Sequence record: PZ379598.1 | Length of the DNA stretch: 40,118 nucleotides | Direction: 5' to 3' (one strand) | DNA from: a phage | Part shown: in pieces, positions 1 to 40,118 of the stretch | How the letters are laid out: every line of letters starts with the position of its first letter | Numbering within the stretch: position 1 is the stretch's first letter | The notes under the pieces: model-generated | The model's input: the letters and a program-made list of their open reading frames with translations, nothing else | Database searches by the model: none | Told to the model about the DNA's origin: nothing | Made by a program: the position numbers and the translations under genes

Positions 1-151
1 AGACCAATAGTCCCTGCCTATCGTCCTTCCCTAAGCCATAGCCACAACCTATCGTTGACCTGAAGTCTTGACCATCGGTCTAACCTTATGATATACTGGG
101 GTAGGGCCTTTGGTCTGGACTGAAAGATGGCCTATGGGGGACTTGAGGTTC
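1..151. repeat. Direct terminal repeat, copy at window start
   Basis: Bases 1-151 are identical to 39968-40118; T7-like genomes carry direct terminal repeats of this size. Confidence 0.9.
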
Positions 152-400
152 TTGAACTGTGAGATGTGGTCTCAAACTTTTGGTCCAAAACTCATCGTCA
201 CTACTGTAGGCCACAGCCACTGTAGGTCAAGGACCGTAGGTCAGGCGACACTAGGATAGACCAATAAGTAGGATGACCCTAAGTGAGCTTCTCTTAAGGT
301 GTTACCTAAAGTCCTTGACTACAGTAGCTAAGGTCAGTAGAGTAGCGTCAGCTATGAACTGACCTTAGGTCTTCCGCTCATGAATCGTTACCATGATTGC
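152..400. repeat. Array of short degenerate repeats next to the terminal repeat (CTGTAGG / CCGTAGG / CTTAGGTC units)
   Basis: Repeated 7-9 bp units are visible between the terminal repeat and gene 19.5, positionally like the short repeat arrays flanking the T7 terminal repeats. Confidence 0.5.
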
Positions 401-401
401 G

Positions 402-560
402 TTAATTACACTGAGACACCAGAGAACATACGAGAGTCTCGACCCACCCGACCCACTGACTTCCAGCAGTAACGCCAGAAGCAAGTAGAACAGCAGCAAG
501 AAACCTGTATGTAGCTCGATTGGTCGCCAGAGCTTTAAGTACAGCTTTGGTCTTTGCCAT
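402..560 (-). CDS. gp19.5: gp19.5-like small protein (52 aa)
   Basis: Hand-translated ORF not in the 60-aa-cutoff track: MAKTKAVLKALATNRATYRFLAAVLLASGVTAGSQWVGWVETLVCSLVSQCN, resembling recalled T7 gp19.5 (TYRFL...CS motif). GGAGG lies upstream; it is the last gene, after large terminase. Coordinates +/-2 nt. Confidence 0.6.
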   Translation of the reverse strand: MAKTKAVLKALATNRATYRFLAAVLLASGVTAGSQWVGWVETLVCSLVSQCN

Positions 561-742
561 ATGCTACATACCTCCTGTATCTATGGTCGGTGACTATCTG
601 TATTGGAGGGATTATGATTAATATCACCCTCCTTCCATCGGTGCAAGCCTTAGGTAAGAACTCGGAGTCTGCCTCCTAAGGTCTTGCATAAAGTCTGCAT
701 ATGTATATTCACTATAGTAATACTATAAGTAACCGGGGGTCT

Positions 743-765
743 TCCCTATAGTGATAGTTAAGTCC
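743..765 (-). promoter_or_regulatory. Phage RNAP promoter (phiOR analogue)
   Basis: Plus-strand CCTATAGTGATAGTTAAG equals the minus-strand consensus CTTAACTATCACTATAGGGAAG; it sits downstream of terminase and upstream of gene 19.5. Confidence 0.75.
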
Positions 766-857
766 AAACTCCTTGTAAAACAGTAGGTTAGACTGGTAGT
801 AACTATAGGTTACTAACTGCTTATTAACTCAGTTTTCACCTATAGTTATTCATTCAG

Positions 858-2624
858 CTAGTGGAACGTAACGTATGCCCCTAGTCCAAGCTCGTCGTCC
901 GTATCGTGAGTTACCCGGACCCCATTGTCCCAGAACTCAGTGTGGATGGACTCGAAGCCTTTCCGTGGGTTCTCCATCTGTTCCTCCAGCCACTCCTCAG
1001 TGACTTCACGTTCTCCTTTGTTGGCATCCTTAGCCATAGACTCAACGAAGAACTGTACACCGATAGCCAGCGCATCAAGTCGGTCATCGTGTGCCAAGGC
1101 TCCACGTTCACGAGAGATACGTGTCATCTGGTAGAAGAGAGAGTAGATAGGGTTACGAACACCATCCTTATCAGAGGCCGACTGGTAGTCTTGGACGATA
1201 GCAGCAGCGTTAACGATAAGTCGGTGAGACCCCATGATAGGCTCCAGAACGTCACAGATGCGGAGTTCTTTCTGACCCTTACTCTTCACTTCAGTTACAG
1301 CCGCAGGATGGATACGGGCCGCTACAGGCTTGAATAGCTCAAGGTACATACCATCACCGAAGTTACCCTCAATGACGTATTCGTTGACCTTCCACTTACG
1401 ACCAATCTTAGCCAAGGCTTCCAGCGTAGAGTCTTCATAACCACCACGCATACCACCAACTTCCATAGCGAAGATGTAGCCGTTGAGCTGGTACAGTACC
1501 GCATAACCAGTTTCATCCTTACCACGACCACTAGGGTCAATGACCAGAATCTTCTGGGTGTACGAGCTAAAGGCAGAGCCTACAGTCTGATACGTGTGGT
1601 ACGAGTCACCCATGAGTCCAACGTTAGGAACGTCCTCACGCTTGTTCTGAGGGTTCGGCAACCATTGGTAGACCATTGGGCTGGACGCTGGGTCCAAGTC
1701 GGCTACGATAAGGTCACGGAGCTTCAGAGGGTACTTCTCGGCATCACTCAGGTTCGGGTTAAGCATGAACTGTAGAGCGAAGCCAGCTTTACCGTAGGAC
1801 AGCTCACGTTCCTTCAGGTCCGTATCATCGAAGCGTACTTCATCAGTCGGACGCCAGTAGAAGGACTCAGGGTCCTCTTCCAGCTCTGCCTGAAGCATAG
1901 GAGCCAGACGGTCGCCGTAAGACTGCCAGTCCTTCCTGTCGCGTGGATAACGAGCGGGCCAGATAGTAGTGGTGTACCCACGACCTTCCAGCTCACGGTA
2001 CAGGGTCATCTCGTTCTGAGGAGTACCCAGATAGATGATCGTACCTCCCGGCTTCAGGATAGCGTCGAACTCTTTCACAAGCTCTGATAGACGGTCTCGT
2101 GCAGCCTGAGTCGCTGAGTTGTTCGGAACCTCCACGTCATCGGCAATCAGGATGTCAGCACGACTACCAGTCAACTGACCAGTGATACCAACGGACTTAA
2201 CCGAAGGTGAGTGGTCTGGCTTGGCAGGTCCCACGTCGAAGCTGATAACCGCATCTCGCTGCCCCTGTTTAGGTTTGAGTTCCTGAAGCTGAGGCATGAG
2301 GTCGATGATTCGCTTGATGAAGATGGAGTTCGCATCGGCTCGTTCCTTTGAGGCCGACACAATCATGAACTTCAAGTCTGGGTTATTCCATAGCTTCCAG
2401 ACCACAAAGCCACAGGTCAAAAACGACTTGCCAATACCACGGAACGCCTGAAGGATGAAGCGGCGATTATCCCCAGCAGCCAGCTTCTTACACATATCTA
2501 TCTGGCAGCGGGTTGGAACCGGAAGACTTAGTGCTTTCCAGAGAACGAAGATGAAGAACACGAAGTCGTCCCTCATCCTTTGGACCATTTCTGCCTGTCT
2601 TTCAGCGGGTGTTTTCTTAGACAT
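858..2624 (-). CDS. gp19: Terminase large subunit (T7 gp19-like)
   Basis: 588 aa; near-colinear identity with recalled T7 gp19 ([58 protein letters not shown]). Confidence 0.95.
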
Positions 2625-3054
2625 ATAGTCCCTCCAGCATTAGGTCCCGGACAGCGATAGACTCCTCTAAAGTGGGACGTGTTGTTCGCATATAGGCATT
2701 CCCGCGTTTAACCTGAATCCTATAACCATTCTGGTGACGGGTAACGCACTTCACTCCTGTCTTAGAGTCATAATGGCTACCAGTATTCCAAGTGTTTTCA
2801 GCGGCAGTAACGAGCCGTAAGTTACTTAAGGTATTATTGCTAGGGTTCCTGTAGATGTGGTCTATTTGCATACCATGCGGTATAGGACCATTGGTTAGTT
2901 CCCATATCACACGATGGGCCCGCTTACTGCCTAGACTTCGTGTCTGTACTATCCAATATCCCATCCGACTTAATGTTCCCACAGGCTTTCCAGTCCTAAC
3001 GGAGACCAGACCGGATGGACTAGCCGGGTCCACTTTGTAGTAATCACTTAACAC
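2617..3054 (-). CDS. HNH homing endonuclease
   Basis: 145 aa with an HNH core ([41 protein letters not shown]); overlaps the spanin 3' end and the terminase start. Confidence 0.8.
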
Positions 3055-3496
3055 CTTGGAGCCTCCTTATTGTGTCCTGAAGCGCCTTCTCCTTAAGGTC
3101 TGCCTCCTGAGTTAATCGGATAAGACTTTTAGAAGTTTCTGGGTGTAGTTCGACTCTACCATTAGGGAAGCATCTACTGACATCTGACTCGGTGAGACCT
3201 GAGGTGTTGACTCGGACGCGCAGCCGCTTGTTATCGCGGTTAAGGTCAGCAATAATCCTATCAGTAGAGCCTTCCAGCGCGGACATCTTGTCTTGCCACT
3301 CGGCTGACACTTTGTTGATTTCACCTTGGACAGCAGCCCGTTGATTCTCTCGTGCCTCAAGTTTCGTGATGTACTCATTGTTTACCTTCGCCTCCCACTT
3401 ATTGTCTGCCACCCAGTAGCCAGAACAGAACAGGAGTCCTGCAACCAGCCACGGGATTGCTTTACGTAAAAGTTCGAGCATAGTTGCCCTCCTCAT
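3044..3496 (-). CDS. gp18.5: i-spanin (Rz-like, T7 gp18.5-like)
   Basis: 150 aa; N-terminal membrane anchor then coiled-coil; matches recalled T7 gp18.5 (LRKLIPW..AG.LF, EGSTDRII.DL..DNKRLRVRV, LQDTIR.LQ). Confidence 0.9.
   Translation of the reverse strand: MRRATMLELLRKAIPWLVAGLLFCSGYWVADNKWEAKVNNEYITKLEARENQRAAVQGEINKVSAEWQDKMSALEGSTDRIIADLNRDNKRLRVRVNTSGLTESDVSRCFPNGRVELHPETSKSLIRLTQEADLKEKALQDTIRRLQGVK
3112..3378 (-). CDS. gp18.7: o-spanin (Rz1-like) embedded in the +1 frame of the i-spanin gene
   Basis: Embedded ORF with a hydrophobic stretch followed by a lipobox-like TSGC and a Pro/Ser-rich tail; embedded Rz1 architecture is typical for T7. The true start is probably downstream of the ORF-track start. 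Confidence 0.65.
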   Translation of the reverse strand: MSTSRNLRHERINGLLSKVKSTKCQPSGKTRCPRWKALLIGLLLTLTAITSGCASESTPQVSPSQMSVDASLMVESNYTQKLLKVLSD

Positions 3497-3540
3497 TTCT
3501 CAGAATCCACGTAGCGTCTCCGCCCGTAGTGTGTGTTAAC

Positions 3541-3580
3541 CATAAAGGCCACTACATATAGTAATGACCTTGAGTCTAAC
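3541..3580 (-). promoter_or_regulatory. Putative RNase III processing hairpin (R18.5 position)
   Basis: One of three copies of a conserved element (minus strand ...GACTCAAGGTCATTACTATATGTAGTGGCCTTTATG); resembles the recalled T7 R1.1 hairpin. It sits between small terminase and the spanin gene. Confidence 0.6.
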
Positions 3581-3582
3581 AC

Positions 3583-3846
3583 TTACTGTACACCATACCC
3601 GGTGTCGTTATCCTCAGTAGCTGAGAGCACCTTATCGTACTCCCTGTTCAAAGCCTCCATATCAGCGAGCGTCTTCTCGTCAACAGACACCTTGCTTAGC
3701 ACGAAGTTGTGACGAGCCAGTAGCTTCTCAATGGCGTTGTAAAGCTGAGGTGAACGCTTAGAGTCATCCCGCAGGTCTTGCAGCATGAGTCTAGCACGTT
3801 CAGTATCCAGCATCAAGAGGAACTTCTCTAAGTCCATCTGCGTCAT
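3583..3846 (-). CDS. gp18: Terminase small subunit (T7 gp18-like)
   Basis: 87 aa; matches recalled T7 gp18 (F..MLDT, RSPQLYNAI.KLL.RH.F). Confidence 0.85.
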   Translation of the reverse strand: MTQMDLEKFLLMLDTERARLMLQDLRDDSKRSPQLYNAIEKLLARHNFVLSKVSVDEKTLADMEALNREYDKVLSATEDNDTGYGVQ

Positions 3847-4037
3847 GTTTTACCACCTCCTTTAATCGTTTTGTAGACTAGCACACCAATCTGGACAACG
3901 GTGTACGCGATAGCTGCAACGTAGAACCATTCGTTCAGTGTAAGTCCGAAGAAGAACCGACTGGCACCATCAGCCGCAGCGGTCCCGACGATAGGAGAGG
4001 CTTTAAGGACCTCATTCTTGAAGTCTAACTCAATCAT
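3843..4037 (-). CDS. gp17.5: Holin (T7 gp17.5-like, class II)
   Basis: 64 aa; near-identical core to recalled T7 gp17.5 (KA.PIVGT..AD...R.FFGL.LNEWFYVAAIAYTVVQIG). Confidence 0.9.
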   Translation of the reverse strand: MIELDFKNEVLKASPIVGTAAADGASRFFFGLTLNEWFYVAAIAYTVVQIGVLVYKTIKGGGKT

Positions 4038-4147
4038 AAAACCTCCAGTTTAAAGCGGGTCGTCCGTGACCCAAAGTTGTTACATACGTTGGTTAGCGTG
4101 TAGTTAGTCTCTACCCCCACCAACTTAATGGCAAAATGGTTTGTTTA

Positions 4148-4375
4148 TTACTTCTGTTCAAGAGCAGAAAGTCTGGCTTCGATTCTTTCCAGTTTTCTTC
4201 TCTGATAAGCGGCTTCAGCAAAGAAAATTCCGTCAGGCCGAACACCCCACTCCTCACCCTCTTCGTGAATAACCACCTCGGTGTATACAGGTTCTTCCGT
4301 AGTAGTGACATTACCCTCCTCGTCAGTGTGTTCAACGATTTCATTGTGCGAAAATACCGTACCAGTATTACTCAC
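4148..4375 (-). CDS. Hypothetical acidic protein (75 aa) downstream of the tailspike
   Basis: ORF begins with GTG overlapping the tailspike stop (GTGA overlap), has an acidic N-terminal half and a helical C-terminus (AEAAYQRRKLERIEARLSALEQK). No T7 counterpart between genes 17 and 17.5. Confidence 0.5.
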   Translation of the reverse strand: MSNTGTVFSHNEIVEHTDEEGNVTTTEEPVYTEVVIHEEGEEWGVRPDGIFFAEAAYQRRKLERIEARLSALEQK

Positions 4376-6903
4376 TTAGACATAACAGCTAATGCTTCCT
4401 GCATACGCTTAATAGTACGCCGCATCAACGCAGCCTCTAATATCAGTACTTCCTCGTAACGAATACCGTAGCGGGAACCTGCTGGTGTAATCAGTTTACG
4501 AGAGCCATTGGCATCTTCCTCGTATACATCATCCCAACTGTCGAAGCACAGGAAGCCATAGCTATGTGCATCTATACCGTGACGTTCGAAGGCCTCCTTA
4601 GCTCGCTGAGCGATGATGCCGAAGTGCCATCTAGCTGAGTCTGCACCCTTCTCCTCAATTCGGTCCAAGTACTGAAACTGCACAAAGTCAACTTCAGACC
4701 AAGCATCCAGTAAAGCATCTGAGATATTAAGAGGCTCTGTTTTATCCCTAGCATCTGAGACAACAGTGAATGCTGATTGAGTAAAACCGCCAGACCATGC
4801 TCGACTTGCGGAACCTAATGCGTATGTATTAGTACTATCTGGGGTCATTGCATCAGAACCTAACTGCAAATAACCTGTGCTACTGGTAGGAAGACGCACG
4901 TTGCCGTTGGTGAGGGACACTGTCCGATAAATACCATCAGAAGTAAATAGTCGAACTTGAGAAGATGCACCACCACCTACAGCTAATGACACAGCACCAT
5001 CCCCAAGCATTCTGTACTTATCAGCAGAAGTAAGAACGCCTGAAGGGAGTGACATGGACTTAATCCGCCATTCGAACCTACCTGACATACTACCTATGTA
5101 CTGCCCTAAGGCAGGTGCGTGCACTACGTTACTATTACTAGTGCCGTCAATAGTAGCTGCACCGTCAATAGTACTAACAGAACTGAGAAGGTCGTTTCTC
5201 CTGCCAGGGTGTTTTACCTCTACGAAGTTACGGGTAGAGCCGGATTCGAAAGTAATAACACCTGTAGCACTGTAGCTAGGAAATACAGACGCATAGTTGT
5301 TATTAGCTGTACCTATAAAGCGTGCAATTGTAGCAGTCTGCCCTTGTCCTGAAGAGTTAGTACCATCACATCCTGACATAAGCACATTATTTATGACGTT
5401 ATCAGACCCTTCTACGGTAACGCCATGAGCCTGATTAGCATCAGAAGTTGAGTAATCTACGAGCACGTCTGAGATTAAGTTCGTATTTCCTTTGCCTGCA
5501 ACAACCGCTGCATACTTAGGGTTATTAGCCATCACCCCCTTTATAATGTTATTAGAAGGAGCTATTGGCCCTTCAGTGCCGTTGTAAGTTACATGCTGGC
5601 AATCTGCCCCTATAACATTACTGACTATGTTGTAACTGGCTGTACCTTTCAACTCTACTGCTCCGAACTGAGGGTAGTTCTTAGCAATAACGTTATCTAT
5701 GAGGGAGTTAACTGAGGAGTCAGCAAGTACGCATCCGGCTGCCTTATTAGTAGCATAGCCGGAATAGCCACCTCGAATGCCTTTAATCATAAGTCCATCA
5801 GGTGGCGCATCATTAGGGTATGCGATTAAACTGAAACCAGTACCTTTAACGTTTGAGAAGTTAACGTCACTTACAGTAACATCGCTTCCACCCGCAAGAG
5901 ATACCTGCTGTCCCTGAGTTGTATCAGTCGCCTTATTACTTTCTACCGTAATATTACTTAAGCGACCTGTACGTGGATTGTTAAATACTAAGTAGTTACC
6001 TGTACTGGAACGGTGACTTAGCACGCCACTACCCCTACCGTCTAAGTTACAGTAATTACTATTAATACCAGAACTAGAGAATACACCTTCTGATGCTACG
6101 ACAGCTTTTTGAGAATTTAGTGAAGCAGCTATATTCTCCGTACTATCTGTTACACCATCCCCTTTAGCACCCCAGCCTCGAACATCACCCTCATCACGCC
6201 ATCTTGCCATCTGCAATTCCGGGTAGAGTATTGCCCCTTCCGGGTTTGAAATCTGACTTCTTAAAGCAGCATCACCAACACTAACCCACGCACCTAATCC
6301 AATCCCACCGGAAGTTTCAGGAGTTGAACCAGCAGGAACGTTCTTTGGAAGCGTACCATCCCAGCGGTAATAATCACCATCCTCTTCCCATAGCAGGACC
6401 TCGCTCCATGTTGTAACGTTGTAGCCTTTCTCGAAGGAGCGACGGGTAATATAGCCAATTAGACCAGCTTCCCTGATACTCGCAGCGATTCGGCGTGCTT
6501 CGTCCTCGCTATCCTTAGCGTTGCCAGCAGAGCTACCAGCAGCATCGGCATATTCCTTCGCTAAGTCAACCGTTTGGTCTCGACCTTCTTCTGCAATATG
6601 GATAGCCTGAAGCTCTGAATTGGTCAGGTCACTAGCTGTCAACACTGAGCCATTCCTGAAATCTACCACTAAGTCAGTTCCAGTCTGACGGTGAATACGA
6701 ACTATGTCGAAACCTGATTGGTCAACCAACATCTCAATCATCGTTGGATTAAGGAATCGGTAATCTCGACCAACTTCCAGTACACGGTTCAGGGTAGGGT
6801 TAGAGCTATTCACCAGCGTAACAACAACAAACGTTCTGGCTAGGTAGTCGAACTCAATCCTGTACTGAGTGTTTCCTGAAGGGAATTGTGTAATCGTGGA
6901 CAT
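4372..6903 (-). CDS. gp17: Tail fibre / tailspike: gp17-like N-terminal adaptor, central beta-helix (putative polysaccharide depolymerase), C-terminal intramolecular chaperone (peptidase S74-like)
   Basis: N-terminal ~150 aa match recalled T7 gp17 (EYLAR.FVVVTL, DYRF, LVDF.NGS.L.A.DL). The central region has repetitive N..I.NV..G beta-helix-like segments. The C-terminus has SDARDK (Ser-x4-Lys) and HFGIIAQRAKE resembling S74 chaperone motifs. Confidence 0.85.
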   Translation of the reverse strand: MSTITQFPSGNTQYRIEFDYLARTFVVVTLVNSSNPTLNRVLEVGRDYRFLNPTMIEMLVDQSGFDIVRIHRQTGTDLVVDFRNGSVLTASDLTNSELQAIHIAEEGRDQTVDLAKEYADAAGSSAGNAKDSEDEARRIAASIREAGLIGYITRRSFEKGYNVTTWSEVLLWEEDGDYYRWDGTLPKNVPAGSTPETSGGIGLGAWVSVGDAALRSQISNPEGAILYPELQMARWRDEGDVRGWGAKGDGVTDSTENIAASLNSQKAVVASEGVFSSSGINSNYCNLDGRGSGVLSHRSSTGNYLVFNNPRTGRLSNITVESNKATDTTQGQQVSLAGGSDVTVSDVNFSNVKGTGFSLIAYPNDAPPDGLMIKGIRGGYSGYATNKAAGCVLADSSVNSLIDNVIAKNYPQFGAVELKGTASYNIVSNVIGADCQHVTYNGTEGPIAPSNNIIKGVMANNPKYAAVVAGKGNTNLISDVLVDYSTSDANQAHGVTVEGSDNVINNVLMSGCDGTNSSGQGQTATIARFIGTANNNYASVFPSYSATGVITFESGSTRNFVEVKHPGRRNDLLSSVSTIDGAATIDGTSNSNVVHAPALGQYIGSMSGRFEWRIKSMSLPSGVLTSADKYRMLGDGAVSLAVGGGASSQVRLFTSDGIYRTVSLTNGNVRLPTSSTGYLQLGSDAMTPDSTNTYALGSASRAWSGGFTQSAFTVVSDARDKTEPLNISDALLDAWSEVDFVQFQYLDRIEEKGADSARWHFGIIAQRAKEAFERHGIDAHSYGFLCFDSWDDVYEEDANGSRKLITPAGSRYGIRYEEVLILEAALMRRTIKRMQEALAVMSK

Positions 6904-6953
6904 TATGCCTCCTTTGTGATTTAAATGGAGACCTATGGTAGCGCCTCCAGTTT

Positions 6954-6971
6954 CCTATAGTGATAGTTTAG
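6954..6971 (-). promoter_or_regulatory. Phage RNAP promoter (phi17 analogue)
   Basis: Plus-strand CCTATAGTGATAGTTTAG; upstream of the tail fibre gene. Confidence 0.8.
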
Positions 6972-9900
6972 TCCTTGATGTGGATGCCTTGCTCCTCAAA
7001 CGTTCCAAGCAGCAGCTTCTGGGTAATGGGGTCGTTCGGAACCAGTTCACGTAACGTATTATACATCCCGGTCATGTAGTCACGCTCGTTGACACGAGTA
7101 TCAGCCTTGAGGTAGCCAGCCAAGTTGTAAGCCGAAGCGCCAACGTTAGCAGCATATCCGAAAGCTGGAACCTGCTCCAAGAAGTTACCAACAACATTCA
7201 TCACAGGGTCACTTGTAGCTGCACCATACGCGATGGCACGCTCAGGCTTCTCTGTAGGAGAACGAGGTAGGATAGACGAACGGAGCATCTTAGTGTCCTC
7301 ATATCCAGCGATGCCTCCCAGAATGTTAGCTACCCCAAGTGGGCCACCAAGATGTGAACTACGGGACAGGGCCGCATAGCCAATCATCGTTGGGTCCAGA
7401 GCTTGCTTAAGGTAGTCACGGTCTCGACCATCCTGCATAGCATAAGCCTTGACATGCGCCTGAGCCATGTAGTAGATACCAGCCAGACCCATAGACATCA
7501 CGGTCGACAGTGCAGCGTCAATCGCTCTGTTGTTCTTCGTGGCGTTATAGAAGGTTCGCATGGTTCTCCCATTGATAGACTTGATGACGAAGTTCTTAAA
7601 CTGAAGTACAGTCTTAGCGAGAGGACCATAAGCCTTGGCGTCCATGTTTGACAGCTTATGAGGCCGGAGTAACGTCTCGTCAGCGATGGTGTCACCCATA
7701 CGCCACAGGTCCATAGCCCTTGGGTCCTGACTGAACGCCTTCTTATCCTTGATGGTGTACTTCCCGTCTGGCCCACGAGTCACTGACTCACGGATTAGGG
7801 ACTTAATTCCACTCCACTGCTCGTCAGATATACCAGCGGTCTTCAGCCAGCGGTCATCGAACTTACGCTTACTACCAGTCAGGCTATGCTCCACGATGTC
7901 AGACAGGAAGCCTTGACGTCCAGCATCTAACAGGTAGTTGGTCGTACCGTTGAGGACTTTAGTGAACGGAGAGCGTACTGCAAGTTCACCAGTGTAATAC
8001 TTAGCAGTCCCCAGAGCTGTAGCTGTACCACGACTAAGGTCACTGTAAGATCGCAGACGGTCGATAACATCCTGTTTAGACGGACGGATTGAGTCGTCCA
8101 ATTCTTTACCGAAGATAACATTATGCAGGTCCTTAATCTCCGAGGCCCCAACCTTCTTGTTACGGAAGGCTAGGTCACGGAAAATTGGGACTCCATGAAG
8201 CATTGCACGAACGTTACCACGAGCCAGCATACCACCAATCTCCGTTAAGTTCTGAACACCCATGTAGGCATTCTTAGCGAAGAACGATAGGTCTGTCATT
8301 GTGCGCATCACTGTAGCGAAGGCTGCATCATCAGCACCATCACGTCGAGCACGACCAGTGAGAATCTTCAAGGTGTCACGTAAGGTAGATACCTCACCTT
8401 TCAACTTACCGTCATCCCCAGCCTTGTTCATCATGGTCTCAACCAAGTCCTTCATGTCCTTCGTGGTCTTTCCTGTACCAGCCATGATAGCGATGTCCCC
8501 ATTAATTCTACGGTTGTACGCCGGAACAATCTTGTCCATGTCCCACTCACGCAGATTGTTGACACTGAACGTCTGACCGTTAGGTAGGACGATTGACATA
8601 TCGCTATCGAACAGGTTACGAGCCTCAAGGAAGCTGTTGTTCTCCAGACCCACCAGACCATTGATGTTCTCTTCCATTACGGATGAACGCTCGAACTGCT
8701 CGGTGTGAGAGATACCATAAGCCTTATCGTTGGCGTACTTATCGACCGCAGCCGCAAGTCCTTCTGGAGTCAACGTAGGGTCAGCCTCTAAGAGTGCCTC
8801 GTCCACACGTTTCTTGACCTCAGGTCGAGACGCATAGCTGGTCAACCATGACTTCTTGATGGCCTCCTGTAGTGCCTCTGGACTTCCAAGCTCCTTGATG
8901 TACAGCTCCTTCATCTGTTTGCTATACACATGCGGGACGTAGGTTCCCTTGAAGTGGCTACCCGGAAAGATAGACTGAGCGTCTGGACGACCAAACATCG
9001 CTGGGTTCTCCATCATCTCACGCTTGGCGTCGAACTGGTTCTTCAGTAGGTCATAGACTTTCATTTCTCCCGGAGTCAGTTCAGCCTTCAGGTTTCCGCT
9101 ACCGTCTTCGATAGCCATAGACACACGCTGGTAGATGTCCTGACGGAATGCGCCAGAGTCTCGCCAGAATGCAGTCTGGAAGTACGGGTCCTTTAGTGCC
9201 TCAGTAACCGCATCGTCGATGTCGTTGTAGAACCGATGGTCCACAGAACGAAGTCTCTCGAACACGTCTGACGCAGTTGTCCCGATTTTACCTGAGGCCC
9301 CAGACTGCATACCAGTAGGTGAACGCACTAAGTCAGCAGCTACTCCACGAATCTCAGGGTTCTCAGACCGAAGCAGCTTCAGGCCAATCTCGGTAAGTCC
9401 ACCAAGGTTCACACCAGCAGCGGCACGTTCCGGCTCAATCACTTCGTCAAAGACTTGACGTGTCTTAGGGTTCAGAGGGTTCTCACCAATCAGGATTGAA
9501 CCGTCTTCCAGTCGTACACTTCCCGGCTCATTCGGAACGTCAGCGAACTTAACGCCTTGATGACTAAAGGTCTGCTCACCTTCCTGAATAGGTAGACGAG
9601 ATAGGTCCTGACCATCAACGTTACGAGCAGTCTCACGAGCTTCCAGACGTGTAGCTGGACCAGCAAACTCATTAGTGTTGCGGCCTAAGGCTCTACCTAG
9701 TCCATCAGCGATAGCAGTCATACCGCCACCGAAGAGAGCACCACCAAGGATAGCTTCAGCCACATGAGCATCACCACCAGCCACTGAGGTACGTGCCATC
9801 TCAGACACACCAGCCAGTGCTCCAGATTGAGCCGCCACTGTGAACATCTTGTTTACCAGCTTACCGCCCTTACCAACCTGTCCAGCAATAGGAACGTAGG

Positions 9901-10855
9901 TCAGAGGGTCCACACCAGCGCCAATCACACCAGCGGCTAACTGAGCACCAGTCCCAGCCTTGGCCTTCTCTTGGTCCAACTTCTGGTTCTCAAGCGCCAA
10001 GTTAATAAGCTCGGTCAGGTTCTGAGGAGAGCCTCCAGTAATGACTCCGTAATACTGAGGCAAAACACCAGCGTTACGAATCTGGTCTAGCTCCTCACGA
10101 GACCACTTATGGTTGTTCCATCTGGTTGGGTTGAACACATCGCCAATGACATCCAGTGAGTCCTCAGTCTGACCAGCTCGTATAGCCACGCCGACCATAG
10201 AGTTCTTCACTTCAGCTTCTGTAGCCGCACCGAAACCGAACCACGTAGAGCGGTCCTCTTGCTCCTGCATGGTCTCTCCAGTAGCCTTATAGAACATCTC
10301 ACCGAACGATTCGTTGGGAGCTTCAGGTGCTTGACCATCAATGTTCAGACCAGCAGCGGTCGGAAGGTTCTCACCCAGAGCTACTTTAGGTTTAGCCTTG
10401 AGTCCTTCCGTGAGTGCGTCAAATACGTTAGCGCTTACTGGTGGAGTCTTTGGGCTAATGCCATTGAGTGCTCTTGCGACTCCCTTCTGATAGACTTCTG
10501 GGTCGTACCGGGAGCCTGTCTCATGGTAGCCGATAGCCTCAGACAGAGAGGCGAGGACATCATGGTTCGTCAGGTCGATACTTTGTGTTGCTGGAATACC
10601 AGTCGCAGCCACAACAGAGTTGATGTAGGACTGAGTGTCGTTCTCGCTCGGAGGTGCCCATCTGTTGATAATCTTCTCGATAGAGTCATAACCTTGGCGA
10701 CCGTAGCTTTGAAGGGTTTTCGCTAATGCTCTGACCCCAGATTCAGGACTGTCGAAGATAACGAATGCACCATCATCGCCTATAGCACCTTCCCACTGGT
10801 CTTTGGACTTACGGATATTGCCCGGATTTGCGTTCCTTACACCACGTGTTGCCAT
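6968..10855 (-). CDS. gp16: Internal virion (core/ejection) protein D (T7 gp16-like) with a divergent N-terminal domain
   Basis: 1295 aa; long colinear similarity to recalled T7 gp16 from about residue 185 onward (STWFGF, TRWN.H.W..EEL, VTGGSP.NL, VRSPTGMQSGASGK, MENPAIFG, NGDIAIMG.TGKTTK, RAMDLWR). The first ~180 aa do not resemble the T7 transglycosylase domain. Confidence 0.9.
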   Translation of the reverse strand: MATRGVRNANPGNIRKSKDQWEGAIGDDGAFVIFDSPESGVRALAKTLQSYGRQGYDSIEKIINRWAPPSENDTQSYINSVVAATGIPATQSIDLTNHDVLASLSEAIGYHETGSRYDPEVYQKGVARALNGISPKTPPVSANVFDALTEGLKAKPKVALGENLPTAAGLNIDGQAPEAPNESFGEMFYKATGETMQEQEDRSTWFGFGAATEAEVKNSMVGVAIRAGQTEDSLDVIGDVFNPTRWNNHKWSREELDQIRNAGVLPQYYGVITGGSPQNLTELINLALENQKLDQEKAKAGTGAQLAAGVIGAGVDPLTYVPIAGQVGKGGKLVNKMFTVAAQSGALAGVSEMARTSVAGGDAHVAEAILGGALFGGGMTAIADGLGRALGRNTNEFAGPATRLEARETARNVDGQDLSRLPIQEGEQTFSHQGVKFADVPNEPGSVRLEDGSILIGENPLNPKTRQVFDEVIEPERAAAGVNLGGLTEIGLKLLRSENPEIRGVAADLVRSPTGMQSGASGKIGTTASDVFERLRSVDHRFYNDIDDAVTEALKDPYFQTAFWRDSGAFRQDIYQRVSMAIEDGSGNLKAELTPGEMKVYDLLKNQFDAKREMMENPAMFGRPDAQSIFPGSHFKGTYVPHVYSKQMKELYIKELGSPEALQEAIKKSWLTSYASRPEVKKRVDEALLEADPTLTPEGLAAAVDKYANDKAYGISHTEQFERSSVMEENINGLVGLENNSFLEARNLFDSDMSIVLPNGQTFSVNNLREWDMDKIVPAYNRRINGDIAIMAGTGKTTKDMKDLVETMMNKAGDDGKLKGEVSTLRDTLKILTGRARRDGADDAAFATVMRTMTDLSFFAKNAYMGVQNLTEIGGMLARGNVRAMLHGVPIFRDLAFRNKKVGASEIKDLHNVIFGKELDDSIRPSKQDVIDRLRSYSDLSRGTATALGTAKYYTGELAVRSPFTKVLNGTTNYLLDAGRQGFLSDIVEHSLTGSKRKFDDRWLKTAGISDEQWSGIKSLIRESVTRGPDGKYTIKDKKAFSQDPRAMDLWRMGDTIADETLLRPHKLSNMDAKAYGPLAKTVLQFKNFVIKSINGRTMRTFYNATKNNRAIDAALSTVMSMGLAGIYYMAQAHVKAYAMQDGRDRDYLKQALDPTMIGYAALSRSSHLGGPLGVANILGGIAGYEDTKMLRSSILPRSPTEKPERAIAYGAATSDPVMNVVGNFLEQVPAFGYAANVGASAYNLAGYLKADTRVNERDYMTGMYNTLRELVPNDPITQKLLLGTFEEQGIHIKD

Positions 10856-11286
10856 GTCTTTCTCCTCAATATATTTCGTATGGAAACGACGCTTACCCCG
10901 TATAAGGTGGAAAGCTCAGATACTTTTAATGGACTGGAGCGTATTTCCCTAACAGATTCCTCTGTCAGTATAGCTCTGCCTGCTCCACTACCTCTTGCCT
11001 GTCGGCCTCTGGATACCTTATCTGCAATGTTGTCAGCCTGCGTTCCTACTTCAAGGTGTTCAGGATTTATGCATGATGGATTATCACATTTATGCCTAAC
11101 AACATAGCCATCTGGTATTGGCCCCTTATTTATGGAGTAGGAGAGACGATGTGCCATATACTTAACCCTAGCCACCATTATCCTTCCGTATCCTTCTCCG
11201 TCTAAGTGGCCTGTGAATCGGATACAGCCAGACTCTTCAGCTACTGACAGTTCTGCCAGTCTCTCACTGGCTGTCCCGTTCTTCAT
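10837..11286 (-). CDS. HNH homing endonuclease with C-terminal helix-turn-helix-like tail
   Basis: 149 aa; HNH core (GYGRIMV...HRLSYSINKGPIPDGYVVRHKCDNPSCINPEHLEVGTQADN); wedged between the gp15 and gp16 genes. Confidence 0.8.
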   Translation of the reverse strand: MKNGTASERLAELSVAEESGCIRFTGHLDGEGYGRIMVARVKYMAHRLSYSINKGPIPDGYVVRHKCDNPSCINPEHLEVGTQADNIADKVSRGRQARGSGAGRAILTEESVREIRSSPLKVSELSTLYGVSVVSIRNILRRKTWQHVV

Positions 11287-11288
11287 GT

Positions 11289-13571
11289 TTACTCCTTACC
11301 GATTAGTACGTTTGCGATACCCTCCAGTGAGACGTCATTGTACATCCCACCGCGCTTCTCGATGTTGGCCTCTCGGTCAGCTCGACGTTTGTCGCCAGCA
11401 GCTTTAGTCCCGACGATACGCGAACGCTTGTTAGCGTCACGTTCTGCCTGAGCGTATGCGGCATCTTGTGCCTTCTGCTGTTGTTCGCGGTAGAGTTTAC
11501 CTACAAGTTCTTTATCGTAGCGAATACGAATAGTCCCTGTAGCGTCTTGGAGGAAGATAGAGCCGTTCTGTTCAACAACGGACAACTGAGAGTTCACTAC
11601 CCAAGGGTTGGCCTTAATGAGCTGCTTACGAGCGGTGTCGATAATGTCTCGACCAACCTGCCACGACTCTGGGTTATCCCCGACCATAAGCTGGTGCTTT
11701 GACACCATGCCGATGGACTTACCGTCAGAACCTTCAGACTGGAACGTTACGGTATTTTCATTCAGCCATCGTTGAGTCTGCTGAGTTGCAGCATCAGCGT
11801 TACCTGTACGGTAGTACCATGAGTCCCATACCTTACGAGCACTTGAGTCCAGAGACGTTGGGAGGCGAGACAACTGGGTGTTCTTGGAGTCGTTCTTCAG
11901 CTCCTGCCACGCCTTGTCTGACTCCATGCGCATCTCACGGCTTTGACTTGCAGCTTGCTTATCAGCTTCAATCATCGTCTGAGGGTCCAGACCCATCTTG
12001 TCCATCTGGTCGAACGTAGAGAACAACTGAGCTTGGTCAGGATACAGAGCAGCAAAACTTGAAGGGTCCTGAGTGTAGGCACGACGAAGAGACTCGAAGC
12101 GTTGCATCTTGTCTGGGTCGTACTGTCCACGGATGACCGCAGCTTGCCACTCACCAGCAGCGTCCTGAGTAAGCGTCTGGAATGCATTACGGAACGGACC
12201 GTTGTTAGTGTCAGCTCTTAACAATGCCACCTTCTGAGCGTCCTTAGCAGCCTCAGGGATGTCCATCTGGTCAATCTGCTGTAGCTTTGCAGACGCATAG
12301 TTGTTCATGTCTGAACGCTTGAACTCTCCTGTAGCTTCAGAGACCGGAAGGTCCTCATAGTTGGTGGACACGTTGTCCCCAGCCAGACGTCGCTGATACA
12401 CTTGGTCGATGACCAGTTGCTTGTTCTGAGTCTGGATTAACTTAGTGTTCTCCTTCGCCTGTTCAGCAGACTTACGCTTGACCGCTTCCAGTAAGCTGGC
12501 TTCGGCATTAATAAGCATCTGACGCTGAGGCGTGAGTTCTTCCCCCGGCTGAAGCAGGTTGTTCTGCTCCTTGAGTTTCTGAATCTGGGCCAGACCGATG
12601 GTTGGGTCGTCCTGAAGAATCGCAGACTGAACGCCTAACGATAAGTCTTCCTGATACTTAGCCACCAACTTGTACTCGGTACCTTGAGCCTCAACCACAG
12701 CAGCATTGAAGACGTCAGGGCCTACAATCTCTTCGATGGTAGCATCAATACCGTTAAGGGTGATACGCTCGCCACGGACTTGCTGTAGGAAGTTTGAGCC
12801 TCCTGACTTCTGGATTGCGTCACGGACCGTCTGGGTGATTACCTCTCGTGCTCGCTGGTCCGAAGGGATAGCAGCAGTCGTCAGTCCATCCCGAAGGTAG
12901 GCCATGAAGGTCTTTCCAGACTCAGGCGAACGCATCAGGTCCCCATCGTTAAGGAACGAGTTCATCTCAATACGAGTGTTCAACATTGCTGTCTCTTCAG
13001 ACTGCTTGCTGAAATACTTATTGAAAGACCCATAGATAGCGATGTTTCGGTCTGTGATGTTATCGTTGAACCCGCGCTGAAAGAACTCGTCGGTAGGGTT
13101 AATACCCGCCTCTTCAGCATAGGACTTAGCGGCGTCCTGAAGTCTCTGGTGGCGATACTCTTCCATGTCCTGACGTGTACGGAACTCACCGTTCTGAATC
13201 TTAACGTTAATCTCGTCATCAACCGCAAAGGCAGCGTTACGGCCCGTCTTGACTCGAAGTGCTTCCATAGCGTAAGGGTCATCCTGATACAGCAATGTAC
13301 CGTTCTGAATAGCCTCACGTCTTTGCTGAGGTGTCAGCTTACGGATAATCTCGTTAGACCGCTCGTCGGCCCGTGTCTTCTCCTCGTCTTTGAACTGCTT
13401 GTATAATCCAGTACCAGACTCAACGAAGTTGGTTAACGCCCGAGCAAGACCTGAGTCACCAGTTGGAGCCTGAACGCTGGCTGCTTGATAGTTGACGGCG
13501 ATAGTTTTACCCGGAGCCCTGCCACGACCCATAGTCCGATTAGCCAGAGCTGATTCAATATTACTAGCCAT
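11289..13571 (-). CDS. gp15: Internal virion protein C (T7 gp15-like)
   Basis: 760 aa, located between the gp14 and gp16 homologues; size and position match T7 gp15 (747 aa). Confidence 0.8.
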   Translation of the reverse strand: MASNIESALANRTMGRGRAPGKTIAVNYQAASVQAPTGDSGLARALTNFVESGTGLYKQFKDEEKTRADERSNEIIRKLTPQQRREAIQNGTLLYQDDPYAMEALRVKTGRNAAFAVDDEINVKIQNGEFRTRQDMEEYRHQRLQDAAKSYAEEAGINPTDEFFQRGFNDNITDRNIAIYGSFNKYFSKQSEETAMLNTRIEMNSFLNDGDLMRSPESGKTFMAYLRDGLTTAAIPSDQRAREVITQTVRDAIQKSGGSNFLQQVRGERITLNGIDATIEEIVGPDVFNAAVVEAQGTEYKLVAKYQEDLSLGVQSAILQDDPTIGLAQIQKLKEQNNLLQPGEELTPQRQMLINAEASLLEAVKRKSAEQAKENTKLIQTQNKQLVIDQVYQRRLAGDNVSTNYEDLPVSEATGEFKRSDMNNYASAKLQQIDQMDIPEAAKDAQKVALLRADTNNGPFRNAFQTLTQDAAGEWQAAVIRGQYDPDKMQRFESLRRAYTQDPSSFAALYPDQAQLFSTFDQMDKMGLDPQTMIEADKQAASQSREMRMESDKAWQELKNDSKNTQLSRLPTSLDSSARKVWDSWYYRTGNADAATQQTQRWLNENTVTFQSEGSDGKSIGMVSKHQLMVGDNPESWQVGRDIIDTARKQLIKANPWVVNSQLSVVEQNGSIFLQDATGTIRIRYDKELVGKLYREQQQKAQDAAYAQAERDANKRSRIVGTKAAGDKRRADREANIEKRGGMYNDVSLEGIANVLIGKE

Positions 13572-13582
13572 TAGTCCTCCTC

Positions 13583-14170
13583 TTAGCTATGACCTGTAGG
13601 TGTGCCTTTAGCAGCACTAATCGGTGCGGCACCACCGGAGCTTGATGCCCCAGATATTGACTTGCCAGCAGCGTACCCTTGCATCCCGGCGTTAGCAACA
13701 TTAAGTGCATGAGCTAGTGGGCTGGTCTTGATGATTTTACCTTGACCACGGATAGCAGACTTGGTGTTCTCAATGTTGGCGATACGGTTCCCGAAGATAG
13801 CCGCATAGTCACGGTTGTAGCTTTCGGTAATCCCGGCTCTCTCCTTGACTGTGTCTCCCGCGACTTGACGTTCAATCCTGTCCATAGAGTTACCTTCCAG
13901 ACCGGACTCAGCTACCGCAGCTCGTACCATACCCTGATTGCGGATACCGTTTAACGTGGTCTCTGTCAGTTCAGCCATCTGCTGCTCCTTCAGGTCTCGC
14001 TCCTGCATCTTCAGGTTGGCGTCAGAGTAGTTCATCTGCTTAACCATCTCCTGAGCCTGACGGTTCTGAGCGTCGATAGCAGCACCCTCAGCTTTGGCCT
14101 GACTAGAAGCGGACATAGCGGCACCAGCTACAGCCATAATACCCATGCCGATACTTACCGGCTCGCACAT
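13583..14170 (-). CDS. gp14: Internal virion protein B (T7 gp14-like)
   Basis: 195 aa; matches recalled T7 gp14 (LEGSSMDRI, ENY.RDY.AIF, AAKGT.TG). Confidence 0.85.
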   Translation of the reverse strand: MCEPVSIGMGIMAVAGAAMSASSQAKAEGAAIDAQNRQAQEMVKQMNYSDANLKMQERDLKEQQMAELTETTLNGIRNQGMVRAAVAESGLEGNSMDRIERQVAGDTVKERAGITESYNRDYAAIFGNRIANIENTKSAIRGQGKIIKTSPLAHALNVANAGMQGYAAGKSISGASSSGGAAPISAAKGTPTGHS

Positions 14171-14625
14171 ACGTCCTCCTTAGAGATAGTGAATAGTTGA
14201 AAACGCTCACCAGTTACCTGGCTTACAGTCCAATCATCATGGAATTTAGCGCCAAGCAACTTCAAGAATTTAATGTGAGACTTATTGCCTGACCACACGT
14301 AGTTCCAGATGGTCCCGTATTGGTCTAACATTAAGTCCCTGTACTCAGAGATACACTTTATGAACTCTCGCTTCTCTTTAGGCCCCAGCTTGTAGACCAG
14401 ACCAGAAGTCAAGAACCATACGTTATCCCCTTGGTTTCCACCATAGGCAAACACTTCACCTACACCGTTCGTTAAAACCACAGATGATGGAGATAGATGC
14501 TTAAGCAGTCTTTCAGATAGACCAACGGTTGACCCGTAGTTTGCTTTGCACTCATTAACATCATCTGCTGAAAGATGCCACAGAAAGTAGTGGACATCCT
14601 GTTCCGTAGCCTTGCGAATATACAT
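14155..14625 (-). CDS. Gene 13-position protein (putative internal virion/assembly protein)
   Basis: 156-aa ORF between the phi13-like promoter and gp14; the assignment is positional only, sequence similarity could not be verified from memory. Confidence 0.6.
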   Translation of the reverse strand: MYIRKATEQDVHYFLWHLSADDVNECKANYGSTVGLSERLLKHLSPSSVVLTNGVGEVFAYGGNQGDNVWFLTSGLVYKLGPKEKREFIKCISEYRDLMLDQYGTIWNYVWSGNKSHIKFLKLLGAKFHDDWTVSQVTGERFQLFTISKEDVCASR

Positions 14626-14657
14626 AAAGTCTCCTTATAACCTTAAGGGCCTATAGT

Positions 14658-14677
14658 CCCTATAGTGATAGTTAAGG
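14658..14677 (-). promoter_or_regulatory. Phage RNAP promoter (phi13 analogue) embedded in a 12-bp inverted repeat
   Basis: Plus-strand CCCTATAGTGATAGTTAAGG, flanked by AAGGGCCTATAG (14645-14656) and its exact reverse complement CTATAGGCCCTT (14683-14694). Confidence 0.8.
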
Positions 14678-14701
14678 TAAATCTATAGGCCCTTCAATAA
14701 G

Positions 14702-17059
14702 TTAGACGGAACGAGCTTTCTTAGCGTATGACGCCTCCCAGCCACACCCAACGATGGACACTGGGGTAGGATAGTCTGACTCTAAGGTTAGACTCGTGGT
14801 TAATGCGTTACCATTCATAGCGAAGCGATACTGACCATCCCCAATGTTGGTAGTCCCAATGGTCTGCTGACCAAGGGTGTACCCATTAAAGGTATTCACG
14901 AACTCCCGCTCACCGTTTCTGACAATGAGTCTAAGAGCGCCAGTGTCCTTGTAGTTGACCCAAGCCCGACGAAGTTGTAGACGACCAGTGTCTTCAGACT
15001 GAGTGCCGCTATCGTCTTCAATCTTAATCAGGAACCGTGAGAACTTGTAGGACATCAGATAAGACCGTCCTATGAACACTGTACGTCCTGACCAATCGCC
15101 ATTTAGTATAGCCACAGTTGAGATGTCTGTCAATTCACCAAGGTCCACGTAGGCACCCTGACTGTCAATAAGATAGTACCGACCGGGAGACGGAGCGTTT
15201 CCACCATAAGCAGAACCAATGTCAACCGTAGTCTTATAGGTGTCAACGTTGTATGAGCCAATTGGTATTACCATAGACACCTTGGAGTCAACGTGGAGTC
15301 TATATGGCTCTAACGGAAAGTCGGTTGCCTCCTTGATAAACTTAAGGTGCTCAAGGTCCACGCCGCCTTGGTGCTGACGAACAATGAACATGGTAGAGCC
15401 AATCGAAGCAGACGCCAGAATCTTATCAGCTTTAGGGAACTCCCAGTGCGACCAAGAGGCTTGAAGCTGTACGCCGTCCTTAAACAAGAACTTATAGATG
15501 TAGATTCGGTTGTATGCACCTGTAGAGTTGACGCAGATGTAGTTCTCAGTCCCTGTACCTTGAATGTCAAACACCCCGTTAGGGATATAGGACAGTACGT
15601 GACCAGTGGTATCATCGGCATCCTTCACGTCAGACACATCTGCTACAGCGAAGTATCGCTTAATGCTGGTGAATGACCCACGAGGAGCTGAGAAGAAGAC
15701 TGAGCGTCCTACAGCGAACGGTCTGGCATTATCTCCTAAGGCAAACTCTGAGCCTACATCAAGCTGGATAGACTTCGAGGTAAGCACCCCAGAGCTTGTC
15801 ATCACGAACTGAACCTCATCCGACCAAAGTAGTAGCTGCTCGCTAAACGGAACGGCATACTTAAGGATTGAGATTCGAGGGTGACTTACAGCTACATCAA
15901 TAGGGTCATCATCACTCAGTGTCGCCACACTCTTAGGGAAGAACGAAAAGTAGCTGGCTGAACGGCTCATGATTACGTTCTCGCCTGACAAGAACCCTAG
16001 CCTGTTCCTGTAGAAGAACACATCGTTAATCGTAGCATCCACGAAGCTAGGCATAGGGTTTGTGTCATCATTACCAGCACCACGCTTGGACCAGTCCAGA
16101 GTCTTGAACTCAAAGGAGCCGTCAGATTGTCTCACCAGAGCATGTGGCATTGTGGTGTTATCGAACCCAGTGACCACTCCCGGCTCTACTGTCTCCTTCC
16201 ACGTCTTAGTGTTGGAGTCGTACATCACGTAATATTCATCGGCGCTACTGTTGGTCTCACCTTGAATCTTAATGATGTACCCATTTGGAGCTGCAAGAGG
16301 CAACTTAGAGATTGTTTGCACCGTGTCGAGTACTGGGCTGATTAGCTGGTTAGCATAGCCATCCTCCGTCTCCACTGAGTTAATGTCAGTCCCTGAAGGG
16401 GCAGTGATTAACAGGAATCCAGACCCAAGGTCGAACGTGAAGGTAGGGTAAGCAGCAACAAGAAGGTCTCTCAGAGCTGCACCGATGGCTTGAGCGTCCA
16501 CCTTAGGTGGGTCATTCTCGGCATCATTACCTGCTGGTAGCTTATGCGAGACCTTAACGTCACCGTTGATTCCCACCTTAAGGGTTCGACCATACTGTCC
16601 GCCACGCAGGTTAATTAAAGCTCGTGCTTTGCGGTTATAACCAGAGTGTGACTTCTCGCTTCCACCTTTAACGACAACCTTACGGTTCACGATGAACGTA
16701 TAGTCTGCAACAGTAACGACACGGATGTCATCTCGCGGGTTGGACGACTTAACGTAGTCTACCGCACCGGAAACTGAGTATTGATTACCACTCAAGTCAA
16801 CTACCTGAATGTTTGACCCATTGAACACGATGTAATACTGCTCATGCTCGTCACGGTTAATCAGGTGGAACTTAGGGTTGCTCCCAACGTCGATGTTAAG
16901 ACGTCTCTTGAAGACTGTAGGTGGACGCTTCTGGAGTCCATCACTCTCGGATGACCAGCAGTTAACCTGTGCCTCGCCTTGGTCCGAGAACCTCAGGATG
17001 TCTGGCTGCTGGCTAATGCCACCTTTAAGGTTCTTGATTGATTGAGTAATTAGTGGCAT
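14702..17059 (-). CDS. gp12: Tail tubular protein B (T7 gp12-like)
   Basis: 785 aa; extensive identity with recalled T7 gp12 (SQSIKNLKGGISQQPDILR, GLQKRPP, HLINRDEHEQYY, ILKYAVPFSE, RLQLRRAWVNY, GCGWE). Confidence 0.95.
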   Translation of the reverse strand: MPLITQSIKNLKGGISQQPDILRFSDQGEAQVNCWSSESDGLQKRPPTVFKRRLNIDVGSNPKFHLINRDEHEQYYIVFNGSNIQVVDLSGNQYSVSGAVDYVKSSNPRDDIRVVTVADYTFIVNRKVVVKGGSEKSHSGYNRKARALINLRGGQYGRTLKVGINGDVKVSHKLPAGNDAENDPPKVDAQAIGAALRDLLVAAYPTFTFDLGSGFLLITAPSGTDINSVETEDGYANQLISPVLDTVQTISKLPLAAPNGYIIKIQGETNSSADEYYVMYDSNTKTWKETVEPGVVTGFDNTTMPHALVRQSDGSFEFKTLDWSKRGAGNDDTNPMPSFVDATINDVFFYRNRLGFLSGENVIMSRSASYFSFFPKSVATLSDDDPIDVAVSHPRISILKYAVPFSEQLLLWSDEVQFVMTSSGVLTSKSIQLDVGSEFALGDNARPFAVGRSVFFSAPRGSFTSIKRYFAVADVSDVKDADDTTGHVLSYIPNGVFDIQGTGTENYICVNSTGAYNRIYIYKFLFKDGVQLQASWSHWEFPKADKILASASIGSTMFIVRQHQGGVDLEHLKFIKEATDFPLEPYRLHVDSKVSMVIPIGSYNVDTYKTTVDIGSAYGGNAPSPGRYYLIDSQGAYVDLGELTDISTVAILNGDWSGRTVFIGRSYLMSYKFSRFLIKIEDDSGTQSEDTGRLQLRRAWVNYKDTGALRLIVRNGEREFVNTFNGYTLGQQTIGTTNIGDGQYRFAMNGNALTTSLTLESDYPTPVSIVGCGWEASYAKKARSV

Positions 17060-17068
17060 AGGCCCTCC

Positions 17069-17296
17069 TTAAATCATACTCATTAGGACGTATCCCTCAG
17101 CGATGTCACCAACGTCAGCAATGTGGACAACCTTACGTGCTACCTGTTGTCCAGTATACCCGTTGTCCCACTCATTCAGGATAAGCCAGTCGCCAACCTT
17201 AAAGTCCCGGTCGTTAAGTCTCAGCTCTGCTGTCTTTAGACCTAGTTGTACCGGACCAAAGTGCTGGCGGTGAATCTTCAGGTTGTGACTAGCCAT
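17069..17296 (-). CDS. DUF3850-like (ASCH/PUA-like fold) small protein
   Basis: 75 aa; pattern H.LKI...F..V..G.KT.E.R.NDR.F.VGD.L.L.EWD..YTG characteristic of DUF3850 proteins as I recall them. The start overlaps the gp11 stop by 1 nt; T7 has no gene here. Confidence 0.7.
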   Translation of the reverse strand: MASHNLKIHRQHFGPVQLGLKTAELRLNDRDFKVGDWLILNEWDNGYTGQQVARKVVHIADVGDIAEGYVLMSMI

Positions 17297-17862
17297 TAGT
17301 CCCTCCCGATGTCGGACATCATGTTGTAGCGACCAGTGTCCATCTCGTACTCCATCACCTGCTGGTAGAGTTCTGCTTCCTGCTCACGAAGGTACAGTTC
17401 AGACTCTGGGCTACCGAAGAACTTAGCGTTGAACTCACGGCTAGCCTTGGTAACGATGTAGTCACGGAATACTACAGGCATCTCAGCGAACGGTTTCATC
17501 TCCACCAGTTCGACTGTAATTGGTCCAGTGAAGGTCGTGGACTGAGTGGACAGGTCATAGAGATAGCCCCCCATGTTGCTGTAGTAACTGGTAGCACCAG
17601 CAGTCATGACCCGAAGGTAAGACGGCAGGAATCGAATCCTATTGTCTTGGACATCAGGTGTCAGGACAGCAGCTTCGTTGATGTTAAAGTTCCAGCCTTT
17701 AGCTTGGACCTGACGATTGACACGATGCAGGATACGTTGAGCGTTCGAGACGTCAGCGTTACCTTCGTCAAGCTGTAGGACTGCTGGTTCACCGATAGCT
17801 GCTAACATATCGTTGATGGCATCTAAGTCATCGTTAGCATTCAGTGGAATGTATTGAGCCAT
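17296..17862 (-). CDS. gp11: Tail tubular protein A (T7 gp11-like)
   Basis: 188 aa, immediately downstream of the Tphi-like terminator and upstream of gp12; size and position match T7 gp11. Confidence 0.85.
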   Translation of the reverse strand: MAQYIPLNANDDLDAINDMLAAIGEPAVLQLDEGNADVSNAQRILHRVNRQVQAKGWNFNINEAAVLTPDVQDNRIRFLPSYLRVMTAGATSYYSNMGGYLYDLSTQSTTFTGPITVELVEMKPFAEMPVVFRDYIVTKASREFNAKFFGSPESELYLREQEAELYQQVMEYEMDTGRYNMMSDIGRD

Positions 17863-17977
17863 AGGTTTACTCCTTAACGGTCATAGGCGCTAGACGGTGA
17901 GCTGGACAGCAGGTACGCCCAGAATAAGACGAATAGTGCTAACCCTGTGTAAATAAGGACCATAGTCCCTCCTTAAG

Positions 17978-18016
17978 CAAAAAACCCCTCAAGCACCCGA
18001 AGGCACCCAAGGGGTT
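17978..18016 (-). terminator. Tphi-like intrinsic terminator (for phage RNAP and host)
   Basis: Minus strand AACCCCTTGGGTGCC-TTCG-GGTGCTTGAGGGGTT followed by TTTTTG: about 15-bp stem with G-U pairs, UUCG tetraloop and U-tract; very similar to recalled T7 Tphi and in the same position after gene 10. Confidence 0.85.
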
Positions 18017-18020
18017 TCAA

Positions 18021-19339
18021 TTAGTTTGTGAAAGATACGTTGAAGGAACGCACAGGCGTACCGTCATACCCAACAATCACCAGACCTTCCACGCCAGAGG
18101 TGGCCTTGAAGTAGAGACTGTTGGTTCTACGGGAGTAGCTAACACCATCAGGCGTAGTCACCTCAAGCAGCGACCAATCGGTCACATCTGAAAGCTCAGG
18201 GAAGTCAACCTTCAGGCTGGTTCCCACCGTAGAACTATACGTCTCTAAGGTAGGACCCTCTGTAGAGAGGGCCTTAAAGGTCGTTAACCCGCTTTCGCCG
18301 CTGTGAAAACCAGTGCGCCTGCTGCTTCTGGACGCAGACCACCGTGACCCATAGCGTACTTACCAACAATCAGGTCGCCCTGAGCATCGACGTCACGGTC
18401 ACGTTCCAGCGCCAAGTCACGCAGCTTAACAGTACCTACAGCAGAACGGTGAGAGAACAGGCCCACAACGTTGTCCAGAGCAACTTTAACATCACCAGTA
18501 GCAGTAGCAGTAGCTGGGAAGGCGTGCTTCTGACCAGTCGCAATAGTGATACCATCGGCACCACGAGTTTCCCCAGCACCACCCTGAGTCAAGTGTGGAA
18601 CTTCAACAACCACGAAGCCCATTACGTTACGGATGTTACCAGTCTCTGGGTCAATCAGCGCAGCATAGTTAGCAGCGTTCGGCATCAGAGCCGCGAGGAT
18701 TGCAGAGTAGTTGTCCGGCGTGGTGTAGAAGTAACGGTCGCCAGCAGGAACGTAGTTGGATGTCAGCTTCGCACGAGCAATGGTCAGTTGACCGATGATT
18801 GCTTCACCCAGCTTAGCCGGAGTGTTCAGGTCTGCTTTAGTACCAACTTCCAGCACAGACGCTTTGCCAAGACCAGCGATGTTTTCATCAGATGCAGCCG
18901 GTAGGTTACACAGAATAGCCATCTCAGCCAGTACCGCACCATCGGCAGCGATAGCCAGAGCTTCGCCCAACTGGTTGGAGTACTCGCCAGCCACGTCATA
19001 GTGGTTCATCGCGTCTTCAATGTCGAAAATCATCACATCGGCAGTCAGCAGACCATCAATGGTAATCACTTTCTCGGTATGTTTGATACCTTTACGCTTA
19101 TCGGACAGTCGCTCACCCGGAGCCAGATACACACCAGAGGTGCGACCCATGACCGGGAACTGAGCAGACTTACCGTTCTGAATGGTACGGACAATATGCT
19201 TGTCAGCAGTTACAGAGCGGCGAGTGAATGCTGTCAGGACTTCGCCAGCAAAGACCTTCAGGAACAACGCCAGAGCGTCGGAACCAGATTTGCCTTTACC
19301 TTGGTCTGTACCAACTTTCTGACCCGGAACGTTTGCCAT
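18021..19339 (-). CDS. gp10B: Minor capsid protein 10B produced by -1 programmed frameshift
   Basis: The 10A frame contains G GTT TTC (plus strand 18305-18311) 8 codons before its stop, the same heptamer I recall for the T7 gene 10 shift site. The -1 frame is open from there to 18021, adding about 95 aa and joining the 68-aa track ORF 18021..18227. Confidence 0.7.
18284..19339 (-). CDS. gp10A: Major capsid protein (T7 gp10A-like)
   Basis: 351 aa; strong identity with recalled T7 gp10A (LALFLKVF.GEVLTAF, KSAQFPV.GRT, HTEKVITIDGLLTADV, NAANYAALIDPE.G.IRNVMGF, RSAVGTVKLRDLALER, KYAMGHGGLRPEAAGA). Confidence 0.95.
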   Translation of the reverse strand: MANVPGQKVGTDQGKGKSGSDALALFLKVFAGEVLTAFTRRSVTADKHIVRTIQNGKSAQFPVMGRTSGVYLAPGERLSDKRKGIKHTEKVITIDGLLTADVMIFDIEDAMNHYDVAGEYSNQLGEALAIAADGAVLAEMAILCNLPAASDENIAGLGKASVLEVGTKADLNTPAKLGEAIIGQLTIARAKLTSNYVPAGDRYFYTTPDNYSAILAALMPNAANYAALIDPETGNIRNVMGFVVVEVPHLTQGGAGETRGADGITIATGQKHAFPATATATGDVKVALDNVVGLFSHRSAVGTVKLRDLALERDRDVDAQGDLIVGKYAMGHGGLRPEAAGALVFTAAKAG

Positions 19340-19445
19340 ATGATAATTCTCCTATTCAATTGAAAGATAAAGTTTATTACTTACTGTATGCCCAATCCGT
19401 ATGGACTGAAGTAATAGGGAAACCTTGAGTCTTTCTCTTGGTCTC

Positions 19446-19463
19446 CCTATAGTGATAGTTTAG
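19446..19463 (-). promoter_or_regulatory. Phage RNAP promoter (phi10 analogue, strong class)
   Basis: Plus-strand CCTATAGTGATAGTTTAG; minus strand reads CACTATAGGGAGACC, and the leader begins with a GGAGACC...GGTTTCC stem-loop like the T7 gene 10 leader. Confidence 0.85.
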
Positions 19464-19465
19464 TC

Positions 19466-20386
19466 CTACAGGCTTGAGGCAGCTACCTTAGCGCGAACTT
19501 CCATCGTGTATTTAGCGTCACGCAGGTATCGCGGGTCACTCATAGCCTTAATCATGTCAGCCTTGGAGCTGAATGCTTCGGTCTGAGGAGCCTTAGGTGC
19601 GACCACAGGTTTAGCCTGAGTGGTGATGGTACGCTGAGGTTTAACACCCACAGCTTTACCCAGAGTCTTGCCAGCCAGATTCAGCAGAGCTTTGGTAGTC
19701 GCAATGTCCTTACGAACGATGGCAGCTTCCAATGCTTCACGAGTTGACGGGTCGTTGGACTCAAGGTGTGACAGGATGCGATTAAACTGTTCAGCACCAC
19801 CAGCGTAGCGAACCACACCAGCGGCATACTGTTCAGCCAGAGCTTCCTGACCACGGACAAACGAATCTACGAAGCGCTTGGTGTAACCTGCTTCCTGCAA
19901 CTTAGCGTAGGATGCGTCAGACAGCTTACCGTCCTTGGCGTATTCAGCCTTGATAGCGGTAATTTCATCAGCAGTGACCTTGCCAGCTTCTACAGCAGAA
20001 GACACCATGTCGTCAAATGCAGCTTCGTTTTCATCCAGAGCGGTGACACTTTCGGTCAGCTCTTTCGGTGCATCACCTAGTTCGACGAACTCAGGTTGTT
20101 CACCATCGGTATCAGACTCTTCATAGTCATCGGACCCATGGTCTTCATCACCTTCAGTCTCTTCGACGTTCTCGTCTTCTTCGGCAGCCTCTTCGTTTTC
20201 GGCTTCCAGTTGCTTGAAGGTAATAGCGTCGTCGCCATCACGTACCGCTACGTCCTGTTCAAGCATAGACTTCTGGTGTTCGTTCAGGTCCTCAACGGAG
20301 CCAGTGATTGCATTAGGGCTAACGCCGAACTCGGCATAAACTGATTGGGACATTAAGTCTCTCCTTTGGTAGTTAATAGGTAACAC
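19466..20386 (-). CDS. gp9: Capsid assembly (scaffolding) protein (T7 gp9-like)
   Basis: 306 aa, highly acidic (Glu/Asp-rich centre), located between portal and capsid genes. Confidence 0.85.
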   Translation of the reverse strand: MLPINYQRRDLMSQSVYAEFGVSPNAITGSVEDLNEHQKSMLEQDVAVRDGDDAITFKQLEAENEEAAEEDENVEETEGDEDHGSDDYEESDTDGEQPEFVELGDAPKELTESVTALDENEAAFDDMVSSAVEAGKVTADEITAIKAEYAKDGKLSDASYAKLQEAGYTKRFVDSFVRGQEALAEQYAAGVVRYAGGAEQFNRILSHLESNDPSTREALEAAIVRKDIATTKALLNLAGKTLGKAVGVKPQRTITTQAKPVVAPKAPQTEAFSSKADMIKAMSDPRYLRDAKYTMEVRAKVAASSL

Positions 20387-20433
20387 CTGCCTCGTCTAGT
20401 TGACTCACCTAGAGTTGGACTTACGGTGTTGTT

Positions 20434-20452
20434 CCTATAGTGATAGTTTAGG
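20434..20452 (-). promoter_or_regulatory. Phage RNAP promoter (phi9 analogue)
   Basis: Plus-strand CCTATAGTGATAGTTTAGG, overlapping the portal gene 3' end. Confidence 0.8.
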
Positions 20453-22016
20453 CTTGAGCCATGTCCTCACCAGCTCCCTGACCTACAGCAGCACCCATGT
20501 TAGCACCAGCAGCACTAGCACCTTGGACAACTGCCTGTTGTGACGACTGCTCAGCCATGCGCTGAATCTTCTCGTCTTGCGTCAGGAGTAGGCCAGCGGT
20601 GTCGATACCCAGAGCGTTCAGGAGTCGCAGCTTAAGGGTCGGCAAATTGATGTCCGGGTCCTGAGATAGCGGCTGAAGACCAGTCATCATGTTAACCGCC
20701 TGAGTCAGCTTCTCCAAGTCCTGACCACGGCCCAGAGCTTCCAGACCAGTTGAGACAGTAGGCTCTACCGCTTCTTTCGGAAGGTCAGGAATCATGCCAG
20801 CAGACTGAAGTTGGTTCATCAGCACACGGACGATAGGTAACTGAAGCTCTTGTGACTGTACTGAGTACACGCCACCTAAGGTCGCCTCCAGTTCGCCAGC
20901 AACATAACGAATCTCTTCAGCAGTGACACGCTCTGCATTACGCTGAACAGCACTATTAAGAAGGAAGGCCCAGCCTAAACGTTGCTCGATAGCGTCAGCC
21001 ACCGACTTGGCAATCGTAAAGTCCTGACCTTTCGTCAGTTGCAGGAAGTTGATGTCCTCAACGCGACCAGCCACGAACTCACCTGTAGCCGCCTTGTTCA
21101 GACGACGAGGTTGCGTGATACCGTTCGGGTTAACGAGACCCACCACCTTGGAGGCTACCTTAGCCATTTTGGTAATAGCTTCTGTAATCGTCTCCAGCGA
21201 GTTCAGGTCTCCCAGATACTCCTCGCAGTAGGAACGACCATAGTCTTCACCATCCAGTCGAACCATTCGTACCGGGATGTATGGACATGCAGTCAGTGGG
21301 TAGGAACCCTCGGTCCCTGCTACCTCAATGCCTTCCACTTCCTCATAACGTAGATACTCGTCGTCTTGACGGTAGATGTGCGTATATACTTCCAGCTCTG
21401 TGTCAGGCTCATAGTCGTCTGCGTTGAGTTGTGACTTAACGTCTTCCGGTAGAGCACTAAACGCTACCTTGTCGAGAGTCACAATCTGCAAGATATTACC
21501 GAAAGCATCGCGTTGAACAACGTAGGACACTAAGCGGTACATTCGCATAGGACTGTAAGTACCCTGTTCAGGCTCTGGAATGTAAAGCAGACAGTTACCG
21601 GAGACGATAAGCTGCTTCAGAGCTTCGAACAATGGCACACGGAAACTGTTAGTCTCCATGTAGGCCATCAACACACGCTCGACCATAGCAAGCCCTTCGT
21701 CAACACGAGCAGCAGCCTCTGAGTCCTGACTCAAGGTCTTGGCCTCATATTCGGAGACTGTCAGTCGCATCCACGGTGACTGAGGGAATAACGCCAACAT
21801 CAGCTTTGCAGCCAAGTTGTTCAAGCAGCGAGCACCTACAGCTTGCCACGGAGTGGTATATTCAGTAGACGAGTTGTCTGATTCCTTAGGAAACAGTGAC
21901 GGGATAGTGACAGCAGCACAGTTCTGTGCGCGGGTCTCGTAAGGCTGTCGTCCGTTCTTCAATCTATCATAAACTGACTTAGCGCCTTCAGCAGCGAACC
22001 CTTCACGTTCAGCCAT
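20448..22016 (-). CDS. gp8: Portal (head-tail connector) protein (T7 gp8-like)
   Basis: 522 aa, at the gene 8 position directly upstream of scaffold and capsid; size matches T7 gp8 (536 aa). Confidence 0.9.
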   Translation of the reverse strand: MAEREGFAAEGAKSVYDRLKNGRQPYETRAQNCAAVTIPSLFPKESDNSSTEYTTPWQAVGARCLNNLAAKLMLALFPQSPWMRLTVSEYEAKTLSQDSEAAARVDEGLAMVERVLMAYMETNSFRVPLFEALKQLIVSGNCLLYIPEPEQGTYSPMRMYRLVSYVVQRDAFGNILQIVTLDKVAFSALPEDVKSQLNADDYEPDTELEVYTHIYRQDDEYLRYEEVEGIEVAGTEGSYPLTACPYIPVRMVRLDGEDYGRSYCEEYLGDLNSLETITEAITKMAKVASKVVGLVNPNGITQPRRLNKAATGEFVAGRVEDINFLQLTKGQDFTIAKSVADAIEQRLGWAFLLNSAVQRNAERVTAEEIRYVAGELEATLGGVYSVQSQELQLPIVRVLMNQLQSAGMIPDLPKEAVEPTVSTGLEALGRGQDLEKLTQAVNMMTGLQPLSQDPDINLPTLKLRLLNALGIDTAGLLLTQDEKIQRMAEQSSQQAVVQGASAAGANMGAAVGQGAGEDMAQA

Positions 22017-22027
22017 TCGTCACCTCC

Positions 22028-22276
22028 TTATATAGAAATACCGCCACCAGATGTACGAGAGACCTGAAGGCTACGCTTACCGGAGCGCTTCACTTTCTTC
22101 TCGTCAGATGCGGTTGTTTCAGTATCCACATCCTCCACTTTGTCGTTCGGTACTTCCACTGGTGCTGCTGGGGTCTGAGCCTCAACAACCTTAGGTGCAT
22201 CGTTAGAACCAAGACCAACGGTCCCTAAAGCACCTTTTACTACTTTACTGAAGGCCTTACTGATTGATTTACCCAC
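22028..22276 (-). CDS. gp7.3: Tail/virion protein (T7 gp7.3-like)
   Basis: 82 aa; MGK N-terminus and C-terminal KRSL.VSR.SGGGI.I as in recalled T7 gp7.3. Confidence 0.75.
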   Translation of the reverse strand: MGKSISKAFSKVVKGALGTVGLGSNDAPKVVEAQTPAAPVEVPNDKVEDVDTETTASDEKKVKRSGKRSLQVSRTSGGGISI

Positions 22277-22673
22277 GGTTAATCTCCTTAGTTGTTACGA
22301 TGTCTACCGACCTAGAAACATGCTTGACACGAGAATACCAGCCAAGACCCCAACGCTTGCACTCTTCGTCTATGATGTGTCTGACAGTCTCAAGAACCTT
22401 GCGGGAGGACTGCGAGTCACGACGAATAGCGACGATTGAAAGGTCAAGACCAGGAGTCGGTCGGTGCCAAGATGTGGTAGCCAGCATGTAGAGATACGCT
22501 ACTGGTTGACCTGAGACATCGTAGATTGTGTACTCTTCACCGTCGAACTCGTCAGCAATACGGTAAGTATGAGCCTTGAAGTCCTCGAATGACTTGAAGT
22601 TAGACTGCCCGTCTTCCCAGAGGCGACAGGCGCACATGTGGCGACCTTCGCGTGAGTTGAGATATGGTAGCAT
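22269..22673 (-). CDS. T7 gp7-position protein (host-range/virion protein)
   Basis: 134-aa ORF between the gp6.7 and gp7.3 homologues; positional assignment (T7 gp7 is 133 aa). Confidence 0.65.
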   Translation of the reverse strand: MLPYLNSREGRHMCACRLWEDGQSNFKSFEDFKAHTYRIADEFDGEEYTIYDVSGQPVAYLYMLATTSWHRPTPGLDLSIVAIRRDSQSSRKVLETVRHIIDEECKRWGLGWYSRVKHVSRSVDIVTTKEINRG

Positions 22674-22677
22674 TGTC

Positions 22678-22902
22678 TTACCCCATGTTTACGCCAGAGG
22701 CTCGCATAGCGCGGCTCACTGACGATTTATCTTTAGGTGCAGACTCCTTCTTAACCTTAAGGTCTTTGATACCTTTGGTCTCGTTTGTGTCCACATCCGA
22801 TTCAGCCCCGATGTCAACTGACGCAACTTCCTCACTCAGGGGTGCTGGTTCAGGTGCTTGGACAGAAGGCTTCGGAGTGCTAATCTTTGGACTGAAACAC
22901 AT
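22678..22902 (-). CDS. gp6.7: Virion protein (T7 gp6.7-like)
   Basis: 74 aa; N-terminal MCFSPKI and EPAPL as in recalled T7 gp6.7. Confidence 0.8.
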   Translation of the reverse strand: MCFSPKISTPKPSVQAPEPAPLSEEVASVDIGAESDVDTNETKGIKDLKVKKESAPKDKSSVSRAMRASGVNMG

Positions 22903-22916
22903 AGTCCCTCCTACAG

Positions 22917-23189
22917 TTAATCGAACTGAACGGTATCTTTCAGCTCACGACGCATAGCAACCGCAGAGTCGAGAGTGTCAGAGCAATACTGGAGACCCTT
23001 GATGAACCCGGCAATGAACGCATCGCTGTAGCCTTGCTGCTTGAGGAGACTGATAGCTCCCATCTTCTCAGCGTAGCTTGCGTTGAACAATACGTGCAGG
23101 AACTGGATGGCAGACTGGGAGATGTTAGGGACATCAAGTCTTTCTTCCTGTAACTGCTTAACAACGTTTTCAATAGCATTAATCGCCAT
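22917..23189 (-). CDS. gp6.5: T7 gp6.5-like protein
   Basis: 90 aa; the central motif QGYSDAFI.G.I.GL.Y resembles recalled T7 gp6.5; position matches. Confidence 0.65.
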   Translation of the reverse strand: MAINAIENVVKQLQEERLDVPNISQSAIQFLHVLFNASYAEKMGAISLLKQQGYSDAFIAGFIKGLQYCSDTLDSAVAMRRELKDTVQFD

Positions 23190-23252
23190 CTTGAATCTCC
23201 TTTAAGTTAAGACTAAAGTCTATCTTATAGTAATATCTTAGGTCCTAAAGTC

Positions 23253-23270
23253 CCTATAGTGATAGTTTAG
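23253..23270 (-). promoter_or_regulatory. Phage RNAP promoter (phi6.5 analogue), followed by a degenerate second copy at about 23225-23242
   Basis: Plus-strand CCTATAGTGATAGTTTAG; 30 bp further along the minus strand lies CTTATAGTAATATCTTAGG, matching 13 of 18 consensus positions. Confidence 0.8.
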
Positions 23271-23323
23271 TGTTTCACCTATGGATGACTGTCGGATTGA
23301 TAGGATATGACTATCTGTTAGAC

Positions 23324-23416
23324 TCAGTGTTTAGGACGGTTGTTCGACCCGAACCACTTGTACATGCAGTAAAGGGCCAGAAGTCCGACCCAGTAAATTA
23401 CATGGATGGTGTCCAT
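23324..23416 (-). CDS. Small hydrophobic ORF (30 aa), gene 6.3-position
   Basis: Hand-found ORF MDTIHVIYWVGLLALYCMYKWFGSNNRPKH with AAGGAGGT 6 nt upstream of the ATG; overlaps the exonuclease 3' end in another frame. Coordinates +/-2 nt. Confidence 0.4.
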   Translation of the reverse strand: MDTIHVIYWVGLLALYCMYKWFGSNNRPKH

Positions 23417-24264
23417 AGGATGACCTCCTTGGACTTAGGGTCGTAGTCGGAGGCTCGGCAAATACGAGCTACCTGAGCTTGGACCAGAAGTTCCTCCTCG
23501 GTCATCCCAGCTTTAGCAGCCAGAGTCACCATGCAGTCCCACAGCGTCATGTCTTCACGCTTAGGATACTTCTTCCACTCAGTCTTAATCTGGCCTTTGT
23601 TCTTTCCAGTCTTAAGCTCACGGCTCTCCTGCACGAAGTAGTACGGCTCGTCAAGGAACGCACGAGTGGTGTCCTCACCCATCCCCAGAATCCCGCCGTA
23701 GCCATCTGTAGTGTCACCCTTGATGGTCTGCTCCATGTGCCAGTAGTCTGCCTCAGCAGTCGTATGACTCAGAATTTCACCAGTGGTTAACCAGAAGAAC
23801 TCACAGTTCGGGATGGTCTTGAAGTCCTTGTCACAGGACACCAGAACCGCATGGTCACATCCGACAATCTGAGGTCTGGTCCCGATGATACCCATACAGT
23901 CATCACCCTCAAGCGTTGGACGCAGGAAGCTGTTGAACCGTGGGTCAGCCATCACTTCGGCTACGAACTTCTTGTAACCTACAGGCTTGCGAGAACCCTT
24001 ACGGTTAGCCTTATAGGTAGGTAGGACGTCCTTACGCCAGTTGTAATCGTCAGTGAAGCACATCACAATCTTAGCGTCTTTCCACGCCTTGCGCTTCTTA
24101 ACGATTTCAGCGATGGTGTTCTCAAGGATACGACGAGCCTTTGCATGGTCGCAGATAAGGGTCCAGATGTCATCGCCCCAGTCAGTCTCGTCCTCGGCAG
24201 CAGCCATAGATGAAAACACTAAGTAGTCACCATCTAACACAAGAGCTATTTTCTTTTCGCTCAC
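23398..24264 (-). CDS. gp6: 5'-3' exonuclease (T7 gp6-like)
   Basis: Strong identity with recalled T7 gp6 (CDHAKAR.ILE, KAW, NWRK...YKANRK, KPVGY, LEGDD.MG.I, SCDKDFKTIPNC, TIKGD.TDGY.GI, LWDC, AKAGMTEE). Likely start is GTG at about 24264 (GGAGG 6 nt upstream, GTGA overlap with the gp5.7 stop); the track ORF extends to 24318. Confidence 0.9.
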   Translation of the reverse strand: MSEKKIALVLDGDYLVFSSMAAAEDETDWGDDIWTLICDHAKARRILENTIAEIVKKRKAWKDAKIVMCFTDDYNWRKDVLPTYKANRKGSRKPVGYKKFVAEVMADPRFNSFLRPTLEGDDCMGIIGTRPQIVGCDHAVLVSCDKDFKTIPNCEFFWLTTGEILSHTTAEADYWHMEQTIKGDTTDGYGGILGMGEDTTRAFLDEPYYFVQESRELKTGKNKGQIKTEWKKYPKREDMTLWDCMVTLAAKAGMTEEELLVQAQVARICRASDYDPKSKEVILWTPSM

Positions 24265-24470
24265 AGGCATCCTCCATGTTGGTTCAGGAACTTGGTGCCA
24301 GCAGCGGTAATCTCCCACGCACCGTTGTTACGCCCGTCCATAGACAGACAGCTCAGATGTCCACGACTCGCAGCCTCAGCCACCAGTGCCGCATTGTTGC
24401 GCACGTAGTTGGACTGGAAGGTCTTCGGGCAGGACTTAAGGGCCGCTAGGACCCGTAAGTATTCACTCAT
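24261..24470 (-). CDS. gp5.7: T7 gp5.7-like protein
   Basis: 69 aa; near-identical to recalled T7 gp5.7 (MS.YL.VL.A.KSCPKTFQSNYVRNNA.LVAEAASRGH.SCL...GRN.GAWEITA.GT.FL...GGC). Confidence 0.9.
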   Translation of the reverse strand: MSEYLRVLAALKSCPKTFQSNYVRNNAALVAEAASRGHLSCLSMDGRNNGAWEITAAGTKFLNQHGGCL

Positions 24471-24760
24471 TGCTTGACCTCGAATCGCAGGTTAGATACT
24501 CCGAACTGGTCATAACCAAAGTCGTCTACCAGCTCCTCCTTGATGGTCTTCTTGAGGGCAATTTCAAGGGCAGACTCAGGGCCTGACTCGATTGCGGTTT
24601 TGACCAGAGCCAACTGAAGACCATCCAGCTTCTCACCCTCAGCGTAGGCTTTAGTCATCTCAGCCAGTTGGCGACACATGGTATCTTCTTCCTTTGAGTT
24701 AACAACCATCTTCAGATCAAAACTCACACGAATACGTTTAGTAATAGCCATTAGTGACAC
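24467..24760 (-). CDS. gp5.5: T7 gp5.5-like protein (in T7, binds host H-NS)
   Basis: 97 aa; position and the N-terminal MA.TK...VSFD pattern match my recollection of gp5.5, with moderate certainty. Confidence 0.6.
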   Translation of the reverse strand: MSLMAITKRIRVSFDLKMVVNSKEEDTMCRQLAEMTKAYAEGEKLDGLQLALVKTAIESGPESALEIALKKTIKEELVDDFGYDQFGVSNLRFEVKQ

Positions 24761-25176
24761 TCCTTCTTAACAAGTTTGCGCTCACGGTTCGTCTTAATGA
24801 CGTGTTCGCGTTTTGTAATACACTGTAGATGCTCTATGTTGCAGCACCCACGGTTCAAGCACAAATGGTCTATTTCGTAGCCATTTGGTATAGGTCCGCG
24901 CTTCTGCTCCCACACCCATCGGTGGAACATGAAGGCGAACTTGTTGCCCTTCCTGTAGCTTCCCATGGAGTACCGGAAGTACCCATCTTGGTTCCTCTTG
25001 TGGGACACGCAGACGATACATCCGGTAGGCATGGTGTGGAAGCGTATGGTCTGGGTTCGAGGGTCAATGACACTCTTTCCACGTTGGTCCAATCTTACCC
25101 TCCGTATCAAGTTCACACTTGAAGTTATAGAAGCGTCCGACCTCGCGCATCGCCTCTTGAGCAATACGGACGACAT
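24751..25176 (-). CDS. HNH homing endonuclease overlapping the DNA polymerase 3' end
   Basis: 141 aa with an HNH core (CIVCVSHKRNQDGYFRY...FHRWVWEQKRGPIPNGYEIDHLCLNRGCCNIEHL); AGGAGA upstream of the ATG at 25176. The first ~113 nt overlap the polymerase C-terminal codons in another frame. Confidence 0.75.
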   Translation of the reverse strand: MSSVLLKRRCARSDASITSSVNLIRRVRLDQRGKSVIDPRTQTIRFHTMPTGCIVCVSHKRNQDGYFRYSMGSYRKGNKFAFMFHRWVWEQKRGPIPNGYEIDHLCLNRGCCNIEHLQCITKREHVIKTNRERKLVKKECH

Positions 25177-27235
25177 CTTCTGCTATCTCCTGAGTACGGC
25201 ACGCTATCTGCAATTCATCGTGAATCCAAGCCATTAGCGCAAAGTCGCCGTCCCATCCGTTACCGTAACCAGCCTCTTCAAGTTTCTTCTCAGTCAGTAC
25301 CATCCAGTGCTTACAGACAACCGCACCGTCCCCCTGAAGTAGGGCGTTAAGTGCTGAGTGTGGAGACCGGATGTGAATACGACGACCATCCAGACCTTTC
25401 AGCCAGCGACGTTTCCACTTGACGATATTCTCACCGTCCACCCACTTAGAGTCTGAGATTAACGTATTACTCACAGCTTCCCTGAGGTCCTTGATGGCTG
25501 GTGTACCCTCAATGAATTTCTTCATCAGAGCTGAACCTTCCTTCTTACCACCGCCTACTATCAGTCCAATCTTAGCGGCCCCTGCACCATACAGGAACGC
25601 GTAGATGAACGTCTTAGCGTTGTTACGGAAAGCCTCATGGTCGTGGTTAGACTTATCGCGTTGGACGTTAGGTGCTAACCCAGCGTTTACTGCGTTGGCC
25701 CAGTGGATGTCACCTTCTACCACAGTCTTCGCATATGCACCACCGTCAAACGGAGCCGCTCTGTTCCCAAGACAACGAAGCTCAAGACCTGAGGCATCCA
25801 CACCAACTTGAATCCAAGGGTCTGGCTTACCGTCCTTCTTGTTCCACGCTGCACCGAAAGCACCACGGCAAGTCTCACCATATGGAGCACCGTTAGCCGG
25901 GACCTGAGCCATGTTTGGTGAACTATGGGTCGCACGTCCGGTTACTGCCCCGCATGGGTTTATTGAGCCGTGCATACGTCCGTCTGGACCTACAAGTTTC
26001 AACCATGCGTTCTTACCTTCAGCAGCCTGACCGATGCGCTTCTGGACTACCAGGTACTCACGGACCAGCTCTACGCAAGCCTGAGCCTCTGCGTCTGGTA
26101 ACTTAACGTGTTCCAACGTCTCGTCATCGACTACAGGTTTCCCGGTGTCAGTGAAGTCCACAGGCTCCCAGCCACGCTCCATCAGAACTTTCGCTAAGTG
26201 GTCTCCGCTTCCCGGATTAAACTCAACGTAAGTGATAGGTGTGAACGGCGCTCCCTCCATCGTGTCTCGTGAGTCGAACTCGCAAGGCTCCAGACCTAAG
26301 CGTTGAGCTTTGTTCTTCGGCTTCTTGAATACTGACCCGACCTTCGGATACACGACTCGCGGATACTTCGGAAGGTCCTTGCCTGTCCGTGGGTGCTTGA
26401 AGAACTCCTTGCCTCCCTTTGGTGCGTACCAGCTGCCGAAAGTCGAACGCAGCTTGTCCAGCAGCTCTGCACGTTTGACGGTGAGTTCACGATATAAACC
26501 TTCGACCATCTCGGTGTTCATCGGATAGCCGTTACGCTCCATCTTCGCACAGGTCCACGCAGCATCATGTTCCAGACGCAACGCATAAATCTGGTCGAAA
26601 GCGAACTGTTCAGACTGGAAGTAATACTTGTCAGTCAGGAACTTCTTGAACAGCGCCAGCGTGACCACAACGTCTTGAACGTTATAGTCCAGCATCTCCT
26701 GAGACGGGAACATCCATTCGTCCCCAGCCTTATATTCGATACCTTCGGCCTTGCACTTGGCAACGTAATCGTGTTTGTACTCACCCTTCATCTCACCAAG
26801 ACGATAGCCCCAAGCCTCAAGAGACTGGCGTCCCATCATCTTAGGAGGCAGACGACCAGCTTTCACCGCGCCCATGTCTGAGAACTTAATGTTTGGATAC
26901 ATCAAGCGGCCTAGCACCAAGGTATCAATCATCTTGTGTTTCGGGAAGTTAAAACGTTTCCCAAAGTACAGACGCTTCAGCTTGTCTATAGCAGGGACGT
27001 CATAGTTGATACCGTTGTGAAATACCAGCATACCATCAGGCGATGCGGCAATCTCTTCAACTTTATGAACATACTCTTTGAAGCCACCGACGATACCGAC
27101 CATCGGAGCTACCCCATACTTAAGGGTCTCATTCGACTCGGCGTTAATCAGGACCCCACAGTGAAACTGGGAGACTGTATCAAGGAGACCGTTGGTCTCG
27201 ATGTCAGAACCCCAGATACTCTTAAGGTCAAACAT
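25064..27235 (-). CDS. gp5: DNA polymerase (T7 gp5-like, family A)
   Basis: Identity with recalled T7 gp5 (DIE.N.LL..V..FHCGV, FHNG..YDVPA, LEAWGYRLGEMKGEYK, DYNVQDVVVT, C-terminal LDTEGK.GP.W..CH). Start taken at internal ATG 27235 (GGAGGA 6 nt upstream); the track start at 27271 lies inside the upstream hairpin. Confidence 0.95.
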   Translation of the reverse strand: MFDLKSIWGSDIETNGLLDTVSQFHCGVLINAESNETLKYGVAPMVGIVGGFKEYVHKVEEIAASPDGMLVFHNGINYDVPAIDKLKRLYFGKRFNFPKHKMIDTLVLGRLMYPNIKFSDMGAVKAGRLPPKMMGRQSLEAWGYRLGEMKGEYKHDYVAKCKAEGIEYKAGDEWMFPSQEMLDYNVQDVVVTLALFKKFLTDKYYFQSEQFAFDQIYALRLEHDAAWTCAKMERNGYPMNTEMVEGLYRELTVKRAELLDKLRSTFGSWYAPKGGKEFFKHPRTGKDLPKYPRVVYPKVGSVFKKPKNKAQRLGLEPCEFDSRDTMEGAPFTPITYVEFNPGSGDHLAKVLMERGWEPVDFTDTGKPVVDDETLEHVKLPDAEAQACVELVREYLVVQKRIGQAAEGKNAWLKLVGPDGRMHGSINPCGAVTGRATHSSPNMAQVPANGAPYGETCRGAFGAAWNKKDGKPDPWIQVGVDASGLELRCLGNRAAPFDGGAYAKTVVEGDIHWANAVNAGLAPNVQRDKSNHDHEAFRNNAKTFIYAFLYGAGAAKIGLIVGGGKKEGSALMKKFIEGTPAIKDLREAVSNTLISDSKWVDGENIVKWKRRWLKGLDGRRIHIRSPHSALNALLQGDGAVVCKHWMVLTEKKLEEAGYGNGWDGDFALMAWIHDELQIACRTQEIAEDVVRIAQEAMREVGRFYNFKCELDTEGKIGPTWKECH

Positions 27236-27258
27236 GGTTAATCCTCCGTTTAGTCTAA

Positions 27259-27299
27259 TCATAAAGGCCACTCTATGTGAATGACCTTGAGTCTAGACC
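27259..27299 (-). promoter_or_regulatory. Putative RNase III processing hairpin (R4.7 position, before the DNA polymerase gene)
   Basis: Minus strand GACTCAAGGTCATTCACATAGAGTGGCCTTTATGATTAGAC: a 10-bp stem with G-U pairs, nearly identical to my recollection of the T7 R1.1 core (AAGGUCAUUCGCAAGAGUGGCCUUUAUGAUUGACC). Confidence 0.65.
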
Positions 27300-27499
27300 T
27301 AGAAGTCTGTACGCAAGAAGTGGTACATAAACTTCCGGTTAGCTTTCTTCCATGCCTTAGAGTCGAACCTCTGGTCTCCCAGAATGTTGGACAGGAAGGT
27401 TGCTTCATCGCTCCACCATTTGTACATGAACCGATGGTAGCGAGCTTTAAGTTTCTTAAACACTAATGGTGTCCTCCGTATGGTGACTTCCAATCGCAC
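27299..27499 (-). CDS. Hypothetical basic protein (56-66 aa), gene 4.x position
   Basis: ORF between primase-helicase and DNA polymerase; Lys/Arg/Trp-rich (KARYHRFMYKWW). Probable start is the internal GTG at about 27469 with GGAGGA 8 nt upstream. Confidence 0.5.
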   Translation of the reverse strand: MRLEVTIRRTPLVFKKLKARYHRFMYKWWSDEATFLSNILGDQRFDSKAWKKANRKFMYHFLRTDF

Positions 27500-27514
27500 T
27501 CAGGGCATTGACAT

Positions 27515-29218
<1,704 letters not shown>

Positions 29219-29268
29219 TCACTCCTTAATCACAAATGCGAACAGAGGGACAGGACTCACGGTCCCAT

Positions 29269-29288
29269 CCCTAAGGTGATAGTTTAGG
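29269..29288 (-). promoter_or_regulatory. Variant phage promoter upstream of the primase-helicase gene
   Basis: Plus-strand CCCTAAGGTGATAGTTTAGG (two mismatches to the consensus in the TATAG box), preceded by a GGGAC...GTCCC hairpin at about 29248-29267. Confidence 0.55.
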
Positions 29289-29499
29289 CTTTGAAGAACT
29301 GAGACAACTGGTCGGCTTTGGTGTCAGCCTGACGCGCCTTCATGCCAGCTTCCAGTGACGCGATGGTCAGCTTGTCAGCCAGAGCAGCAGCATCAGCCGC
29401 ACCATCGGCAGTCTTCTCTGCTACCTTTCGTTCCATAACCTCAGCACGACGATAACCACGCACCACCAGACGACCAAGAAATTCGATAAGTTTAATCAT
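29284..29499 (-). CDS. Hypothetical helical protein (71 aa)
   Basis: ORF between lysozyme and primase; Ala/Lys/Glu-rich with predicted amphipathic helices and C-terminal QLSQFFKA. Confidence 0.55.
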   Translation of the reverse strand: MIKLIEFLGRLVVRGYRRAEVMERKVAEKTADGAADAAALADKLTIASLEAGMKARQADTKADQLSQFFKA

Positions 29500-29522
29500 T
29501 GAGTGTTCTCCTTTAGAGTTTA

Positions 29523-29981
29523 TTAACCGTGGTCGGAAGTGACCAGTTCGTTAGTGTTAAGCCAGCGCTGCAAGTCGAAACTTGGGCAAGCCTTTGGTGC
29601 TACATCGTGGTGAGCCTTTATTTCTGCCTGAGGATACAAGTCCTTCAGGTCAGCCAGCTTGTTGCGCAGGGAGTTCATCTGGGCTGGAGTGAAGTTAGCT
29701 TCAAACTTGCCCTTAGCGTCAATTCCACCTACAAGGCAGACGCCTACAGACCGTGAGTTCCAGTCCTTAACGTGTGACCCTACGACATTGACAGGGCGTC
29801 CCTCTTCCACAGTACCATCGCGCTTGATGATAAAGTGGTAGCCTACGTCCAGCCAGCCTTGCTGCTTGTGCCACATACGGATGGTCTCTACCCCGATGTC
29901 CATCTCTGGCTTGGTAGCCGAACAGTGAACGAAGATAGCGTCGGTCCGGGACCGTGGATTGAACTGTACCTTACTTACCAT
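29523..29981 (-). CDS. gp3.5: Lysozyme / N-acetylmuramoyl-L-alanine amidase (T7 gp3.5-like)
   Basis: 152 aa; near-identical core to recalled T7 lysozyme (VQF..R..TDAIFVHCSATKP, QGWLDVGYHFIIKRDGTVE.GR, GVCLVGGID.KGKF.ANFTPAQM, HH.VAPKACPSFDL.RW, NELVTSD). Confidence 0.95.
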   Translation of the reverse strand: MVSKVQFNPRSRTDAIFVHCSATKPEMDIGVETIRMWHKQQGWLDVGYHFIIKRDGTVEEGRPVNVVGSHVKDWNSRSVGVCLVGGIDAKGKFEANFTPAQMNSLRNKLADLKDLYPQAEIKAHHDVAPKACPSFDLQRWLNTNELVTSDHG

Positions 29982-30465
29982 TGTACACCACCAATTCTAC
30001 GACAACCAGATTCAGGTGCTGGGTGAAGCGTTGTGCGTCCGTGGTGTGCATCTGGAGATGCTTATGGTTGAAGACGTGTGAGTTGCTAATCTTCACGTAA
30101 ACTTCTTCAGGCTTTCCATGGACGATGAACGTCTGGCCTACACCAATCTTGTCGATGGTCAGGACTTCACGCTTCAAAGTCACAGGCGGTACGCTCGAAG
30201 CTGGCAGGACTTGAGTGGTTTGGACACCAGTGAGTTTCTCTTCCGGCTTGATTTCCTCAAGTTTCCAATTAAGGACCCATGCTCCCCACATACCATCAGG
30301 CTGAGTATTGCATCCGTTAGACCCATGTTTGTATGCGCCTGGAGTCTGGCACTCAACTAGGGTCATTCTTGAATCTGGTACGGGGTCATTCTCACACTTG
30401 GTAACTATAGTCCCACTAGGCCAGCCATGCGCATCTACTAACAGTTTAAACTTCTTGCTCATCAC
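29971..30465 (-). CDS. Hypothetical protein (164 aa) inserted between endonuclease I and lysozyme
   Basis: ORF with an ATGA start overlap on the gp3 stop and an 11-nt overlap with the lysozyme start; no motif I can assign; T7 has no gene at this junction. Confidence 0.65.
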   Translation of the reverse strand: MMSKKFKLLVDAHGWPSGTIVTKCENDPVPDSRMTLVECQTPGAYKHGSNGCNTQPDGMWGAWVLNWKLEEIKPEEKLTGVQTTQVLPASSVPPVTLKREVLTIDKIGVGQTFIVHGKPEEVYVKISNSHVFNHKHLQMHTTDAQRFTQHLNLVVVELVVYNGK

Positions 30466-30914
30466 TTAACTCCTTTCTTCTTGGGGATGAGTATACCTGA
30501 AGGAAGACGTACAGTCGCCTCTCGAAGCCACTCAACCGGGATGAATTTATCGGCATACTTATAGCCGTTCTTTTCGCACCATGCGCCATACGTGGTTGGA
30601 GACCCTTTGTATAACTTGGAGCGTGAACTTGAGAACACGAACCGGATGTCTAACTCTGGGTGCTGTTCTCGTACCAGAAGGTGCTTCTTACGGTCATCAC
30701 TATCGAAGATACCTTTGGTCTCCACGATGATACCGTTAGGAAGGATAAAATCTGGTGTGTACTTGTGGTCGGAAGCCGGAATCACATAGTTGATATAATG
30801 GCTTTCGTACTCCGCTTTGACGCCGTTCTGTTCCAGCCACTGCTGGTTCTTGGCTTCAAGTCCAGAGCGGTAGGCACCCACAGAGTGCCCCCGTTTTGCA
30901 GACCATTGGGCCAT
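30462..30914 (-). CDS. gp3: Endonuclease I, Holliday junction resolvase (T7 gp3-like)
   Basis: 150 aa; strong identity with recalled T7 gp3 (VGA.RSGLE, YVIPAS.H.YTPDF.LPNGI.VETKG, SDDRKKHLL.REQHPELDIR.VFSSSR.KLYKGSPT.YG). Confidence 0.95.
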   Translation of the reverse strand: MAQWSAKRGHSVGAYRSGLEAKNQQWLEQNGVKAEYESHYINYVIPASDHKYTPDFILPNGIIVETKGIFDSDDRKKHLLVREQHPELDIRFVFSSSRSKLYKGSPTTYGAWCEKNGYKYADKFIPVEWLREATVRLPSGILIPKKKGVK

Positions 30915-31612
30915 TAGAAGTCGTAATCGCCACCAGAGCTGGAGTCGTCACCACCTTCGGAACCATCATCACCGAAGTCATCAGACCCGAAGTCACCATC
31001 GGTTGACGCTTTGTACCCAGTACCGAGGTCTTCATCGTCACCCCAGCCACCATCACCACCAGCACCATCACCTTTCCACTCCTTCAGTTCTACCAGAAGG
31101 CATGACTCAAGCTGGAGCTTAACGCTTGCACCAGTCGCAGCGTTCCACTTGAACGGCAGTACTTTGAACTTGACCTTCAGTTTGGAGCCAGCGCCAATAT
31201 TCGGGACGTCACGGATTAACTTAGCATCAGTGTCGTAGAACCGTAATACGATAGGCTCTGACTTGCCGTCTTTCAGGTAAGACGCAAAGCATTTAAACTT
31301 AAGGGTAACAGTACCGTCACCATTCTCAATCCACGGCATGTCGCCTTCTCGTGGTTCAATAGGCTTCTTGCCACGCTGAACCTGAGGTGGGTTCTTCTCG
31401 TGGTCTGCGAGTGCTTTTGCATACGCATCGTCGTGAATCTTCTGTAAGACATCAATCATCTTACGGACATTATGGTTGCTCAGGTCGAATGTCAGGTTAA
31501 CCTTATGCTCACCACGCTCGTTAAACTTGGTGTCTGCTTTGTTCAGCCATGCGTAAGGCTCAACGATACCAGCTACCGGAGTGGTGAAAGTCTTCAGTTG
31601 CTTTTTAGTCAT
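30914..31612 (-). CDS. gp2.5: Single-stranded DNA-binding protein (T7 gp2.5-like)
   Basis: 232 aa; matches recalled T7 gp2.5 (NPP...RGKKP..P.EGDMP, NGDGT.T.KFKC.AS, GSKLKVK, KWN...GASVKLQLES, acidic C-terminal tail ending in F). Confidence 0.95.
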   Translation of the reverse strand: MTKKQLKTFTTPVAGIVEPYAWLNKADTKFNERGEHKVNLTFDLSNHNVRKMIDVLQKIHDDAYAKALADHEKNPPQVQRGKKPIEPREGDMPWIENGDGTVTLKFKCFASYLKDGKSEPIVLRFYDTDAKLIRDVPNIGAGSKLKVKFKVLPFKWNAATGASVKLQLESCLLVELKEWKGDGAGGDGGWGDDEDLGTGYKASTDGDFGSDDFGDDGSEGGDDSSSGGDYDF

Positions 31613-31654
31613 CGGTGTAAATCTCCTAATTTAAAGTTACTAACTGGACGTCTG

Positions 31655-31673
31655 TCCTACAGTGATAGTTTAG
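31655..31673 (-). promoter_or_regulatory. Phage RNAP promoter (variant, upstream of the SSB gene)
   Basis: Plus-strand CCTACAGTGATAGTTTAGG (one mismatch in the TATAG box); overlaps the gp2 stop codon. Confidence 0.65.
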
Positions 31674-31828
31674 GTCTCAGGACGAATCCGTCCGACCATA
31701 AACCCAGCGTCCTCATACTCTTGGGACTTCAGGGTAGCCTCTTCAAGAGACTTTGCGTACACCGGAACCTCGAAGGACTGGGTACGTCCCTCAAGTTCCA
31801 CGATGTATTTCTTCTCTACGTCAGTCAT
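31670..31828 (-). CDS. gp2: Host RNA polymerase inhibitor (T7 gp2-like)
   Basis: Hand-translated 52-aa [55 protein letters not shown], resembling recalled T7 gp2 (SFEVP.YA..L.EA......Y..AGF.V.R.RP); AAGGAG 8 nt upstream. Coordinates +/-2 nt. Confidence 0.65.
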
Positions 31829-31906
31829 AGACCACGCTCCTTCCATAAGTTGTAGAGCTGAAGGTAATCGACGTTACCTGTCTCCTCAAATTTACGCTCG
31901 CACCAC

Positions 31907-32350
31907 TCACTCGGAAGCATAGCACTTACCTTTATGTAGGTAGAACAGCTCCTGATAGAAGGCTGCTTTGTTCAGGTCCTTCTCCATAGTCGCCAGCTCT
32001 GACTTCTTACCAGCCCGGAGTCGATACTTAAGGACGTTACCCATGCAGAAGCCACGGAACTCACTGACAGTCATGGACCGAGCGATAATCTCAATGGACT
32101 CCACGCCGTCAAAGACCTGATAGTGAGATGGCTTACGGACGCTATCTTCCTGACCTATGGTTGTCGGCTCGGACTGCGCCTGCTTGGTAATACTTAAGGA
32201 ACTAATGGAGTGAGTGAGTGGTTCAGATAAACGGGGCCACTTAACAACAGCTACATGCTCATTCTTAACCACTATCACCTTGCCACAGGAGCGTCCCGCG
32301 TGCGCTCCAACTGGTCCAACATAGTTAACTGTATCCCCCACCTTAACCAT
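31907..32350 (-). CDS. gp1.7: Nucleotide kinase (T7 gp1.7-like)
   Basis: 147 aa; C-terminal region matches recalled T7 gp1.7 (KPSHY..FD..E.IE.IARSMTV..F.G.C.GN.LKYRLRAGKKSELA..EKDL.KA.FY.ELF..HK.KCYA). Confidence 0.85.
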   Translation of the reverse strand: MVKVGDTVNYVGPVGAHAGRSCGKVIVVKNEHVAVVKWPRLSEPLTHSISSLSITKQAQSEPTTIGQEDSVRKPSHYQVFDGVESIEIIARSMTVSEFRGFCMGNVLKYRLRAGKKSELATMEKDLNKAAFYQELFYLHKGKCYASE

Positions 32351-32603
32351 TGATCACCTCCTTCACGAACTCAATAAACAGACGAACGCGAGGCCACTTG
32401 GTGTATACCACAGGTACGTCGGTCTCACGCTTCTGGCGAGCCTCTTCAGCTTTGCCGTGAGTAATCAGAGCATAGACTGTAGGTGACAGCTTAACGGCCT
32501 TCCCGAAGTATCCCAGCTTCTCGTTGCGCTTAATGCAAGCGAACGGGTTGTTAGACAGGTGGAAGGTATCGGTATAACGGTTGAACATTAAGTTCTTAGA
32601 CAT
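32343..32603 (-). CDS. Hypothetical protein, gene 1.6-position
   Basis: 86-aa ORF immediately downstream of a phage promoter; positional analogue of T7 gene 1.6, similarity not verified. Confidence 0.6.
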   Translation of the reverse strand: MSKNLMFNRYTDTFHLSNNPFACIKRNEKLGYFGKAVKLSPTVYALITHGKAEEARQKRETDVPVVYTKWPRVRLFIEFVKEVING

Positions 32604-32631
32604 AGAGTCTCCTTTTGTTGTTGATGGTTGT

Positions 32632-32651
32632 CCTATAGTGATAGCTTAGGG
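32632..32651 (-). promoter_or_regulatory. Phage RNAP promoter (first promoter after the early terminator)
   Basis: Plus-strand CCTATAGTGATAGCTTAGGG. Confidence 0.8.
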
Positions 32652-32679
32652 TCTAACTGGTGGCCCAGACGATAGCTTG

Positions 32680-32726
32680 CTAGCACAAAGCAAAGAAACC
32701 CAGCAGTCCGCGAAGACCACTGGGTT
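32680..32726 (-). terminator. Early (TE-like) intrinsic terminator after the ligase gene
   Basis: Minus strand CCCAGTGGTC-TTCG-CGGACTGCTGGG followed by TTTCTTTGCTTTG: GC-rich stem, UUCG tetraloop, U-rich tail, directly after the ligase stop as T7 TE follows gene 1.3. Confidence 0.75.
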
Positions 32727-32735
32727 GACATTTAG

Positions 32736-33782
32736 TTAGCTCTTAACGGTTGGATTGTCTTCCGTTCCACGCCAGCACTTGAAGCTAGGGTGACGAAGAG
32801 AGCCATCAGGGAACCGCTCCATGAATAGCACTTCACACTGCCAGCCTTCGTATGGATTGATTCCACCGAGAATATATGTATCAGTGTTACAGGCTTCCGT
32901 AAACTCAGCCTTCTGTTCTTCAGTCAGACCACAGGCGTTAACCACCATGCCATCCTCAAGCAGAACCTCGAAGCCGATGACCTTGCCCTCGTTAGCCTTA
33001 CCCTGAGTCCCCCACACGAGACCACACACGGTCCCGTCGATGGTCTCCTCAGGCTTCATCTTCCACATGCCTGACTTCTTGCCACGCTTATATTTACCCA
33101 GTGGGTCCTTGACTACCAGACCCTCGTGTCCTTCCAGACGCTTCTGTTCGTACAGGGAGTTGAGCGACTCAAGGTCATAGACCGTGTGTGACTCAGACAG
33201 AGCCCAGTCGATTTCCGGGAAGTATTTCTGGAGGAGAGGGACGATAGCTTCGGCCTTCAGGCGTGTGACGCTATGGATAGGACCTTCGGCTTTCGGGTCA
33301 GCAATGGTTGTCATGTCGATGACACCGTAGACCACAACCTGAAGTCGTGACCGGGATCCCCAGAACGGGAGCTTCTTTCCACCAGTCGCCGGCGAATAGT
33401 ATTCAGCGAACTCCTCGTTGTTAGGCTTGAGCCACTTCGTTCGGATGAGACCTGAGGAGGTGTTGAAGTCTACACCTTTGACCATGACCTCGCCATCAAT
33501 CATCATGCCCACACCTTCGTAGCCGGATTGACGCAGGAACCATCGCCAGTCAGCTTGGGTCCACGCATTACCTAACTCAGAGTTCATCCACTCCAAGGCT
33601 GGTAGAGGTTTCGACTCGCGGCTAAGCCAGTAGGTCTCACCTTCACGCAGGACCAGGAGGTTCAGGCGCACACCATCGTACTTCACTTCAGCTTCCAGAG
33701 ACCCGGCTGCTTCCAGTGCCTTCTTAATGCCAGACTCAGAGTAATCTACAGCGCGGTGAGGGTTGGTCTTGATAGTTGTCAT
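32736..33782 (-). CDS. gp1.3: ATP-dependent DNA ligase (T7 gp1.3-like)
   Basis: 348 aa; IKTNP..AV, the active-site lysine motif E.KYDGVR, EGHEGL.VKDP, YKRGKKSG.WKMKP, EGKVIGFEVLLE and C-terminal DGSLRHPSF...RGTEDNP as in recalled T7 ligase. Confidence 0.95.
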   Translation of the reverse strand: MTTIKTNPHRAVDYSESGIKKALEAAGSLEAEVKYDGVRLNLLVLREGETYWLSRESKPLPALEWMNSELGNAWTQADWRWFLRQSGYEGVGMMIDGEVMVKGVDFNTSSGLIRTKWLKPNNEEFAEYYSPATGGKKLPFWGSRSRLQVVVYGVIDMTTIADPKAEGPIHSVTRLKAEAIVPLLQKYFPEIDWALSESHTVYDLESLNSLYEQKRLEGHEGLVVKDPLGKYKRGKKSGMWKMKPEETIDGTVCGLVWGTQGKANEGKVIGFEVLLEDGMVVNACGLTEEQKAEFTEACNTDTYILGGINPYEGWQCEVLFMERFPDGSLRHPSFKCWRGTEDNPTVKS

Positions 33783-34033
33783 TATTTCCAGCTCCTATAA
33801 GCGTTAAGTTGCTGCAAGCACCATTGCTCACAGTTAAAGATTTCGTGTTCGGTAAACTCGCGGGAGACCAGAAGCCTTCCACCGTCTGCTTCAATGATTC
33901 TGACCAATACCATGCGGGAGTACGGCGAGTCATCCATTAGGACCTCAAGTCCTGCCTCGCTCATCCAGCGGTGGGTCCGCCCTAACGATGACCACTGGCT
34001 CGGGGATGCGTCGAATAACCAACGTTTACTCAT
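33782..34033 (-). CDS. gp1.2: T7 gp1.2-like protein (in T7, inhibitor of host dGTPase)
   Basis: 83 aa; C-terminal half resembles recalled T7 gp1.2 (RI.E..G.L...........E..FN.C..WL....Y..W). Confidence 0.7.
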   Translation of the reverse strand: MSKRWLFDASPSQWSSLGRTHRWMSEAGLEVLMDDSPYSRMVLVRIIEADGGRLLVSREFTEHEIFNCEQWCLQQLNAYRSWK

Positions 34034-34036
34034 GGC

Positions 34037-34216
34037 TTACACTCCTACGAAATACTTCTCTTGGTTAACCAGAGAGTCTTTACCTTCAGCGTTTCGGAAA
34101 GCGCCTTTGATACCACCACCACGCTTGGTCTTGTTCAGTTTGCGGCCCTTCGGGATGTAACCTTCAGTCTGCTGACGTTCACGGATGCGCTCGAAGTTGA
34201 TAGTGTTCTGATACAT
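34037..34216 (-). CDS. gp1.1: T7 gp1.1-like small basic protein (59 aa)
   Basis: Hand-translated ORF MYQNTINFERIRERQQTEGYIPKGRKLNKTKRGGGIKGAF... containing KGRKLNKTKR, identical to the motif in recalled T7 gp1.1; just below the 60-aa track cutoff. Confidence 0.7.
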   Translation of the reverse strand: MYQNTINFERIRERQQTEGYIPKGRKLNKTKRGGGIKGAFRNAEGKDSLVNQEKYFVGV

Positions 34217-34249
34217 ACGGTTAAATCTCCAGTAGTGTTTATTTAGGGT

Positions 34250-34293
34250 TAATCATGAAGGCCACGACTTTGAGTCATGACCTTGAGTCTAAT
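34250..34293 (-). promoter_or_regulatory. Putative RNase III processing hairpin (R1.1 position)
   Basis: Minus strand GACTCAAGGTCATGACTCAAAGTCGTGGCCTTCATGATT; third copy of the conserved element, in the leader between the phi1.1-like promoter and gene 1.1. Confidence 0.6.
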
Positions 34294-34313
34294 CCTATAG
34301 TGATAGTTTAGGG
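34294..34313 (-). promoter_or_regulatory. Phage RNAP promoter (phi1.1 analogue)
   Basis: Plus-strand CCTATAGTGATAGTTTAGGG. Confidence 0.8.
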
Positions 34314-34333
34314 TTAACCTCTTCTGCGTTGGA

Positions 34334-34603
34334 TTAAAGTGAATACTGCGAGTGCTCCCAGCCACATGGCCAGTAACTGTATGTCTGTCGTTTGGCCTGC
34401 TCCAGCTTGGACACTGCGTCCTTCAGGTACTTCTCGTGGCTGGACTCGACCAGATATACAAGAGTCTTGAACGGGATGTTAAGCTGCTTGGACATCTCGG
34501 TAGGGATGACCGTGGTCTTCACCAGACCCTTGCCGTTGTGTTCTGTTACGGTCACGATTTGAGTCCCACCATTAACGCCAGTATGCTTGTGTGCAAATTT
34601 CAT
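34334..34603 (-). CDS. Hypothetical protein (89 aa)
   Basis: ORF with AAGGAGAG 4 nt upstream of the ATG; lies between RNAP and the phi1.1 promoter, where T7 has no gene. Confidence 0.65.
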   Translation of the reverse strand: MKFAHKHTGVNGGTQIVTVTEHNGKGLVKTTVIPTEMSKQLNIPFKTLVYLVESSHEKYLKDAVSKLEQAKRQTYSYWPCGWEHSQYSL

Positions 34604-34613
34604 AACTCTCTCC

Positions 34614-34844
34614 TTATCTAATTAGAGGGAATGACGGATACTGAATGCGCTCGTCTTCCATCCACGCGTTAAGAACTTCATCAATCGAAGCTATAAGGTT
34701 GTACTCGTTAGGTTGAATCCACCCAGTCACACCCGACTGTAATCTGTCTCTGAGAATGATTAAATCCTTATAAGTCAGCTCTACATGGCAACGTCCCGAC
34801 CCATCGTTGAATACCCTGTTGTGTGCTACAAGTTTCATTGACAT
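34614..34844 (-). CDS. Hypothetical protein (76 aa)
   Basis: ORF with AGGAGGAG upstream, 15 nt after the RNAP stop; no recognisable motif. Confidence 0.65.
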   Translation of the reverse strand: MSMKLVAHNRVFNDGSGRCHVELTYKDLIILRDRLQSGVTGWIQPNEYNLIASIDEVLNAWMEDERIQYPSFPLIR

Positions 34845-34859
34845 ATACTCCTCCTGTTG

Positions 34860-37541
34860 TTAAGCGAATGCAAAGTCTGAAGACAAGATGTCTTCGATAT
34901 TCAGTTTACCTTTCTTCGGAAGCTCAGGCAACTTGTCTCTCTGGCTCTCGTGAAGCTGGTATTCAAACTGCTCGTAGAAGTCAAGCAGCACATCGTTGTC
35001 GCGGTATGTCTCGACCATCGTCTCACGGACTCCACGGAACAGATACTCAGCGTCAGCCGGGATGGTCCCGAAGCTATCGTGAATCACTGCGAATGACATC
35101 ACGCCATATTTGCGGTGCGTGTGGACTACAGTCTTGCGGAGGTGGCTACCATCTTGTGAGTGGACGAAGTTCGGGCTAATGCCTGACTCCTGCTTGTGCT
35201 TGTCCAGCTCTTTCTTCGTGCCTTTGTTGACGGTAGGCTGAAGGTTGAATGACCCTAAGAACATCAGGTTCAGACGAGTGGTGTCCTTCTTGCGGTATTC
35301 CTGCCAGACAGGGAAACCATCAGGTGTGACCCAGTGTACCGGAAGACAAGGCTTCAGGATTTCTCCAGTCTTCTTGTCCTTCACTTCAGCAGCAAGCAGC
35401 TTGGCAGCACCCTGAAGCCATTTCATCGCGTCAACCGCAGCAACTACGGTCACACTCACAGCTTCCCAAATCATCTTAGCCATGAAGCGAGATGCTTGGC
35501 TTGGTTCAGTGAACATAGCGCCAGACCCTGAGTCAATCGCTGGCATCACGATGTCCTCGTAAACTTGGTCTGCGAAGCCGTACTCTTTCGACCCGTAGGC
35601 CAGAGTCATGACCGAACGCTTAGTGACCTTTCGTGACATACCGTAGGTCAGCCACTGACGGGCAAGCTCTCGTGTCCCCAGCTTGAGACGCTCGGTAATC
35701 TCACCAGTTTTCTTGTCCTCGTGAGTTACCATCTCGTTGTCCGTACCGTTAACCAGTAGGACTTTAAGCTCCTCCTCAATGCGGTCAGACACGATGCGGT
35801 AGATGTCTTGGACCTTACCGGATGGCGTCAGGTTTACTGCATGTCCACCGATGTGGTCGCGAAGCATAGCGCTGAAGTGCTGAATCCCAGAGCAGGACCC
35901 ATCGAACGCTATCGGCAGCGAGCAGGAGTAAGACAAGCCGTGGTGCATTACGCCAGCATACTCGAAGCAGAACGCTAGGAAGCAGAACGGAGAGTCTAAC
36001 TTGCCCCACCACTCAATGCTATCCATCGGTGCCTTGGCAGCAGCCATGATGTTGTCGTGGTTATCTTCCACCCACTTGATACGCTCCTCGAAGGTGACTT
36101 TATCGACACCCGCGCAGTTTGCACCGTGGACCTTCAGCCATTTGAAACCATCAGCACCAATAGGCTTACCGACTGCCAGAGTCAGAAGACCCTTTTGCAT
36201 GTCGTTACCCTGAGGGTTGAACATCGGCACAGCGTAGACGCGACCGCGCCAGTCCATGTTATACGGGAACCAGATGGCCTTGAACTGAGAGAACTTGTTC
36301 GCTTGGTTGACGATAAAGCTCAGTGACAATCTTCGTGACTGTCTGGCCTTCTCGCGGCGATAGATACCAGCAGCAGCCTTCTTCCATGCCTTGAGTTCTT
36401 CTTCAGTCTCACCCGCATAGTCCTCAGGCTTCAGCGGTTCCATCTGAGGGATGTCATCAATAGGCGTGTTGTTCAGCTTCTCGACCATGTTCACCACTTC
36501 CAGAACCTTCTTGTTCACTTTCCAAGGTGTATTCTGAATGATGTTCACAGCGTCATAGACTTCAGGCATATACACGTCTTCGTAGCGTGCTACCGCAGAC
36601 TTAGACCCTAAGCGAATCAGTGGTAATGGTCTGCGTCCTTTGGCCCAGTACCCACCGCCTACGACACCAGTCCACGGCTTAGGTGGAACGACGCAAGGCT
36701 GGTAGACTGGAGCTATACCCGCAAGGCTGAATCCTCGTTGTGCCATCTTCTTGACCCAGAAGTCTGACAGGTGGACCATCTCAACGTCAGCCGCTGCATT
36801 GCCAGCACCGTAACGCTTAAGCTCGACCAGTTGTGTGGACTGGATGACAATCTCCAGCATCTTGATTCCAACGTGGACAGCCTCGGTCGGACTCCAAGTC
36901 CCCCACGCATCTTCCAGTTGGCCTTGCTCCAGCATGGATGCCTCGACCGCTTGCATGTAGGCTTTCTTGTAGGACGCCCCGGCCCGCTTATTCAGGTTAT
37001 CAGCTATCGCCTTCTTGAAGTGCTCTTTCTCCTTGTCACGGATGCGACCGAAGCGGATTTCGTCCTCAAGTGTGCGACCTATCGCTGAGGCCATCGGTGT
37101 AATCGGTATCCCTTCAGGCTTGACCAGCTTGGAGAGTATGACCTTCAGTATGATAACCGCAGCAGACTCGCAGGAGATGCGCAAAGAGCGGACCTTTACG
37201 GCCTTCTCTTCAGTGCTCAACATGGTGAACGCTACGCTCGGACGAGAGGTTGACAGCTTCCCGTCTGGACCTTCATGCCACTCCTTGACGGCTTGCGCAA
37301 TCTTAGGGACCAGAGTCTGCATCAAAGGCTTGGCGACCTGATTGTCTGCCAGTTCCCCTCGCTCAGTCTGTCTCTCAAGGTTCTTGATGAAACGTCGCTC
37401 GCCTTCAGTGTATGCCTCGTGCTCAAGCTGAAGCTGTTTGACTGCAAGGTCTTGCCCGTAGTGGTCAGCCAGTAGGTTAAACGGCTCAATGGCGTTCGAC
37501 ACATCAGAGAAGTCGTGCTTGTCAATAGAGATGACGCTCAT
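34860..37541 (-). CDS. gp1: Single-subunit DNA-directed RNA polymerase (T7 gp1-like)
   Basis: 893 aa; colinear with recalled T7 RNAP from the N-terminus (DFSD...PFN.LADHYG, LEHE.Y..GE.RF) through the C-terminal FAFA. Confidence 0.97.
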   Translation of the reverse strand: MSVISIDKHDFSDVSNAIEPFNLLADHYGQDLAVKQLQLEHEAYTEGERRFIKNLERQTERGELADNQVAKPLMQTLVPKIAQAVKEWHEGPDGKLSTSRPSVAFTMLSTEEKAVKVRSLRISCESAAVIILKVILSKLVKPEGIPITPMASAIGRTLEDEIRFGRIRDKEKEHFKKAIADNLNKRAGASYKKAYMQAVEASMLEQGQLEDAWGTWSPTEAVHVGIKMLEIVIQSTQLVELKRYGAGNAAADVEMVHLSDFWVKKMAQRGFSLAGIAPVYQPCVVPPKPWTGVVGGGYWAKGRRPLPLIRLGSKSAVARYEDVYMPEVYDAVNIIQNTPWKVNKKVLEVVNMVEKLNNTPIDDIPQMEPLKPEDYAGETEEELKAWKKAAAGIYRREKARQSRRLSLSFIVNQANKFSQFKAIWFPYNMDWRGRVYAVPMFNPQGNDMQKGLLTLAVGKPIGADGFKWLKVHGANCAGVDKVTFEERIKWVEDNHDNIMAAAKAPMDSIEWWGKLDSPFCFLAFCFEYAGVMHHGLSYSCSLPIAFDGSCSGIQHFSAMLRDHIGGHAVNLTPSGKVQDIYRIVSDRIEEELKVLLVNGTDNEMVTHEDKKTGEITERLKLGTRELARQWLTYGMSRKVTKRSVMTLAYGSKEYGFADQVYEDIVMPAIDSGSGAMFTEPSQASRFMAKMIWEAVSVTVVAAVDAMKWLQGAAKLLAAEVKDKKTGEILKPCLPVHWVTPDGFPVWQEYRKKDTTRLNLMFLGSFNLQPTVNKGTKKELDKHKQESGISPNFVHSQDGSHLRKTVVHTHRKYGVMSFAVIHDSFGTIPADAEYLFRGVRETMVETYRDNDVLLDFYEQFEYQLHESQRDKLPELPKKGKLNIEDILSSDFAFA

Positions 37542-37614
37542 ACTTAAAGTCCTTGTTATTAGTCTTTCACTTAAAGTCTCTTTGGTCTTTCACTTGGAGT
37601 CTTAGACCTTGAGT

Positions 37615-37633
37615 CCTATAGTGATAGTTAAGT
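37615..37633 (-). promoter_or_regulatory. Phage RNAP promoter directly upstream of the RNAP gene
   Basis: Plus-strand CCTATAGTGATAGTTAAGTC, about 75 nt upstream of the RNAP start codon; the leader contains two copies of AGTCTTTCACTT. Confidence 0.7.
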
Positions 37634-37638
37634 CAGAA

Positions 37639-37965
37639 TTACTTGCATATCAGCGGGTTAGCGTGGAGATGACTGAAGTCACCATGAGTCGTGTGCTTGA
37701 TGGTTGACCGTTGGTCTATCGCCTTCCATCCTGAGACTAAAAGTTTACCATCGTCAGTGATTGGTCGTCCACCATACACCAGACACATTAGTTCGGACTT
37801 ATGGCCCTCAGCCCGTAGTCTTGCTTGCAGTACCCGGTCCCGCTCCTGCTGTTGACGTGCGGAGTGACTTGACGTTCCGTGACGATACCCGGTAGCCAGT
37901 AGGCTTAACATTTGCATGTCTGCGTCCATAGAGTGTACCAGATTAATCCCGTATGACTTGTTCAT
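37639..37965 (-). CDS. Hypothetical early protein (108 aa)
   Basis: ORF whose ATG overlaps the upstream stop (TAATG); contains His-rich segments (HGTSSH, HTTHGDFSHLH); no confident family assignment. Confidence 0.6.
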   Translation of the reverse strand: MNKSYGINLVHSMDADMQMLSLLATGYRHGTSSHSARQQQERDRVLQARLRAEGHKSELMCLVYGGRPITDDGKLLVSGWKAIDQRSTIKHTTHGDFSHLHANPLICK

Positions 37966-38168
37966 TACAGTTTGCTCCCAAGTGTTGCTATATCCCAGAC
38001 GTTCGCTAAGTTACGCATGAATCGTCCGTTAGGTTGACGTACAGTCCAGCTACCCAGACGTACATATTTGAATTTGTAGACTTTACGCGCTTTGTTGATG
38101 TCTCTCACCAGCACGTAGGCGATAAGTCCATAGCCTATGGCTATCAATAGTGCGATACTCATAGTCAT
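37965..38168 (-). CDS. Small membrane protein (67 aa), early region
   Basis: MTMSIALLIAIGYGLIAYVLV... with one predicted transmembrane helix; its ATG overlaps the stop of the upstream 34-aa ORF (ATGA). The track reports a 124-aa ORF (37965..38339) starting at a GTG with no ribosome-binding site. Confidence 0.55.
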   Translation of the reverse strand: MTMSIALLIAIGYGLIAYVLVRDINKARKVYKFKYVRLGSWTVRQPNGRFMRNLANVWDIATLGSKL

Positions 38169-38269
38169 AAGCCCCATAACAGTTGAGTAAGGACCGGTAG
38201 TTTGCAGACTAGAGTAAACATTCCCCACACTACGAAGCCTGAGATAGTCCAGATGATTGCAGTGCTCAT
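38165..38269 (-). CDS. Micro membrane protein (34 aa), early region
   Basis: Hand-found ORF MSTAIIWTISGFVVWGMFTLVCKLPVLTQLLWGL with AGGAG 6 nt upstream of the ATG; hydrophobic throughout; in the +1 frame relative to the 124-aa track ORF. Confidence 0.5.
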   Translation of the reverse strand: MSTAIIWTISGFVVWGMFTLVCKLPVLTQLLWGL

Positions 38270-38401
38270 AGTTAACTCCTATCAATGTAAGTGGTAATCT
38301 TTGAGGCCACCTATCAGTCGATGACCTCTCGTCTATCACTCAGTACCATCACGTCAGTGTTATGGTCAAGCTATGATTTGGTTCTCTCCTGTTTATTTAG
38401 G

Positions 38402-38629
38402 TTACTCGCCGTCTCCTTCTGTAAGGCTATCGTCTATTAATTCAAATTTACCGTTTGAGTGTTGGATAGCCTCTTGTCCGCAATGGTCGCAAACCACCAG
38501 TTTATCGAACCCGTCAAACTCGTCACCTGCTACGCAAGAAAGTACGAATTTATGATTGGTGCATACTTCTTGCGTTTCACCGAAAATTGCTCGAAAACCT
38601 TTGGTTATGGCACCAGTGATTGTGTTCAT
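38402..38629 (-). CDS. Hypothetical Cys-rich early protein (75 aa, possible zinc ribbon)
   Basis: ORF with GAGAGGGAAG upstream; four Cys (C-x8-C ... C-x2-C) and an acidic C-terminus; preceded by the same 21-bp leader motif as the Ocr-like gene. Confidence 0.65.
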   Translation of the reverse strand: MNTITGAITKGFRAIFGETQEVCTNHKFVLSCVAGDEFDGFDKLVVCDHCGQEAIQHSNGKFELIDDSLTEGDGE

Positions 38630-38841
38630 ATCTTCCCTCTCAGTTGTTAATGACTATCAGTCAGGCCACCAGCATTGATGACCTGTAGTCTGTCACTTAG
38701 CGTGTAAACTGTCGTGTATACGCTTGCGTCTCCTGTAGACCACTTTCAAGAGACGCATAGCCCAATCGTGGTCTAACTGCCCGGTCTTGACCATAAGCCG
38801 GGCGTTAGTGACGTGGTGCTGGCAGAGGCCATAAGTTACCA

Positions 38842-39345
38842 TCACTCGCAGTCCTCAGCAGCAGGGTCAAACACTACGTTATCATTGATGTCTTCCACCT
38901 GAAGGTGGCGACCTATCACATAGTTGACCTTGGCACATGCAGTAGCGACCTCAAGAGCTACAGCTTGCACAATTATTGCGCCTGTTTTAGCGTCAACTAC
39001 CCAATATTCATCCTCTTCGTCTGCCTCTTCATCCTCAAACCAGACTACATCCAAGCTATTAGACACGTCGTTATAAAGTGCCTCATAGATGCGAGCTTGT
39101 AGGATACGCGTTACGTCCTTGGTTTCAGGTATCATCCCAGAGTCTTCGAACTCGTTGTCTATACCATCAGCAGCCATCACCGTAAAAATCTCGTGGTAAT
39201 AGTGTGGAACCTGACCGTCTACGACCTCATGCAGCGCATCGCTGTAGTCGTCATCTTGAGTCAGGTGGTCGTACTGAATACGCTCGATAAATGCCTCAAC
39301 GGTTGCAGCCAGCAGCTCATAGTATGCGTTAGCATTACGTTCCAT
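38842..39345 (-). CDS. ocr: Ocr-like DNA-mimic anti-restriction protein (T7 gp0.3-like) with C-terminal extension
   Basis: 167 aa; residues 1-110 align with recalled T7 Ocr (NIRYDD..D.DD..DA.H...[35 protein letters not shown]); very acidic; about 50 extra C-terminal residues. Confidence 0.85.
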
Positions 39346-39379
39346 AGTTATATCCTCTCAAAGTTAATTATGTGTTAAT

Positions 39380-39470
39380 GACTATCAGTCAGGGCCTTCA
39401 GATGTAGACTCAAAGGCCCTGTAGTTAGTCGCTATCGGCGCACATTAAGAGTTTATCCAGATTGTTAAAG
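39380..39470 (-). promoter_or_regulatory. R0.3-like RNase III processing region in the early leader
   Basis: Minus strand contains CTCTTTAACAATCTGGATAAACTCTT, closely matching the recalled T7 leader CTCTTTAACAATCTGGTAAATAGCTCTT, followed by a perfect 9-bp hairpin CAGGGCCTT...AAGGCCCTG. Confidence 0.6.
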
Positions 39471-39535
39471 AGCATTCCCTTCAGTCAGAGGACTTCAGGT
39501 AGACCATTCAGTGTTGGTCATCACCGTTGTTTCGA

Positions 39536-39574
39536 TGTGGTACATATTACTTTAAGTCGTTACTGCCTGTCAAC
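39536..39574 (-). promoter_or_regulatory. Host sigma70 early promoter (T7 A3-like)
   Basis: Minus strand TTGACA - 18 nt - TAATAT followed by GTACCACATCGAAAC, paralleling the recalled T7 A3 promoter (TTGACA ... TACGAT GTACCACATGAAAC). A weaker TTGACT-containing candidate lies at about 39675-39715. Confidence 0.65.
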
Positions 39575-39789
39575 TACTTTCTGTCGGTTGCCTGTTGTTC
39601 GTATGTCTTACAGGCTGACTACTTAACCGGACCGGTCCGGCGTCTTCACTATCCGGTTGTTGCCGTGTCGTGTTGACGGAAGCTATTAGGCCATAGTCTG
39701 GACCTATAGTCAATAGGTAATTCGAAATAATATTGATTAAGCTATCGTCGGCCCCATGGTGTAAGAGGATATAGTCTTTGACTAACATG

Positions 39790-39960
39790 TCTTAGACCTT
39801 AAGTCTATAGCCTTGTGTCTATTAACTGTAGGTCTATGACTGTAGGTGTTGGTGTCTTATGGTTGAGACTGTAGGTTAGTGAGACTGTAGGTTATGACTT
39901 ATGGTTGTGAGAGGTAGGCTGTGACCTATGGTTGTGACTTATGGTTATACAGATAGAGAC
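39790..39960. repeat. Array of short repeats next to the terminal repeat (CTGTAGGT and TTATGGTT units, about 4 copies each)
   Basis: Tandem short repeats lie between the early promoter region and the terminal repeat, analogous to the CCTAAAG-type repeats at the T7 left end. Confidence 0.55.
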
Positions 39961-39967
39961 TCAAAGA

Positions 39968-40118
39968 AGACCAATAGTCCCTGCCTATCGTCCTTCCCTA
40001 AGCCATAGCCACAACCTATCGTTGACCTGAAGTCTTGACCATCGGTCTAACCTTATGATATACTGGGGTAGGGCCTTTGGTCTGGACTGAAAGATGGCCT
40101 ATGGGGGACTTGAGGTTC
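39968..40118. repeat. Direct terminal repeat, copy at window end
   Basis: Identical to bases 1-151; the repeat may extend beyond the window edge. Confidence 0.9.

Follow-up and report, generated by a model that had tools for sequence, protein, structure and literature searches.

An HNH homing endonuclease gene of the T3 gene 5.3 type with a probable start codon inside a Kayfunavirus DNA polymerase gene

In this study, we analyzed an ORF that overlaps the DNA polymerase gene's 3' end, within a 40,118-nt stretch of phage DNA (PZ379598.1; the whole stretch is referred to as the window). Sequence comparison marks it as the ortholog of T3 gene 5.3 and as a homing endonuclease gene of the free-standing HNH (His-Me finger) type. 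The model that we consider likely is that of a T3 5.3-type homing endonuclease gene accompanied by a duplicated polymerase end, translated from TTG 25092 within the polymerase gene, and homing at polymerase motif C. HNH genes of the T3 5.3 type are known from this site, and the variant point here is that the gene has no ribosome-binding site (RBS) or ATG of its own after the polymerase stop. The features discussed below are collected in Table 1.

Table 1. Features at the polymerase-HNH-gene 5.5 junction of the window (a slash marks the point equivalent to the K1F intron-insertion site)
Feature	Coordinates	Strand	Details and basis
DNA polymerase (T7 gene 5 homologue), 723 aa	25064..27235	minus	ATG 27235; ends ...GPTWKECH; TGA 25066..25064
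Putative target/immunity site in polymerase motif C, TGG ATT CAC/GAT (Trp-Ile-His/Asp)	25217..25228	minus	K1F alignment
HNH ORF	24751..25176	minus	open frame, ATG start, 141 aa, TAA at 24753..24751
Upstream extension to ATG 25176, 28 extra codons	25093..25176	minus	not conserved
Best-supported HNH CDS, 113 aa	24751..25092	minus	TTG 25092..25090, TAA 24753..24751; polymerase overlap 29 nt (25064..25092)
Shine-Dalgarno (SD) GGAGG of TTG 25092	25099..25103	minus	6-nt spacer GTAAGA; polymerase codons ACG GAG GGT (Thr-Glu-Gly)
Nine polymerase codons without synonymous variation, CTT GAT ACG GAG GGT AAG ATT GGA CCA	25085..25111	minus	16 alleles
Insertion relative to empty-site Kayfunaviruses, 313 nt	24751..25063	minus	base-level alignment; 24766..25078 equivalent (boundaries slide in the repeat)
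Left copy of the 15-nt imperfect direct repeat, AAA GAG TGT CAT TGA (KECH-stop)	25064..25078	minus	alignment with empty-site phage MZ234022
Right copy of the 15-nt repeat, AAG GAG TGT CAC TAA	24751..24765	minus	identical to the polymerase end in empty-site phages
Gene 5.5 homologue (H-NS inhibitor family per annotation of relatives)	24467..24751	minus	ATG overlaps the HNH stop (TAATG)

Identification of the HNH gene

The genome is that of a T7-like Kayfunavirus and shares 99.8% identity with phage vB_EcoP-U8 across the 1.4 kb used as query. U8 is annotated with a tRNA-Thr, and a tRNA scan of the window found none. The original prediction had described a 141-aa HNH ORF with its own RBS; the open frame, a match to Pfam HNH_3 (PF13392) and an AGGAG upstream of the ATG were all confirmed. 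The HNH_3 score (E = 9.5e-20; 70.4 bits versus a cut-off of 24.8; residues 83-126) is well beyond chance, and PHROG endonuclease/HNH families match down to 1e-28. The DH, C-x-N-R-x-CCN and EH...H...N motifs are all kept and are (nearly) invariant over 16 homologues, and the catalytic His, the Asn/His metal ligands and the cysteine cluster are present in the window protein. In the AF2 model, the core has a pLDDT of 70-92 and residues 1-40 fall below 50 (141-aa numbering). A Foldseek search of this model against the PDB returned I-HmuI as the best match (1U3E; E = 3e-3, probability 1.0, TM 0.41), followed by I-PpoI, and the match to I-HmuI is modest because the 40 N-terminal residues are disordered. 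On this basis, the protein is predicted to have the beta-beta-alpha-metal fold. A search of the PDB by sequence gave no meaningful match.

T3 gp5.3 is 81.6% identical to the window protein over 98 of 101 residues (E = 7e-64), and the HNH protein encoded in the K1F intron is 46% identical. The gene order (polymerase - HNH - 5.5 - 5.7 - exonuclease) is that of T3 and T7M. A search of 5.8 billion proteins yielded 17 relatives, none of which was a window-type protein with at least 90% identity; the same search brought up a PD-(D/E)XK chimera (P0016). Two further ORFs in the window match HNH_3, at 10837..11286 (149 aa, 1.2e-13) and 2617..3054 (145 aa, 9.6e-19), in agreement with the predicted number of three HNH genes. 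That this would be a high load does not hold, as such numbers are not exceptional in T7-like phages: Sxt1 has four extra HNH genes, and in relatives several sites are occupied by HNH genes.

Anatomy of the insertion

The polymerase gene (Pfam DNA_pol_A, 6.2e-38) most likely starts at ATG 27235, which has GGAGG upstream (-9.5 kcal/mol) and corresponds to the 2172-nt CDS annotated in relatives; GTG 27271 of the mechanical ORF list is disfavoured. When the C-termini of relatives were aligned, the window polymerase was found to end in the canonical ...CH, colinear with T7 (...NWAICH) and T3 (...NWKECH), and the polymerase stop of the original prediction could thus be upheld.

Close relatives show presence/absence polymorphism with precise empty sites. 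The span examined is 1088 nt in empty-site records versus 1401 nt in the query (79% query coverage), and the empty-site relatives, 14 loci of which were inspected at base level, are shorter by exactly 313 nt. Phage vB_EcoP-101120B1-2 is one such relative. Together with the orthology to T3 gp5.3, this insert bears out the proposal that the 3' end of the polymerase gene has taken up an HNH gene of the homing-endonuclease type. The view that the insertion is recent fared less well: it occupies the classical position of T3 gene 5.3, and its alleles are substantially diverged at synonymous sites, with a third-position diversity of about 0.15-0.3.

Of the two copies of the 15-nt repeat, the left one serves as the functional end of the polymerase gene. 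The right copy encodes the last four HNH codons and the stop (ECH-stop with the preceding K), and also carries the GGAG ribosome-binding site of gene 5.5 (-8.6 kcal/mol) and the TAATG stop/start overlap. The duplication accompanies the insertion because the last polymerase codons (AAG GAG TGT CAC TAA-TG) double as the RBS/start overlap of gene 5.5 in this genus. The upstream copy terminates the polymerase; the downstream copy terminates the HNH protein (…KKECH) and leaves gene 5.5 coupled. In addition, the window and U8 share a near-identical 1.85-kb block around the HNH gene (24197..26047), whereas the genomes are 2-14% divergent elsewhere. Like the exact presence/absence polymorphism with its duplicated KECH-stop end and the decayed alleles described below, this block is a sign of mobility. 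The block, and the polymerase-tail haplotypes linked to the cassette, may bear indirectly on super-Mendelian inheritance with co-conversion of the flanks.

Start codon and extent of the overlap

The polymerase and the 141-aa frame share 113 nt (25064..25176), with the HNH frame at +1 relative to the polymerase. The claim that the two proteins share coding DNA is therefore correct for the open frames; the functional overlap, however, is most likely 29 nt, with TTG 25092 as the start used and a product of 113 aa, and an overlap of 113 nt is probably too large an estimate. TTG 25092 and its SD are invariant in all 16 alleles of our set (independently sequenced phage genomes or contigs sharing the junction, besides which further metagenome contigs were available). 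The SD duplex energy at this TTG is -10.0 kcal/mol (spacing 5-6 nt), comparable to bona fide genes of the phage, versus -7.4 kcal/mol at ATG 25176, +0.5 at ATG 25032 and -3.7 at ATG 24966. The GGAGG is found in every allele without its own start, and is missing in the 14 empty-site and five own-start genomes, which have ACC/ACT GAA GGN or ACC GAG GGN instead. Moreover, the 11 codons from the polymerase stop to Met49 align with TLRFHK of T3 and include seven with synonymous variation only versus three that are replacement-variable (diversity 0.28 at third versus 0.05 at second positions); a scan of this stretch found no ATG, GTG or TTG. Since these codons are under purifying selection and hold no start codon, HNH translation must begin upstream of the polymerase stop. 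Independent support comes from an unrelated PD-(D/E)XK cassette that uses the same polymerase-embedded start (see below). The annotators of MopsHU1 (HNH) chose the start with the 29-nt overlap, as did, independently, those of SFPH2 and 6925 (PD-(D/E)XK).

Besides the SD and its spacer, the run of nine invariant polymerase codons takes in the TTG and the two HNH codons after it. Across the 16 alleles, 55% of third positions vary over the final 660 nt of the polymerase gene, and no other invariant third-position run there is as long. The probability of the nine-codon run is about 7e-4 for this specific stretch and 0.068 for such a run anywhere, and its significance is only marginal if the location is not taken as a prior. 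The run could also be due in part to co-conversion or hitch-hiking beside a mobile gene. According to the model with TTG 25092 as the start, the first ten residues, (M)DQRGKSVID, would be read in the +1 frame of the last 29 nt of the polymerase gene, and it would be by chance of the polymerase sequence that the frame stays open for another 84 nt, as far as ATG 25176.

TTG is a weak start codon, and here it lies inside an actively translated gene, which counts against this model. Three other candidate starts were rejected. GTG 25116 and TTG 25110 are conserved but have no SD (-0.2 and -0.3 kcal/mol, respectively), and the intervening residue varies among N, S, I and T; ATT 25068, a non-canonical start over the polymerase stop, is ACT in R1 and SD6. 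An RNA structure hiding the start region was also looked for, and the fold was no better than that of shuffled sequences (z = +0.84).

Translation of the whole 141-aa protein from ATG 25176, with all 113 nt truly dual-coding, is unlikely. In this phage the ATG has a usable AGGAG at 25187..25191, 9-10 nt upstream, with a duplex energy of -7.4 kcal/mol against the 16S rRNA 3' end; the frame is open from it in 11 of the 16 alleles, and the PD-(D/E)XK cluster representative P0016 has been called from the same ATG. However, the remaining five alleles have it lost or blocked: it is absent in R1 and KM02, followed directly by TAG in L008, and cut off by an in-frame TAG at codon 13 in EcL30g and SD6, with the HNH body intact in four of the five. 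Its SD is mutated in EP1 (AGGCG), SD6 (AGAAG) and L008. Within 25093..25176, 15 of 28 polymerase third positions, which are HNH second positions, vary and always cause HNH replacements (R/L/Q, A/V, D/G and N/S/I/T at single residues); this rate of 54%, versus 57-67% in upstream polymerase-only DNA, shows no reduction. The low pLDDT of residues 1-40 also argues against the 141-aa protein, and the N-terminal extension is absent from all homologues compared, each of which starts about 38 residues later. Thus, the extension up to ATG 25176 is probably fortuitous, although this ATG may be a minor start in this phage. A gene without any overlap, starting at ATG 25032 (Met49, 93 aa) or ATG 24966 (71 aa), is very unlikely, even though both codons are conserved, the EPr2 annotation begins at Met49 and those of SH3 and Pipis at Met71, and a database homologue of 93 aa exists (P0006). 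Neither codon has an SD, the spacing at ATG 24966 being 13 nt, and a start at Met49 leaves out the selected codons that match the T3 N-terminus. The 71-aa version would in addition drop the conserved GC-x2-C / DGYFRY strands, which are confident in AF2 and lie within the zf-His_Me_endon match.

The original prediction had also allowed for a sequencing frameshift. We regard it as extremely improbable that the junction is an artefact or a fusion, be it an indel-split (intein-like) polymerase-HNH, a programmed +1 frameshift at CAT TGA C or an intron-encoded HNH. The +1 position of the HNH frame would suit a frameshift or fusion, the polymerase stop sits in a poor termination context, UGA-C, with a superficial likeness to the prfB frameshift site, CUU UGA C, and K1F, the type species of the genus, has an intron-borne HNH in its polymerase gene. 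Yet all 16 genomes, sequenced independently of one another, show an identical junction, as do metagenome contigs; the polymerase is of full length and stops exactly where those of T7 and T3 do; and the HNH follows in a different frame, after the canonical C-terminus and TGA, with no intein motifs seen and no intein-like or fused context. Only the UGA-C context matches prfB: CAU/CAC is not a slippery P-site codon and permits no +1 re-pairing, and there is no SD 3 nt upstream (AAAGAGUGU). The polymerase is also uninterrupted at the K1F intron site and colinear with T7 and T3, and the window HNH is without the C-terminal extension of the ~146-aa K1F-like homologues. Rfam searches of the whole window (gathering threshold) and of 24400..25600 (E <= 1) gave no group I intron, only a chance PAGEV match; the annotated K1F intron is likewise missed by Rfam, and the argument against an intron therefore rests on polymerase colinearity. 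Both the indel and the intron readings are refuted by the comparative data.

Selection and decay among alleles

Among HNH codons, 51 vary synonymously only versus 22 at the amino-acid level, a pattern indicating that the gene is maintained under purifying selection. Three of the 16 alleles have decayed: KM02 by a nonsense mutation, TH20 by a deletion and SP7 by a frameshift. The window copy has two lineage-specific replacements, Ile16 for Leu and Thr93 for Pro (113-aa numbering), which might weaken the enzyme; Thr at position 93 is also seen in a homologue. It could be asked whether the window copy is itself a decaying, non-functional remnant that is merely still open. The existence of these obvious pseudogenes among sister alleles would fit this, as would the loss of the gene's own SD-ATG in the window allele and the comparison with U8, in which three of the four differences in the 1.85-kb block fall in the 313-nt insert and are all replacements (P ~0.02). 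We nevertheless find it quite unlikely: the ORF is intact, all catalytic and zinc-ligand positions (DH, CCN, EH, cysteines) are present, the family-wide pattern is strongly purifying and the start module is conserved.

A motif C polymorphism and the putative target site

In an alignment with K1F, the group I intron of that phage sits at the equivalent of the bond between 25220 and 25219, at CAT/GAT of WVH/DE in motif C. Motif C reads TGG GTN (Val) in 14 of 14 empty-site genomes and TGG ATH (Ile) or TTT GTC (Phe-Val) in all genomes with a free-standing HNH gene, so that Val goes with an empty site or an intron and Ile or Phe-Val with a free-standing HNH; the association is perfect, but with no more than 155 bp between the sites it is confounded by linkage. 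Among invariant synonymous runs, the second longest (25223..25243) adjoins the putative target site. An HNH-linked difference beside the K1F intron-insertion site fits target immunity. By homology, the enzyme would cut HNH-less polymerase alleles near Trp-Val-His/Asp-Glu of motif C, about 155 bp upstream, and repair off an HNH-carrying co-infecting genome would copy the HNH gene together with the polymerase 3' end. The copied segment would bring the Val-to-Ile change (TGG GTN to TGG ATT), which may protect the carrier. In a 2009 paper in Curr Biol, Bonocora & Shub reportedly found that the enzyme of T3 moves into empty sites and that it cleaves the polymerase gene of T7 where the intron inserts.

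A possible start module shared with a PD-(D/E)XK cassette

A PD-(D/E)XK cassette (Pfam PDDEXK_5, T7 gp5.3-like) occurs at the same junction, with the same leader, in SFPH2, ST16, 6925 and metagenome contigs. The frame extends no more than 44 nt upstream in two of these phages, ST16 and 6925, which leaves the TTG as the sole start ahead of the domain. The N-terminal codons of this cassette show 10 synonymous versus two replacement differences. In a pattern scan of metagenomes, at least six true polymerase tails were found among the matches listed (at least 120, mostly chance), all with the same GGAGG-TTG.

These data raise the possibility, which we rate at about even, that the last ~40 nt of the Kayfunavirus polymerase gene form a shared docking/start module for interchangeable selfish nuclease genes. 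Two polymerase-silent choices, ACG for Thr and GAG for Glu, would create the GGAGG ahead of Gly GGT; this GGAGG and the TTG within Ile-Gly (ATT GGA) would start a +1-frame leader, (M)DQRGK-x-x-ID; and at least two unrelated cassettes, the T3 5.3-type HNH and the T7 5.3-type PD-(D/E)XK, would join the leader exactly at the polymerase stop. If this is true, the translation signal of a parasite is embedded in a segment of an essential host gene, and the phage cannot delete it. Polymerase translation passing through the module would then throttle nuclease expression, and the segment would also serve as the left homology arm for cassette exchange.

Implications

Annotation of this Kayfunavirus gene is inconsistent: the U8, KM02, R1 and EP1 annotations leave it out, SH3 and Pipis list it with 71 aa, EPr2 with 93 aa and MopsHU1 with 113 aa. 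The present analysis provides its most defensible coordinates and indicates that the junction is not an assembly error. It also brings together a natural series at one locus, comprising an empty site, an intron-borne HNH, a free HNH with its own start, a free HNH with an embedded start, and a PD-(D/E)XK nuclease on that embedded start. Such a series bears on how homing endonuclease genes settle beside, and then depend on, essential host genes, and touches the question of the origin of mobile introns, for which Bonocora & Shub are said to have proposed a pathway. The Val/Ile polymorphism of motif C is a candidate immunity determinant. Current understanding is not overturned by any of these results.

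Comparison with known systems

The closest known counterpart is T3 gene 5.3 (NP_523323, 101 aa), with orthologs in T7M, phiYeO3-12, SH2 and LL2, those of phiYeO3-12 and SH2 being annotated as homing endonucleases. It shares with the window gene the HNH_3 domain and the site between genes 5 and 5.5, and T3-type carriers, like the window, have Ile in Trp-x-His of motif C. T3-type alleles have their own GGAGG-N4-ATG 10 nt past the polymerase TAA stop, and the protein begins MGGVATLRFHK. In contrast, the window allele is without this start module (GGAGG-N4-ATG-GGA-GGC), 13 unrelated nt standing in place of 24 nt; its polymerase gene stops with TGA, its HNH frame is open into the polymerase gene, and its C-terminus, …KKECH, comes from the duplicated polymerase end.

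In K1F (YP_338109) and PhiI/W31 (I-TslI), the HNH gene lies inside a group I intron in polymerase motif C. K1F belongs to the same genus as the window phage and has a homologous HNH core, the same host gene and the same putative target region, whereas no intron is present in the window, where the polymerase runs through CAC/GAT without a break. The extension absent from the window HNH amounts to ~45 C-terminal residues in the longer homologues that resemble the K1F intron-encoded protein. In K1F itself, the 5.3 site is empty and the polymerase stop overlaps the gene 5.5 start. I-HmuI, a nicking HNH enzyme from the polymerase intron of Bacillus phage SPO1, also has the His-Me finger fold and targets a phage polymerase gene, but it is only 20% identical to the window protein, is intron-borne and has extra DNA-binding modules.

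The Kayfunavirus PD-(D/E)XK cassette (SFPH2 YP_009807480) belongs to a fold and family unrelated to HNH, yet has the same junction, embedded GGAGG-TTG and 10-residue leader as the window HNH gene; its carriers ST16 and 6925 have kept Val in motif C. In T7 itself, the gene 5.3 protein, which is dispensable, has a start of its own, 15 nt beyond the polymerase stop.

The HNH ORF and its genomic setting

The minus strand carries every gene of the window, and the order at this locus is polymerase, HNH, gene 5.5, gene 5.7 and exonuclease. A region of 1.4 kb around the HNH gene shares 99.8% identity with Escherichia phage vB_EcoP-U8 (U8) and matches 245 phage records, mostly named as enterobacterial phages or Kayfunavirus; the records fetched are all from Kayfunavirus or from related genera of the Studiervirinae. 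The U8 annotation places a tRNA-Thr after the primase/helicase gene, ahead of the following gene (U8 36843-36921; window about 29225-29300). The window is only ~86% identical to U8 there, and ARAGORN found no tRNA anywhere in the window.

The original prediction described a 141-aa HNH ORF with its own RBS, in a different frame from the polymerase and starting about 113 nt before the polymerase stop. All of these factual details proved right. The small ORF lies in the +1 frame relative to the polymerase and shares 113 nt with it (25064..25176), and AGGAG is found 9-10 nt upstream of ATG 25176. Its Pfam HNH_3 match (E = 9.5e-20) shows that this is not a chance ORF. In the AlphaFold2 model (16 sequences), residues 41-135 are confident (pLDDT 70-92); in the PDB, I-HmuI matches it best and I-PpoI comes second. 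As predicted, the window contains three HNH genes, which is an ordinary number for T7-like phages and not the high load it had been taken for. The one next to the terminase gene starts at a GTG served by a strong SD (-12.2 kcal/mol) and shares 8-11 nt with each of its two adjoining ORFs. For the polymerase itself, the mechanical ORF list gives a start at GTG 27271 on the minus strand (735 aa); ATG 27235, with GGAGG upstream and a 2172-nt CDS in the annotation of relatives, indicates a 723-aa protein.

Features of the HNH locus, its candidate starts and related genes
Feature	Position	Strand	Remarks
HNH ORF	24751..25176	minus	141 codons, ATG start, TAA stop (ORF list)
DNA polymerase ORF, 3' end	25064	minus	ORF list
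Candidate start ATG	25176	minus	SD -7.4 kcal/mol, spacing 9; not conserved
Candidate start TTG	25092	minus	SD -10.0 kcal/mol, spacing 5-6; invariant in 16/16 alleles
Candidate start ATG	25032	minus	SD +0.5 kcal/mol; conserved; coding sequence upstream of it
Candidate start ATG	24966	minus	SD -3.7 kcal/mol at 13 nt; conserved; fold truncated
HNH_3 gene	10837..11286	minus	between internal virion protein genes gp15 and gp16; 19-nt overlap with gp16 start
HNH_3 gene	2617..3054	minus	directly upstream of large terminase gene
PD-(D/E)XK gene, Shigella phage SFPH2	585-983 of its locus		polymerase/5.5 junction
Empty-site junction (MZ234022)			...TGG AAG GAG TGT CAC TAA-TG GCT
Window junction			...TGG AAA GAG TGT CAT TGA [insert] AAG GAG TGT CAC TAA-TG GCT

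The insertion and its alternatives

Genomes without the HNH gene (empty-site genomes) are shorter by exactly 313 nt. In one of them, MZ234022, the stop codon of the polymerase and the start codon of gene 5.5 overlap, with AAGGAG serving as the ribosome-binding site of gene 5.5. In the window, the final five polymerase codons are duplicated (25064..25078 and 24751..24765). The upstream copy terminates the polymerase and has drifted at synonymous sites; the downstream copy is the same as the empty site, keeps the gene 5.5 start context and, in the original frame, forms the end of the HNH protein (...KKECH). Because these codons have two functions in the genus, any insert between polymerase and gene 5.5 must duplicate them. 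In phage UFJF_EcSW4, a further 158-nt insertion with a small ORF lies between the HNH gene and gene 5.5 (1000-1158 of its locus); thus, the same junction has taken in further DNA.

A sequencing frameshift, which had been offered as another origin of the overlap, is ruled out by the recurrence of the junction (CAY TGA CCN...) in 16 independently sequenced genomes or contigs (U8, SH3, Pipis, T147P5, UFJF_EcSW4, EcL30g, MopsHU1, EP1, EPr2, SD6, R1, KM02, TH20, SP7, an IMG/VR contig and the window); metagenome contigs also show it. Nor was an intein-like or fused context borne out: alignment with relatives confirmed the canonical polymerase C-terminus, and the full-length protein ends ...GPTWKECH, colinear with T7 (...NWAICH) and T3 (...NWKECH). 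An intron-borne form, as in the polymerase gene of phage K1F, was rejected as well. The K1F intron point is CAT/GAT in Trp-Val-His/Asp-Glu, equivalent to window 25220/25219, where the window polymerase is continuous; moreover, K1F-like longer homologues (~146 aa), which resemble the intron-encoded HNH, have a C-terminal extension that the window protein lacks. Rfam (release 15, gathering threshold) found nothing in the window, and this negative carries no weight on whether such phages hold group I introns with ORFs, since the annotated K1F intron (K1F locus 2400-3050) was also missed.

A probable translation start inside the polymerase gene

T3-type alleles and a second Kayfunavirus group (pO91, IME177, Milel, ZG49 and others) have their own start, GGAG(G)-N4-5-ATG, right after the polymerase TAA, and begin MGGVATLRFHKMPTGC. 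In six own-start genomes, the HNH ORF lies in the polymerase frame with only the TAA stop between (…RECH-stop-GDKMGGVATL…), so that stop-codon read-through would yield a polymerase-HNH fusion; the same-frame layout is probably incidental. The window-type allele has 13 unrelated nt in place of the 24 nt of this SD-ATG module, and contains no ATG, GTG or TTG between the polymerase stop and Met49 (141-aa numbering; ATG 25032). The 11 codons of this stretch align with T3 TLRFHK; among 13 intact alleles, seven are synonymous-only versus three replacement-variable, and diversity is 0.28 at third versus 0.05 at second positions. By this substitution pattern the stretch appears to be translated, and a translated stretch without a start codon would place initiation inside the polymerase gene.

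Four candidate starts were compared. ATG 25176, the choice of the original prediction, fared poorly: it is lost or stop-blocked in 5 of 16 alleles (absent in R1 and KM02, followed by TAG in the IMG/VR contig, and blocked in EcL30g and SD6 by an in-frame TAG at codon 13). The HNH body is intact in four of these five, and three alleles have mutations in the AGGAG of this ATG. Over the 84 nt from ATG 25176 to TTG 25092, 15 of 28 polymerase third positions (HNH second positions) vary freely, not less than in the polymerase-only DNA upstream, and residues 1-40 of the 141-aa ORF have pLDDT <50. A minor 141-aa product may nevertheless be made in the window phage.

Six nt separate TTG 25092 from the GGAGG upstream of it (25099..25103), and its SD energy is within the range of the window phage's real genes. 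This module is contained in nine polymerase codons (25085..25111) without synonymous change; no longer run of this kind occurs in the final 660 nt of the polymerase gene, where 55% of third positions vary (P ~7e-4 for that stretch; 0.068 for such a run anywhere). GGAGG requires ACG (Thr) and GAG (Glu) codon choices, and is found in none of the 14 empty-site genomes (ACC or ACT GAA) and none of five own-start genomes (ACC GAG or ACA GAA).

A second cassette independently supports the same start. Over its first 38 residues, P0016, a relative found by protein search, is nearly identical to the part of the window ORF that overlaps the polymerase, and the rest is a PD-(D/E)XK nuclease (Pfam PDDEXK_5, the family of T7 gene 5.3). 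At least 37 phage records have this cassette at the polymerase/5.5 junction. Its nuclease is unrelated to the window HNH; the insertion site and the polymerase-embedded GGAGG-TTG leader are the same. SFPH2, ST16 and 6925 part from the window exactly past the polymerase stop (CAT TGA C/GGAAAG... versus CAT TGA C/CCTCGA...). ST16 and 6925 have a polymerase tail of a different haplotype, and their +1 frame is open only 44 nt ahead of the stop; TTG(-29), with ACG GAG GGT upstream, is the sole start codon before the Pfam domain, which sets in at residue 14-15 when the protein is counted from this TTG. By eye, the N-terminal codons of SFPH2 and ST16 differ by 10 synonymous versus 2 replacement changes. 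The 29-nt-overlap start was also chosen independently by the annotators of SFPH2, 6925 and MopsHU1. On all of this evidence, we take TTG 25092 as the probable HNH start, giving 113 aa and a 29-nt overlap. It is plausible, with the balance about even, that the last 40 nt of the polymerase serve interchangeable nuclease cassettes as a common module for starting translation and for recombination.

Selection, decay and homing signs

With 51 synonymous-only versus 22 replacement-variable codons, the HNH gene is under purifying selection overall. Three of the 16 alleles are decayed: KM02 (TGA nonsense after ...YSM), TH20 (internal deletion) and SP7 (frameshift). Homing genes pass through a cycle of gain, decay and loss, so decayed alleles are expected. 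Over most of the genome, the window and U8 diverge by 2-14%; they are nearly identical in 24197..26047, a 1.85-kb block centred on the HNH locus. Four positions differ within it, and three of them (24816, 24902 and 25047) replace amino acids of the HNH protein. These data point to a recent exchange of this locus and to rapid change of the nuclease at the protein level.

The motif C codons adjoining the K1F intron site vary with cassette status. They are TGG GTN (Trp-Val) in the 14 empty-site genomes, T7 and exon 1 of intron-bearing contigs; TGG ATH (Trp-Ile) in the 16 window-type alleles, T3, T7M, LL2 and two IMG/VR contigs; and TTT GTC (Phe-Val) in five own-start Kayfunavirus alleles. Directly adjoining this site is a run (25223..25243) that ranks second in length among those free of synonymous change. 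Such a pattern would look like a candidate linked immunity substitution; linkage alone could also give the association, given a distance of only 155 bp between these sites and the insert.

Relation to T3 gene 5.3

The T3 gene 5.3 protein (101 aa) is 81.6% identical to the window HNH protein (E = 7e-64), compared with 46% for the HNH endonuclease encoded by the group I intron that K1F carries in its polymerase gene. In phiYeO3-12 and SH2, the orthologs carry the annotation homing endonuclease. T3 gene 5.3 is reportedly an active free-standing homing endonuclease whose cut in the T7 polymerase gene falls where intron-encoded I-TslI also cuts. Judged by orthology, position and polymorphism, the window element belongs to the T3 gene 5.3 family, and is a variant of it, because the autonomous SD-ATG of that family is missing from the window allele. 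Overall, it is a known kind of element, and its start site is the modestly interesting twist.

Follow-up and report, generated by a model that had tools for sequence, protein, structure and literature searches.

Coding-strand hairpins of a Kayfunavirus genome as very probable orthologues of the RNase III signals R1.1, R4.7 and R18.5 of phages T7 and T3

Three intergenic RNA hairpins encoded by a T7-group phage genome are very probably orthologous to the R1.1, R4.7 and R18.5 elements of T7 and T3, that is to RNase III signals for mRNA processing, and are accompanied in the same genome by three weaker early copies. The material analysed was a stretch of 40,118 nucleotides (record PZ379598.1; hereafter 'the window', meaning the whole of that stretch), half of which was compared with phage records by megablast and matched Escherichia phages of the genus Kayfunavirus at 93-97% identity, with more than 90% of the query covered. 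Kayfunavirus holds the K1F-like phages of the Studiervirinae (Autographiviridae), within the T7 group. Since every long open reading frame (ORF) lies on the - strand, the window is taken to be the reverse complement of a complete T7-group genome. Its gene order is the same as in the annotated relatives MZ234021 and K1F, and its relatives are phages infecting E. coli. An earlier note on this DNA, prepared from the sequence alone, had spoken of T7 sites: the elements are indeed homologues of the T7 R1.1 type, but the genome that carries them is that of a Kayfunavirus rather than T7.

A hairpin family on the coding strand

All three main elements (3530-3584, 27249-27301 and 34243-34297) are present on the coding (-) strand (Table 1). 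The pattern ACTCAAGGTCAT-N(8-20)-GTGGCCTT has exactly three matches in the window, each on that strand (3545-3575, 27264-27292 and 34258-34288), as compared with none in 100 shuffles and a chance expectation of zero. These positions agree with the three spans given in the earlier note (3541-3580, 27259-27299 and 34250-34293). The flanking sequences described there were likewise recovered, ACTCAAGG and TT(T/C)ATG(A/G)TT being seen in the three elements, as was a core containing G-U pairs, the U.G wobbles falling within GGUCAU/GUGGCC. On alignment the copies have in common TAGACTCAAGGTCAT and GTGGCCTT(T/C)ATG(A/G)TTA, the invariant blocks being TAGACTCAAGGTCAT (15 nt) and GTGGCCTT plus ATG. The term 'near-identical', by which the copies had been described, is apt for these two blocks but not for the whole element, since pairwise identity over the spans of the earlier note is 72-84%; the distal stem, the apical loop and the lower stem all vary among the three copies, with compensatory changes. 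The length of 40 bp at first attributed to the elements also needs revision, the functional unit being longer, at around 53-55 nt with the lower stem included.

Table 1. Positions of the hairpins and of neighbouring features in the window.
Feature	Position	Strand	Evidence
R4.7-type hairpin	27249..27301	-	62.8 bits, E 7.6e-15 (model R1); fold -20.4 kcal/mol, z -3.1, 4/5 internal loop
Gene 5 (DNA polymerase)	25064..27235	-	PHROG DNA polymerase, E 3e-164
R18.5-type hairpin	3530..3584	-	60.4 bits (model R1); fold -25.3 kcal/mol, z -3.8
Gene 18.5 (Rz-like spanin)	3044..3496	-	PHROG Rz-like spanin, E 2.8e-54
Gene 18 (small terminase)	3583..3846	-	PHROG terminase small subunit, E 1.1e-34
R1.1-type hairpin	34243..34297	-	57.9 bits (model R1); fold -20.2 kcal/mol, z -5.0
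59-aa ORF at gene 1.1 position	34037..34216	-	phrog_4383, E 2e-41
Gene 1.2 (dGTPase inhibitor)	33782-34033	-	phrog_6515 dGTPase inhibitor, E 2.4e-36
Phage RNA polymerase promoter GTTAACCCTAAACTATCACTATAGG	34294..34318	-	reads straight into the R1.1-type hairpin
Early-region member, R0.5/R1-like variant ACUACAGG...CCUGACUGA	38647..38698	-	42.7 bits, E 4e-9; fold z -2.75
Early-region member	38288..38341	-	34.7 bits, E 8e-7; fold z -2.84
R0.3-type member	39375..39434	-	29.2 bits, E 3e-5; fold -23.2 kcal/mol, z -4.1

Folding of the RNA together with its flanks, which had been proposed as a check, predicted the internal-loop duplex in all three copies. Each consists of an upper stem of 10-12 bp, an asymmetric internal loop and a lower stem of 6-7 bp, the loop presenting 4 nt (ACUC) on its 5' side and 5 nt (U[A/C]UG[A/G]) on its 3' side. 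These folds, which are the minimum-energy or centroid structures, have energies of -20 to -25 kcal/mol and z values of -3.1 to -5.0, and T7 R1.1, folded alongside them, yields the same architecture. Beside the internal loop, the 7 base pairs AAGGUCA/UGGCCUU are the same as in T7 R1.1; the distal pairs, near the apical loop, differ.

Covariation was assessed quantitatively in two sets of sequences. Among 10 paralogues, 95.6% of cells were paired over the 16 pairs, compared with 30-49% in slid controls, and changes on both sides were found in nine of these pairs, six of them in the seven-pair lower stem. For the larger set, a pattern scan of IMG/VR gave at least 120 stretches, almost all of them from contigs around 40 kb long, and 132 model matches in 80 of the resulting loci provided 107 distinct sequences. 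Compensatory changes were present here in 15 of the 16 pairs. The covariation values of both sets (10 and 107 sequences) were reached by none of 500 shuffles, and slid controls paired 27-50% of cells against 96%. Because the 107-sequence alignment was fitted to the covariance model, and its loci were picked via the conserved pattern, its figures for loop conservation are upper bounds.

The covariance model, R1, was trained on the three copies of the window and seven from T7, the T7 regions having been picked for alignment by coordinates that we take to be those of Dunn and Studier (1983). With filters off, it hit the window six times, always in an intergenic spacer and on the coding (-) strand, so that a family first counted as three has at least six members in this genome. 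The three main elements score 58-63 bits; the three early-region members, which were absent from the training set, fold into the same architecture. The hairpin at 38647-38698 lies between two small early ORFs; that at 38288-38341, whose K1F orthologue is at 1767-1820, lies upstream of a small early ORF (ATG around 38269); and that at 39375-39434 precedes the start of ocr (gene 0.3) at 39345, where T3 annotates R0.3 at the equivalent place.

The feature tables of the T7 records NC_001604 and V01146 contain promoters, terminators and CDSs only, and no RNase III sites. The T3 record AJ318471, with ten stem-loops annotated as 'RNase III recognition site', was employed as an independent reference. 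Model R1 found eight of the ten (R0.3, R0.5, R1, R1.1, R1.3, R4.7, R6.5 and R18.5), with coordinates within 1-7 nt, a recovery that validates it on unseen data; the structurally different R3.8 and R13 were missed, and T3 gave no further hits below E 0.1. In T7 itself, the pattern AAGGTC-N-GTGGCCTT occurs at four places (1441, 5861, 6421 and 13867), the copy at 5861, R1.1, reading ACTCAAGGTCATTCGCAAGAGTGGCCTTTATGATT. The consensus tAGACTCAAGGTC...GTGGCCTTTATGATTA is common to the window copies and to T7 R0.3, R0.5, R1, R1.1, R1.3, R4.7 and R18.5. The homology to T7 R1.1 that had been put forward in the earlier note is therefore upheld by the common consensus, the same fold, the scores of 58-63 bits and the recovery of eight of the ten T3 sites.

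The positions assigned to the elements, before genes 18.5, 5 and 1.1, were confirmed by the PHROG gene context, and T3 annotates R18.5, R4.7 and R1.1 at these same places: its R18.5 overlaps the gene 18 stop, its R4.7 is directly before gene 5, and its R1.1 is right after promoter phi1.1. In the window, the R4.7-type hairpin starts at the last base of the stop codon (27301-27299) of an upstream ORF of 54-66 aa and ends 13 nt before the ATG (27235) of gene 5, which is the gene served by this site; its orthologues are at 12854-12906 in K1F and at 12970-13019 in T3, where R4.7 is annotated. The R18.5-type hairpin begins within the stop codon of gene 18 (3585-3583), with gene 18.5 (ATG 3496) downstream, and is 73% identical to T7 R18.5, compared with 38-56% for the flanks. 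In the R1.1-type hairpin, which differs by one base from K1F 5567-5621, the lower stem has the +1 GG of the phage promoter as its first bases; the 59-aa ORF (ATG 34216) and then gene 1.2 follow downstream. The promoter core, CTATCACTATAGG, has 9 exact occurrences in the window, every one on the - strand.

Directly after the R1.1-type hairpin, at 34229-34253 (-), there is also a degenerate second promoter copy, ATTAACCCTAAATAAACACTACTGG, which agrees with the promoter at 34294-34318 at 20 out of 25 positions; it also overlaps the lower stem, on the 3' strand. The resulting layout of promoter, hairpin and degenerate promoter (34229-34318) recalls that of phi1.1A, R1.1 and phi1.1B in T7.

The same sites are carried by K1F and MZ234021. 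More widely, an R18.5-type site follows gene 18 in all 23 Kayfunavirus contigs retrieved through gp18, lying 1-12 nt (mostly 2) past the stop in 22 of them and some 480 nt downstream in the other (L020). In 12 distant gp18 relatives (51-56% identity) no element was found near gene 18, even by a model search with filters off, and the family is thus not universal among T7-like phages.

Similarity between the copies

Conservation between the copies had been regarded in the earlier note as unusual for elements of this kind and as suggestive of recent duplication. The first point is answered by T7, whose own seven sites named above have the same consensus. As to the second, the copies would be recent duplicates of a repeated or mobile sequence, or would have been homogenised by gene conversion, their similarity reflecting recency rather than function. 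We give this a very small probability, even though it would accommodate the long invariant blocks (15 nt + 8 nt) between copies in one genome, and even though the apical part of the window's R4.7-type copy is closer to T7 R1.1 than to T7 R4.7, so that not every segment reveals the orthology. K1F, T3 and T7 have sites at the same three positions although the flanking genes are 38-56% identical to T7; identity between the copies is only 72-84%, at positions that are fixed across genera; and the lower stems of the copies differ by compensatory changes in six of seven pairs. No target-site duplications or terminal repeats were seen. Moreover, the R18.5 copies of the window, K1F, T7 and T3 all have UAUGG where almost every other site has UAUGA, and since an R18.5-specific UAUGG would not survive recent duplication or homogenisation, recent duplication is rejected. 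Cross-genus synteny, taken with this marker, leads to the conclusion that the similarity between the copies is maintained by selection, as is known for the T7 family.

The object of that selection may be considered further. Reportedly, to judge from its title, a 1991 paper by Chelladurai concerned a 'conserved sequence element' dispensable for accurate cleavage in vitro, and the conservation seen here in the loop and in the AAGG/CCUU box exceeds that reported need. The invariant parts persist from Kayfunavirus to T7, T3 and a distant low-GC T7-like contig, in which loop and box are kept even though the upper stems are different. Such observations would suit a ligand that recognises sequence, be it an RNA-binding protein of phage or host or RNase III itself in a non-cleaving role; in addition to cleavage or instead of it, this ligand would account for the invariance of the ACUC/UAUGA loop and the AAGG/CCUU box and for the fixed U.G wobbles. 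The suggestion is also compatible with the ability of RNase III to bind without cleaving (PMC3867540) and with the failure of substrate alignments to reveal a positive sequence determinant (PMC1540722). We nevertheless consider it highly improbable. RNase III cuts T7 R1.1, whose loop and box are the same, both in vivo and in vitro (PMC6121014), the identity of the proximal box has an influence on binding as well as on cleavage (PMC1540722), and the accepted role of the loop is the limiting of cleavage to one strand (PMC1540722; PMC3867540); furthermore, a candidate for such a binding protein is neither known nor indicated by the genes present. It is also very unlikely that the invariant loop, box and U.G wobbles encode a second sequence-specific function beyond what accurate cleavage needs. 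Candidates for such a function might be another recognition factor, or a tuning of product release or of mRNA 3'-end stability, and, if true, it would account for a much greater likeness among the phage sites than among cellular RNase III substrates.

As stable hairpins in intergenic positions of the transcribed strand, with a short U-rich CCUUUAU after the upper stem, the elements could in principle also be transcription terminators or pause sites for the host or phage RNA polymerase, a reading to which we attach next to no weight. A terminator scan of 27000-35000 returned six candidates, from which 27249-27301 and 34243-34297 are both absent, although the same scan called a TE-like terminator at 32726-32697 (-). 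The stems contain U.G pairs and are not followed by the run of T typical of an intrinsic terminator; for 3530-3584, which lies outside the scanned interval, the absence of a run of T after the stem was established by inspection of the sequence. In addition, 34243-34297 starts at the +1 of a promoter, where termination would be senseless, and the essential genes 5, 18.5 and 19 lie directly downstream of their hairpins with no promoter between.

The element at 32697-32726 (-) is a 13-bp G+C-rich hairpin with a T-run, situated right after the ligase gene, and is the counterpart of the early terminator TE of T7 and T3.

Predicted processing by RNase III

The model substrate to which these hairpins are related, R1.1, is a 60-nt RNA with an asymmetric 4/5-nt internal loop, derived from between T7 genes 1.0 and 1.1, and contains a primary RNase III site used both in vivo and in vitro (PMC6121014). 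In RNase III substrates, proximal and distal boxes have roles, the identity of the proximal box affecting binding and cleavage (PMC1540722), and internal loops restrict the enzyme to one phosphodiester, leaving protective 3' hairpins (PMC1540722; PMC3867540). By homology with these systems we infer, for the window phage, RNase III binding, cleavage, the position of the cut and consequences for stability and translation. Long polycistronic transcripts of the - strand would be made by host or phage RNA polymerase, and in them each element would fold co-transcriptionally into a helix of about 20 bp interrupted by the asymmetric ACUC / U[A/C]UG[A/G] loop; RNase III, the host's double-strand-specific endonuclease, would then bind the helix, with the loop restricting the cut to one strand. 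In T7, we take the cuts to be at 5887, 1468 and 36856, following Dunn and Studier (1983), and in our alignments all of them come after UUUAU. The homologous cut would fall after UUUAU in the window as well, inside the 3' side of the loop, giving predicted cuts (- strand) at 27261/27260, 3542/3541 and 34255/34254.

On this scheme, the hairpin would stay on the 3' end of the upstream message, whether that of gene 18, of the small ORF before gene 5 or of a promoter-proximal leader, and would shield it from 3'-5' exonucleases; the gene 18 mRNA, for example, would end in the R18.5 hairpin after cleavage. The downstream RNA would acquire a defined 5' end, predicted to lie 25 nt before the ATG for gene 5, 45 nt for gene 18.5 and 38 nt for genes 1.1/1.2. 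T7, which has ten RNase III sites, grows on RNase III-deficient hosts (PMC6938266), indicating that the sites are not essential and that their effect is modulatory, so that their selective value is only partly explained.

The AUG of the 3' internal loop in the R4.7-type hairpin (27262-27260, -) and a GTG at 27271 are both in frame with gene 5, and a mechanical ORF call accordingly stretches gene 5 into the hairpin at 27249-27301. The in-frame AUG is most likely coincidental, since the predicted RNase III cut falls inside it.

Annotation status and comparison with known systems

Elements of this known kind are unannotated in the public records of Kayfunavirus. No RNase III site is listed in the K1F RefSeq record or in that of the closest relative (MZ234021), and a literature search for RNase III sites in K1F-like phages yielded reviews only. 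Rfam gave no matches in the whole window at gathering thresholds, a permissive scan of 27150-27400 giving noise only (E above 3), and it appears to contain no model for T7-group RNase III signals. The main value of the present results is thus one of annotation. Model R1 finds T7-group sites cleanly, and is usable for marking transcript-processing boundaries, for removing spurious small ORFs and for choosing insulating elements for phage engineering. Biologically nothing unexpected emerges: the K1F lineage retains, with fewer sites, the T7 scheme in which RNase III hairpins punctuate polycistronic mRNAs.

The CDSs of MZ234021 at 6148-6237, 15646-15762 and 22866-23267 include two small ones, each a 'hypothetical protein', that overlap the R18.5-type and R1.1-type hairpins and are probably spurious, as well as an extra gene of 133 aa.

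Model R1 found no equivalent of R1, R1.3 or R6.5 in the whole window. At 37590-37627 (-), just upstream of the RNA polymerase gene, a consensus phage promoter is followed by the 5' half-motif ACTCAAGGTC. This half-site was tried as a family member and rejected, there being no model hit, no 3' partner and a fold z of -0.35. K1F has the same promoter and half-motif before its RNA polymerase gene, and in T7 and T3 the place is taken by a true R1 site and a host promoter; the half-motif may be a relic of R1. The R6.5 hairpins of T7 (18502-18575) and T3 (17135-17207) have the whole phi6.5 promoter inside the apical loop, and after the equivalent promoter of the window, at 23253-23265, the model gave no R6.5-type hit. 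Around 29235-29282 (-), the promoter CTATCACCTTAGG has directly after it a strong 5' stem-loop, GGGAUGGGACC...GUCCUGUCCC, and the motif CCCUCUGUUCGCAUU, which is found also in T7 and, less exactly, in T3. This hairpin corresponds to the R3.8 annotated in T3; its structural class is a different one, which model R1 misses.

The early region (37541-39400, -) contains no ORF comparable in size to the gene 0.7 protein kinase of T7 and T3, its largest ORF being ocr, at 167 aa, and the kinase is also absent from the K1F annotation. In T7 this kinase phosphorylates and stimulates RNase III (PMC3867540).

A far denser arrangement than that of T7 is seen in the low-GC T7-like metagenomic contig IMGVR_UViG_3300032274_000058, where at least eight copies of the hairpin family are found within 2.4 kb (456-2417, -), one between nearly every tiny ORF. 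These copies keep the ACUC/UAUGA loop and an AGUAAUA/UAUUAUU lower stem, and their upper stems differ.

Compared with its T7 namesake, the R1.1-type element has the same core, ACUCAAGGUCAU...GUGGCCUUUAUGAUU, and the same 4/5-nt asymmetric internal loop between upper and lower stems, and in both genomes it follows a phage promoter in the interval between gene 1 and genes 1.1/1.2. The differences lie in the apical stem and loop (GACUCAAAGUC in the window, UCGCAAGA in T7), in the 3' loop (UCAUGA as against UUAUGA), in the sequence of the lower stem, with one A/C mismatch, and in the setting, the window phage being a Kayfunavirus with an extra pair of ORFs between gene 1 and the site. The other two main elements share with R4.7 and R18.5 of T3 and T7 their intergenic positions, consensus and fold, including the UAUGG variant in the case of R18.5, whereas the lower stems and apical loops have diverged via compensatory changes.

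Around the R4.7-type site the gene content varies. T7 has gene 4.7 in the space from R4.7 to gene 5, and in MZ234021, the closest relative, the extra 133-aa gene occupies the interval between the site and gene 5; the window lacks the latter gene, which suggests that the site borders an indel-prone spot. As in the ten-site sets of T7 and T3, related coding-strand hairpins punctuate both early and late polycistronic transcripts, but in the window the family has six members, and the counterpart of R3.8 is a hairpin of a different class.

Follow-up and report, generated by a model that had tools for sequence, protein, structure and literature searches.

The interval between the phage RNA polymerase (RNAP) gene and the phi1.1-type promoter of PZ379598.1 probably carries three small early genes of the Kayfunavirus lineage rather than two orphans. 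Two of them, designated ORF A and ORF B, are ordinary early genes that have been deposited as hypothetical proteins in many GenBank Kayfunavirus genomes. The third, a micro-ORF of 25 codons, overlaps the end of ORF B in relatives and is predicted to encode a membrane peptide. In PZ379598.1 a private single-base change joins ORF B to the micro-ORF region. Both ORFs were already known; new here are a micro-gene that lacks annotation and the fusion by a single base that accounts for an ORF of 89 aa. The anatomy of the interval (ORF A, ORF B, the micro-ORF and the private mutation) can be described with high confidence.

Gene order and the early transcription unit

The window, that is, the whole stretch of DNA that was analysed (40,118 nt, PZ379598.1), is a complete genome of a Kayfunavirus, a K1F-like relative of T7. 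In megablast searches with the region and with the left 10 kb, Kayfunavirus genomes (the LM33_P1 group, HC12/HC13, EcoDS1 and K1F relatives) show 94–98% DNA identity, and no identical record was found. Coordinates are positions in this stretch, and the genes are read on the minus strand. The features are as follows.

39573..39544: sigma-70-like promoter, near the left end
37611..37633, minus strand: consensus phage promoter GACTTAACTATCACTATAGGAC, some 70 nt before gene 1 begins
34860..37541, minus strand: gene 1, phage RNA polymerase, 893 aa (from the ORF list and the RNAP annotation in relatives)
34614..34844, minus strand: ORF A, 76 aa, acidic (pI 5.5), full-length match to PHROG 28104
34391..34603, minus strand: ORF B, canonical codons 1–71, basic (pI 9.5), PHROG 8082, 'gp1.1' of K1F
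34390: T-to-C difference (C on the minus strand, G on the plus strand), T in every relative read
34334..34390, minus strand: private 18-codon tail of ORF B, RQTYSYWPCGWEHSQYSL followed by a stop, an out-of-frame reading of the micro-ORF
34314..34391, minus strand: micro-ORF remnant with ACG as the start, consensus product in relatives MTDLQLLALWLGALAVFTLIQRRRG
34290..34312, minus strand: phage RNAP promoter (-17 to +6), equivalent of phi1.1, exact match to the phage's own consensus
34244..34297, minus strand: R1.1-like hairpin by RNA folding, leader of the promoter transcript
34037..34216, minus strand: true gp1.1 homologue, 59 aa, Pfam PF08200 (Phage_1_1), E 6e-11, above the curated cutoff
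32697..32726, minus strand: intrinsic terminator resembling TE, behind the ligase gene, with a 13-bp stem and then a T run

Counting down from 37541, gene 1 is followed by ORF A, ORF B, the phage promoter, the hairpin, the gp1.1 homologue, gp1.2, ligase and the TE-like terminator. The homologue of gene 1 in one relative (L031) carries Pfam RPOL_N/RNA_pol on its record. The original prediction of two ORFs between the RNAP stop (34860) and the phage promoter agrees with the frames present at 34614..34844 and 34334..34603 (both minus strand). They are packed as tightly as it had stated, with gaps of 15 nt from RNAP to ORF A and 10 nt from ORF A to ORF B, and each has the good Shine–Dalgarno site claimed for it, GGAGGA for ORF A and AAGGAG for ORF B, 6–7 nt before the ATG. 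The count of two genes was too low, since it missed the 25-codon membrane micro-ORF that is coupled to ORF B in relatives.

A promoter and an R1.1-like element had been placed behind the ORFs, and both are found there. The phage promoter consensus, CTAAACTATCACTATAGGRA, was derived from 14 minus-strand sites of PZ379598.1, and a consensus promoter at 34312..34290 is followed by a hairpin with a dG of -20.8 kcal/mol (z -2.85), as well as which none of 200 shuffled sequences folds. EcoDS1 has an annotated promoter at the equivalent place. A search of the region against Rfam gave no family, and by analogy with T7 the hairpin would be cleaved by RNase III. An 11-nt direct repeat, TTAACCCTAAA, is present on the minus strand just upstream of the promoter (34307..34317) and again after the hairpin (34242..34252), where it runs on into a degenerate promoter-like sequence, ATAAACACTACTGGAGA. 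This repeat may represent a site of recombination or else the decayed remains of a second promoter, comparable to the phi1.1A/B pair in T7.

By their positions, ORF A and ORF B have the layout of class I (early) genes. The TE-like terminator after the ligase gene, where TE is annotated at the equivalent place in EcoDS1, marks the end of the early transcription unit containing them. It had been proposed that they are made from the early host-RNAP transcript together with RNAP. Their location in the class I region agrees with this, but a consensus phage promoter also lies upstream of gene 1, at a place where EcoDS1 again has an annotated one. T7 is not known to have such a promoter before gene 1. 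With this promoter, the phage polymerase can also transcribe its own gene and the small ORFs that follow. All three small proteins would be made early with RNAP, from transcripts begun at host promoters as well as at the phage promoter in front of gene 1.

ORF A and ORF B

Neither ORF is an orphan, as the original prediction had called them. ORF A matches PHROG 28104 over its whole length (E 2.1e-56, residues 1–76 on profile positions 1–76 of 76), and residues 1–66 of ORF B, which is 89 aa long here, match the whole 66-position profile of PHROG 8082 (E 9.6e-42). The ORF B core thus belongs to PHROG 8082, and the 18-aa tail lies outside the family. By tblastn, ORF B is found in 221 phage records, down to about 50% identity, from phages of Escherichia, Salmonella, Enterobacter, Citrobacter, Klebsiella and Cronobacter; among these, 40 records also carry ORF A. 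The view that no family can be recognised holds for characterised families, but both proteins match PHROGs of hypothetical proteins. Similarly, 'inserted' is a fitting word for ORF A, which is absent from K1F, but not for the genus-wide ORF B, which adjoins gene 1 directly in K1F because ORF A is missing there.

Purifying selection acts on each of them in the coding frame alone: ORF A has a pN/pS of 0.40 and ORF B one of 0.39, compared with 1.1–1.5 in the off-frames of the two. This indicates real genes and not chance frames. The two were also compared as possible paralogues, which was rejected (hhalign probability 1.3%).

The ORF A family is small, with only 5 representative clusters at 50% identity in an exhaustive phmmer search of 1.84 billion representatives. 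All four distant homologues (40–51% identity) lie directly after an RNAP gene, and three of them directly before an ORF B homologue; the contig with the fourth (L032) ends at ORF A. Judged from these sequence comparisons, ORF A is an optional accessory gene specific to the slot directly after the RNAP gene. Its AlphaFold2 (AF2) model is moderate (pLDDT 66, topology beta-beta-alpha-alpha) and too weak for a fold search. In L042 (1501..1704; Logan SRR30814700), which like L041 discussed below is a metagenome assembly and possibly misassembled, ORF A has a stop at codon 68 and the conserved C-terminal QYPxFPxIR tail is lost.

ORF B, on the other hand, is by its distribution in sequence records a genus-wide Kayfunavirus gene. 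Two database searches gave homologues in 157–191 protein clusters. Its normal length is 66–71 aa, with a range of 55–72 aa among the 120 matches listed per search, and the matches listed in a profile search, many of them on phage-sized contigs of about 40 kb, are at most 72 aa long. The related Kayfunavirus Bas105 has ORF B at 93% identity. The AF2 model is confident (pLDDT 94) and has a beta-meander of three strands, after which come two helices, the first short and the second long.

A conserved micro-ORF coupled to ORF B

In 34 of the 35 relatives read, the TGA stop codon of ORF B overlaps the start codon of a short reading frame as ATGA or, in L012 and L031, as GTGA. The exception, L038, is an assembly in which RNAP is fragmented and ORF B truncated. 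The frame has 25 codons (26 in L031), encodes MTDLQLLALWLGALAVFTLIQRRRG or close variants of it, of the form MTD(L/I)QLLALWLGALAVFTLIQRRRG, and ends in TAA, which in relatives stands 2 bases before the -17 position of the promoter. A comparison of 30 unique nucleotide versions gives a pN/pS of 0.26 for this frame and of 1.07 for each of the other two, and codon positions 1, 2 and 3 have 10, 7 and 16 variable sites, respectively. Both the micro-ORF and the overlap persist even when ORF B identity falls to about 45%. The basic tail in L012 and L031 is encoded by different arginine and glycine codons, all synonymous. These sequence features argue that the micro-ORF is a conserved, unannotated gene for a putative membrane peptide of 25 aa.

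The peptide has a hydrophobic core, LLALWLGALAVFTLI, with a mean Kyte–Doolittle value of 2.5 over 15 residues (2.2–2.5 over 15–17), between an acidic N-terminus (MTD) and a basic C-terminus (QRRRG), and these features are conserved in all variants. It thereby has the at least 15 hydrophobic residues and the charges fitting the positive-inside rule that mark a single-pass membrane protein. From this rule, the peptide is predicted to insert into the inner membrane, where it probably resides with the C-terminus facing the cytoplasm. No family in PHROG, Pfam or NCBIfam covers the peptide, and none of the seven annotated records inspected has a gene call for it. A tblastn search with the 25-aa peptide gave no match, probably because the query is short and of low complexity, and the survey was made by DNA instead.

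The overlap suggests how the two genes might be expressed together: ribosomes that end ORF B would restart on the overlapping ATGA or GTGA, and ORF B and the peptide would be produced as a coupled pair. Identical ORF B C-termini occur with different peptide variants, that is, the two do not co-vary, and a physical partnership between them is therefore unsupported beyond the coupling.

Another frame in this region has been annotated in its place. An ORF of 38 aa (MAGSTRSIHFNPTQKRLTLNYHYRIRLKVMTQSRGLHD; 34249..34365, minus strand) spans the micro-ORF, the promoter and the hairpin, and is a CDS in some GenBank relatives, for example at 15228..15344 of MZ234009; among the seven inspected records, one has this call. 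Its frame, the third of the region, is unconstrained (pN/pS 1.07), for which reason it is judged spurious; it is probably a false gene call that replaces the real micro-ORF.

L041 (1501..1779; Logan SRR31227532, a 39-kb contig) shows a different arrangement, in which codons 1–66 of ORF A are joined to the final 9 codons of ORF B. TGC stands in place of the ORF B stop TGA, and the ATG and the frame of the micro-ORF are intact (MPDLQLLALWLGALAAFTLIQRRRG) though most of ORF B is deleted. Either the phage can do without ORF B, as this variant suggests, or the contig has been misassembled.

A single-base change at 34390 and the 89-aa frame

In EcoDS1 and LM33_P1, ORF B ends with TGA after 71 codons, and the alignment places CGA there in PZ379598.1. 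The base at 34390 is T in all of the 30 unique relative sequences across which the junction was compared. Because TGA and ATG overlap in ATGA, one transition affects both genes: TGA becomes CGA, by which the ORF B stop is lost, and ATG becomes ACG, by which the micro-ORF start is lost. The junction of PZ379598.1 accordingly reads ACGA, which lacks the ATGA/GTGA geometry of coupling. The 89-aa frame described by the original prediction is indeed open (34334..34603), but this length reflects a private stop loss, as relatives stop at the TGA and the protein is normally 66–71 aa. The odd length is thus explained by a single-base fusion of ORF B to the micro-ORF region, and as a consequence ORF B would run on for 18 meaningless codons.

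Database searches agree with a private event. A set of about 15 billion proteins does not contain the exact 89-aa sequence, and has the 71-aa version, identical over residues 1–71, on 13 contigs; the best match of the 57-nt junction in phage records is 96.5%. The ORF B frame past the TGA contains extra stop codons in about half of the relatives, K1F included. Micro-ORF Leu9 is replaced by Met, a second difference that L018 and L036 naturally share. The result is an internal ATG (34365..34367) without a Shine–Dalgarno sequence, the product of which would be MWLGALAVFTLIQRRRG, 17 aa at most. Judged from its sequence, PZ379598.1 probably no longer makes the micro-ORF peptide, although low-level initiation at ACG or use of the internal ATG may render the loss incomplete.

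Gene names and neighbouring genes

ORF B is called 'gp1.1' in K1F and Dev2, and '1.05' in CR44b. It has no match to PF08200, the family of T7 gp1.1, and the name 'gp1.1' is for this reason a misnomer. K1F and Dev2 name the true PF08200 homologue 'gp1.15', and EcoDS1 labels both proteins 'gp1.1'. Annotation transfer in this region is unreliable.

The possibility that the ORFs are gp1.05-type genes was raised with the original prediction as a ground for abandoning it. PF25755 (T3 gp1.05) matches gp1.05 of EcoDS1, used as a positive control, at E 4.6e-24, and matches neither ORF A nor ORF B in Pfam searches at E up to 1, so that both are free of gp1.05-type homology. In many relatives, a gp1.05 gene (PF25755, 152–164 aa, with a coiled-coil N-terminus) is located between the micro-ORF stop and the promoter; in EcoDS1 it occupies 2279..2762 (L001), compared with 34307..34317 of PZ379598.1. 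Its Shine–Dalgarno sequence is the AGAGG of the last codons of the micro-ORF. It is absent from PZ379598.1 and the LM33_P1 group, and all observed 'KWLALWLAFLAVY' variants of the peptide accompany gp1.05.

Downstream, gp1.2 (dGTPase inhibitor, PHROG 6515; 33782..34033, minus strand) is the 83-aa allele of EcoDS1 and Bas105 and not the 87-aa LM33_P1 type, while its flanking DNA is closest to that of LM33_P1, an instance of local mosaicism. A megablast coverage of 82% is explained by this difference of allele. In the BASEL paper, gp1.2 alleles have been linked to PifA sensitivity.

Searches for function and the proposed role

The absence of a characterised family, expected from the original prediction, was confirmed by profile and structure searches (Pfam, NCBIfam and PDB sequences for both ORFs; Foldseek and BFVD for the ORF B model). 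Scans of ORF A and ORF B against Pfam, NCBIfam and PADLOC gave only a sub-threshold HTH_VI match to ORF B, and profile searches of both against PDB sequences gave no match. The ORF B model had nothing below E 0.3 by Foldseek against PDB, and in BFVD it matched only its own family and an uncharacterised 59-aa protein of ECBP5 (Gajwadongvirus; L062 8966..9145) with TM 0.70/0.82 and 17% identity. The gene for the latter lies between the helicase and DNA polymerase genes, in the replication region, and not after RNAP; from the model comparison, this protein may be a very distant relative of ORF B. The published AntiDefenseFinder output for Bas105 contains Ocr only. The sequences of ORF A and ORF B are absent from the accessory-gene supplements of Silas et al., and no paper with these sequences was found in a literature search.

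A role in anti-defence or host takeover is plausible from the position of the genes. The three genes appear dispensable, since the peptide start is lost here, most of ORF B in L041, and the end of ORF A in L042; such losses would be more expected of host-directed accessory genes than of genes for core replication. As a tentative proposal, ORF A, ORF B and the micro-ORF would be early, non-essential and host-directed, with ORF B and the peptide as a pair, and the peptide, with its single hydrophobic helix and QRRRG tail, would act at the inner membrane. A bolder version, to which slightly less credence is given, is that ORF B and the peptide form a genus-wide coupled early module acting on the host inner membrane, of which PZ379598.1 would be a natural knock-out. 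Such a module might block a membrane-associated defence, exclude superinfection, or be sensed by an abortive-infection system, and the peptide might have been switched off here, for example, to escape a host that senses it.

Part of this reading depends on the base at 34390 being genuine. If C there were a sequencing or assembly error, PZ379598.1 would have a standard 71-aa ORF B and a coupled micro-ORF. It is a single base, unique among the relatives read and about 15 billion proteins, as an error would be, but single-base substitution errors are uncommon in finished phage assemblies, and accessory genes have been lost at the same locus in other assemblies (L041 and L042); an error is considered unlikely. 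It is less likely still that the 89-aa product is functional, either by dual coding or as a newly extended ORF B, with the 25-codon frame being no gene. One assembly (P0128/L041) does have the same stop changed from TGA to TGC and read through into the same frame. However, that assembly retains an intact micro-ORF ATG, the extension frame is unconstrained (pN/pS 1.07) and is interrupted by the extra stops mentioned above, and ORF B homologues are at most 72 aa among the matches listed in two database searches. The micro-ORF frame, in contrast, has a pN/pS of 0.26, and its codons have been replaced synonymously in L012 and L031.

The remaining alternatives concern what the ORFs are. That they are chance open frames or non-functional remnants might be supposed from their small size, their lack of known function, and the disruption of ORF A and ORF B in some assemblies. 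This idea is effectively refuted by purifying selection in frame, and strong Shine–Dalgarno sites before both ORFs, synteny conserved down to 40% identity and the confident AF2 fold of ORF B (pLDDT 94) also speak against it. ORF B might instead be a small nucleic-acid-binding regulator of phage or host expression, not an anti-defence protein, with ORF A as an unrelated moron; this is thought about as improbable as an error at 34390. The preferred reading is that of three small early genes, the last of which is probably inactivated by a private mutation in PZ379598.1.

The micro-ORF is a concrete case of a missed phage micro-protein, and PZ379598.1, in which a naturally occurring single-base difference disrupts the ORF B/peptide pair, offers a ready genetic contrast with LM33_P1-type phages. 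That 'gp1.1' names two unrelated proteins can mislead annotation transfer. Dozens of Kayfunavirus genomes, several of them candidates for phage therapy, already have database entries for ORF A and ORF B. The broader importance is modest, the searches having assigned no function.

Comparison with known systems

ORF A is 100% identical to gp9 of LM33_P1 and 93% identical to AS9_0007 of EcoDS1, both of PHROG 28104 and in the same slot, and no feature distinguishes it from the former. Over residues 1–71, ORF B likewise shows no difference from its LM33_P1 counterpart, and its identity to gp1.1 of K1F is about 97%. Like 'gp1.1' of K1F and Dev2, it follows gene 1 or ORF A directly, but that family has a TGA stop, which ORF B of PZ379598.1 lacks, having an 18-aa out-of-frame tail in addition. 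In many relatives, EcoDS1 and L031 among them, the stretch from gene 1 to the phi1.1 promoter also houses the T3 gp1.05-type gene (PF25755); its product is unrelated in sequence to ORF A and ORF B, and PZ379598.1 does not carry the gene.

In T7, gp0.3 (Ocr), gp0.4, gp0.6 and gp1.2 are class I proteins that act in host takeover or anti-defence. They are likewise small and are expressed from the early unit together with RNAP, but ORF A and ORF B are not homologous to them. Bacterial type I toxins and the modulators AcrZ and MgtS are small membrane peptides with a single helix. The 25-aa peptide is of the same size class as the type I toxins Ibs, ShoB and TisB and the small inner-membrane modulators AcrZ and MgtS, and resembles them in its predicted single hydrophobic helix and basic cytoplasmic end. 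It shows no recognised sequence similarity to them and has no antisense RNA context. It is phage-encoded, would be made early, and would be coupled in translation to the upstream gene.

Follow-up and report, generated by a model that had tools for sequence, protein, structure and literature searches.

The gene of a phage RNA polymerase (RNAP) has already been placed, conceptually, under its own promoter for other T7-like phages. The arrangement considered here is likewise known from the records of K1F, PE3-1 and CR8 and from the LUZ100 and phiA318 papers, so that it is not novel and the present comparison is mostly confirmatory. In the Pseudomonas phage LUZ100 a promoter, phi1, directly upstream of the RNAP gene was mapped by ONT-cappable-seq, and in the model of that paper host read-through makes the first RNAP, which is followed by self-amplification (PMC10134795). 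For the Vibrio phages phiA318 and phiAs51 a promoter was predicted before the kinase and RNAP genes, and autoregulation was suggested by the phiA318 authors (PMC4099482). Within Kayfunavirus, a 2026 paper on phage Sparklingdew gives a promoter at the 3' end of the gene that comes before the RNAP gene (PMC13298934). The papers on SH4, Hafnia phage Ca, IMM-002 and CR8/CR44b mention promoters generically only, and none of the papers found on Kayfunavirus discusses the regulatory consequence (the original K1F paper, Scholl & Merril 2005, and Chen & Schneider 2005 were outside the search). Nothing relevant was found when the literature was searched for transcripts, 5' ends or in vitro results from Kayfunavirus or K1F. 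An engineered T7 autogene, with gene 1 under a T7 promoter, was reportedly described by Dubendorff and Studier in 1991. The autogene concept, in which a polymerase gene under its cognate promoter gives positive feedback, has also been used elsewhere (PMC6395690).

The stretch of DNA that was analysed (the window, 40,118 nt) corresponds to the complete genome of a Kayfunavirus (K1F-like; T7-like coliphage) in reverse orientation, with all long ORFs on the minus strand. It was taken to be a complete T7-like genome because its reverse complement begins and ends with the same 151 bases, which form direct terminal repeats of 151 bp at window positions 1-151 and 39968-40118. Identity to known isolates is about 97% for the window as a whole, and about 97% also for the left two thirds of the genome when compared with E. 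coli isolates. Around the promoter before gene 1 the identity to Escherichia phage LM33_P1 and to other phages of Kayfunavirus is 99.6-100%. At the left end (window 39800-39960, minus strand) there are short repeats, ACCTACAGTC and AACCATAAGTC, as is typical for the terminal regions of the T7 group; the corresponding arrays of CR8 are longer. The features on which the analysis of the gene 1 region is based are the following.

39544..39573, minus strand: sigma-70-type promoter near the left end, TTGACA-18-TAATAT, 10/12 (motif match).
37639..37965, minus strand: upstream early ORF of 108 aa in the position of PE3-1 gp0.38; its stop codon (37641-37639) ends 5 nt before promoter position -17.
37611..37633, minus strand: predicted phage-RNAP promoter, 23 bp, -17..+6, ACTTAACTATCACTATA|GGACTC, with the +1 G at 37616 (motif, PWM, conservation).
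37542..37616, minus strand: 5' leader, 75 nt, that a phage-RNAP transcript of gene 1 is predicted to carry (relatives in Kayfunavirus have 75-81 nt).
37550..37554, minus strand: Shine-Dalgarno sequence AAGGA, 8 nt before the ATG and followed by ACUUUAAGU (read from the sequence).
34860..37541, minus strand: gene 1, single-subunit phage RNA polymerase of 893 aa (ORF; records that are 99.6% identical annotate DNA-directed RNA polymerase).
34290..34312, minus strand: next predicted phage promoter, +1 at 34295, with a canonical R1.1-like hairpin at +7 that begins with GACTCAAGGTCAT (z -2.6; PWM, folding).

The intergenic region before gene 1 is 97 nt long and reads, on the minus strand, ...TAA ttctgac TTAACTATCACTATA G(+1)GACTCAAGG... 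ATG; after the upstream stop codon the same stretch can also be rendered as ttctgACTTAACTATCACTATA-G(+1)GACTCAAGGTCTAAGACTCCAAGTGAAAGACCAAAGAGACTTTAAGTGAAAGACTAATAACAAGGACTTTAAGT-ATG. The gp1 protein is 99.4% identical to K1F gp1 and 64% identical to a T7-type RNAP. In the SH4 paper the sequence CAAGGACTTtaagtATG is given as the RBS of the RNAP gene (PMC4925675).

The 19-mer TTAACTATCACTATAGGAC was found with 0 mismatches at 37631..37613 and in nine more copies with 2-3 mismatches on the same strand, where 0.01 would be expected by chance, and the -7..+2 core CACTATAGG occurred 9 times against an expectation of 0.23. A position weight matrix (PWM) was built from the ten strong promoter copies of the genome, and leave-one-out scores were also computed. 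The matrix separated the ten copies (33.2-37.6 bits) from one weak copy (25.2 bits) and from the remaining genome (at most 15.6 bits), and the copy before gene 1 scored 34.4 bits as compared to 33.2-37.6 for the other nine (leave-one-out 31.7 versus 29.1-36.3). All ten strong copies and the weak one are on the coding (minus) strand, where each either directly precedes an ORF start or lies close to the right end. The weak eleventh copy, CCTAAACTATCACCTTAGGGATG, has its +1 at 29271 (minus strand) and precedes a primase/helicase-size ORF (29215..27515). The element before gene 1 has the -17..+6 sequence of the T7-group promoter family, belongs to a multi-copy family on the coding strand and carries specificity bases that match the specificity loop of the polymerase. 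The 23-bp element at 37633..37611 (minus strand) is probably a working promoter from which the single-subunit RNAP of the phage transcribes, and the leftmost one of its kind in the genome.

The earlier note had placed a phage promoter about 75 nt upstream of the RNAP start codon, and this was borne out, with the +1 G at 37616 located exactly 75 nt before the ATG (37541) and a score within the range of the family. Its description of the copy as full consensus agrees with the lack of mismatches to the 19-mer and with the score, and is slightly generous with regard to the T at -14 and the GGACTC start. A T at -14 is present in 3 of the ten copies (A in the other 7) and is the only departure from the majority besides the transcribed bases GGACTC, which are unlike the GGGAGA/GGGACT of the late promoters. 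The four leftmost promoters (gene 1, 34295, the 1.6-size ORF and the 2.5-size ORF) start with GGAC or GGAT, and GGGA starts are found in the copies that precede the capsid, 6.5 and 13 positions and in those close to the right end.

Conservation was examined in 80 IMG/VR loci encoding RNAP relatives and, in addition, in K1F, Cronobacter phage Dev2 and Kosakonia phage Kc166A. Every Kayfunavirus-type locus among the 80 had its own promoter with the +1 at -75 to -81 from the ATG, and the same was found in K1F, Dev2 and Kc166A. About 40 Kayfunavirus-type gene-1 leaders were recovered in all, with the promoter 75-81 nt upstream in every one, and none of the 18 distinct leader sequences from all loci compared was without a promoter before gene 1. 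Metagenome contigs were also retrieved with a 21-mer covering the RBS and start codon, with the promoter outside the 21-mer, and the promoter was present in 15/15 of these contigs at -75, -76 or -81. The check proposed at the outset, whether the promoter is conserved at this position in related phages, was thus answered in the affirmative. In the Dev2-type relatives the gene-1 promoter carries T-2A (CACTAAAGG) and, because this departs from their own consensus, its strength may be deliberately low.

The sequence of the gene-1 copy also varies together with the specificity of the polymerase. In the GW1-like phages (L020 and L040; RNAP 89% identical) ATTAAACCCTCACTATAGG is found at all 7-8 promoters including the gene-1 copy, and at T7 positions 748 and 756 their specificity loop carries the T3-like residues D and R, as opposed to N and N in the RNAP of the window. 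Citrobacter phage CR8 (Caroctavirus; RNAP 79% identical) has the consensus AAGGAAGGTACACTATAGG, a different loop and a copy 93 nt before gene 1, which is annotated as 'predicted promoter' in the CR8 record. The specificity bases (-12..-8) are ACCCT in the GW1-like phages, AACTAT in the window and AGGTA in CR8. In the window, the GW1-like phages and CR8 the gene-1 promoter thus follows the consensus of its own genome, and two independent lineages have changed. Given that the gene-1 copy tracks polymerase specificity, a sequence acting only in RNA or a relic would not be expected, and we consider this co-variation the decisive comparative point in favour of a working promoter. A promoter at a fixed position that tracks the specificity of its polymerase is also a clean natural example. 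As a separate observation, L020 and L040 represent a T3-like specificity switch inside a genus that otherwise has AACTAT and N/N, and they form a natural pair of co-evolving polymerase and promoter.

According to the T7 RefSeq record, phiOL is located at nt 405, upstream of A1-A3 and of all early genes, and a minor E. coli promoter, C, is annotated at 3113, which is 58 nt ahead of gene 1. The statement in the earlier note that the first phage promoters of T7 come after gene 1 is therefore wrong. In the T7-type (TAATACGACTCACTATAG), T3-type (AATTAACCCTCACTAAAG) and K11-type (AATTAGGGCACACTATAG) loci a phage promoter was found 2.5-3.4 kb upstream of gene 1 in all cases, and no phage promoter was found within 400 nt of gene 1 in the loci of these three types that were surveyed. 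Since a phiOL-type promoter lies upstream of gene 1, T7-group polymerases could in principle already reach their own gene. The contrast drawn with T7 was to this extent overstated, and the part of it that stands is one of position and proximity, with a near-consensus copy that abuts gene 1 and no phage promoter at the left end of the genome. phiOL and its T3- and K11-like counterparts resemble the Kayfunavirus copy in being phage-RNAP promoters upstream of gene 1 on the coding strand; they differ in their distance from gene 1 (2.5-3.4 kb) and in their place at the left end, ahead of the host promoters and of every early gene, whereas the Kayfunavirus copy is 75 nt from the ATG. With a phage coordinate of about 2503 the latter is found downstream of the sigma-70 site, and so does not have a phiOL-type location. 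In one T3-type contig (L041, 9372-10001), which seems to be without most early genes, the left-end phage promoter precedes gene 1 by only 629 nt, and gene 1 is directly adjoined by a gene-0.3-type leader.

Among the known relatives, nothing substantive differs between K1F, PE3-1, LM33_P1 and the window. The core AACTATCACTATAGG is found without a mismatch in K1F (NC_007456) at 2478-2492, with the ATG following at 2566 and a leader that is nearly identical, the leader of LM33_P1 is 100% identical to that of the window, and in PE3-1 (KJ748011) the 23-mer is annotated as a promoter at 2874-2896. The locus shares with LUZ100 a cognate phage-specific promoter immediately upstream of a single-subunit RNAP gene. 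In LUZ100, however, the start site was mapped experimentally and gating by a MarR-like repressor in a lysogeny module was proposed, whereas the Kayfunavirus locus is strictly T7-like and without repressor or integrase; the two belong to separate lineages, and their promoters are unrelated beyond being of the T7 type. The engineered T7 autogene is likewise a polymerase gene driven by its cognate promoter with positive feedback as the result, but it is synthetic, whereas the arrangement in Kayfunavirus is natural and would be started off by host transcription in the infected cell.

By analogy with T7, host RNAP starting from the left-end sigma-70 promoter(s) would read through the small early genes into gene 1 and produce the first polymerase, and the predicted promoter at 39573-39544 is the likely source of these first gene-1 transcripts. 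The phage RNAP would then initiate at G37616 and make an mRNA with the 75-nt leader and the RBS of gene 1 that continues into the downstream DNA-metabolism genes. The transcript from this +1 would include the gene-1 SD sequence AAGGA within its leader, with the cognate promoter upstream, and no terminator-like site was found between promoter and gene 1 (coding strand, 34000-40118). Gene 1 would in this way be transcribed by both the host and the phage enzyme, and dual transcription would therefore create a positive-feedback (autogene-like) loop. Such an autogenous loop follows logically if the promoter fires, and from the sequence we infer initiation in vivo as well as its strength, its timing and the feedback.

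With regard to strength, the GGAC start groups the gene-1 promoter with the promoters before the 1.x-2.5 genes and not with the GGGA late promoters. The class II promoters of T7 are of moderate strength and are subject to a lysozyme-sensitive shut-off late in infection. By analogy, this suggests that the gene-1 promoter might be moderately strong and closed down by lysozyme at late times, so that the loop would be capped. The start GGACUC is not the optimal GGGAGA and counts against the promoter reading. An active promoter would set Kayfunavirus and Caroctavirus apart from the textbook scheme of T7, where a short burst of host transcription fixes the polymerase supply, and polymerase synthesis would be self-sustaining with possible effects on the speed of the early-to-middle switch, on robustness to inhibition of host RNAP and on burst size. 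K1F-type polymerase/promoter pairs also serve as orthogonal parts in synthetic biology, and phages of the K1F/LM33_P1 type are candidates for therapy. The conservation of the 23-mer could partly be due to a second role, in read-through RNA or in replication priming.

It is conceivable that the element is a functional promoter whose selected role is not autoregulation, being either a relocated counterpart of phiOL, used as a secondary replication origin, or the first promoter of the middle-gene unit, with transcription of gene 1 as a by-product. The replication origins of T7 are associated with promoters, the leader is A-rich, and no phiOL-type promoter was found in window 37640-40118 (phage coordinates 1-2480; best PWM score -0.8 bits) in a genome whose T7-, T3- and K11-like relatives have one. 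We nevertheless regard this as quite unlikely, given that the transcript would carry an intact gene-1 RBS at a tightly conserved distance (75-81 nt), that the middle genes after gene 1 are already served by a second promoter and canonical hairpin at 34295, and that no sequence feature specifically marks an origin.

A second alternative concerns the RNA, and to evaluate it the leader has to be described further.

37606..37615, minus strand: GACTCAAGGT motif, +2..+11, a 10-mer that also opens canonical RNase III-like hairpins elsewhere in the genome.
37559..37602, minus strand: two 21-nt imperfect direct repeats (37559-37579 and 37582-37602), 18/21 identical, spacing 23.
37564..37627, minus strand: predicted irregular 64-nt hairpin, in read-through RNA only, a possible counterpart of T7 R1 (folding).

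On the coding strand ACCTTGAGTC is the same as GACTCAAGGT at 37615..37606, and this motif is present in 8 exact copies genome-wide and at 28 sites with at most one mismatch versus 3.8 expected. At 34289, 27293 and 3576 (minus strand) a sense-strand copy opens an RNase III-like hairpin of the canonical T7 type, with the form GACTCAAGGTCAT-loop-GTGGCCTTyATGrTTA. The earlier suggestion that the leader has a motif in common with the RNase III elements was accordingly confirmed, as the three canonical hairpins open with the same 10-mer. When the leader was aligned with these hairpins, homology was restricted to GGACTCAAGGTC; the 5' 11 nt GACTCAAGGTC are in common, and the 3' arm is AGACCAAAGAG and not GTGGCCTT. 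The leader was rejected as a canonical RNase III site, as it does not have the 3' arm GTGGCCTTyATGrTTA. Hairpins of the form AGGTCATC...GGTGGCCT also precede each of the early genes at about 39400, 38680 and 38330.

The repeats consist of the core AGTCTTTCACTT, which is exact at 37561-37572, and the core GGTCTTTCACTT at 37584-37595, which matches it in 11/12 positions, so that of the two copies of AGTCTTTCACTT previously claimed one is exact and the other only approximate. Tandem Repeats Finder reported nothing in the leader. The 21-nt repeats were considered as a conserved operator and this was rejected, as the layout differs in the Dev2-type and Kc166A leaders.

According to the RNA-based alternative, the promoter core UAUCACUAUAGG would serve as 5' arm in an irregular hairpin of host-made read-through RNA, processed in the manner of RNase III sites before gene 1, and promoter activity would be secondary or absent. 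T7 is said to have an RNase III site, R1, at the equivalent place before gene 1 (Dunn and Studier, in 1983), and the leader of the window begins with the GACTCAAGGT motif of the canonical RNase III-like hairpins. The 64-nt hairpin appears in the predictions only with the promoter bases present: UCACU..AGG of the promoter pairs with CUU..AGUGA of the leader, whereas the transcript starting at +1 folds weakly and no better than shuffled sequences (z +0.4). The probability of the UCACU/AGUGA helix is 0.9-1.0 in leaders of the window and GW1 types, and the partner segment AGTGA(A/T)AAGAC is conserved in leaders that have otherwise diverged. In the Dev2 type, T-2A together with a 1-nt difference in the partner results in a perfect 11-bp complement (TATCACTAAAG / CTTTAGTGATA), which represents a single event.

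Several results are difficult to reconcile with such an RNA element. The stability of the 64-nt fold (dG -17.4 kcal/mol) is not significant and no better than that of shuffled sequences (z -0.74), and the canonical 3' arm is missing. The helix has a probability of only 0.45 in the Dev2 type and 0.2 in Kc166A, minimum free energy structures differ among the leader types, the CR8 leader has no complement and hence no hairpin, and an Rfam scan of 37300-37900 gave no match at E <= 1. As a sole explanation the RNA element fails on the -12..-8 bases, which changed along with RNAP specificity in both the GW1-like phages and CR8, and we consider it very unlikely.

A promoter for the phage RNAP could also have a role in RNA. 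The paired change in the Dev2 type is suggestive of such a second role, equivalent to that of T7 R1. In the corresponding model the element would be of dual use, acting as a DNA promoter at G37616 and, in host read-through transcripts, as the 5' arm (-10..+2) of an R1-like hairpin, such that the mRNA isoforms made by the host and phage enzymes would differ. This model is tentative and, in our estimate, unlikely. If it were true, the gene-1 mRNAs made by the host and by the phage would differ in 5' structure and RNase III processing, and hence in stability or translation; the polymerase mRNA would switch isoform as transcription passes from host to phage, and the promoter of the Dev2 lineage would have drifted off its consensus (T-2A) to perfect pairing.

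That the element is a host sigma-70 promoter, as could be supposed from the note 'host RNAP promoter' for the same 23-mer in the PE3-1 GenBank record (feature 2874-2896) and from the minor E. coli promoter C of T7 58 nt before gene 1, is so improbable that it can practically be dismissed, as no sigma-70 match was found on the coding strand at the promoter site or between it and gene 1, and as the 23-mer is the phage consensus and the other 23-bp promoters of the PE3-1 record are annotated phi6.5, phi9 and phi. For lack of a sigma-70 match we reject the host-promoter reading of the PE3-1 label (KJ748011; loci L002/L005), which is probably an annotation slip.

Placement of a phage promoter before the RNAP gene recurs in several lineages, and it was absent in the T7-, T3- and K11-like phages and in the Vibrio N4/VP4-size contigs surveyed. 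In phiA318 a consensus phage promoter is likewise found upstream of the RNAP gene, one gene away, and in CR8, Pseudomonas phage PspYZU08 and an ICP3-like metagenome contig a consensus promoter is found about 90-150 nt upstream of it; these four differ from the window in promoter sequence and leader, and their promoters are predictions only. PspYZU08 (L109, about 3655-3757) has a full-consensus promoter, TTTAAAAACCCTCACTGAGGCTACA, approximately 88 nt before the ATG of the RNAP gene. In the ICP3-like contig (L113) a phage promoter is present approximately 150 nt before the RNAP gene, and one further contig has a partial match. At about 9770-9830 in L113, approximately 150 nt upstream of the RNAP gene, there is a divergent back-to-back pair of phage promoters, one on each strand.

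Follow-up and report, generated by a model that had tools for sequence, protein, structure and literature searches.

Early region of a T7-like phage related to Escherichia phage LM33_P1: a Kayfunavirus early gene cluster with an extended Ocr protein and a mobile Cys-rich accessory gene

The window analysed in the present study (PZ379598.1, the whole stretch of DNA of 40,118 bases) is a complete T7-like genome with the early genes on the minus strand, and its early gene cluster is real and mostly ordinary, as expected for the early operon of a phage species already published. The whole left end (2.6 kb) shows 99.2% nucleotide identity to Escherichia phage LM33_P1 (NC_031937, Kayfunavirus), and the early gene order is the same as annotated in phages LM33_P1, 101136BS1 and EPr2. 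The segment is likely to be the class I (early) operon typical of a Kayfunavirus, here one very close to LM33_P1, and to be composed of small cassettes, each headed by a hairpin resembling an RNase III site. The initial annotation had already likened it to the early region of T7, and its assignment to the class I early genes of a T7-like phage is upheld; every ORF listed there was recovered with the same coordinates on the minus strand, from the Ocr ATG (39345) to the final base of the p108 stop codon (37639). The 49-aa ORF 38842..38693, a gp0.4 homolog, had been left out. Neither the long Ocr nor the absent kinase is peculiar to this genome.

Organisation of the early region

The features of the region, in the order of reading of the minus strand, are as follows:

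39373..39418, minus strand: hairpin preceding the Ocr gene, with the conserved arm CCTGACTGATAGTCATTAACA, like the T7 R0.3 RNase III site (fold, repeat D5)
38842..39345, minus strand: Ocr-long, 167 aa (PF08684, phrog_2568, 1S7Z alignment)
38845..39006, minus strand: part of the Ocr-long gene coding for the Ocr tail, YWVVDAKTG...VVFDP..EDCE (tail alignment)
38693..38842, minus strand: orf49, 49-aa basic protein (phrog_5058, T7 gp0.4 homology)
38645..38690, minus strand: second hairpin with a 21-nt arm, heading the cys75 cassette, like T7 R1 (ACAGGTCATC...GGTGGCCTGA)
38402..38629, minus strand: cys75, 75-aa acidic protein (phrog_32657, E=1.7e-53)
38289..38335, minus strand: hairpin at the head of the tm34-tm70-p108 unit, like T7 R0.5 (RNase III site)
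38165..38269, minus strand: tm34, 34-aa single-pass membrane peptide (AGGAG ribosome-binding site)
37965..38177, minus strand: tm70, 65–70 aa, N-terminal transmembrane helix and basic tail (phrog_2385, E=1.9e-32)
37639..37965, minus strand: p108, 108-aa basic protein (phrog_7066, E=7.1e-46)
37613..37633, minus strand: phage RNA polymerase promoter of the K1F type, TTAACTATCACTATAGGAC, separating p108 from gene 1

The class I region of phage T7 (genes 0.3–0.7) has the same location, behind the host promoters at the left end, with Ocr placed first, gp0.4 coupled to Ocr and a small membrane peptide behind an R0.5-like hairpin. The window differs from T7 in the lack of the gp0.7 kinase and of homologs of T7 gp0.5 and gp0.6, in the added cys75 cassette, in the presence of p108 in the 0.7 slot, and in the element directly upstream of gene 1, which is a phage promoter in the window and an E. 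coli promoter in T7. The order found in LM33_P1 and K1F corresponds to that of the window: Ocr (167–169 aa), a 49-aa gp0.4-like protein, a small membrane protein, gp0.6/0.37, gp0.38, the phage promoter and gene 1. LM33_P1, however, carries an 81–84 aa 'gp02' cassette upstream of Ocr, which is missing from the window, whereas K1F lacks cys75, encodes another small membrane protein instead (55 aa, phrog_7319) and possesses a gp0.38 homolog with a stop codon. PADLOC, Pfam, NCBIfam and PDB searches revealed no match for the Ocr tail, cys75, tm34, tm70 or p108, and no report on the function of gp0.35, gp0.37 or gp0.38 was found in the literature. Gene content, homologies, conservation, purifying selection and the cassette structure are direct observations.

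All three hairpins are intergenic, contain an internal loop, lie just before a ribosome-binding site and are similar in sequence to T7 R0.3, R0.5 and R1; a comparison with Rfam found no matching family. The hairpin upstream of Ocr has a fold z-score of -3.85, the scores of the other two being modest (-1.89 and -2.11), and the R0.5-like hairpin is nearly identical in K1F and JSS1. The likeness to the T7 sites suggests that the three hairpins are RNase III processing sites. An exact 21-nt repeat, D5, has its copies at the hairpins preceding Ocr and cys75, and the junction of the gp02 cassette deletion relative to LM33_P1 lies exactly at this repeat (39373..39418 hairpin). The 3' boundary of the early cluster is marked by the phage promoter. 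Its ACTATCACTATAGG sequence occurs in 8 exact copies across the genome, and LM33_P1, 101136BS1, EPr2, K1F and JSS1 have the promoter at the same place; CR8 has an annotated promoter in the equivalent position. In the cassette model, the CCTGACTGATAGTCAYTAAC repeat is a candidate site of cassette gain or loss.

Transcription, RNA processing and all biochemical activities considered here are inferred. As in T7, the early region would be the first DNA to enter the cell, and the host RNA polymerase would transcribe it from the left-end promoters; RNase III would then cut the transcript into parts encoding Ocr-long with the gp0.4 homolog, cys75, and tm34 with tm70 and p108.

Ocr-long and the gp0.4 homolog

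Judging by its sequence, Ocr-long is a true Ocr-family protein, in which an Ocr DNA-mimic core (residues 1–113) and an acidic linker are accompanied by an extra C-terminal domain (residues 114–167). The Pfam search matched residues 8–94 with PF08684 (E=7.4e-29, 100.6 bits, the curated cut-off being 25 bits), and the match with phrog_2568 had E=1.6e-52. Residues 11–113 align to residues 11–116 of the 117-residue T7 Ocr chain 1S7Z (E=1.4e-24), and, since they already span the T7 chain, residues 114–167 (54 aa) are extra; the initial estimate of an Ocr homolog about 50 residues longer than T7 Ocr was accurate. T7 Ocr (gp0.3; PDB 1S7Z; PF08684) is 48% identical to Ocr-long over the full T7 length, and the blocks IF(T/S)VMA..GID..FEDSG and ILQARIYE are kept in both proteins, but the 54-residue hydrophobic-core C-terminal domain is not present in Ocr of T7, CR8 and JSS1. 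The whole protein has a pI of 4.05 and 40 Asp+Glu; its core contains 31 Asp+Glu per 113 residues with the same pI of 4.05, compared with 34 per 117 and a pI of 4.05 in T7 Ocr. T7 Ocr is a banana-shaped helical dimer mimicking bent B-DNA, which blocks type I restriction-modification and BREX, and the acidic core of Ocr-long would mimic DNA and block both systems in the same manner.

The long form is also found in K1F, where gp0.3 (169 aa) is 81% identical to Ocr-long, and altogether in 72 records; the tail was never found other than at the C-terminus of a Kayfunavirus Ocr. The tail would be a separable add-on specific to this lineage. Remote-homology searches with it revealed nothing, and a homolog search with the tail alone as the query found two fragments only. 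AlphaFold 2 modelling predicted a beta-beta-alpha-beta-beta secondary structure of the tail with a pLDDT of about 56–74. The mean pLDDT of the Ocr-long model was 50.3; the fold searches with it yielded one self-family match and noise, and the search against PDB did not retrieve 1S7Z. These searches are uninformative because the model failed to recover T7 Ocr.

The start of orf49 overlaps the Ocr stop codon (TGATG at 38842–38846), a configuration of translational coupling, and the protein matches phrog_5058 with E=4.4e-25. Its family and the T7 gp0.4 family, phrog_7202, hit each other in both directions (E=9e-5 and 4.5e-4), the hhalign comparison with gp0.4 gave a probability of 89% (E=2.3e-6, 40 columns), and a close homolog of 51 aa (L023) bears the precomputed assignment PF26807 Phage_T7_GP04. 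Like orf49, T7 gp0.4 is about 50 aa long and directly follows Ocr with an overlapping stop and start (T7 0.3/0.4 overlap at 1278), and the motif YGL...G...W..AM..LK..Y is common to both proteins; the identity is, however, only ~35%, and orf49 is far more basic (pI 10.6). T7 gp0.4 is an FtsZ inhibitor. The dN/dS of orf49 is 0.12–0.51; the protein is a gp0.4 homolog and a probable FtsZ inhibitor as well.

cys75 and the tm34-tm70-p108 module

As its distribution and divergence indicate, cys75 is a mobile, strongly constrained early accessory gene common to unrelated E. coli siphophages. The initial annotation regarded the 75-aa protein as an orphan; it was found in 57 phage records, including Kagunavirus siphophages at ~92% amino acid identity, though in only 6 clusters among 5.8 billion proteins. 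Its genes occupy three different genomic contexts, and the insertion point differs in phage 1RS. The comparison with Kagunavirus XY1 gave a dN/dS of 0.05 (dS 0.64, dN 0.03), and the nucleotide homology between Kagunavirus and the window covers only the ORF, its ribosome-binding site and a further 26 nt beyond the ORF. The gene was not found in 5,426 complete E. coli genomes. One 44-kb 'plasmid' record matches cys75, 44 kb being about the size of a Kagunavirus genome.

In being a self-contained unit (ribosome-binding site, ORF and few flanking bases) and in having three insertion points in two unrelated phage groups, cys75 resembles phage 'morons'. Unlike them, in the window it has no promoter and terminator of its own and is located inside an operon, behind a duplicated RNase III-like hairpin.

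The Cys residues at positions 23, 32, 47 and 50 form the C-x8-C...C-x2-C arrangement, as had been described. C23, H26, C32, C47 and C50 are invariant in 7/7 family members compared, and the pattern C23-x2-H26, C32, C47-x2-C50 corresponds to two pairs of conserved metal ligands; cys75 is probably a metal-binding protein, with zinc as the probable metal. Comparisons with described zinc-finger families revealed single-member sub-threshold similarities only (TRASH 0.0047, ADK_lid 0.075, RIM2a_ZnF 0.22). The remote-homology search, which had been proposed as a check for this protein, found no match, and the PDB search gave none either. A host-specific counter-defence or takeover factor is the best guess for its function.

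The two micro membrane proteins announced in the initial annotation have maximum 19-residue Kyte–Doolittle hydropathy values of 1.94 (tm34) and 2.35 (tm70). tm34 has the position of T7 gp0.5 and no PHROG match; its homolog in CR8, gp0.705, is 47% identical, with a dN/dS of 0.24 in this sole informative comparison. tm70, the start of which is likely to lie at 38162–38177, has a pI of 10.8 and is not homologous to T7 gp0.6. It is 92% identical to K1F gp0.6 and is the same protein as K1F gp0.6/gp0.37; its presence in 215 phage records of Kayfunavirus and related phages contradicts its description as an orphan. The identity of tm70 to CR8 gp0.71 amounts to 80% (dN/dS 0.08), the RNAP N-terminus being only 64% identical between the same phages.

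p108 is coupled to tm70 through a TAATG overlap and is the gp0.38 of EcoDS1 and CR8, where it has already been named. It had been called a 108-aa His-rich orphan: its size and His content (8 His, 7.4%) stand, whereas the orphan status does not, as the protein occurs in 224 phage records and 144 protein clusters. An exhaustive search by HMMER using the profile of p108 gave 14 clusters (50% identity), all of them small phage proteins; an 1118-aa match of the profile (P0140) was discarded as a repeat-protein artefact. The core (residues 27–108; dN/dS of p108 0.05–0.38) is conserved with the motif HT(T/S)xGDF(S/T)HL, while the N-terminus is variable. A His/Cys metal site at the C-terminus was considered and rejected, as neither H101 nor C107 is invariant; the only motif that holds is HTxGDFxHL. 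The remote-homology and structure predictions suggested earlier for this protein gave no match in Pfam, NCBIfam, PADLOC and PDB, and a low-confidence AlphaFold 2 model (mean pLDDT 49.6).

The tm34/tm70/p108 module is conserved in the Caroctavirus CR8, and tm70 and p108 co-occur in about 215–224 records. It would represent a translationally coupled set, two of its products being membrane peptides and the third a basic soluble protein; a non-essential host-takeover or exclusion function is most likely.

Kinase absence and alternative readings of the early genes

The absence of the gp0.7 kinase, asserted in the initial annotation, was confirmed: no gp0.7-like kinase was found in the 40,118 bases (T7 gp0.7 tblastn best E=1.2), and the whole-proteome comparison gave no gp0.7 match at E<=1e-3. 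It is not special to this genome, since none of the Kayfunavirus early regions examined has an annotated kinase or yielded one on searching; gp0.7 does occur elsewhere, in 913 other phage records, and the matches listed include no Kayfunavirus. The papers on the 'JSS1_004 kinase' deal with a Salmonella phage; Escherichia phage JSS1 is a different phage and encodes no kinase. Host transcription shutoff could still come from the homologs of gp2 and gp5.7, both kept in the window genome.

It seems very unlikely that p108, alone or with tm34 and tm70, replaces the host-transcription shutoff half of gp0.7. Like T7 gp0.7 (Ser/Thr kinase with a C-terminal shutoff domain), p108 is basic (pI 9.3) and sits directly before gene 1; an Arg-rich helix is predicted at its residues 34–53, and CR8 encodes a p108 homolog alongside a kinase-only gp0.7 (242 aa, no C-terminal shutoff domain). 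The gp0.7 C-terminal domain has been described as basic and nucleic-acid binding (PMC12345140). p108, however, lacks a kinase domain, and homology to the shutoff domain could not be detected: the profile–profile comparison of the p108 family with 8 gp0.7 C-terminal domains using hhalign gave a probability of 0.2%, the p108 HMM found nothing in the T7 genome or T3-like early regions, and the gp0.7 C-terminal end motif AI..G..L.IDK.LD..L.G is absent from p108. An origin of p108 as a diverged gp0.7 shutoff domain, for which its position, a weak BLAST similarity (E=0.71) and the kinase-only gp0.7 of CR8 had been considered, was rejected by the same hhalign and HMM searches. Moreover, the p108 homolog of the K1F reference genome has an in-frame stop at codon 13, and shutoff needs no p108, because the gp2 and gp5.7 homologs are present. 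That conserved RNA or promoter elements account for some of the small ORFs, which would then be open by chance and not genes, is still harder to sustain and can be considered extremely improbable. Such cases are likely to exist nearby: the 72-aa 'gp0.1' ORF beside the cluster (39788..39570), with a dN/dS of 0.43–1.0, overlaps the promoter region and is a likely non-gene, and the 5' extension of a 124-aa ORF (phrog_36394) over the R0.5-like hairpin is probably an artefact of annotation. The six cluster genes, in contrast, have dN/dS values well below 1 in comparisons with several diverged relatives (0.05–0.57 in all comparisons, except for the Ocr tail versus phage 1RS), which shows that they are protein-coding; each has a Shine–Dalgarno-like sequence or a stop/start overlap, and the proteins are conserved where the DNA has diverged, as in the cys75 comparison with XY1.

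That the Ocr tail is an appendage lacking its own function, derived from a former ORF by fusion or from read-through tolerated on a functional core, is also unlikely. The close relatives JSS1 and CR8 have a short Ocr (110–111 aa), a +1 G frameshift variant in three metagenome contigs leaves the core (117 aa) and the tail (59 aa) in separate ORFs, the tail is wholly removed by a natural deletion, and it evolves faster than the core (dN/dS 0.11–0.29), reaching 1.33 in the short, low-count comparison with 1RS. On the other hand, the tail is kept in the 72 records with a conserved hydrophobic pattern and the invariant VEDxND-VVFDP...EDCE end, its dN/dS is mostly 0.17–0.56, indicating purifying selection, and the predicted secondary structure, at low confidence, is consistent with a compact unit. 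The reading suggested initially, which sees dedicated anti-defence factors against specific immune systems in the Ocr tail, cys75, p108 and the membrane peptides, has somewhat better prospects, but is still doubtful. It agrees with early expression from the genome end entering first, with the gain and loss of cassettes in the early region, with the movement of cys75 between unrelated virulent phages under very strong constraint, and with the highly variable, modular N-terminus of p108 (forms of 83 to 139 aa); genes neighbouring Ocr include counter-defence genes and abortive-infection triggers (bioRxiv 10.1101/2023.04.06.535777). However, the Ocr neighbour orf24 of that study is a different protein, the searches made revealed no similarity to known anti-defence proteins or folds, and tm70 and the core of p108 show the conservation of core genes and not that of fast-evolving arms-race genes. 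A natural variant (P0126) lacks the Ocr tail, orf49 and most of cys75; this deletion and the K1F p108 stop allele show that the parts concerned are dispensable, and their roles may therefore be minor. A broader scheme, combining RNase III-site hairpins that double as recombination sites for counter-defence genes, cys75 as a zinc-binding inhibitor of an E. coli immune system, common to podophages and siphophages, and the Ocr tail as a second anti-defence or sensor-evasion module, is speculative and improbable as a whole.

Within the standard class I Kayfunavirus operon, an anti-restriction or takeover role of the early proteins is a reasonable suggestion from their position and, for cys75, from its mobility. 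Ocr-long provides a natural variant for asking whether an appended domain alters restriction, BREX or Ocr-sensing responses; the systems sensing Ocr include PARIS, Ronin and EcoR22I. Phage-therapy work on ExPEC and K1 strains makes use of Kayfunaviruses. If the additional early proteins do target host defences, they would extend the set of T7-group early effectors (Ocr, gp0.4, gp0.6, gp0.7), and this would help to explain how Kayfunaviruses cope without the broad-spectrum gp0.7 kinase.

Organisation and coding status of the early region

The window is a complete T7-like genome of 40,118 bases, reading on the minus strand, with an exact direct terminal repeat of 151 bp (1-151 and 39968-40118) and eight exact copies of the K1F-type phage promoter core ACTATCACTATAGG. 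Its left 2.6 kb (40118-37500) is 99.2% identical, over the full length, to Escherichia phage LM33_P1 (Kayfunavirus), and the findings therefore concern the early genes of a phage species that has already been published; the same stretch matched 245 phage records, of which almost all belong to K1F-like phages of Escherichia, Salmonella, Enterobacter and Citrobacter. The left end (39845-39950) contains short imperfect direct repeats, GTAGGTTATGACTTATGGTTGTGA-like, plus two copies of TGAGACTGTAGGTTA, similar to the arrays that the annotation of Caroctavirus CR8 places at its left end. Each transcription unit of the early region is preceded by a hairpin resembling, in sequence and shape, the T7 intergenic hairpins that we take to be the RNase III sites R0.3, R1 and R0.5.

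Features of the early region, with dN/dS values and preceding hairpins
39345..38842, minus strand: Ocr-long, Ocr homolog of 167 aa; dN/dS 0.11-0.29 (core, residues 1-113) and mostly 0.17-0.56 (tail, residues 114-167); R0.3-like hairpin
38842..38693, minus strand: orf49, 49 aa, ATG overlapping the Ocr stop codon as TGATG; dN/dS 0.12-0.51
38629..38402, minus strand: cys75, Cys-rich protein of 75 aa; dN/dS 0.05 against the Kagunavirus copy (dS 0.64, dN 0.03); R1-like hairpin (ACAGGTCATC...GGTGGCCTGA)
38269..38165, minus strand: tm34, small hydrophobic protein; dN/dS 0.24 against CR8; R0.5-like hairpin (GAC..AGGTC...GTGGCCT...GATTAyCACTT)
38177..37965, minus strand: tm70, small hydrophobic protein of 65-70 aa (probable start 38162-38177); dN/dS 0.08-0.57
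37965..37639, minus strand: p108, His-rich protein of 108 aa, start overlapping the tm70 stop codon as TAATG; dN/dS 0.05-0.38
37613-37633, minus strand: phage promoter
37541..34860, minus strand: gene 1, RNA polymerase

Nei-Gojobori dN/dS values, calculated against orthologs from up to eleven relatives, indicate purifying selection on the proteins of all six early genes, which supports their status as genuine coding genes, and each gene has either a Shine-Dalgarno-like sequence or a coupled start. The proteins described in the initial annotation were recovered as described, including the C-x8-C...C-x2-C arrangement of cys75 (Cys at 23, 32, 47 and 50), one strongly hydrophobic 19-residue stretch in each of tm34 and tm70, and the His-rich nature of p108 (8 His, pI 9.3); orf49 had been missed. 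The 72-aa 'gp0.1' ORF (39570-39788, minus strand), annotated in LM33_P1 as 'homolog to Gp0.1 in K1F', is doubtful because of its dN/dS of 0.43-1.0 and its overlap with the early promoter region, in which a TTGACA-18-TAATAT match lies at 39573-39544, and is probably not protein-coding. A mechanically predicted 124-aa ORF (MIDERSSTDRWPQRLPL...) matches phrog_36394 in its 5' part (38270-38339, minus strand), and the annotation of phage 1RS lists the phrog_36394 ORF as a gene; since the matching part overlies the conserved R0.5-like hairpin, this 'family' probably reflects RNA-level conservation.

The K1F-type promoter at 37613-37633 lies directly 5' of the gene for the polymerase itself. It is kept at the equivalent place in LM33_P1, 101136BS1, EPr2, K1F and JSS1, and CR8 has an annotated promoter at this point, whereas T7 has an E. 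coli promoter (C) before gene 1; this placement would imply positive autoregulation of the polymerase gene. In the late region, on the minus strand, similarity to T7 HNH endonuclease genes was found at 10843-11265 (gp2.8 and gp7.7, same locus) and at 2749-2928 (gp3.8), which points to possible homing-endonuclease insertions.

The extended Ocr homolog, orf49 and the absence of the kinase

Ocr-long matches Pfam PF08684 (E=7.4e-29), and its residues 11-113 align with residues 11-116 of the 117 of T7 Ocr, i.e., the entire chain, so that residues 114-167 are extra, in agreement with the roughly 50 additional C-terminal residues originally reported. The core retains the conserved Ocr blocks and the acidity of T7 Ocr (pI 4.05 in both); it is followed by an acidic linker of 11 residues and then the 54-residue tail, in which a hydrophobic pattern and a VEDxND-VVFDP...EDCE end are conserved in an alignment of eight long homologs. 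Pfam contains no match to the tail. AlphaFold 2 modelling with a three-row alignment (mean pLDDT 50.3) predicted a beta-beta-alpha-beta-beta order for the tail (pLDDT about 56-74); a fold search with this model did not retrieve T7 Ocr from the PDB, and such searches therefore carry no weight.

The tail was found in 72 records, always at the C-terminus of a Kayfunavirus Ocr; K1F gp0.3 (169 aa) is 81% identical to Ocr-long, whereas the close relatives JSS1 and CR8 have short forms of 110-111 aa, and IMEP24 Ocr carries a different, longer tail. In three metagenome contigs (L022-L024, Logan runs SRR33193082-84), an additional G in a G run breaks the gene into two overlapping ORFs, a core of 117 aa and a tail of 59 aa. 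In another natural variant (L025, L026), a deletion with GAAGAGGC microhomology at its junction joins Ocr residues 1-106 to residues 52-75 of cys75, with loss of the tail, of the gp0.4 homolog and of most of the cys75 protein. We conclude that the tail is an add-on domain that is separable and under selection but dispensable. According to published work, Ocr inhibits both type I restriction-modification and BREX (PMC7261183), also binds the RNA polymerase of the host (PMC7064336) and is sensed by PARIS, Ronin and EcoR22I (bioRxiv 10.1101/2023.04.06.535777).

Profile comparisons identify orf49 as a homolog of T7 gp0.4 (probability 89%, E=2.3e-6, 40 of about 50 columns). It matches phrog_5058 strongly and phrog_7202, the family of T7 gp0.4, weakly, and T7 gp0.4 shows the reverse; a close homolog of orf49 on a metagenome contig has a precomputed assignment to PF26807 (Phage_T7_GP04), a model missing from the local Pfam set, where T7 gp0.4 itself matches nothing. 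As with orf49 and Ocr-long, gp0.4 in T7 is syntenic with and coupled to gene 0.3. T7 gp0.4 is reportedly an inhibitor of FtsZ, and orf49 may, by analogy, act likewise.

A search with T7 gp0.7 against all 40,118 bases found no similar sequence, in line with the initial annotation, which had noted the lack of a kinase in the early region. No kinase was found either in the Kayfunavirus early regions of LM33_P1, 101136BS1, EPr2, K1F, JSS1, pO91, Ro45lw, KE18, 1RS and IMEP24, and gp0.7 occurs in 913 phage records with no Kayfunavirus among the matches listed; as the long Ocr is also the K1F form, neither feature sets this genome apart. In GenBank LT594300, MZ398247, OM355495 and OM937123, the gene for the long Ocr is labelled 'protein kinase', which is an annotation error, as Ocr has no kinase domain. 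The position of the p108 gene and the kinase-only gp0.7 of CR8 prompted a comparison of p108 with the gp0.7 shutoff domain; a diverged shutoff domain was rejected (hhalign probability 0.2%), and the p108 HMM had no match in T7 or T3-like loci. The genome retains the other T7 inhibitors of the host RNA polymerase in the form of homologs of gp2 (44% identity) and gp5.7 (77%); tblastn found no homologs of gp1.2, gp4.5, gp5.5 and gp5.9 there.

The Cys-rich protein and the tm34-tm70-p108 module

The label 'orphan' does not apply to these proteins, since cys75 (phrog_32657), tm70 (phrog_2385; K1F gp0.6/gp0.37) and p108 (phrog_7066; 'gp0.38' in EcoDS1 and CR8) occur in 57, 215 and 224 phage records, respectively. 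Among 5.8 billion proteins, cys75 homologs form only six clusters. Seven cys75 sequences share the invariant core EVCT-HKFVLSC--GDEFDGFDKL-VCD-CGQE, with C23, H26, C32, C47 and C50 invariant in all seven, between a variable N-terminus and an acidic C-terminal tail; this pattern would suit a small zinc-binding domain. Remote-homology searches gave only single-member sub-threshold matches to zinc-motif families, without family membership, and no match in the PDB.

The cys75 gene is mobile and was found in three settings. In the window, it follows a hairpin of its own and lies between orf49 and the R0.5-like site; phage 1RS has it between tm70 and p108, coupled to tm70; and in Kagunavirus siphophages (XY1, Golestan, K1ind1, Bas73/75 and others; about 92% identity), it is the first gene downstream of a sigma-70-like promoter and is divergent from a repressor gene. 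At the nucleotide level, homology with XY1 is limited to the ribosome-binding site, the ORF and the next 26 nt. No match was found in 5,426 complete E. coli genomes; the only 'plasmid' with cys75 (92% identity), CP088689.1 from an E. coli blood isolate, has the length of a Kagunavirus genome (44,086 bp) and may represent a phage genome mislabelled as a plasmid on deposition. An early location in two unrelated virulent phage groups and very strong constraint are what would be expected of a host-directed accessory factor.

The genes of tm34, tm70 and p108 overlap or abut, and CR8 has the same trio (gp0.705, gp0.71 and gp0.38) before gene 1. Between the window and CR8, tm70 is 80% identical and the first 180 residues of the RNA polymerase only 64%, and tm70 is among the best-conserved early proteins. 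No homology was found between tm70 and T7 gp0.6 or between tm34 and T7 gp0.5; the likeness is positional only. In p108, the N-terminus varies (forms range from 83 to 139 aa), and the conserved core comprises R42, L46, R49, GKLL and Q85, with T92, G95-D96-F97 and H99-L100 invariant. The protein occurs in 144 protein clusters, and an exhaustive search of 1.84 billion representatives with the p108 profile retrieved only 14 clusters, all of them small phage proteins except for one repeat-protein artefact. The AlphaFold 2 model of p108 has a pLDDT of 49.6. K1F (NC_007456, 2208-2468) contains an unannotated p108 homolog with an in-frame stop at codon 13 (MKTVYINRPSIR*...), because of which the gene would be dispensable, at least in K1F; the stop may mark a pseudogene or have arisen by laboratory mutation or sequencing error.

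Possible cassette exchange and the standing of the early region

The hairpins before Ocr and before cys75 share an exact 21-nt arm, CCTGACTGATAGTCATTAACA. LM33_P1, 101136BS1, IMEP24 and 1RS contain a further hairpin-headed unit, 'gp02' (MKHLSTITNRNEVFVNTKGYAWIQLKEM..., 81-84 aa), between the early promoters and Ocr, which the window lacks (39373-39393 versus LM33_P1 775-1073); the repeated hairpin arm CCTGACTGATAGTCAYTAAC is the exact site of the deletion junction. In K1F and JSS1, which lack cys75, the gp0.4 homolog is followed directly by the R0.5-like site. Given this junction and the layout of K1F and JSS1, the hairpin-arm repeats in this handful of genomes appear to be recombination points serving the gain and loss of early cassettes.

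The general statement that this is the home of anti-restriction and takeover genes holds, with the homologies of Ocr and gp0.4 as the only demonstrated instances. In function and layout, the region is a T7-type class I early operon in its Kayfunavirus version, of which many sequences already exist, with 'Ocr-like' and hypothetical proteins in their annotation, and nothing in it would surprise a T7 specialist. The uncharacterised parts, namely the Ocr tail, cys75 and the tm34-tm70-p108 module, are genuine and under selection, and the region offers useful experimental leads.

Follow-up and report, generated by a model that had tools for sequence, protein, structure and literature searches.

In the early region of phage T7, a pair of small genes, 0.5 and 0.6, follows ocr and gene 0.4 and precedes the RNA polymerase gene. 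The first product, gp0.5 (47 aa, GRAVY 1.38), is hydrophobic, and the stop codon of its gene overlaps the ATG of gene 0.6 as ATGA. T7 gp0.6 is an MreB inhibitor, and a kinase gene, 0.7, also belongs to this region. The RNase III site R0.5 is reported to lie in the spacer between genes 0.4 and 0.5, at nt 1468 (Dunn and Studier, 1983). R0.5 is stated to be an efficient, working RNase III site in T7 (PMC3643576). Gene 0.4 encodes an FtsZ inhibitor (PMC5624674), and T7 mutants lacking genes 0.5 to 0.7 form plaques (PMC10511110). For phages SH4 and SH5, a published table lists a 55/56-aa ORF followed by a 65/66-aa 'gp0.6' (PMC4925675). A literature search brought up no functional studies of T7 gp0.5, of the 0.6-like protein of Kayfunavirus, or of the 34-aa peptide described below.

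We analysed a phage sequence of 40,118 nt (PZ379598.1, hereafter the window), which belongs to Kayfunavirus (K1F-like, T7 family) and is transcribed from the minus strand as far as its genes are concerned. Around the locus of interest, 1.1 kb of sequence is 99.7% identical to Escherichia phage LM33_P1 and finds matches in over 200 records of Kayfunavirus and other T7-family phages. The early gene order, all on the minus strand, begins with ocr (39345-38842), followed by a 50-aa ORF (38845-38693), a Cys-rich 75-aa ORF (38629-38402, phrog_32657), the locus itself, a 108-aa gene (37639..37965, phrog_7066) and, 3' of the latter, the RNA polymerase gene (37541-34860). A scan for promoters and terminators returned nothing relevant in the region. 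For comparison, we collected 22 loci from IMG/VR and 14 from GenBank, all from related phages. At the locus, an ORF of 124 aa (38339..37965, minus strand) opens at a GTG (38339-38337), and an initial sequence-only reading had proposed that this call hides two translationally coupled genes for small membrane proteins. That there are two genes is borne out by selection, stop codons, SD sequence and family length; their coupling is suggested by the arrangement of the genes.

The organization that we consider probable is a hairpin resembling R0.5, one strong Shine-Dalgarno (SD) sequence and three genes in tight succession, which encode 34, 67 (or 65) and 108 aa, with the 124-aa ORF accidental. The first of these genes (38165..38269, minus strand), which occupies what we call the gene 0.5 slot, runs from an ATG at 38269 to a TGA at 38167-38165 in the +1 frame relative to the 124-aa frame (70 nt offset) and has the sequence MSTAIIWTISGFVVWGMFTLVCKLPVLTQLLWGL. 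Its ATG follows AGGAG (38276..38280, minus strand) after the 6-nt spacer TTAACT, exactly as the sequence-only reading had described. This AGGAG forms an anti-SD duplex of -6.8 kcal/mol, compared with a median of -7.3 for the 31 long ORFs of the window and with -3.2 at the GTG of the 124-aa ORF; the 34/67 pair has no other good ribosome-binding site. The encoded peptide, correctly recognised at the outset as hydrophobic, has a GRAVY of 1.46, a single charged residue (K23) and a best 19-residue hydropathy window of 1.94 (residues 4-22), and would be a single-helix membrane micro-protein. The frame is intact and starts with ATG in nine further distinct diverged sequences with 47-97% identity, which span Kayfunavirus, Enterobacter phages and Citrobacter phage CR8, a member of another genus (Caroctavirus). 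Every intact homologue is exactly 34 codons long, and the motif (S/G/C)KLPVxTQ is kept. Minimum substitutions at codon positions 1, 2 and 3 number 17, 8 and 38, respectively, and the pooled pN/pS is 0.31, as against 1.68 for the 124-aa frame read over the same DNA; the value for the third frame is 0.93. The conserved, intact frame and these substitution patterns indicate that the 34-codon frame is more than a chance occurrence. Judged by these alignments, it is under purifying selection and the upstream part of the 124-aa frame is not. The peptide has no PHROG match at E <= 0.1, and its CR8 homologue none at E <= 1.

The slot between the hairpin and the 67-aa gene, which we refer to as 0.6-like, is variable in content. 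Among the collected loci it holds a 29-aa ORF, a 34-aa ORF or a 53-55-aa ORF (K1F, SH4), and in two loci (L013, L014) a 55-aa and a 29-aa ORF in tandem. Locus L022 has a 45-aa homologue of T7 gp0.5 (phrog_16572, E 0.001; BLASTP 38% identity) placed before a 0.6-like gene of the window's family. In three loci (L018, L020, L021) the slot is empty and the SD sequence directly serves the 0.6-like gene. In a phage database, 93 records carry the 29-aa type, 51 the 55-aa type and 38 the 34-aa type. All of the occupants are hydrophobic, TAGGAG or AGGTG is conserved before whichever ORF fills the slot, and the stop codon of the occupant either overlaps the next start or lies no more than 4 nt from it (ATGA, TGATG, TAATG or a spacer of 2-4 nt). 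The sequence AACTATG is common to the starts of occupants and to several junctions. In loci L004-L025, ACTATG is found where the slot ORF begins (TTAACTATGA, 38262-38275 in the window) and again where the 0.6-like gene begins (TGACTATGAG, 38158-38168), and two of the empty-slot loci (L018, L020) have a single GAACTATGGG. Such a short direct repeat could provide microhomology for the insertion, stacking and loss of small hydrophobic ORFs. It is quite improbable, in our estimation, that the slot is a dedicated exchange site for unrelated hydrophobic micro-proteins serving as host- or defence-specific partners or modulators of an invariant 0.6-like anchor; were it so, the slot would be a small, unrecognised and variable counter-defence module, directed for example against membrane-associated defence or superinfection.

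The same variability bears on an alternative in which only the 65-67-aa gene is functional and the 34-aa ORF is a leader that delivers ribosomes to it, the sequence of the peptide being irrelevant. This alternative, which we regard as unlikely, accommodates a slot that is vacant in some phages and filled in others by unrelated ORFs of 29, 45 or 55 aa, the replacement of the 34-aa ATG by ATT in phage 6925, a frameshift in the 34-aa gene of 02_vB_Eclo_IJM, and the absence of the 34-aa peptide from the PHROG families and of its gene from RefSeq LM33_P1. A leader valued only for its translation would, however, hardly account for the low pN/pS and strong third-position bias of the 34-aa frame, for a length held at exactly 34 codons down to 47% identity, or for the conservation of both KLPVxTQ and the hydrophobic helix. 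Nor would a pure leader ORF need to be hydrophobic, as all of the alternative occupants are, and CR44b keeps the 34-aa ORF intact in a place where a tblastn search gave no 0.6-like gene for it to lead into. The ATT, the frameshift and the three empty slots imply either that the 34-aa gene is dispensable or that they are sequencing errors. We retain two genes for small membrane proteins, arranged for translational coupling, as the reading supported by the sequence comparisons, in which the 124-aa call is wrong.

A single 124-aa protein initiated at GTG 38339 is very hard to reconcile with the data. The frame is indeed open for 124 codons in the window and its closest relatives, and is annotated as a CDS in phage U8 (QOI58462.1). 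A 49-aa profile, phrog_36394, matches its residues 1-27, which are translated from the R0.5-like hairpin; in the simplest view this family arose from hairpin DNA read as protein, and its members are probably mis-called ORFs that lie over a conserved RNA element. By anti-SD duplex energy, the 17 nt upstream of the GTG (CACUGACGUGAUGGUAC) contain no SD sequence: the pairing of only -3.2 kcal/mol is matched or beaten by 47% of all positions in the window, in agreement with the initial remark that this GTG lacks a ribosome-binding site. The N-terminal 56-57 codons (38170..38339, minus strand) overlap the hairpin, the SD sequence and the 34-aa gene, and are non-coding in the 124-aa frame. The stretch of 57 residues that only the 124-aa model contains lacks hydrophobic character (GRAVY -0.39), and its homologues are confined to near-identical phages. 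Across the comparison set, internal stops break the frame in five loci (L019, L030, L031, L032, L035) and a stop occurs at the position of the GTG in four (L029, L030, L033, L034); in 14 of the first 26 sequences compared, a stop closes the frame 0-4 codons upstream of the 0.6-like gene. The pN/pS of 1.68 and the length of the family members (64-67 aa) likewise argue against the long protein. The 124-aa ORF would then be an accident of the present lineage, in which, by chance, neither the hairpin nor the out-of-frame 34-aa gene has a stop in that frame. A comparable call is found in the CR44b record (locus L027, NC_023576, 1333-1551), where a 72-aa 'gene 0.41' is annotated in the frame equivalent to the 124-aa frame, its end overlapping gene 0.42 as ATGA; what speaks against the 124-aa call probably disqualifies this CDS as well.

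The GTG also lies within the lower stem of a conserved 58-nt stem-loop (38285..38342, minus strand), which aligns with the T7 spacer between genes 0.4 and 0.5 and with the corresponding sequence of 20 relatives. The element folds as a stem, an internal loop and a second stem (-19.8 kcal/mol, z -3.37); the T7 spacer has the same fold architecture (z -3.53), and the two share CTGAGTGATAGAC...GGCC...GATTAYCACTT. The hairpin precedes the slot in all relatives where it was found, and in a consensus structure of 22 sequences 13 pairs are kept, mostly via GU/GC changes and with one compensatory pair. Alignable sequence, lower stem, internal loop and upper stem, the hallmarks of a T7-type R0.5 site, are all present, and no Rfam family matches the hairpin. 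By alignment to T7, RNase III would be expected to cut near 38300/38299; this predicted cut lies downstream of the GTG, which it would remove from the message, leaving a processed mRNA from which the 124-aa protein could not be made. A second hairpin, CAGGTCATCAATGCTGGTGGCCTG (38640-38700, minus strand; -22.4 kcal/mol, z -2.06), is located between the gp0.4-like gene and the 75-aa ORF, with an upper stem similar to that of the R0.5-like one. Many relatives lack the 75-aa gene, which hence looks like an inserted module, with a similar hairpin on each side.

The second gene of the pair (37965..38168, minus strand) starts at an ATG at 38168-38166 in the 124-aa frame and encodes 67 aa. The overlap of this ATG with the TGA of the 34-aa gene (ATGA, 38168-38165), recognised in the sequence-only reading, was confirmed. 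A second in-frame ATG at 38162, 2 nt past the TGA, would give a protein of 65 aa. Most homologue N-termini align at this codon (M60 of the 124-aa frame) and some at M58, with an extra MT; either ATG may serve as the start. Anti-SD pairing at the two codons (-4.3 and -4.7 kcal/mol, respectively) is weaker than the -6.8 kcal/mol at the 34-aa ATG. That the downstream gene starts instead at GTG 38228 (87 aa) or ATG 38177 (70 aa), overlapping the 34-aa gene and uncoupled from it, is scarcely credible: 87- and 70-aa versions are present in databases (P0146, QZI78448.1), as are several 85-88-aa calls among the homologues, but both codons lack an SD sequence (-2.5 and -2.4 kcal/mol), M55 is not conserved even in the closest loci of the 34-aa type (L in L033, L034, L029 and L030), the upstream extension lies in the frame with the pN/pS of 1.68, and most family members start at the transmembrane (TM) helix.

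The 67-aa protein matches phrog_2385 over its full length (E 1.7e-32, residues 2-66 against profile positions 5-69 of 70), and shares with the family its length, an N-terminal TM helix and a C-terminal motif, which reads KARKVYxFxYVxLGRWTVRQPNGRF..NLANVWDIATLGSKL in the alignments. We found 117 homologue clusters, most of them of 64-67 aa. The 65-67-aa protein is conserved in nearly all of the collected loci, and 225 records of the phage database contain a 0.6-like protein. An exhaustive HMM search added only about 10 true distant relatives (66-78 aa), which keep the N-terminal TM helix followed by RD..KA..YK..WTVR..NGRF..WD.A; two further candidates, P0119 and P0127, were rejected as repeat-protein false positives. 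One hydrophobic segment is present, at residues 3-21 (best hydropathy window 2.35), consistent with the initial description of a single-pass membrane protein, and is followed by a basic tail (11 K+R versus 2 D+E in the protein). The protein would be anchored in the inner membrane by its N-terminal helix, and the conserved basic C-terminal domain of about 45 aa is probably cytoplasmic according to the positive-inside rule. An AF2 model of moderate confidence (pLDDT 72.7) comprises a helix (2-30), a beta-hairpin (34-45) and a second helix (48-66), and a Foldseek search of this model against BFVD gave no match below E 1. Searches of Pfam, NCBIfam and PDB sequences returned nothing meaningful for either the 34-aa or the 67-aa peptide; sub-threshold matches to Ninjurin and geobacillin-26 were driven by hydrophobic stretches and were set aside. 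A 66-aa protein on a 38.7-kb phage contig (P0115) is a natural chimera of a gp0.4-like N-terminal half (VTYGLCKHHVTNARIMVKTGQL...) and a 0.6-like C-terminal half (RWTVRQPNGRF...GSKL), implying a deletion that joined the two genes with loss of hairpin, slot and TM helix.

The stop codon of the 67-aa gene in turn overlaps the ATG of the 108-aa gene by 1 nt (TAATG), so that the latter would be the third member of the coupled chain; it has an SD sequence of its own (GGGAG, -6.5 kcal/mol). The 108-aa ORF has no match in Pfam or NCBIfam, and its annotated length in relatives ranges from 86 to 130 aa. In this K1F-like phage of the T7 family, an early mRNA segment would begin in the region. Ribosomes would load at AGGAG, translate the 34-aa hydrophobic peptide, terminate at the TGA that overlaps, or lies 2 nt before, the next ATG, and re-initiate on the 67/65-aa gene, which itself has only a weak SD sequence; the same termination and re-initiation would take place at the TAATG junction with the 108-aa gene. 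Translational coupling is suggested by the gene arrangement, namely the ATGA junction, the weaker SD pairing downstream than upstream of it, and the maintenance of the junction across the different types of slot occupant. Both small products would insert into the inner membrane and, by analogy with other T7 class I genes, would act early and be non-essential. The comparisons establish the gene boundaries, the selection acting on each frame, the family membership and the conservation of the hairpin; RNase III cleavage, membrane topology and function are inferred, and our best guess at the function, again by analogy with class I genes, is an early, non-essential role in host takeover or exclusion at the inner membrane.

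The two-gene model is already represented in GenBank, and ours is a correct, useful but ordinary re-annotation. Genes of 34 and 67 aa are annotated in PQ390404, MW345254 and OQ680138, and the 34-aa CDS also in PQ122694 and as gene 0.705 of CR8, with QZI78447.1 as a further protein entry. Phage vB_EcoP-101136BS1 is annotated with 34 and 70 aa, and Providencia phage EPr2 with 29 and 65 aa under the name 'putative transmembrane domain containing protein'. RefSeq LM33_P1 omits the 34-aa gene, and in the public records of near-identical phages the stretch is called as 124, 87, 70, 67 or 65 aa, with or without it. The main value of the analysis is better annotation. LM33_P1-like phages are candidates for phage therapy, for which it helps to have all of their early membrane-active peptides listed. 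Small early genes that are non-essential and sit in a mosaic region are nothing unusual in the T7 family. Only the variable slot of hydrophobic micro-proteins is mildly new, and it offers a modest lead for studies of early host takeover and of phage small proteins.

Compared with described systems, the likeness to T7 gp0.4 that the sequence-only reading had drawn does not hold. T7 gp0.4 is also a small early protein encoded in the same genome region as the 34/67 pair, but it is not hydrophobic (GRAVY -0.03), has no hydrophobic segment and is encoded upstream of the hairpin rather than after it. The gp0.4 homologue of the window is a different gene, the 50-aa ORF at 38693-38845 (phrog_5058, E 4e-25, with a cross-hit to phrog_7202, the family of T7 gp0.4; BLASTP 37% identity, E 9e-5), and neither the 34-aa nor the 67-aa protein matches phrog_7202 or phrog_5058. 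This 50-aa ORF probably starts at the ATG at 38842, sharing 1 nt with the ocr stop (TGATG); T7 genes 0.3 and 0.4 overlap to the same extent. The proposed link to cell division is likewise unsupported, as nothing found here ties the 34-aa or the 67-aa peptide to that process.

Closer likenesses are found in phages with annotated 0.6-type genes. K1F gene 0.6, EcoDS1 gp0.6 and CR8 0.71 are homologues of the 67-aa protein annotated as hypothetical; the '0.6' DNA of K1F encodes a protein 92% identical to residues 19-67, and CR8 0.71 is a 64-aa homologue with a TMHMM helix annotated at residues 4-22. In CR8, the 34-aa homologue (0.705) is 47% identical to that of the window, whereas K1F, SH4 and SH5 have a 55-aa slot occupant in its place. 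T7 gp0.6 is not homologous to these proteins: it has no TM segment and belongs to a different family, phrog_8393 (T7 gp0.6A, E 3e-35), whereas the 67-aa protein carries a TM anchor and matches phrog_2385 only. The label 'gene 0.6' in K1F therefore reflects position only. Similarly, T7 gp0.5 (phrog_16572) has no detectable homology to the 34-aa peptide, and the window lacks gene 0.7, the place of the kinase being taken by the 108-aa protein. The correspondence with T7 is one of position and architecture. Like genes 0.5 and 0.6, the 34/67 pair lies in the early region, after ocr and a gp0.4-like gene and before the RNA polymerase gene, and its first member, like gene 0.5, is the first ORF after the hairpin, is hydrophobic and shorter than 60 aa, and overlaps the next gene as ATGA. 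The positional and architectural counterpart of the 34/67 pair is the T7 gene 0.5/0.6 pair.

Follow-up and report, generated by a model that had tools for sequence, protein, structure and literature searches.

The window analyzed here, the whole 40,118-nucleotide stretch of sequence record PZ379598.1, is 99.5% identical in the region of interest to Escherichia phage LM33_P1, and 224 phage records matched this region, mostly from Kayfunavirus, the K1F-like relatives of T7. Bases 1-151 are 100% identical to bases 39968-40118, giving direct terminal repeats of 151 bp. All long open reading frames near the locus, as well as all 11 phage-type promoters, lie on the minus strand; the genome is thus presented in reverse, and the repeated motif described below has to be read as minus-strand RNA. 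Judged by its sequence, the window is a complete linear K1F-like (Kayfunavirus) genome whose sequence is the reverse complement of that in the usual map. Beside the terminal repeat, positions 39800-39960 contain dense short direct repeats (CTGTAGGT, TATGGTTG and variants), which presumably resemble the repeat array near the T7 left end.

The early genes and the hairpin sites between them are listed in the direction of transcription, followed by three further hairpins of the same fold and, for each feature, the evidence on which its assignment is based.

39544..39573, minus strand: sigma-70-like promoter (TTGACA-18-TAATAT) located before site A, from which the early transcript may start (consensus scan only)
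39371..39437, minus strand: site A, RNase III-type hairpin preceding ocr and corresponding to T7 R0.3 (fold, covariance model R1, T7 alignment, covariation)
38842..39345, minus strand: the anti-restriction gene ocr (gene 0.3), which comes first after site A (Pfam PF08684, E 7.4e-29; phrog_2568)
38643..38701, minus strand: site B, RNase III-type hairpin between a 50-aa ORF and the 75-aa Cys-rich ORF (model R1, folds)
38402..38629, minus strand: 75-aa Cys-rich ORF following site B, for a phage protein that is conserved but without known function (phrog_32657, E 1.7e-53)
38284..38344, minus strand: site C, RNase III-type hairpin preceding the 34-aa ORF and closely homologous to T7 R0.5 (model R1, comparison with T7 nt 1425-1484, fold)
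38165..38269, minus strand: 34-aa hydrophobic ORF downstream of site C, ribosome-binding context UAGGAGUUAACUAUG (ORF list)
37614..37629, minus strand: first phage-type promoter in the direction of transcription, AACTATCACTATAGGA (promoter scan)
34239..34300, minus strand: site D, same fold, T7-type 3' arm GGCCUUCAUGAUU, directly behind the phage promoter 34293-34308 (model R1, fold, promoter scan)
27246..27304, minus strand: site E, same fold, GGCCUUUAUGAUU, shortly before the DNA polymerase gene; compare T7 R4.7 (model R1, fold)
3526..3587, minus strand: site F, same fold, GGCCUUUAUGGUU, between the gene 18-like ORF (3583-3846) and a 150-aa ORF (3044-3496) (model R1, fold)

The 34-aa ORF, which had no family match in Pfam/PHROG-type searches and is absent from the LM33_P1 annotation, has a strong ribosome-binding site and a stop codon that overlaps the start of the next gene (AUGA); from its sequence it is probably a gene for a small membrane protein.

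A sequence-only reading of this DNA had described a leader motif in two identical copies, each about 20 nt upstream of the start codon of an early gene, and both the number and the spacing are borne out by the present analysis. The 21-mer TGTTAATGACTATCAGTCAGG occurs exactly twice on the plus strand of the whole window, at 38645-38665 and 39373-39393, with no other window match at up to 3 mismatches, no match in 100 dinucleotide shuffles and 0 matches expected; the positions originally given, 38646-38664 and 39375-39393, locate both copies correctly and are too narrow by 1-2 nt. In mRNA sense the motif reads CCUGACUGAUAGUCAUUAACA, the genes being on the minus strand, and its end lies 27 nt (ocr, AUG at 39345) or 15 nt (Cys-rich ORF, AUG at 38629) ahead of the start codon, for which "about 20 nt" is a fair description. 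A search of IMG/VR returned the motif in only 17 stretches from 16 contigs, all of 39-40 kb and with 1-3 copies each. The degenerate third copy that had been proposed in front of the 34-aa ORF is real as an exact 9-mer, GACUGAUAG (38311-38319, minus strand), but has a different structural role, being held in the apical loop of site C (38319-38311) rather than in a stem arm. This 9-mer has 5 copies in the window versus 0.6 expected, 3 of them in the early region, and its presence in the apical loop of the R0.5-like hairpin is conserved across several relatives.

Minimum-energy folds of the sense strand show that at both A and B the 21-mer is the 3' arm of an irregular hairpin of ~60 nt, consisting of a lower stem, an asymmetric internal loop and an upper stem, the 5' half of which lies 35-50 nt upstream of the motif. 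At site A the lower stem is formed by UAGCGACUA (39434-39426) and UAGUCAUUA (39384-39376), that is, GACUA/UAGUC extended by UAG/UUA, followed by the internal loop ACUA/ACUGA and by an upper stem, CAGGGCCUU.../...AAGGCCCUG, which begins at the pair C39421-G39390; the 21-mer corresponds to 39393-39373. At site B, where the 21-mer corresponds to 38665-38645, AGUGAC (38697-38692) pairs with GUCAUU (38654-38649) in the lower stem and CAGGUCAUCA (38685-38676) with UGGUGGCCUG (38671-38662) in the upper stem. The motif is not self-contained, since it makes up only the 3' half of the ~60-nt structure. An intrinsic terminator was considered for these hairpins and rejected: no terminator-like sites were found in 37400-40118, and the sequence behind the hairpins is AUUAACA, with no run of U.

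The palindrome TGACT-ATC-AGTCA, which had been regarded as the folding unit of the motif, is present within the 21-mer, and it would allow the motif to act alone, as a local hairpin UGACU-GAU-AGUCA that forms a protein-binding site or translational operator in two early leaders, an arrangement with which the identity of the 21-mer at both sites and its proximity to the ribosome-binding sites would agree. However, the energy predicted for this 5-bp hairpin is -3.2 kcal/mol versus -23.4 (A) and -19.3 (B) kcal/mol for the long hairpins, and its predicted pair probability is at most 0.0005. In the relatives the palindromic positions are paired in 65.3% of cases compared with 64.0% in shuffled controls, with no excess covariation, and homologous sites such as CUGAAAGAUAACCAC and CUUUAUGAUAUUCAC are not palindromic although the long-range pairing is kept. 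The palindrome is not the folding unit but a by-product of the loop sequence ACUGA adjoining the stem strand UAGUC, given the lack of excess pairing in the relatives, and an operator acting through it is extremely improbable.

The long hairpin was assessed in 41 fetched loci encoding Ocr relatives, nearly all of which have the same hairpin topology upstream of ocr with differing sequences. In A2, a MAFFT alignment of 15 sites from which the L018-type and L044 sites (1 nt out of register in alignment A1) were left out, 95.2% of the cells of the long hairpin are paired and 9 of its 18 pairs are changed on both sides, a result reached in 0 of 500 shuffles; slid controls on the same alignment gave 27-50% paired. 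The lower stem in particular is found as GACUA/UAGUC, GGUUA/UAACC, GAUUA/UAAUC and GAUAU/AUAUC, all of which preserve pairing through compensatory changes. For 59 distinct sites from 42 loci the paired fraction is 94.7%, with compensatory changes in 12/18 pairs, in an alignment that was fitted to the model and hence leans to the model's structure by construction. Covariation thus supports the long hairpin and not the local palindrome.

The RNase III sites of the T7 early mRNA are textbook examples of phage RNA processing, and the trait that characterizes signals of the T7 group, an irregular hairpin of about two helical turns, is present here, with the same dot-bracket topology as T7 R0.3. The T7 sequence before genes 0.3 and 0.5 has the same architecture (GGAUA-ACU-CAAGGG...CCCUU-UAUGA-UAUUC), and a MAFFT alignment with T7 R0.3 (nt 850-906) and R0.5 (nt 1425-1484) places the window sites in register with these, column by column. 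Site A occupies the same slot as T7 R0.3, between the host promoters and ocr, and shares with it a 9-bp interrupted lower stem, a 4/5-nt internal loop and an upper stem, all aligned without register shifts, as well as a GAU, which follows the cut in R0.3 and the predicted cut in site A. The differences from R0.3 are a 3' internal loop of ACUGA rather than UAUGA, a first upper-stem pair of C-G rather than A-U, a longer upper stem (12 bp with a bulge) and a lower stem of GACUA/UAGUC in place of GGAUA/UAUUC, the last being a compensatory difference. Site C matches T7 R0.5 nearly base for base in both arms (GAGUGAUAGAC...GGUC // GUGGCCU...GAUUAYCACUU), but has CAAAGA instead of UUAUGA in its 3' loop and carries GACUGAUAG in the apical loop. 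The upper-stem core of R0.5 is common to site B as well, which differs from R0.5 in that this type of upper stem is joined to the 3' arm of site A. T7 R1.1 belongs to the same fold class, its proximal/middle/distal box core GGUCAU/GUGGCC is shared by sites B and C, and it lies behind phi1.1A much as site D lies behind a phage promoter; cleavage of R1.1 is proven (PMC4858673), whereas the cuts in the window sites are predicted. The T3 site R0.3, compared by its reported position, is found in the same genomic slot, between promoter A3 and gene 0.3 (PMC3276506).

The window and T7 were both scanned, filters off, with a covariance model (R1) built from A2, an alignment that leaves out sites B and C. 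The best window match is site A (67.9 bits, E 7.6e-14), followed by B (48.2 bits, E 3.9e-9) and C (44.6 bits, E 2.8e-8), as well as by three further sites, D (36.1 bits, E 3e-6), E (35.0 bits, E 5.6e-6) and F (34.4 bits, E 7.7e-6). All six lie between ORFs, and every match at E<1e-5 is on the sense strand, both in the window (6/6) and in the relatives' loci (61/61), with no antisense match in the window better than E 3.4. The 150-aa ORF next to site F occupies the position of T7 gene 18.5, making site F syntenic with T7 R18.5, as sites D and E are with R1.1 and R4.7. Sites D, E and F carry a T7-type arm, GGCCUUUAUGAUU, and not the 21-mer; the 21-mer is accordingly specific to the early sites A and B, and the fold class extends genome-wide. 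The suggestion that the motif is restricted to early leaders thus holds, on a genome-wide count, for the 21-mer itself, but fails for the wider fold class, of which three members lie in the middle and late regions.

In T7 the model finds the gaps before genes 0.3, 0.5, 1.1, 4.7, 6.5 and 18.5 at E<=1e-6, with R1.1 (nt 5845-5903) scoring 39.4 bits; the gaps in front of genes 1 and 1.3 give weak matches. These eight inter-gene gaps, only two of which were in the seed, correspond to 8 of the 10 places named R0.3 to R18.5. We take the T7 hairpins so matched to be mapped cleavage sites, an assumption that draws in part on PMC4858673 (five early sites; R1.1) and in part on Dunn and Studier (1983); the T7 cleavage coordinates that we assume from the latter source (890, 1468, 5887 and 36856) each fall at UUUAU^G within model matches, which serves as a consistency check only. 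The T7 GenBank tables NC_001604 and V01146 list promoters and terminators, and no RNase III features. An equivalent of T7 R1 upstream of the RNA polymerase gene (37541-37640) gave no match at E<=10, and T7's own R1 scores just 18.7 bits. The T7 match before gene 6.5 (18499-18579) needs a 24-nt insertion in the apical loop, and the annotated promoter phi6.5 (18545) lies inside the span of the hairpin. A scan of the whole window with Rfam gave no family at gathering score, which says nothing either way because Rfam apparently contains no model of T7 RNase III sites. Near-matches to GACTGATAGTCA at up to 2 mismatches number 18 in the window versus 5 expected (for example at 791, 1180, 2161, 7869 and 33110); several have the form GACTGGTAGT(C/A), they occur on both strands, 2 of the 18 represent the duplicate in the terminal repeat, and none coincides with a covariance-model match.

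Judging from the fold, its covariation and its homology with T7, this Kayfunavirus genome very probably has at least six T7-type RNase III processing signals, in two of which the 21-nt motif forms the 3' arm. Among the functions that the sequence-only reading had offered for the motif (processing, translational control or protein binding in the early transcript), processing is the one that this evidence supports. The hairpins most likely are cleaved in the manner known from T7, where the early precursor of ~7,000 nt is processed co-transcriptionally at five sites (PMC4858673, PMC3867540) and where R1.1 is cut at one bond, to 47-nt and 13-nt products (PMC4858673). Internal loops confine cutting by RNase III to a single strand, and a hairpin that protects the 3' end is left behind (PMC1540722, PMC3867540).

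The cut positions were predicted by mapping the uR1.1 numbering (PMC1540722) onto the alignment columns, which puts the cut 2 nt beyond, on the 3' side, the final position opposite the upper stem; the cut geometry of T7 R1.1 (PMC4858673) maps to UUUAU^GAU. The predicted cuts are ACU^GAU in A (U39387/G39386) and B (U38659/G38658), and AAA^GAU in C (A38300/G38299, CCUCAAA^GAUUACC). Directly after the predicted cut, an unpaired G and then an A are found in 59/59 sites, followed by U in 58/59. The base-pair rules for RNase III substrates require G-C at pb1 and A-U or U-A at pb2, where G-C and C-G are excluded (Pertzev and Nicholson, 2006; PMC1540722). The equivalent of pb1 (columns 20-109) is indeed G-C in 58/59 sites, and that of pb2 (columns 19-110) is A-U in 44 and U-A in 15 of the 59, and never G-C or C-G. 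At pb3 the T7/uR1.1 consensus is A-U, and substitutions there weaken RNase III binding of the minimal substrate (PMC1540722); the equivalent pair departs from this, being C-G in A and B, G-C in C, and one or the other of these in 49/59 sites. The distal box (UA then UG) is canonical in B and C (A-U, U-G), while site A deviates with C-G and U-A. Owing to the pb3 pairs and the distal box of site A, the efficiency of cleavage is uncertain, and the ACUGA loop, in place of UAUGA in T7, makes the exact bond uncertain as well. The box rules derive from the minimal substrate, so that departures from them lower the predicted efficiency and do not exclude membership of the class. A search of the accessible literature gave nothing specific on RNase III in Kayfunavirus or in the early regions of T7-like phages, and no cleavage or transcript-end data for this phage or for any Kayfunavirus.

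These departures bear on the alternative that RNase III binds the hairpins yet cleaves them inefficiently or leaves them intact, and that they serve as 3'-end stabilizers or as binding-only regulatory sites. Sites that are competent for binding and resistant to cleavage have been described (PMC1540722), and the C-G or G-C pairs at pb3, together with the non-canonical distal box of site A, are of the kind that reduces the binding of a minimal substrate. Against this, the strongest antideterminant, G-C at pb2, is seen in 0/59 sites and pb1 has its G-C in all but one; GAU is invariant behind the predicted cut; the upper-stem core of site B, GGUCAU/GUGGCC, is exactly that of T7 R1.1; and full-length natural substrates bind RNase III more tightly than the minimal one (PMC1540722). 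A binding-only role for the hairpins is consequently judged very improbable.

The arrangement of promoters places the early sites in a transcript of the host enzyme. Sites A-C lie downstream of the sigma-70-like promoter (39573-39544) and upstream of the first phage promoter (37614-37629), and the promoter scan, with 11 matches that are all on the minus strand, gave none at coordinates above 37629; sites A-C would thus be present in RNA made only by the host polymerase. By the layout of ORFs and promoters, the sites are intergenic, on the transcribed strand and inside a polycistronic transcript. The phage-type promoter at 37614-37629 is perfect and lies ~75 nt upstream of the RNA polymerase gene, while the promoters annotated before gene 1 in T7 are phiOL and host promoters only. 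With a phage promoter in front of it, the polymerase gene here may, as far as its sequence indicates, be transcribed by its own product.

In the mechanism proposed for the processing signals, host RNA polymerase would start at ~39540 on the minus strand, proceed toward lower coordinates and produce a single polycistronic RNA of the early region, and in this RNA each signal would fold into a hairpin of ~60 nt with an upper stem of 9-12 bp, the internal loop ACUA/ACUGA and a lower stem of GACUA/UAGUC plus UAG/UUA. E. coli RNase III would bind about two helical turns, and the internal loop would restrict the cut to the 3' strand, 2 nt 3' of the upper stem and directly before the invariant GAU. 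These cuts would divide ocr, the Cys-rich gene and the downstream genes into separate mRNAs; the upstream product would retain the hairpin as a 3'-terminal block against exonucleases, and the downstream mRNA would start with pGAUAGUCAUUAACA..., leaving predicted leaders of 41 nt for ocr and 29 nt for the Cys-rich gene. In the leader of ocr, UUAACUUU (39360-39367, minus strand) lies just before the Shine-Dalgarno sequence and presumably resembles the "epsilon" translational enhancer in the T7 gene 10 leader. The modeled probability that the ocr Shine-Dalgarno sequence is unpaired rises from 0.03-0.21 before the predicted cut to 0.2-0.87 after it, whereas site B is little changed overall and site C changes in the opposite direction. 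The accessibility modeling is too model-dependent to bear out a general activation of translation by cleavage, and sites A, B and C disagree.

The present findings are unannotated Kayfunavirus homologues of the T7 R0.3/R0.5-type RNase III signals, which are ordinary features of a T7-like phage, and their main value is one of correct annotation. An RNA-processing feature is annotated at the hairpin in 0 of the 60 records listed, out of 192 deposited phage records that contain it, and the K1F record has only CDSs annotated. The sites and their predicted cuts would define the true 5' and 3' ends of the mRNAs of ocr and its early neighbors, which matter for the engineering of K1F-like therapeutic phages and for reading their transcriptomes. 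The Kayfunavirus variant, with a C-G pair beside the loop and an ACUGA loop, also provides a natural test set for the specificity rules of RNase III.

The 3' arm that contains the 21-mer is also the place at which the early regions of these phages differ. Among the relatives the A-type 3' arm, CCUGACUGAUAGUCACUAAC, shows almost no variation, in contrast to the upper stems, which form several families; the near-invariant early arm in Kayfunavirus reads CCUGACUGAUAGUCAYUAAC, and the sequences of the relatives diverge directly after ...CACUAAC. LM33_P1 has two such sites upstream of ocr, separated by an 84-aa gene (gp02). The window is otherwise colinear with LM33_P1 but lacks one cassette of ~315 bp (noted at 776-1062 of the LM33_P1 locus, L002), made up of a leader, gp02 itself and the upstream portion of a second hairpin. 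The two BLAST segments between window and LM33_P1 have 28 nt in common (window 39374-39401), and this overlap lies precisely at the shared arm, so that the breakpoints fall inside the repeat. In other relatives 1-3 tandem hairpin-leader-ORF units are found, with three different small genes. The arm of site A in the window has U where the site A arms of LM33_P1 have C, which makes it identical to that of site B; this U arose either by point mutation or by conversion.

The position of the breakpoints, and the relatives with their 1-3 tandem cassettes and sequences that diverge immediately behind the arm, would also fit a repeat that functions mainly at the level of DNA, as a short homology mediating cassette recombination or as a scar of it, with no RNA function of its own. 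Such a repeat would not give rise to compensatory changes with a partner strand 35-50 nt away, to a strict bias for the sense strand (6/6 in the window, 61/61 in the loci) or to homology with the inter-gene sites of T7, and recombination is more plausibly a secondary consequence of functional sites being repeated; a purely DNA-level role is very improbable. The same observations, together with the mosaic look of site B, the differing sets of cassettes and the 1-3 copies per genome, suggest a reading in which the near-invariant 3' arm of the processing signals doubles as a recombination joint for the gain, loss and reshuffling of small early cassettes (host-takeover, anti-defense), each of which would bring its own processing signal and leader. 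This reading is tentative, somewhat short of an even chance; if true, it would offer a simple mechanism for the rapid turnover of early anti-defense genes. Four relatives (L008, L009, L011 and L013) have other cassettes at the same joints, and the second site of LM33_P1 (L002 1035-1095) has two copies of GACUGAUAG at a spacing of 15 nt, one located in the loop and the other in the 3' arm.
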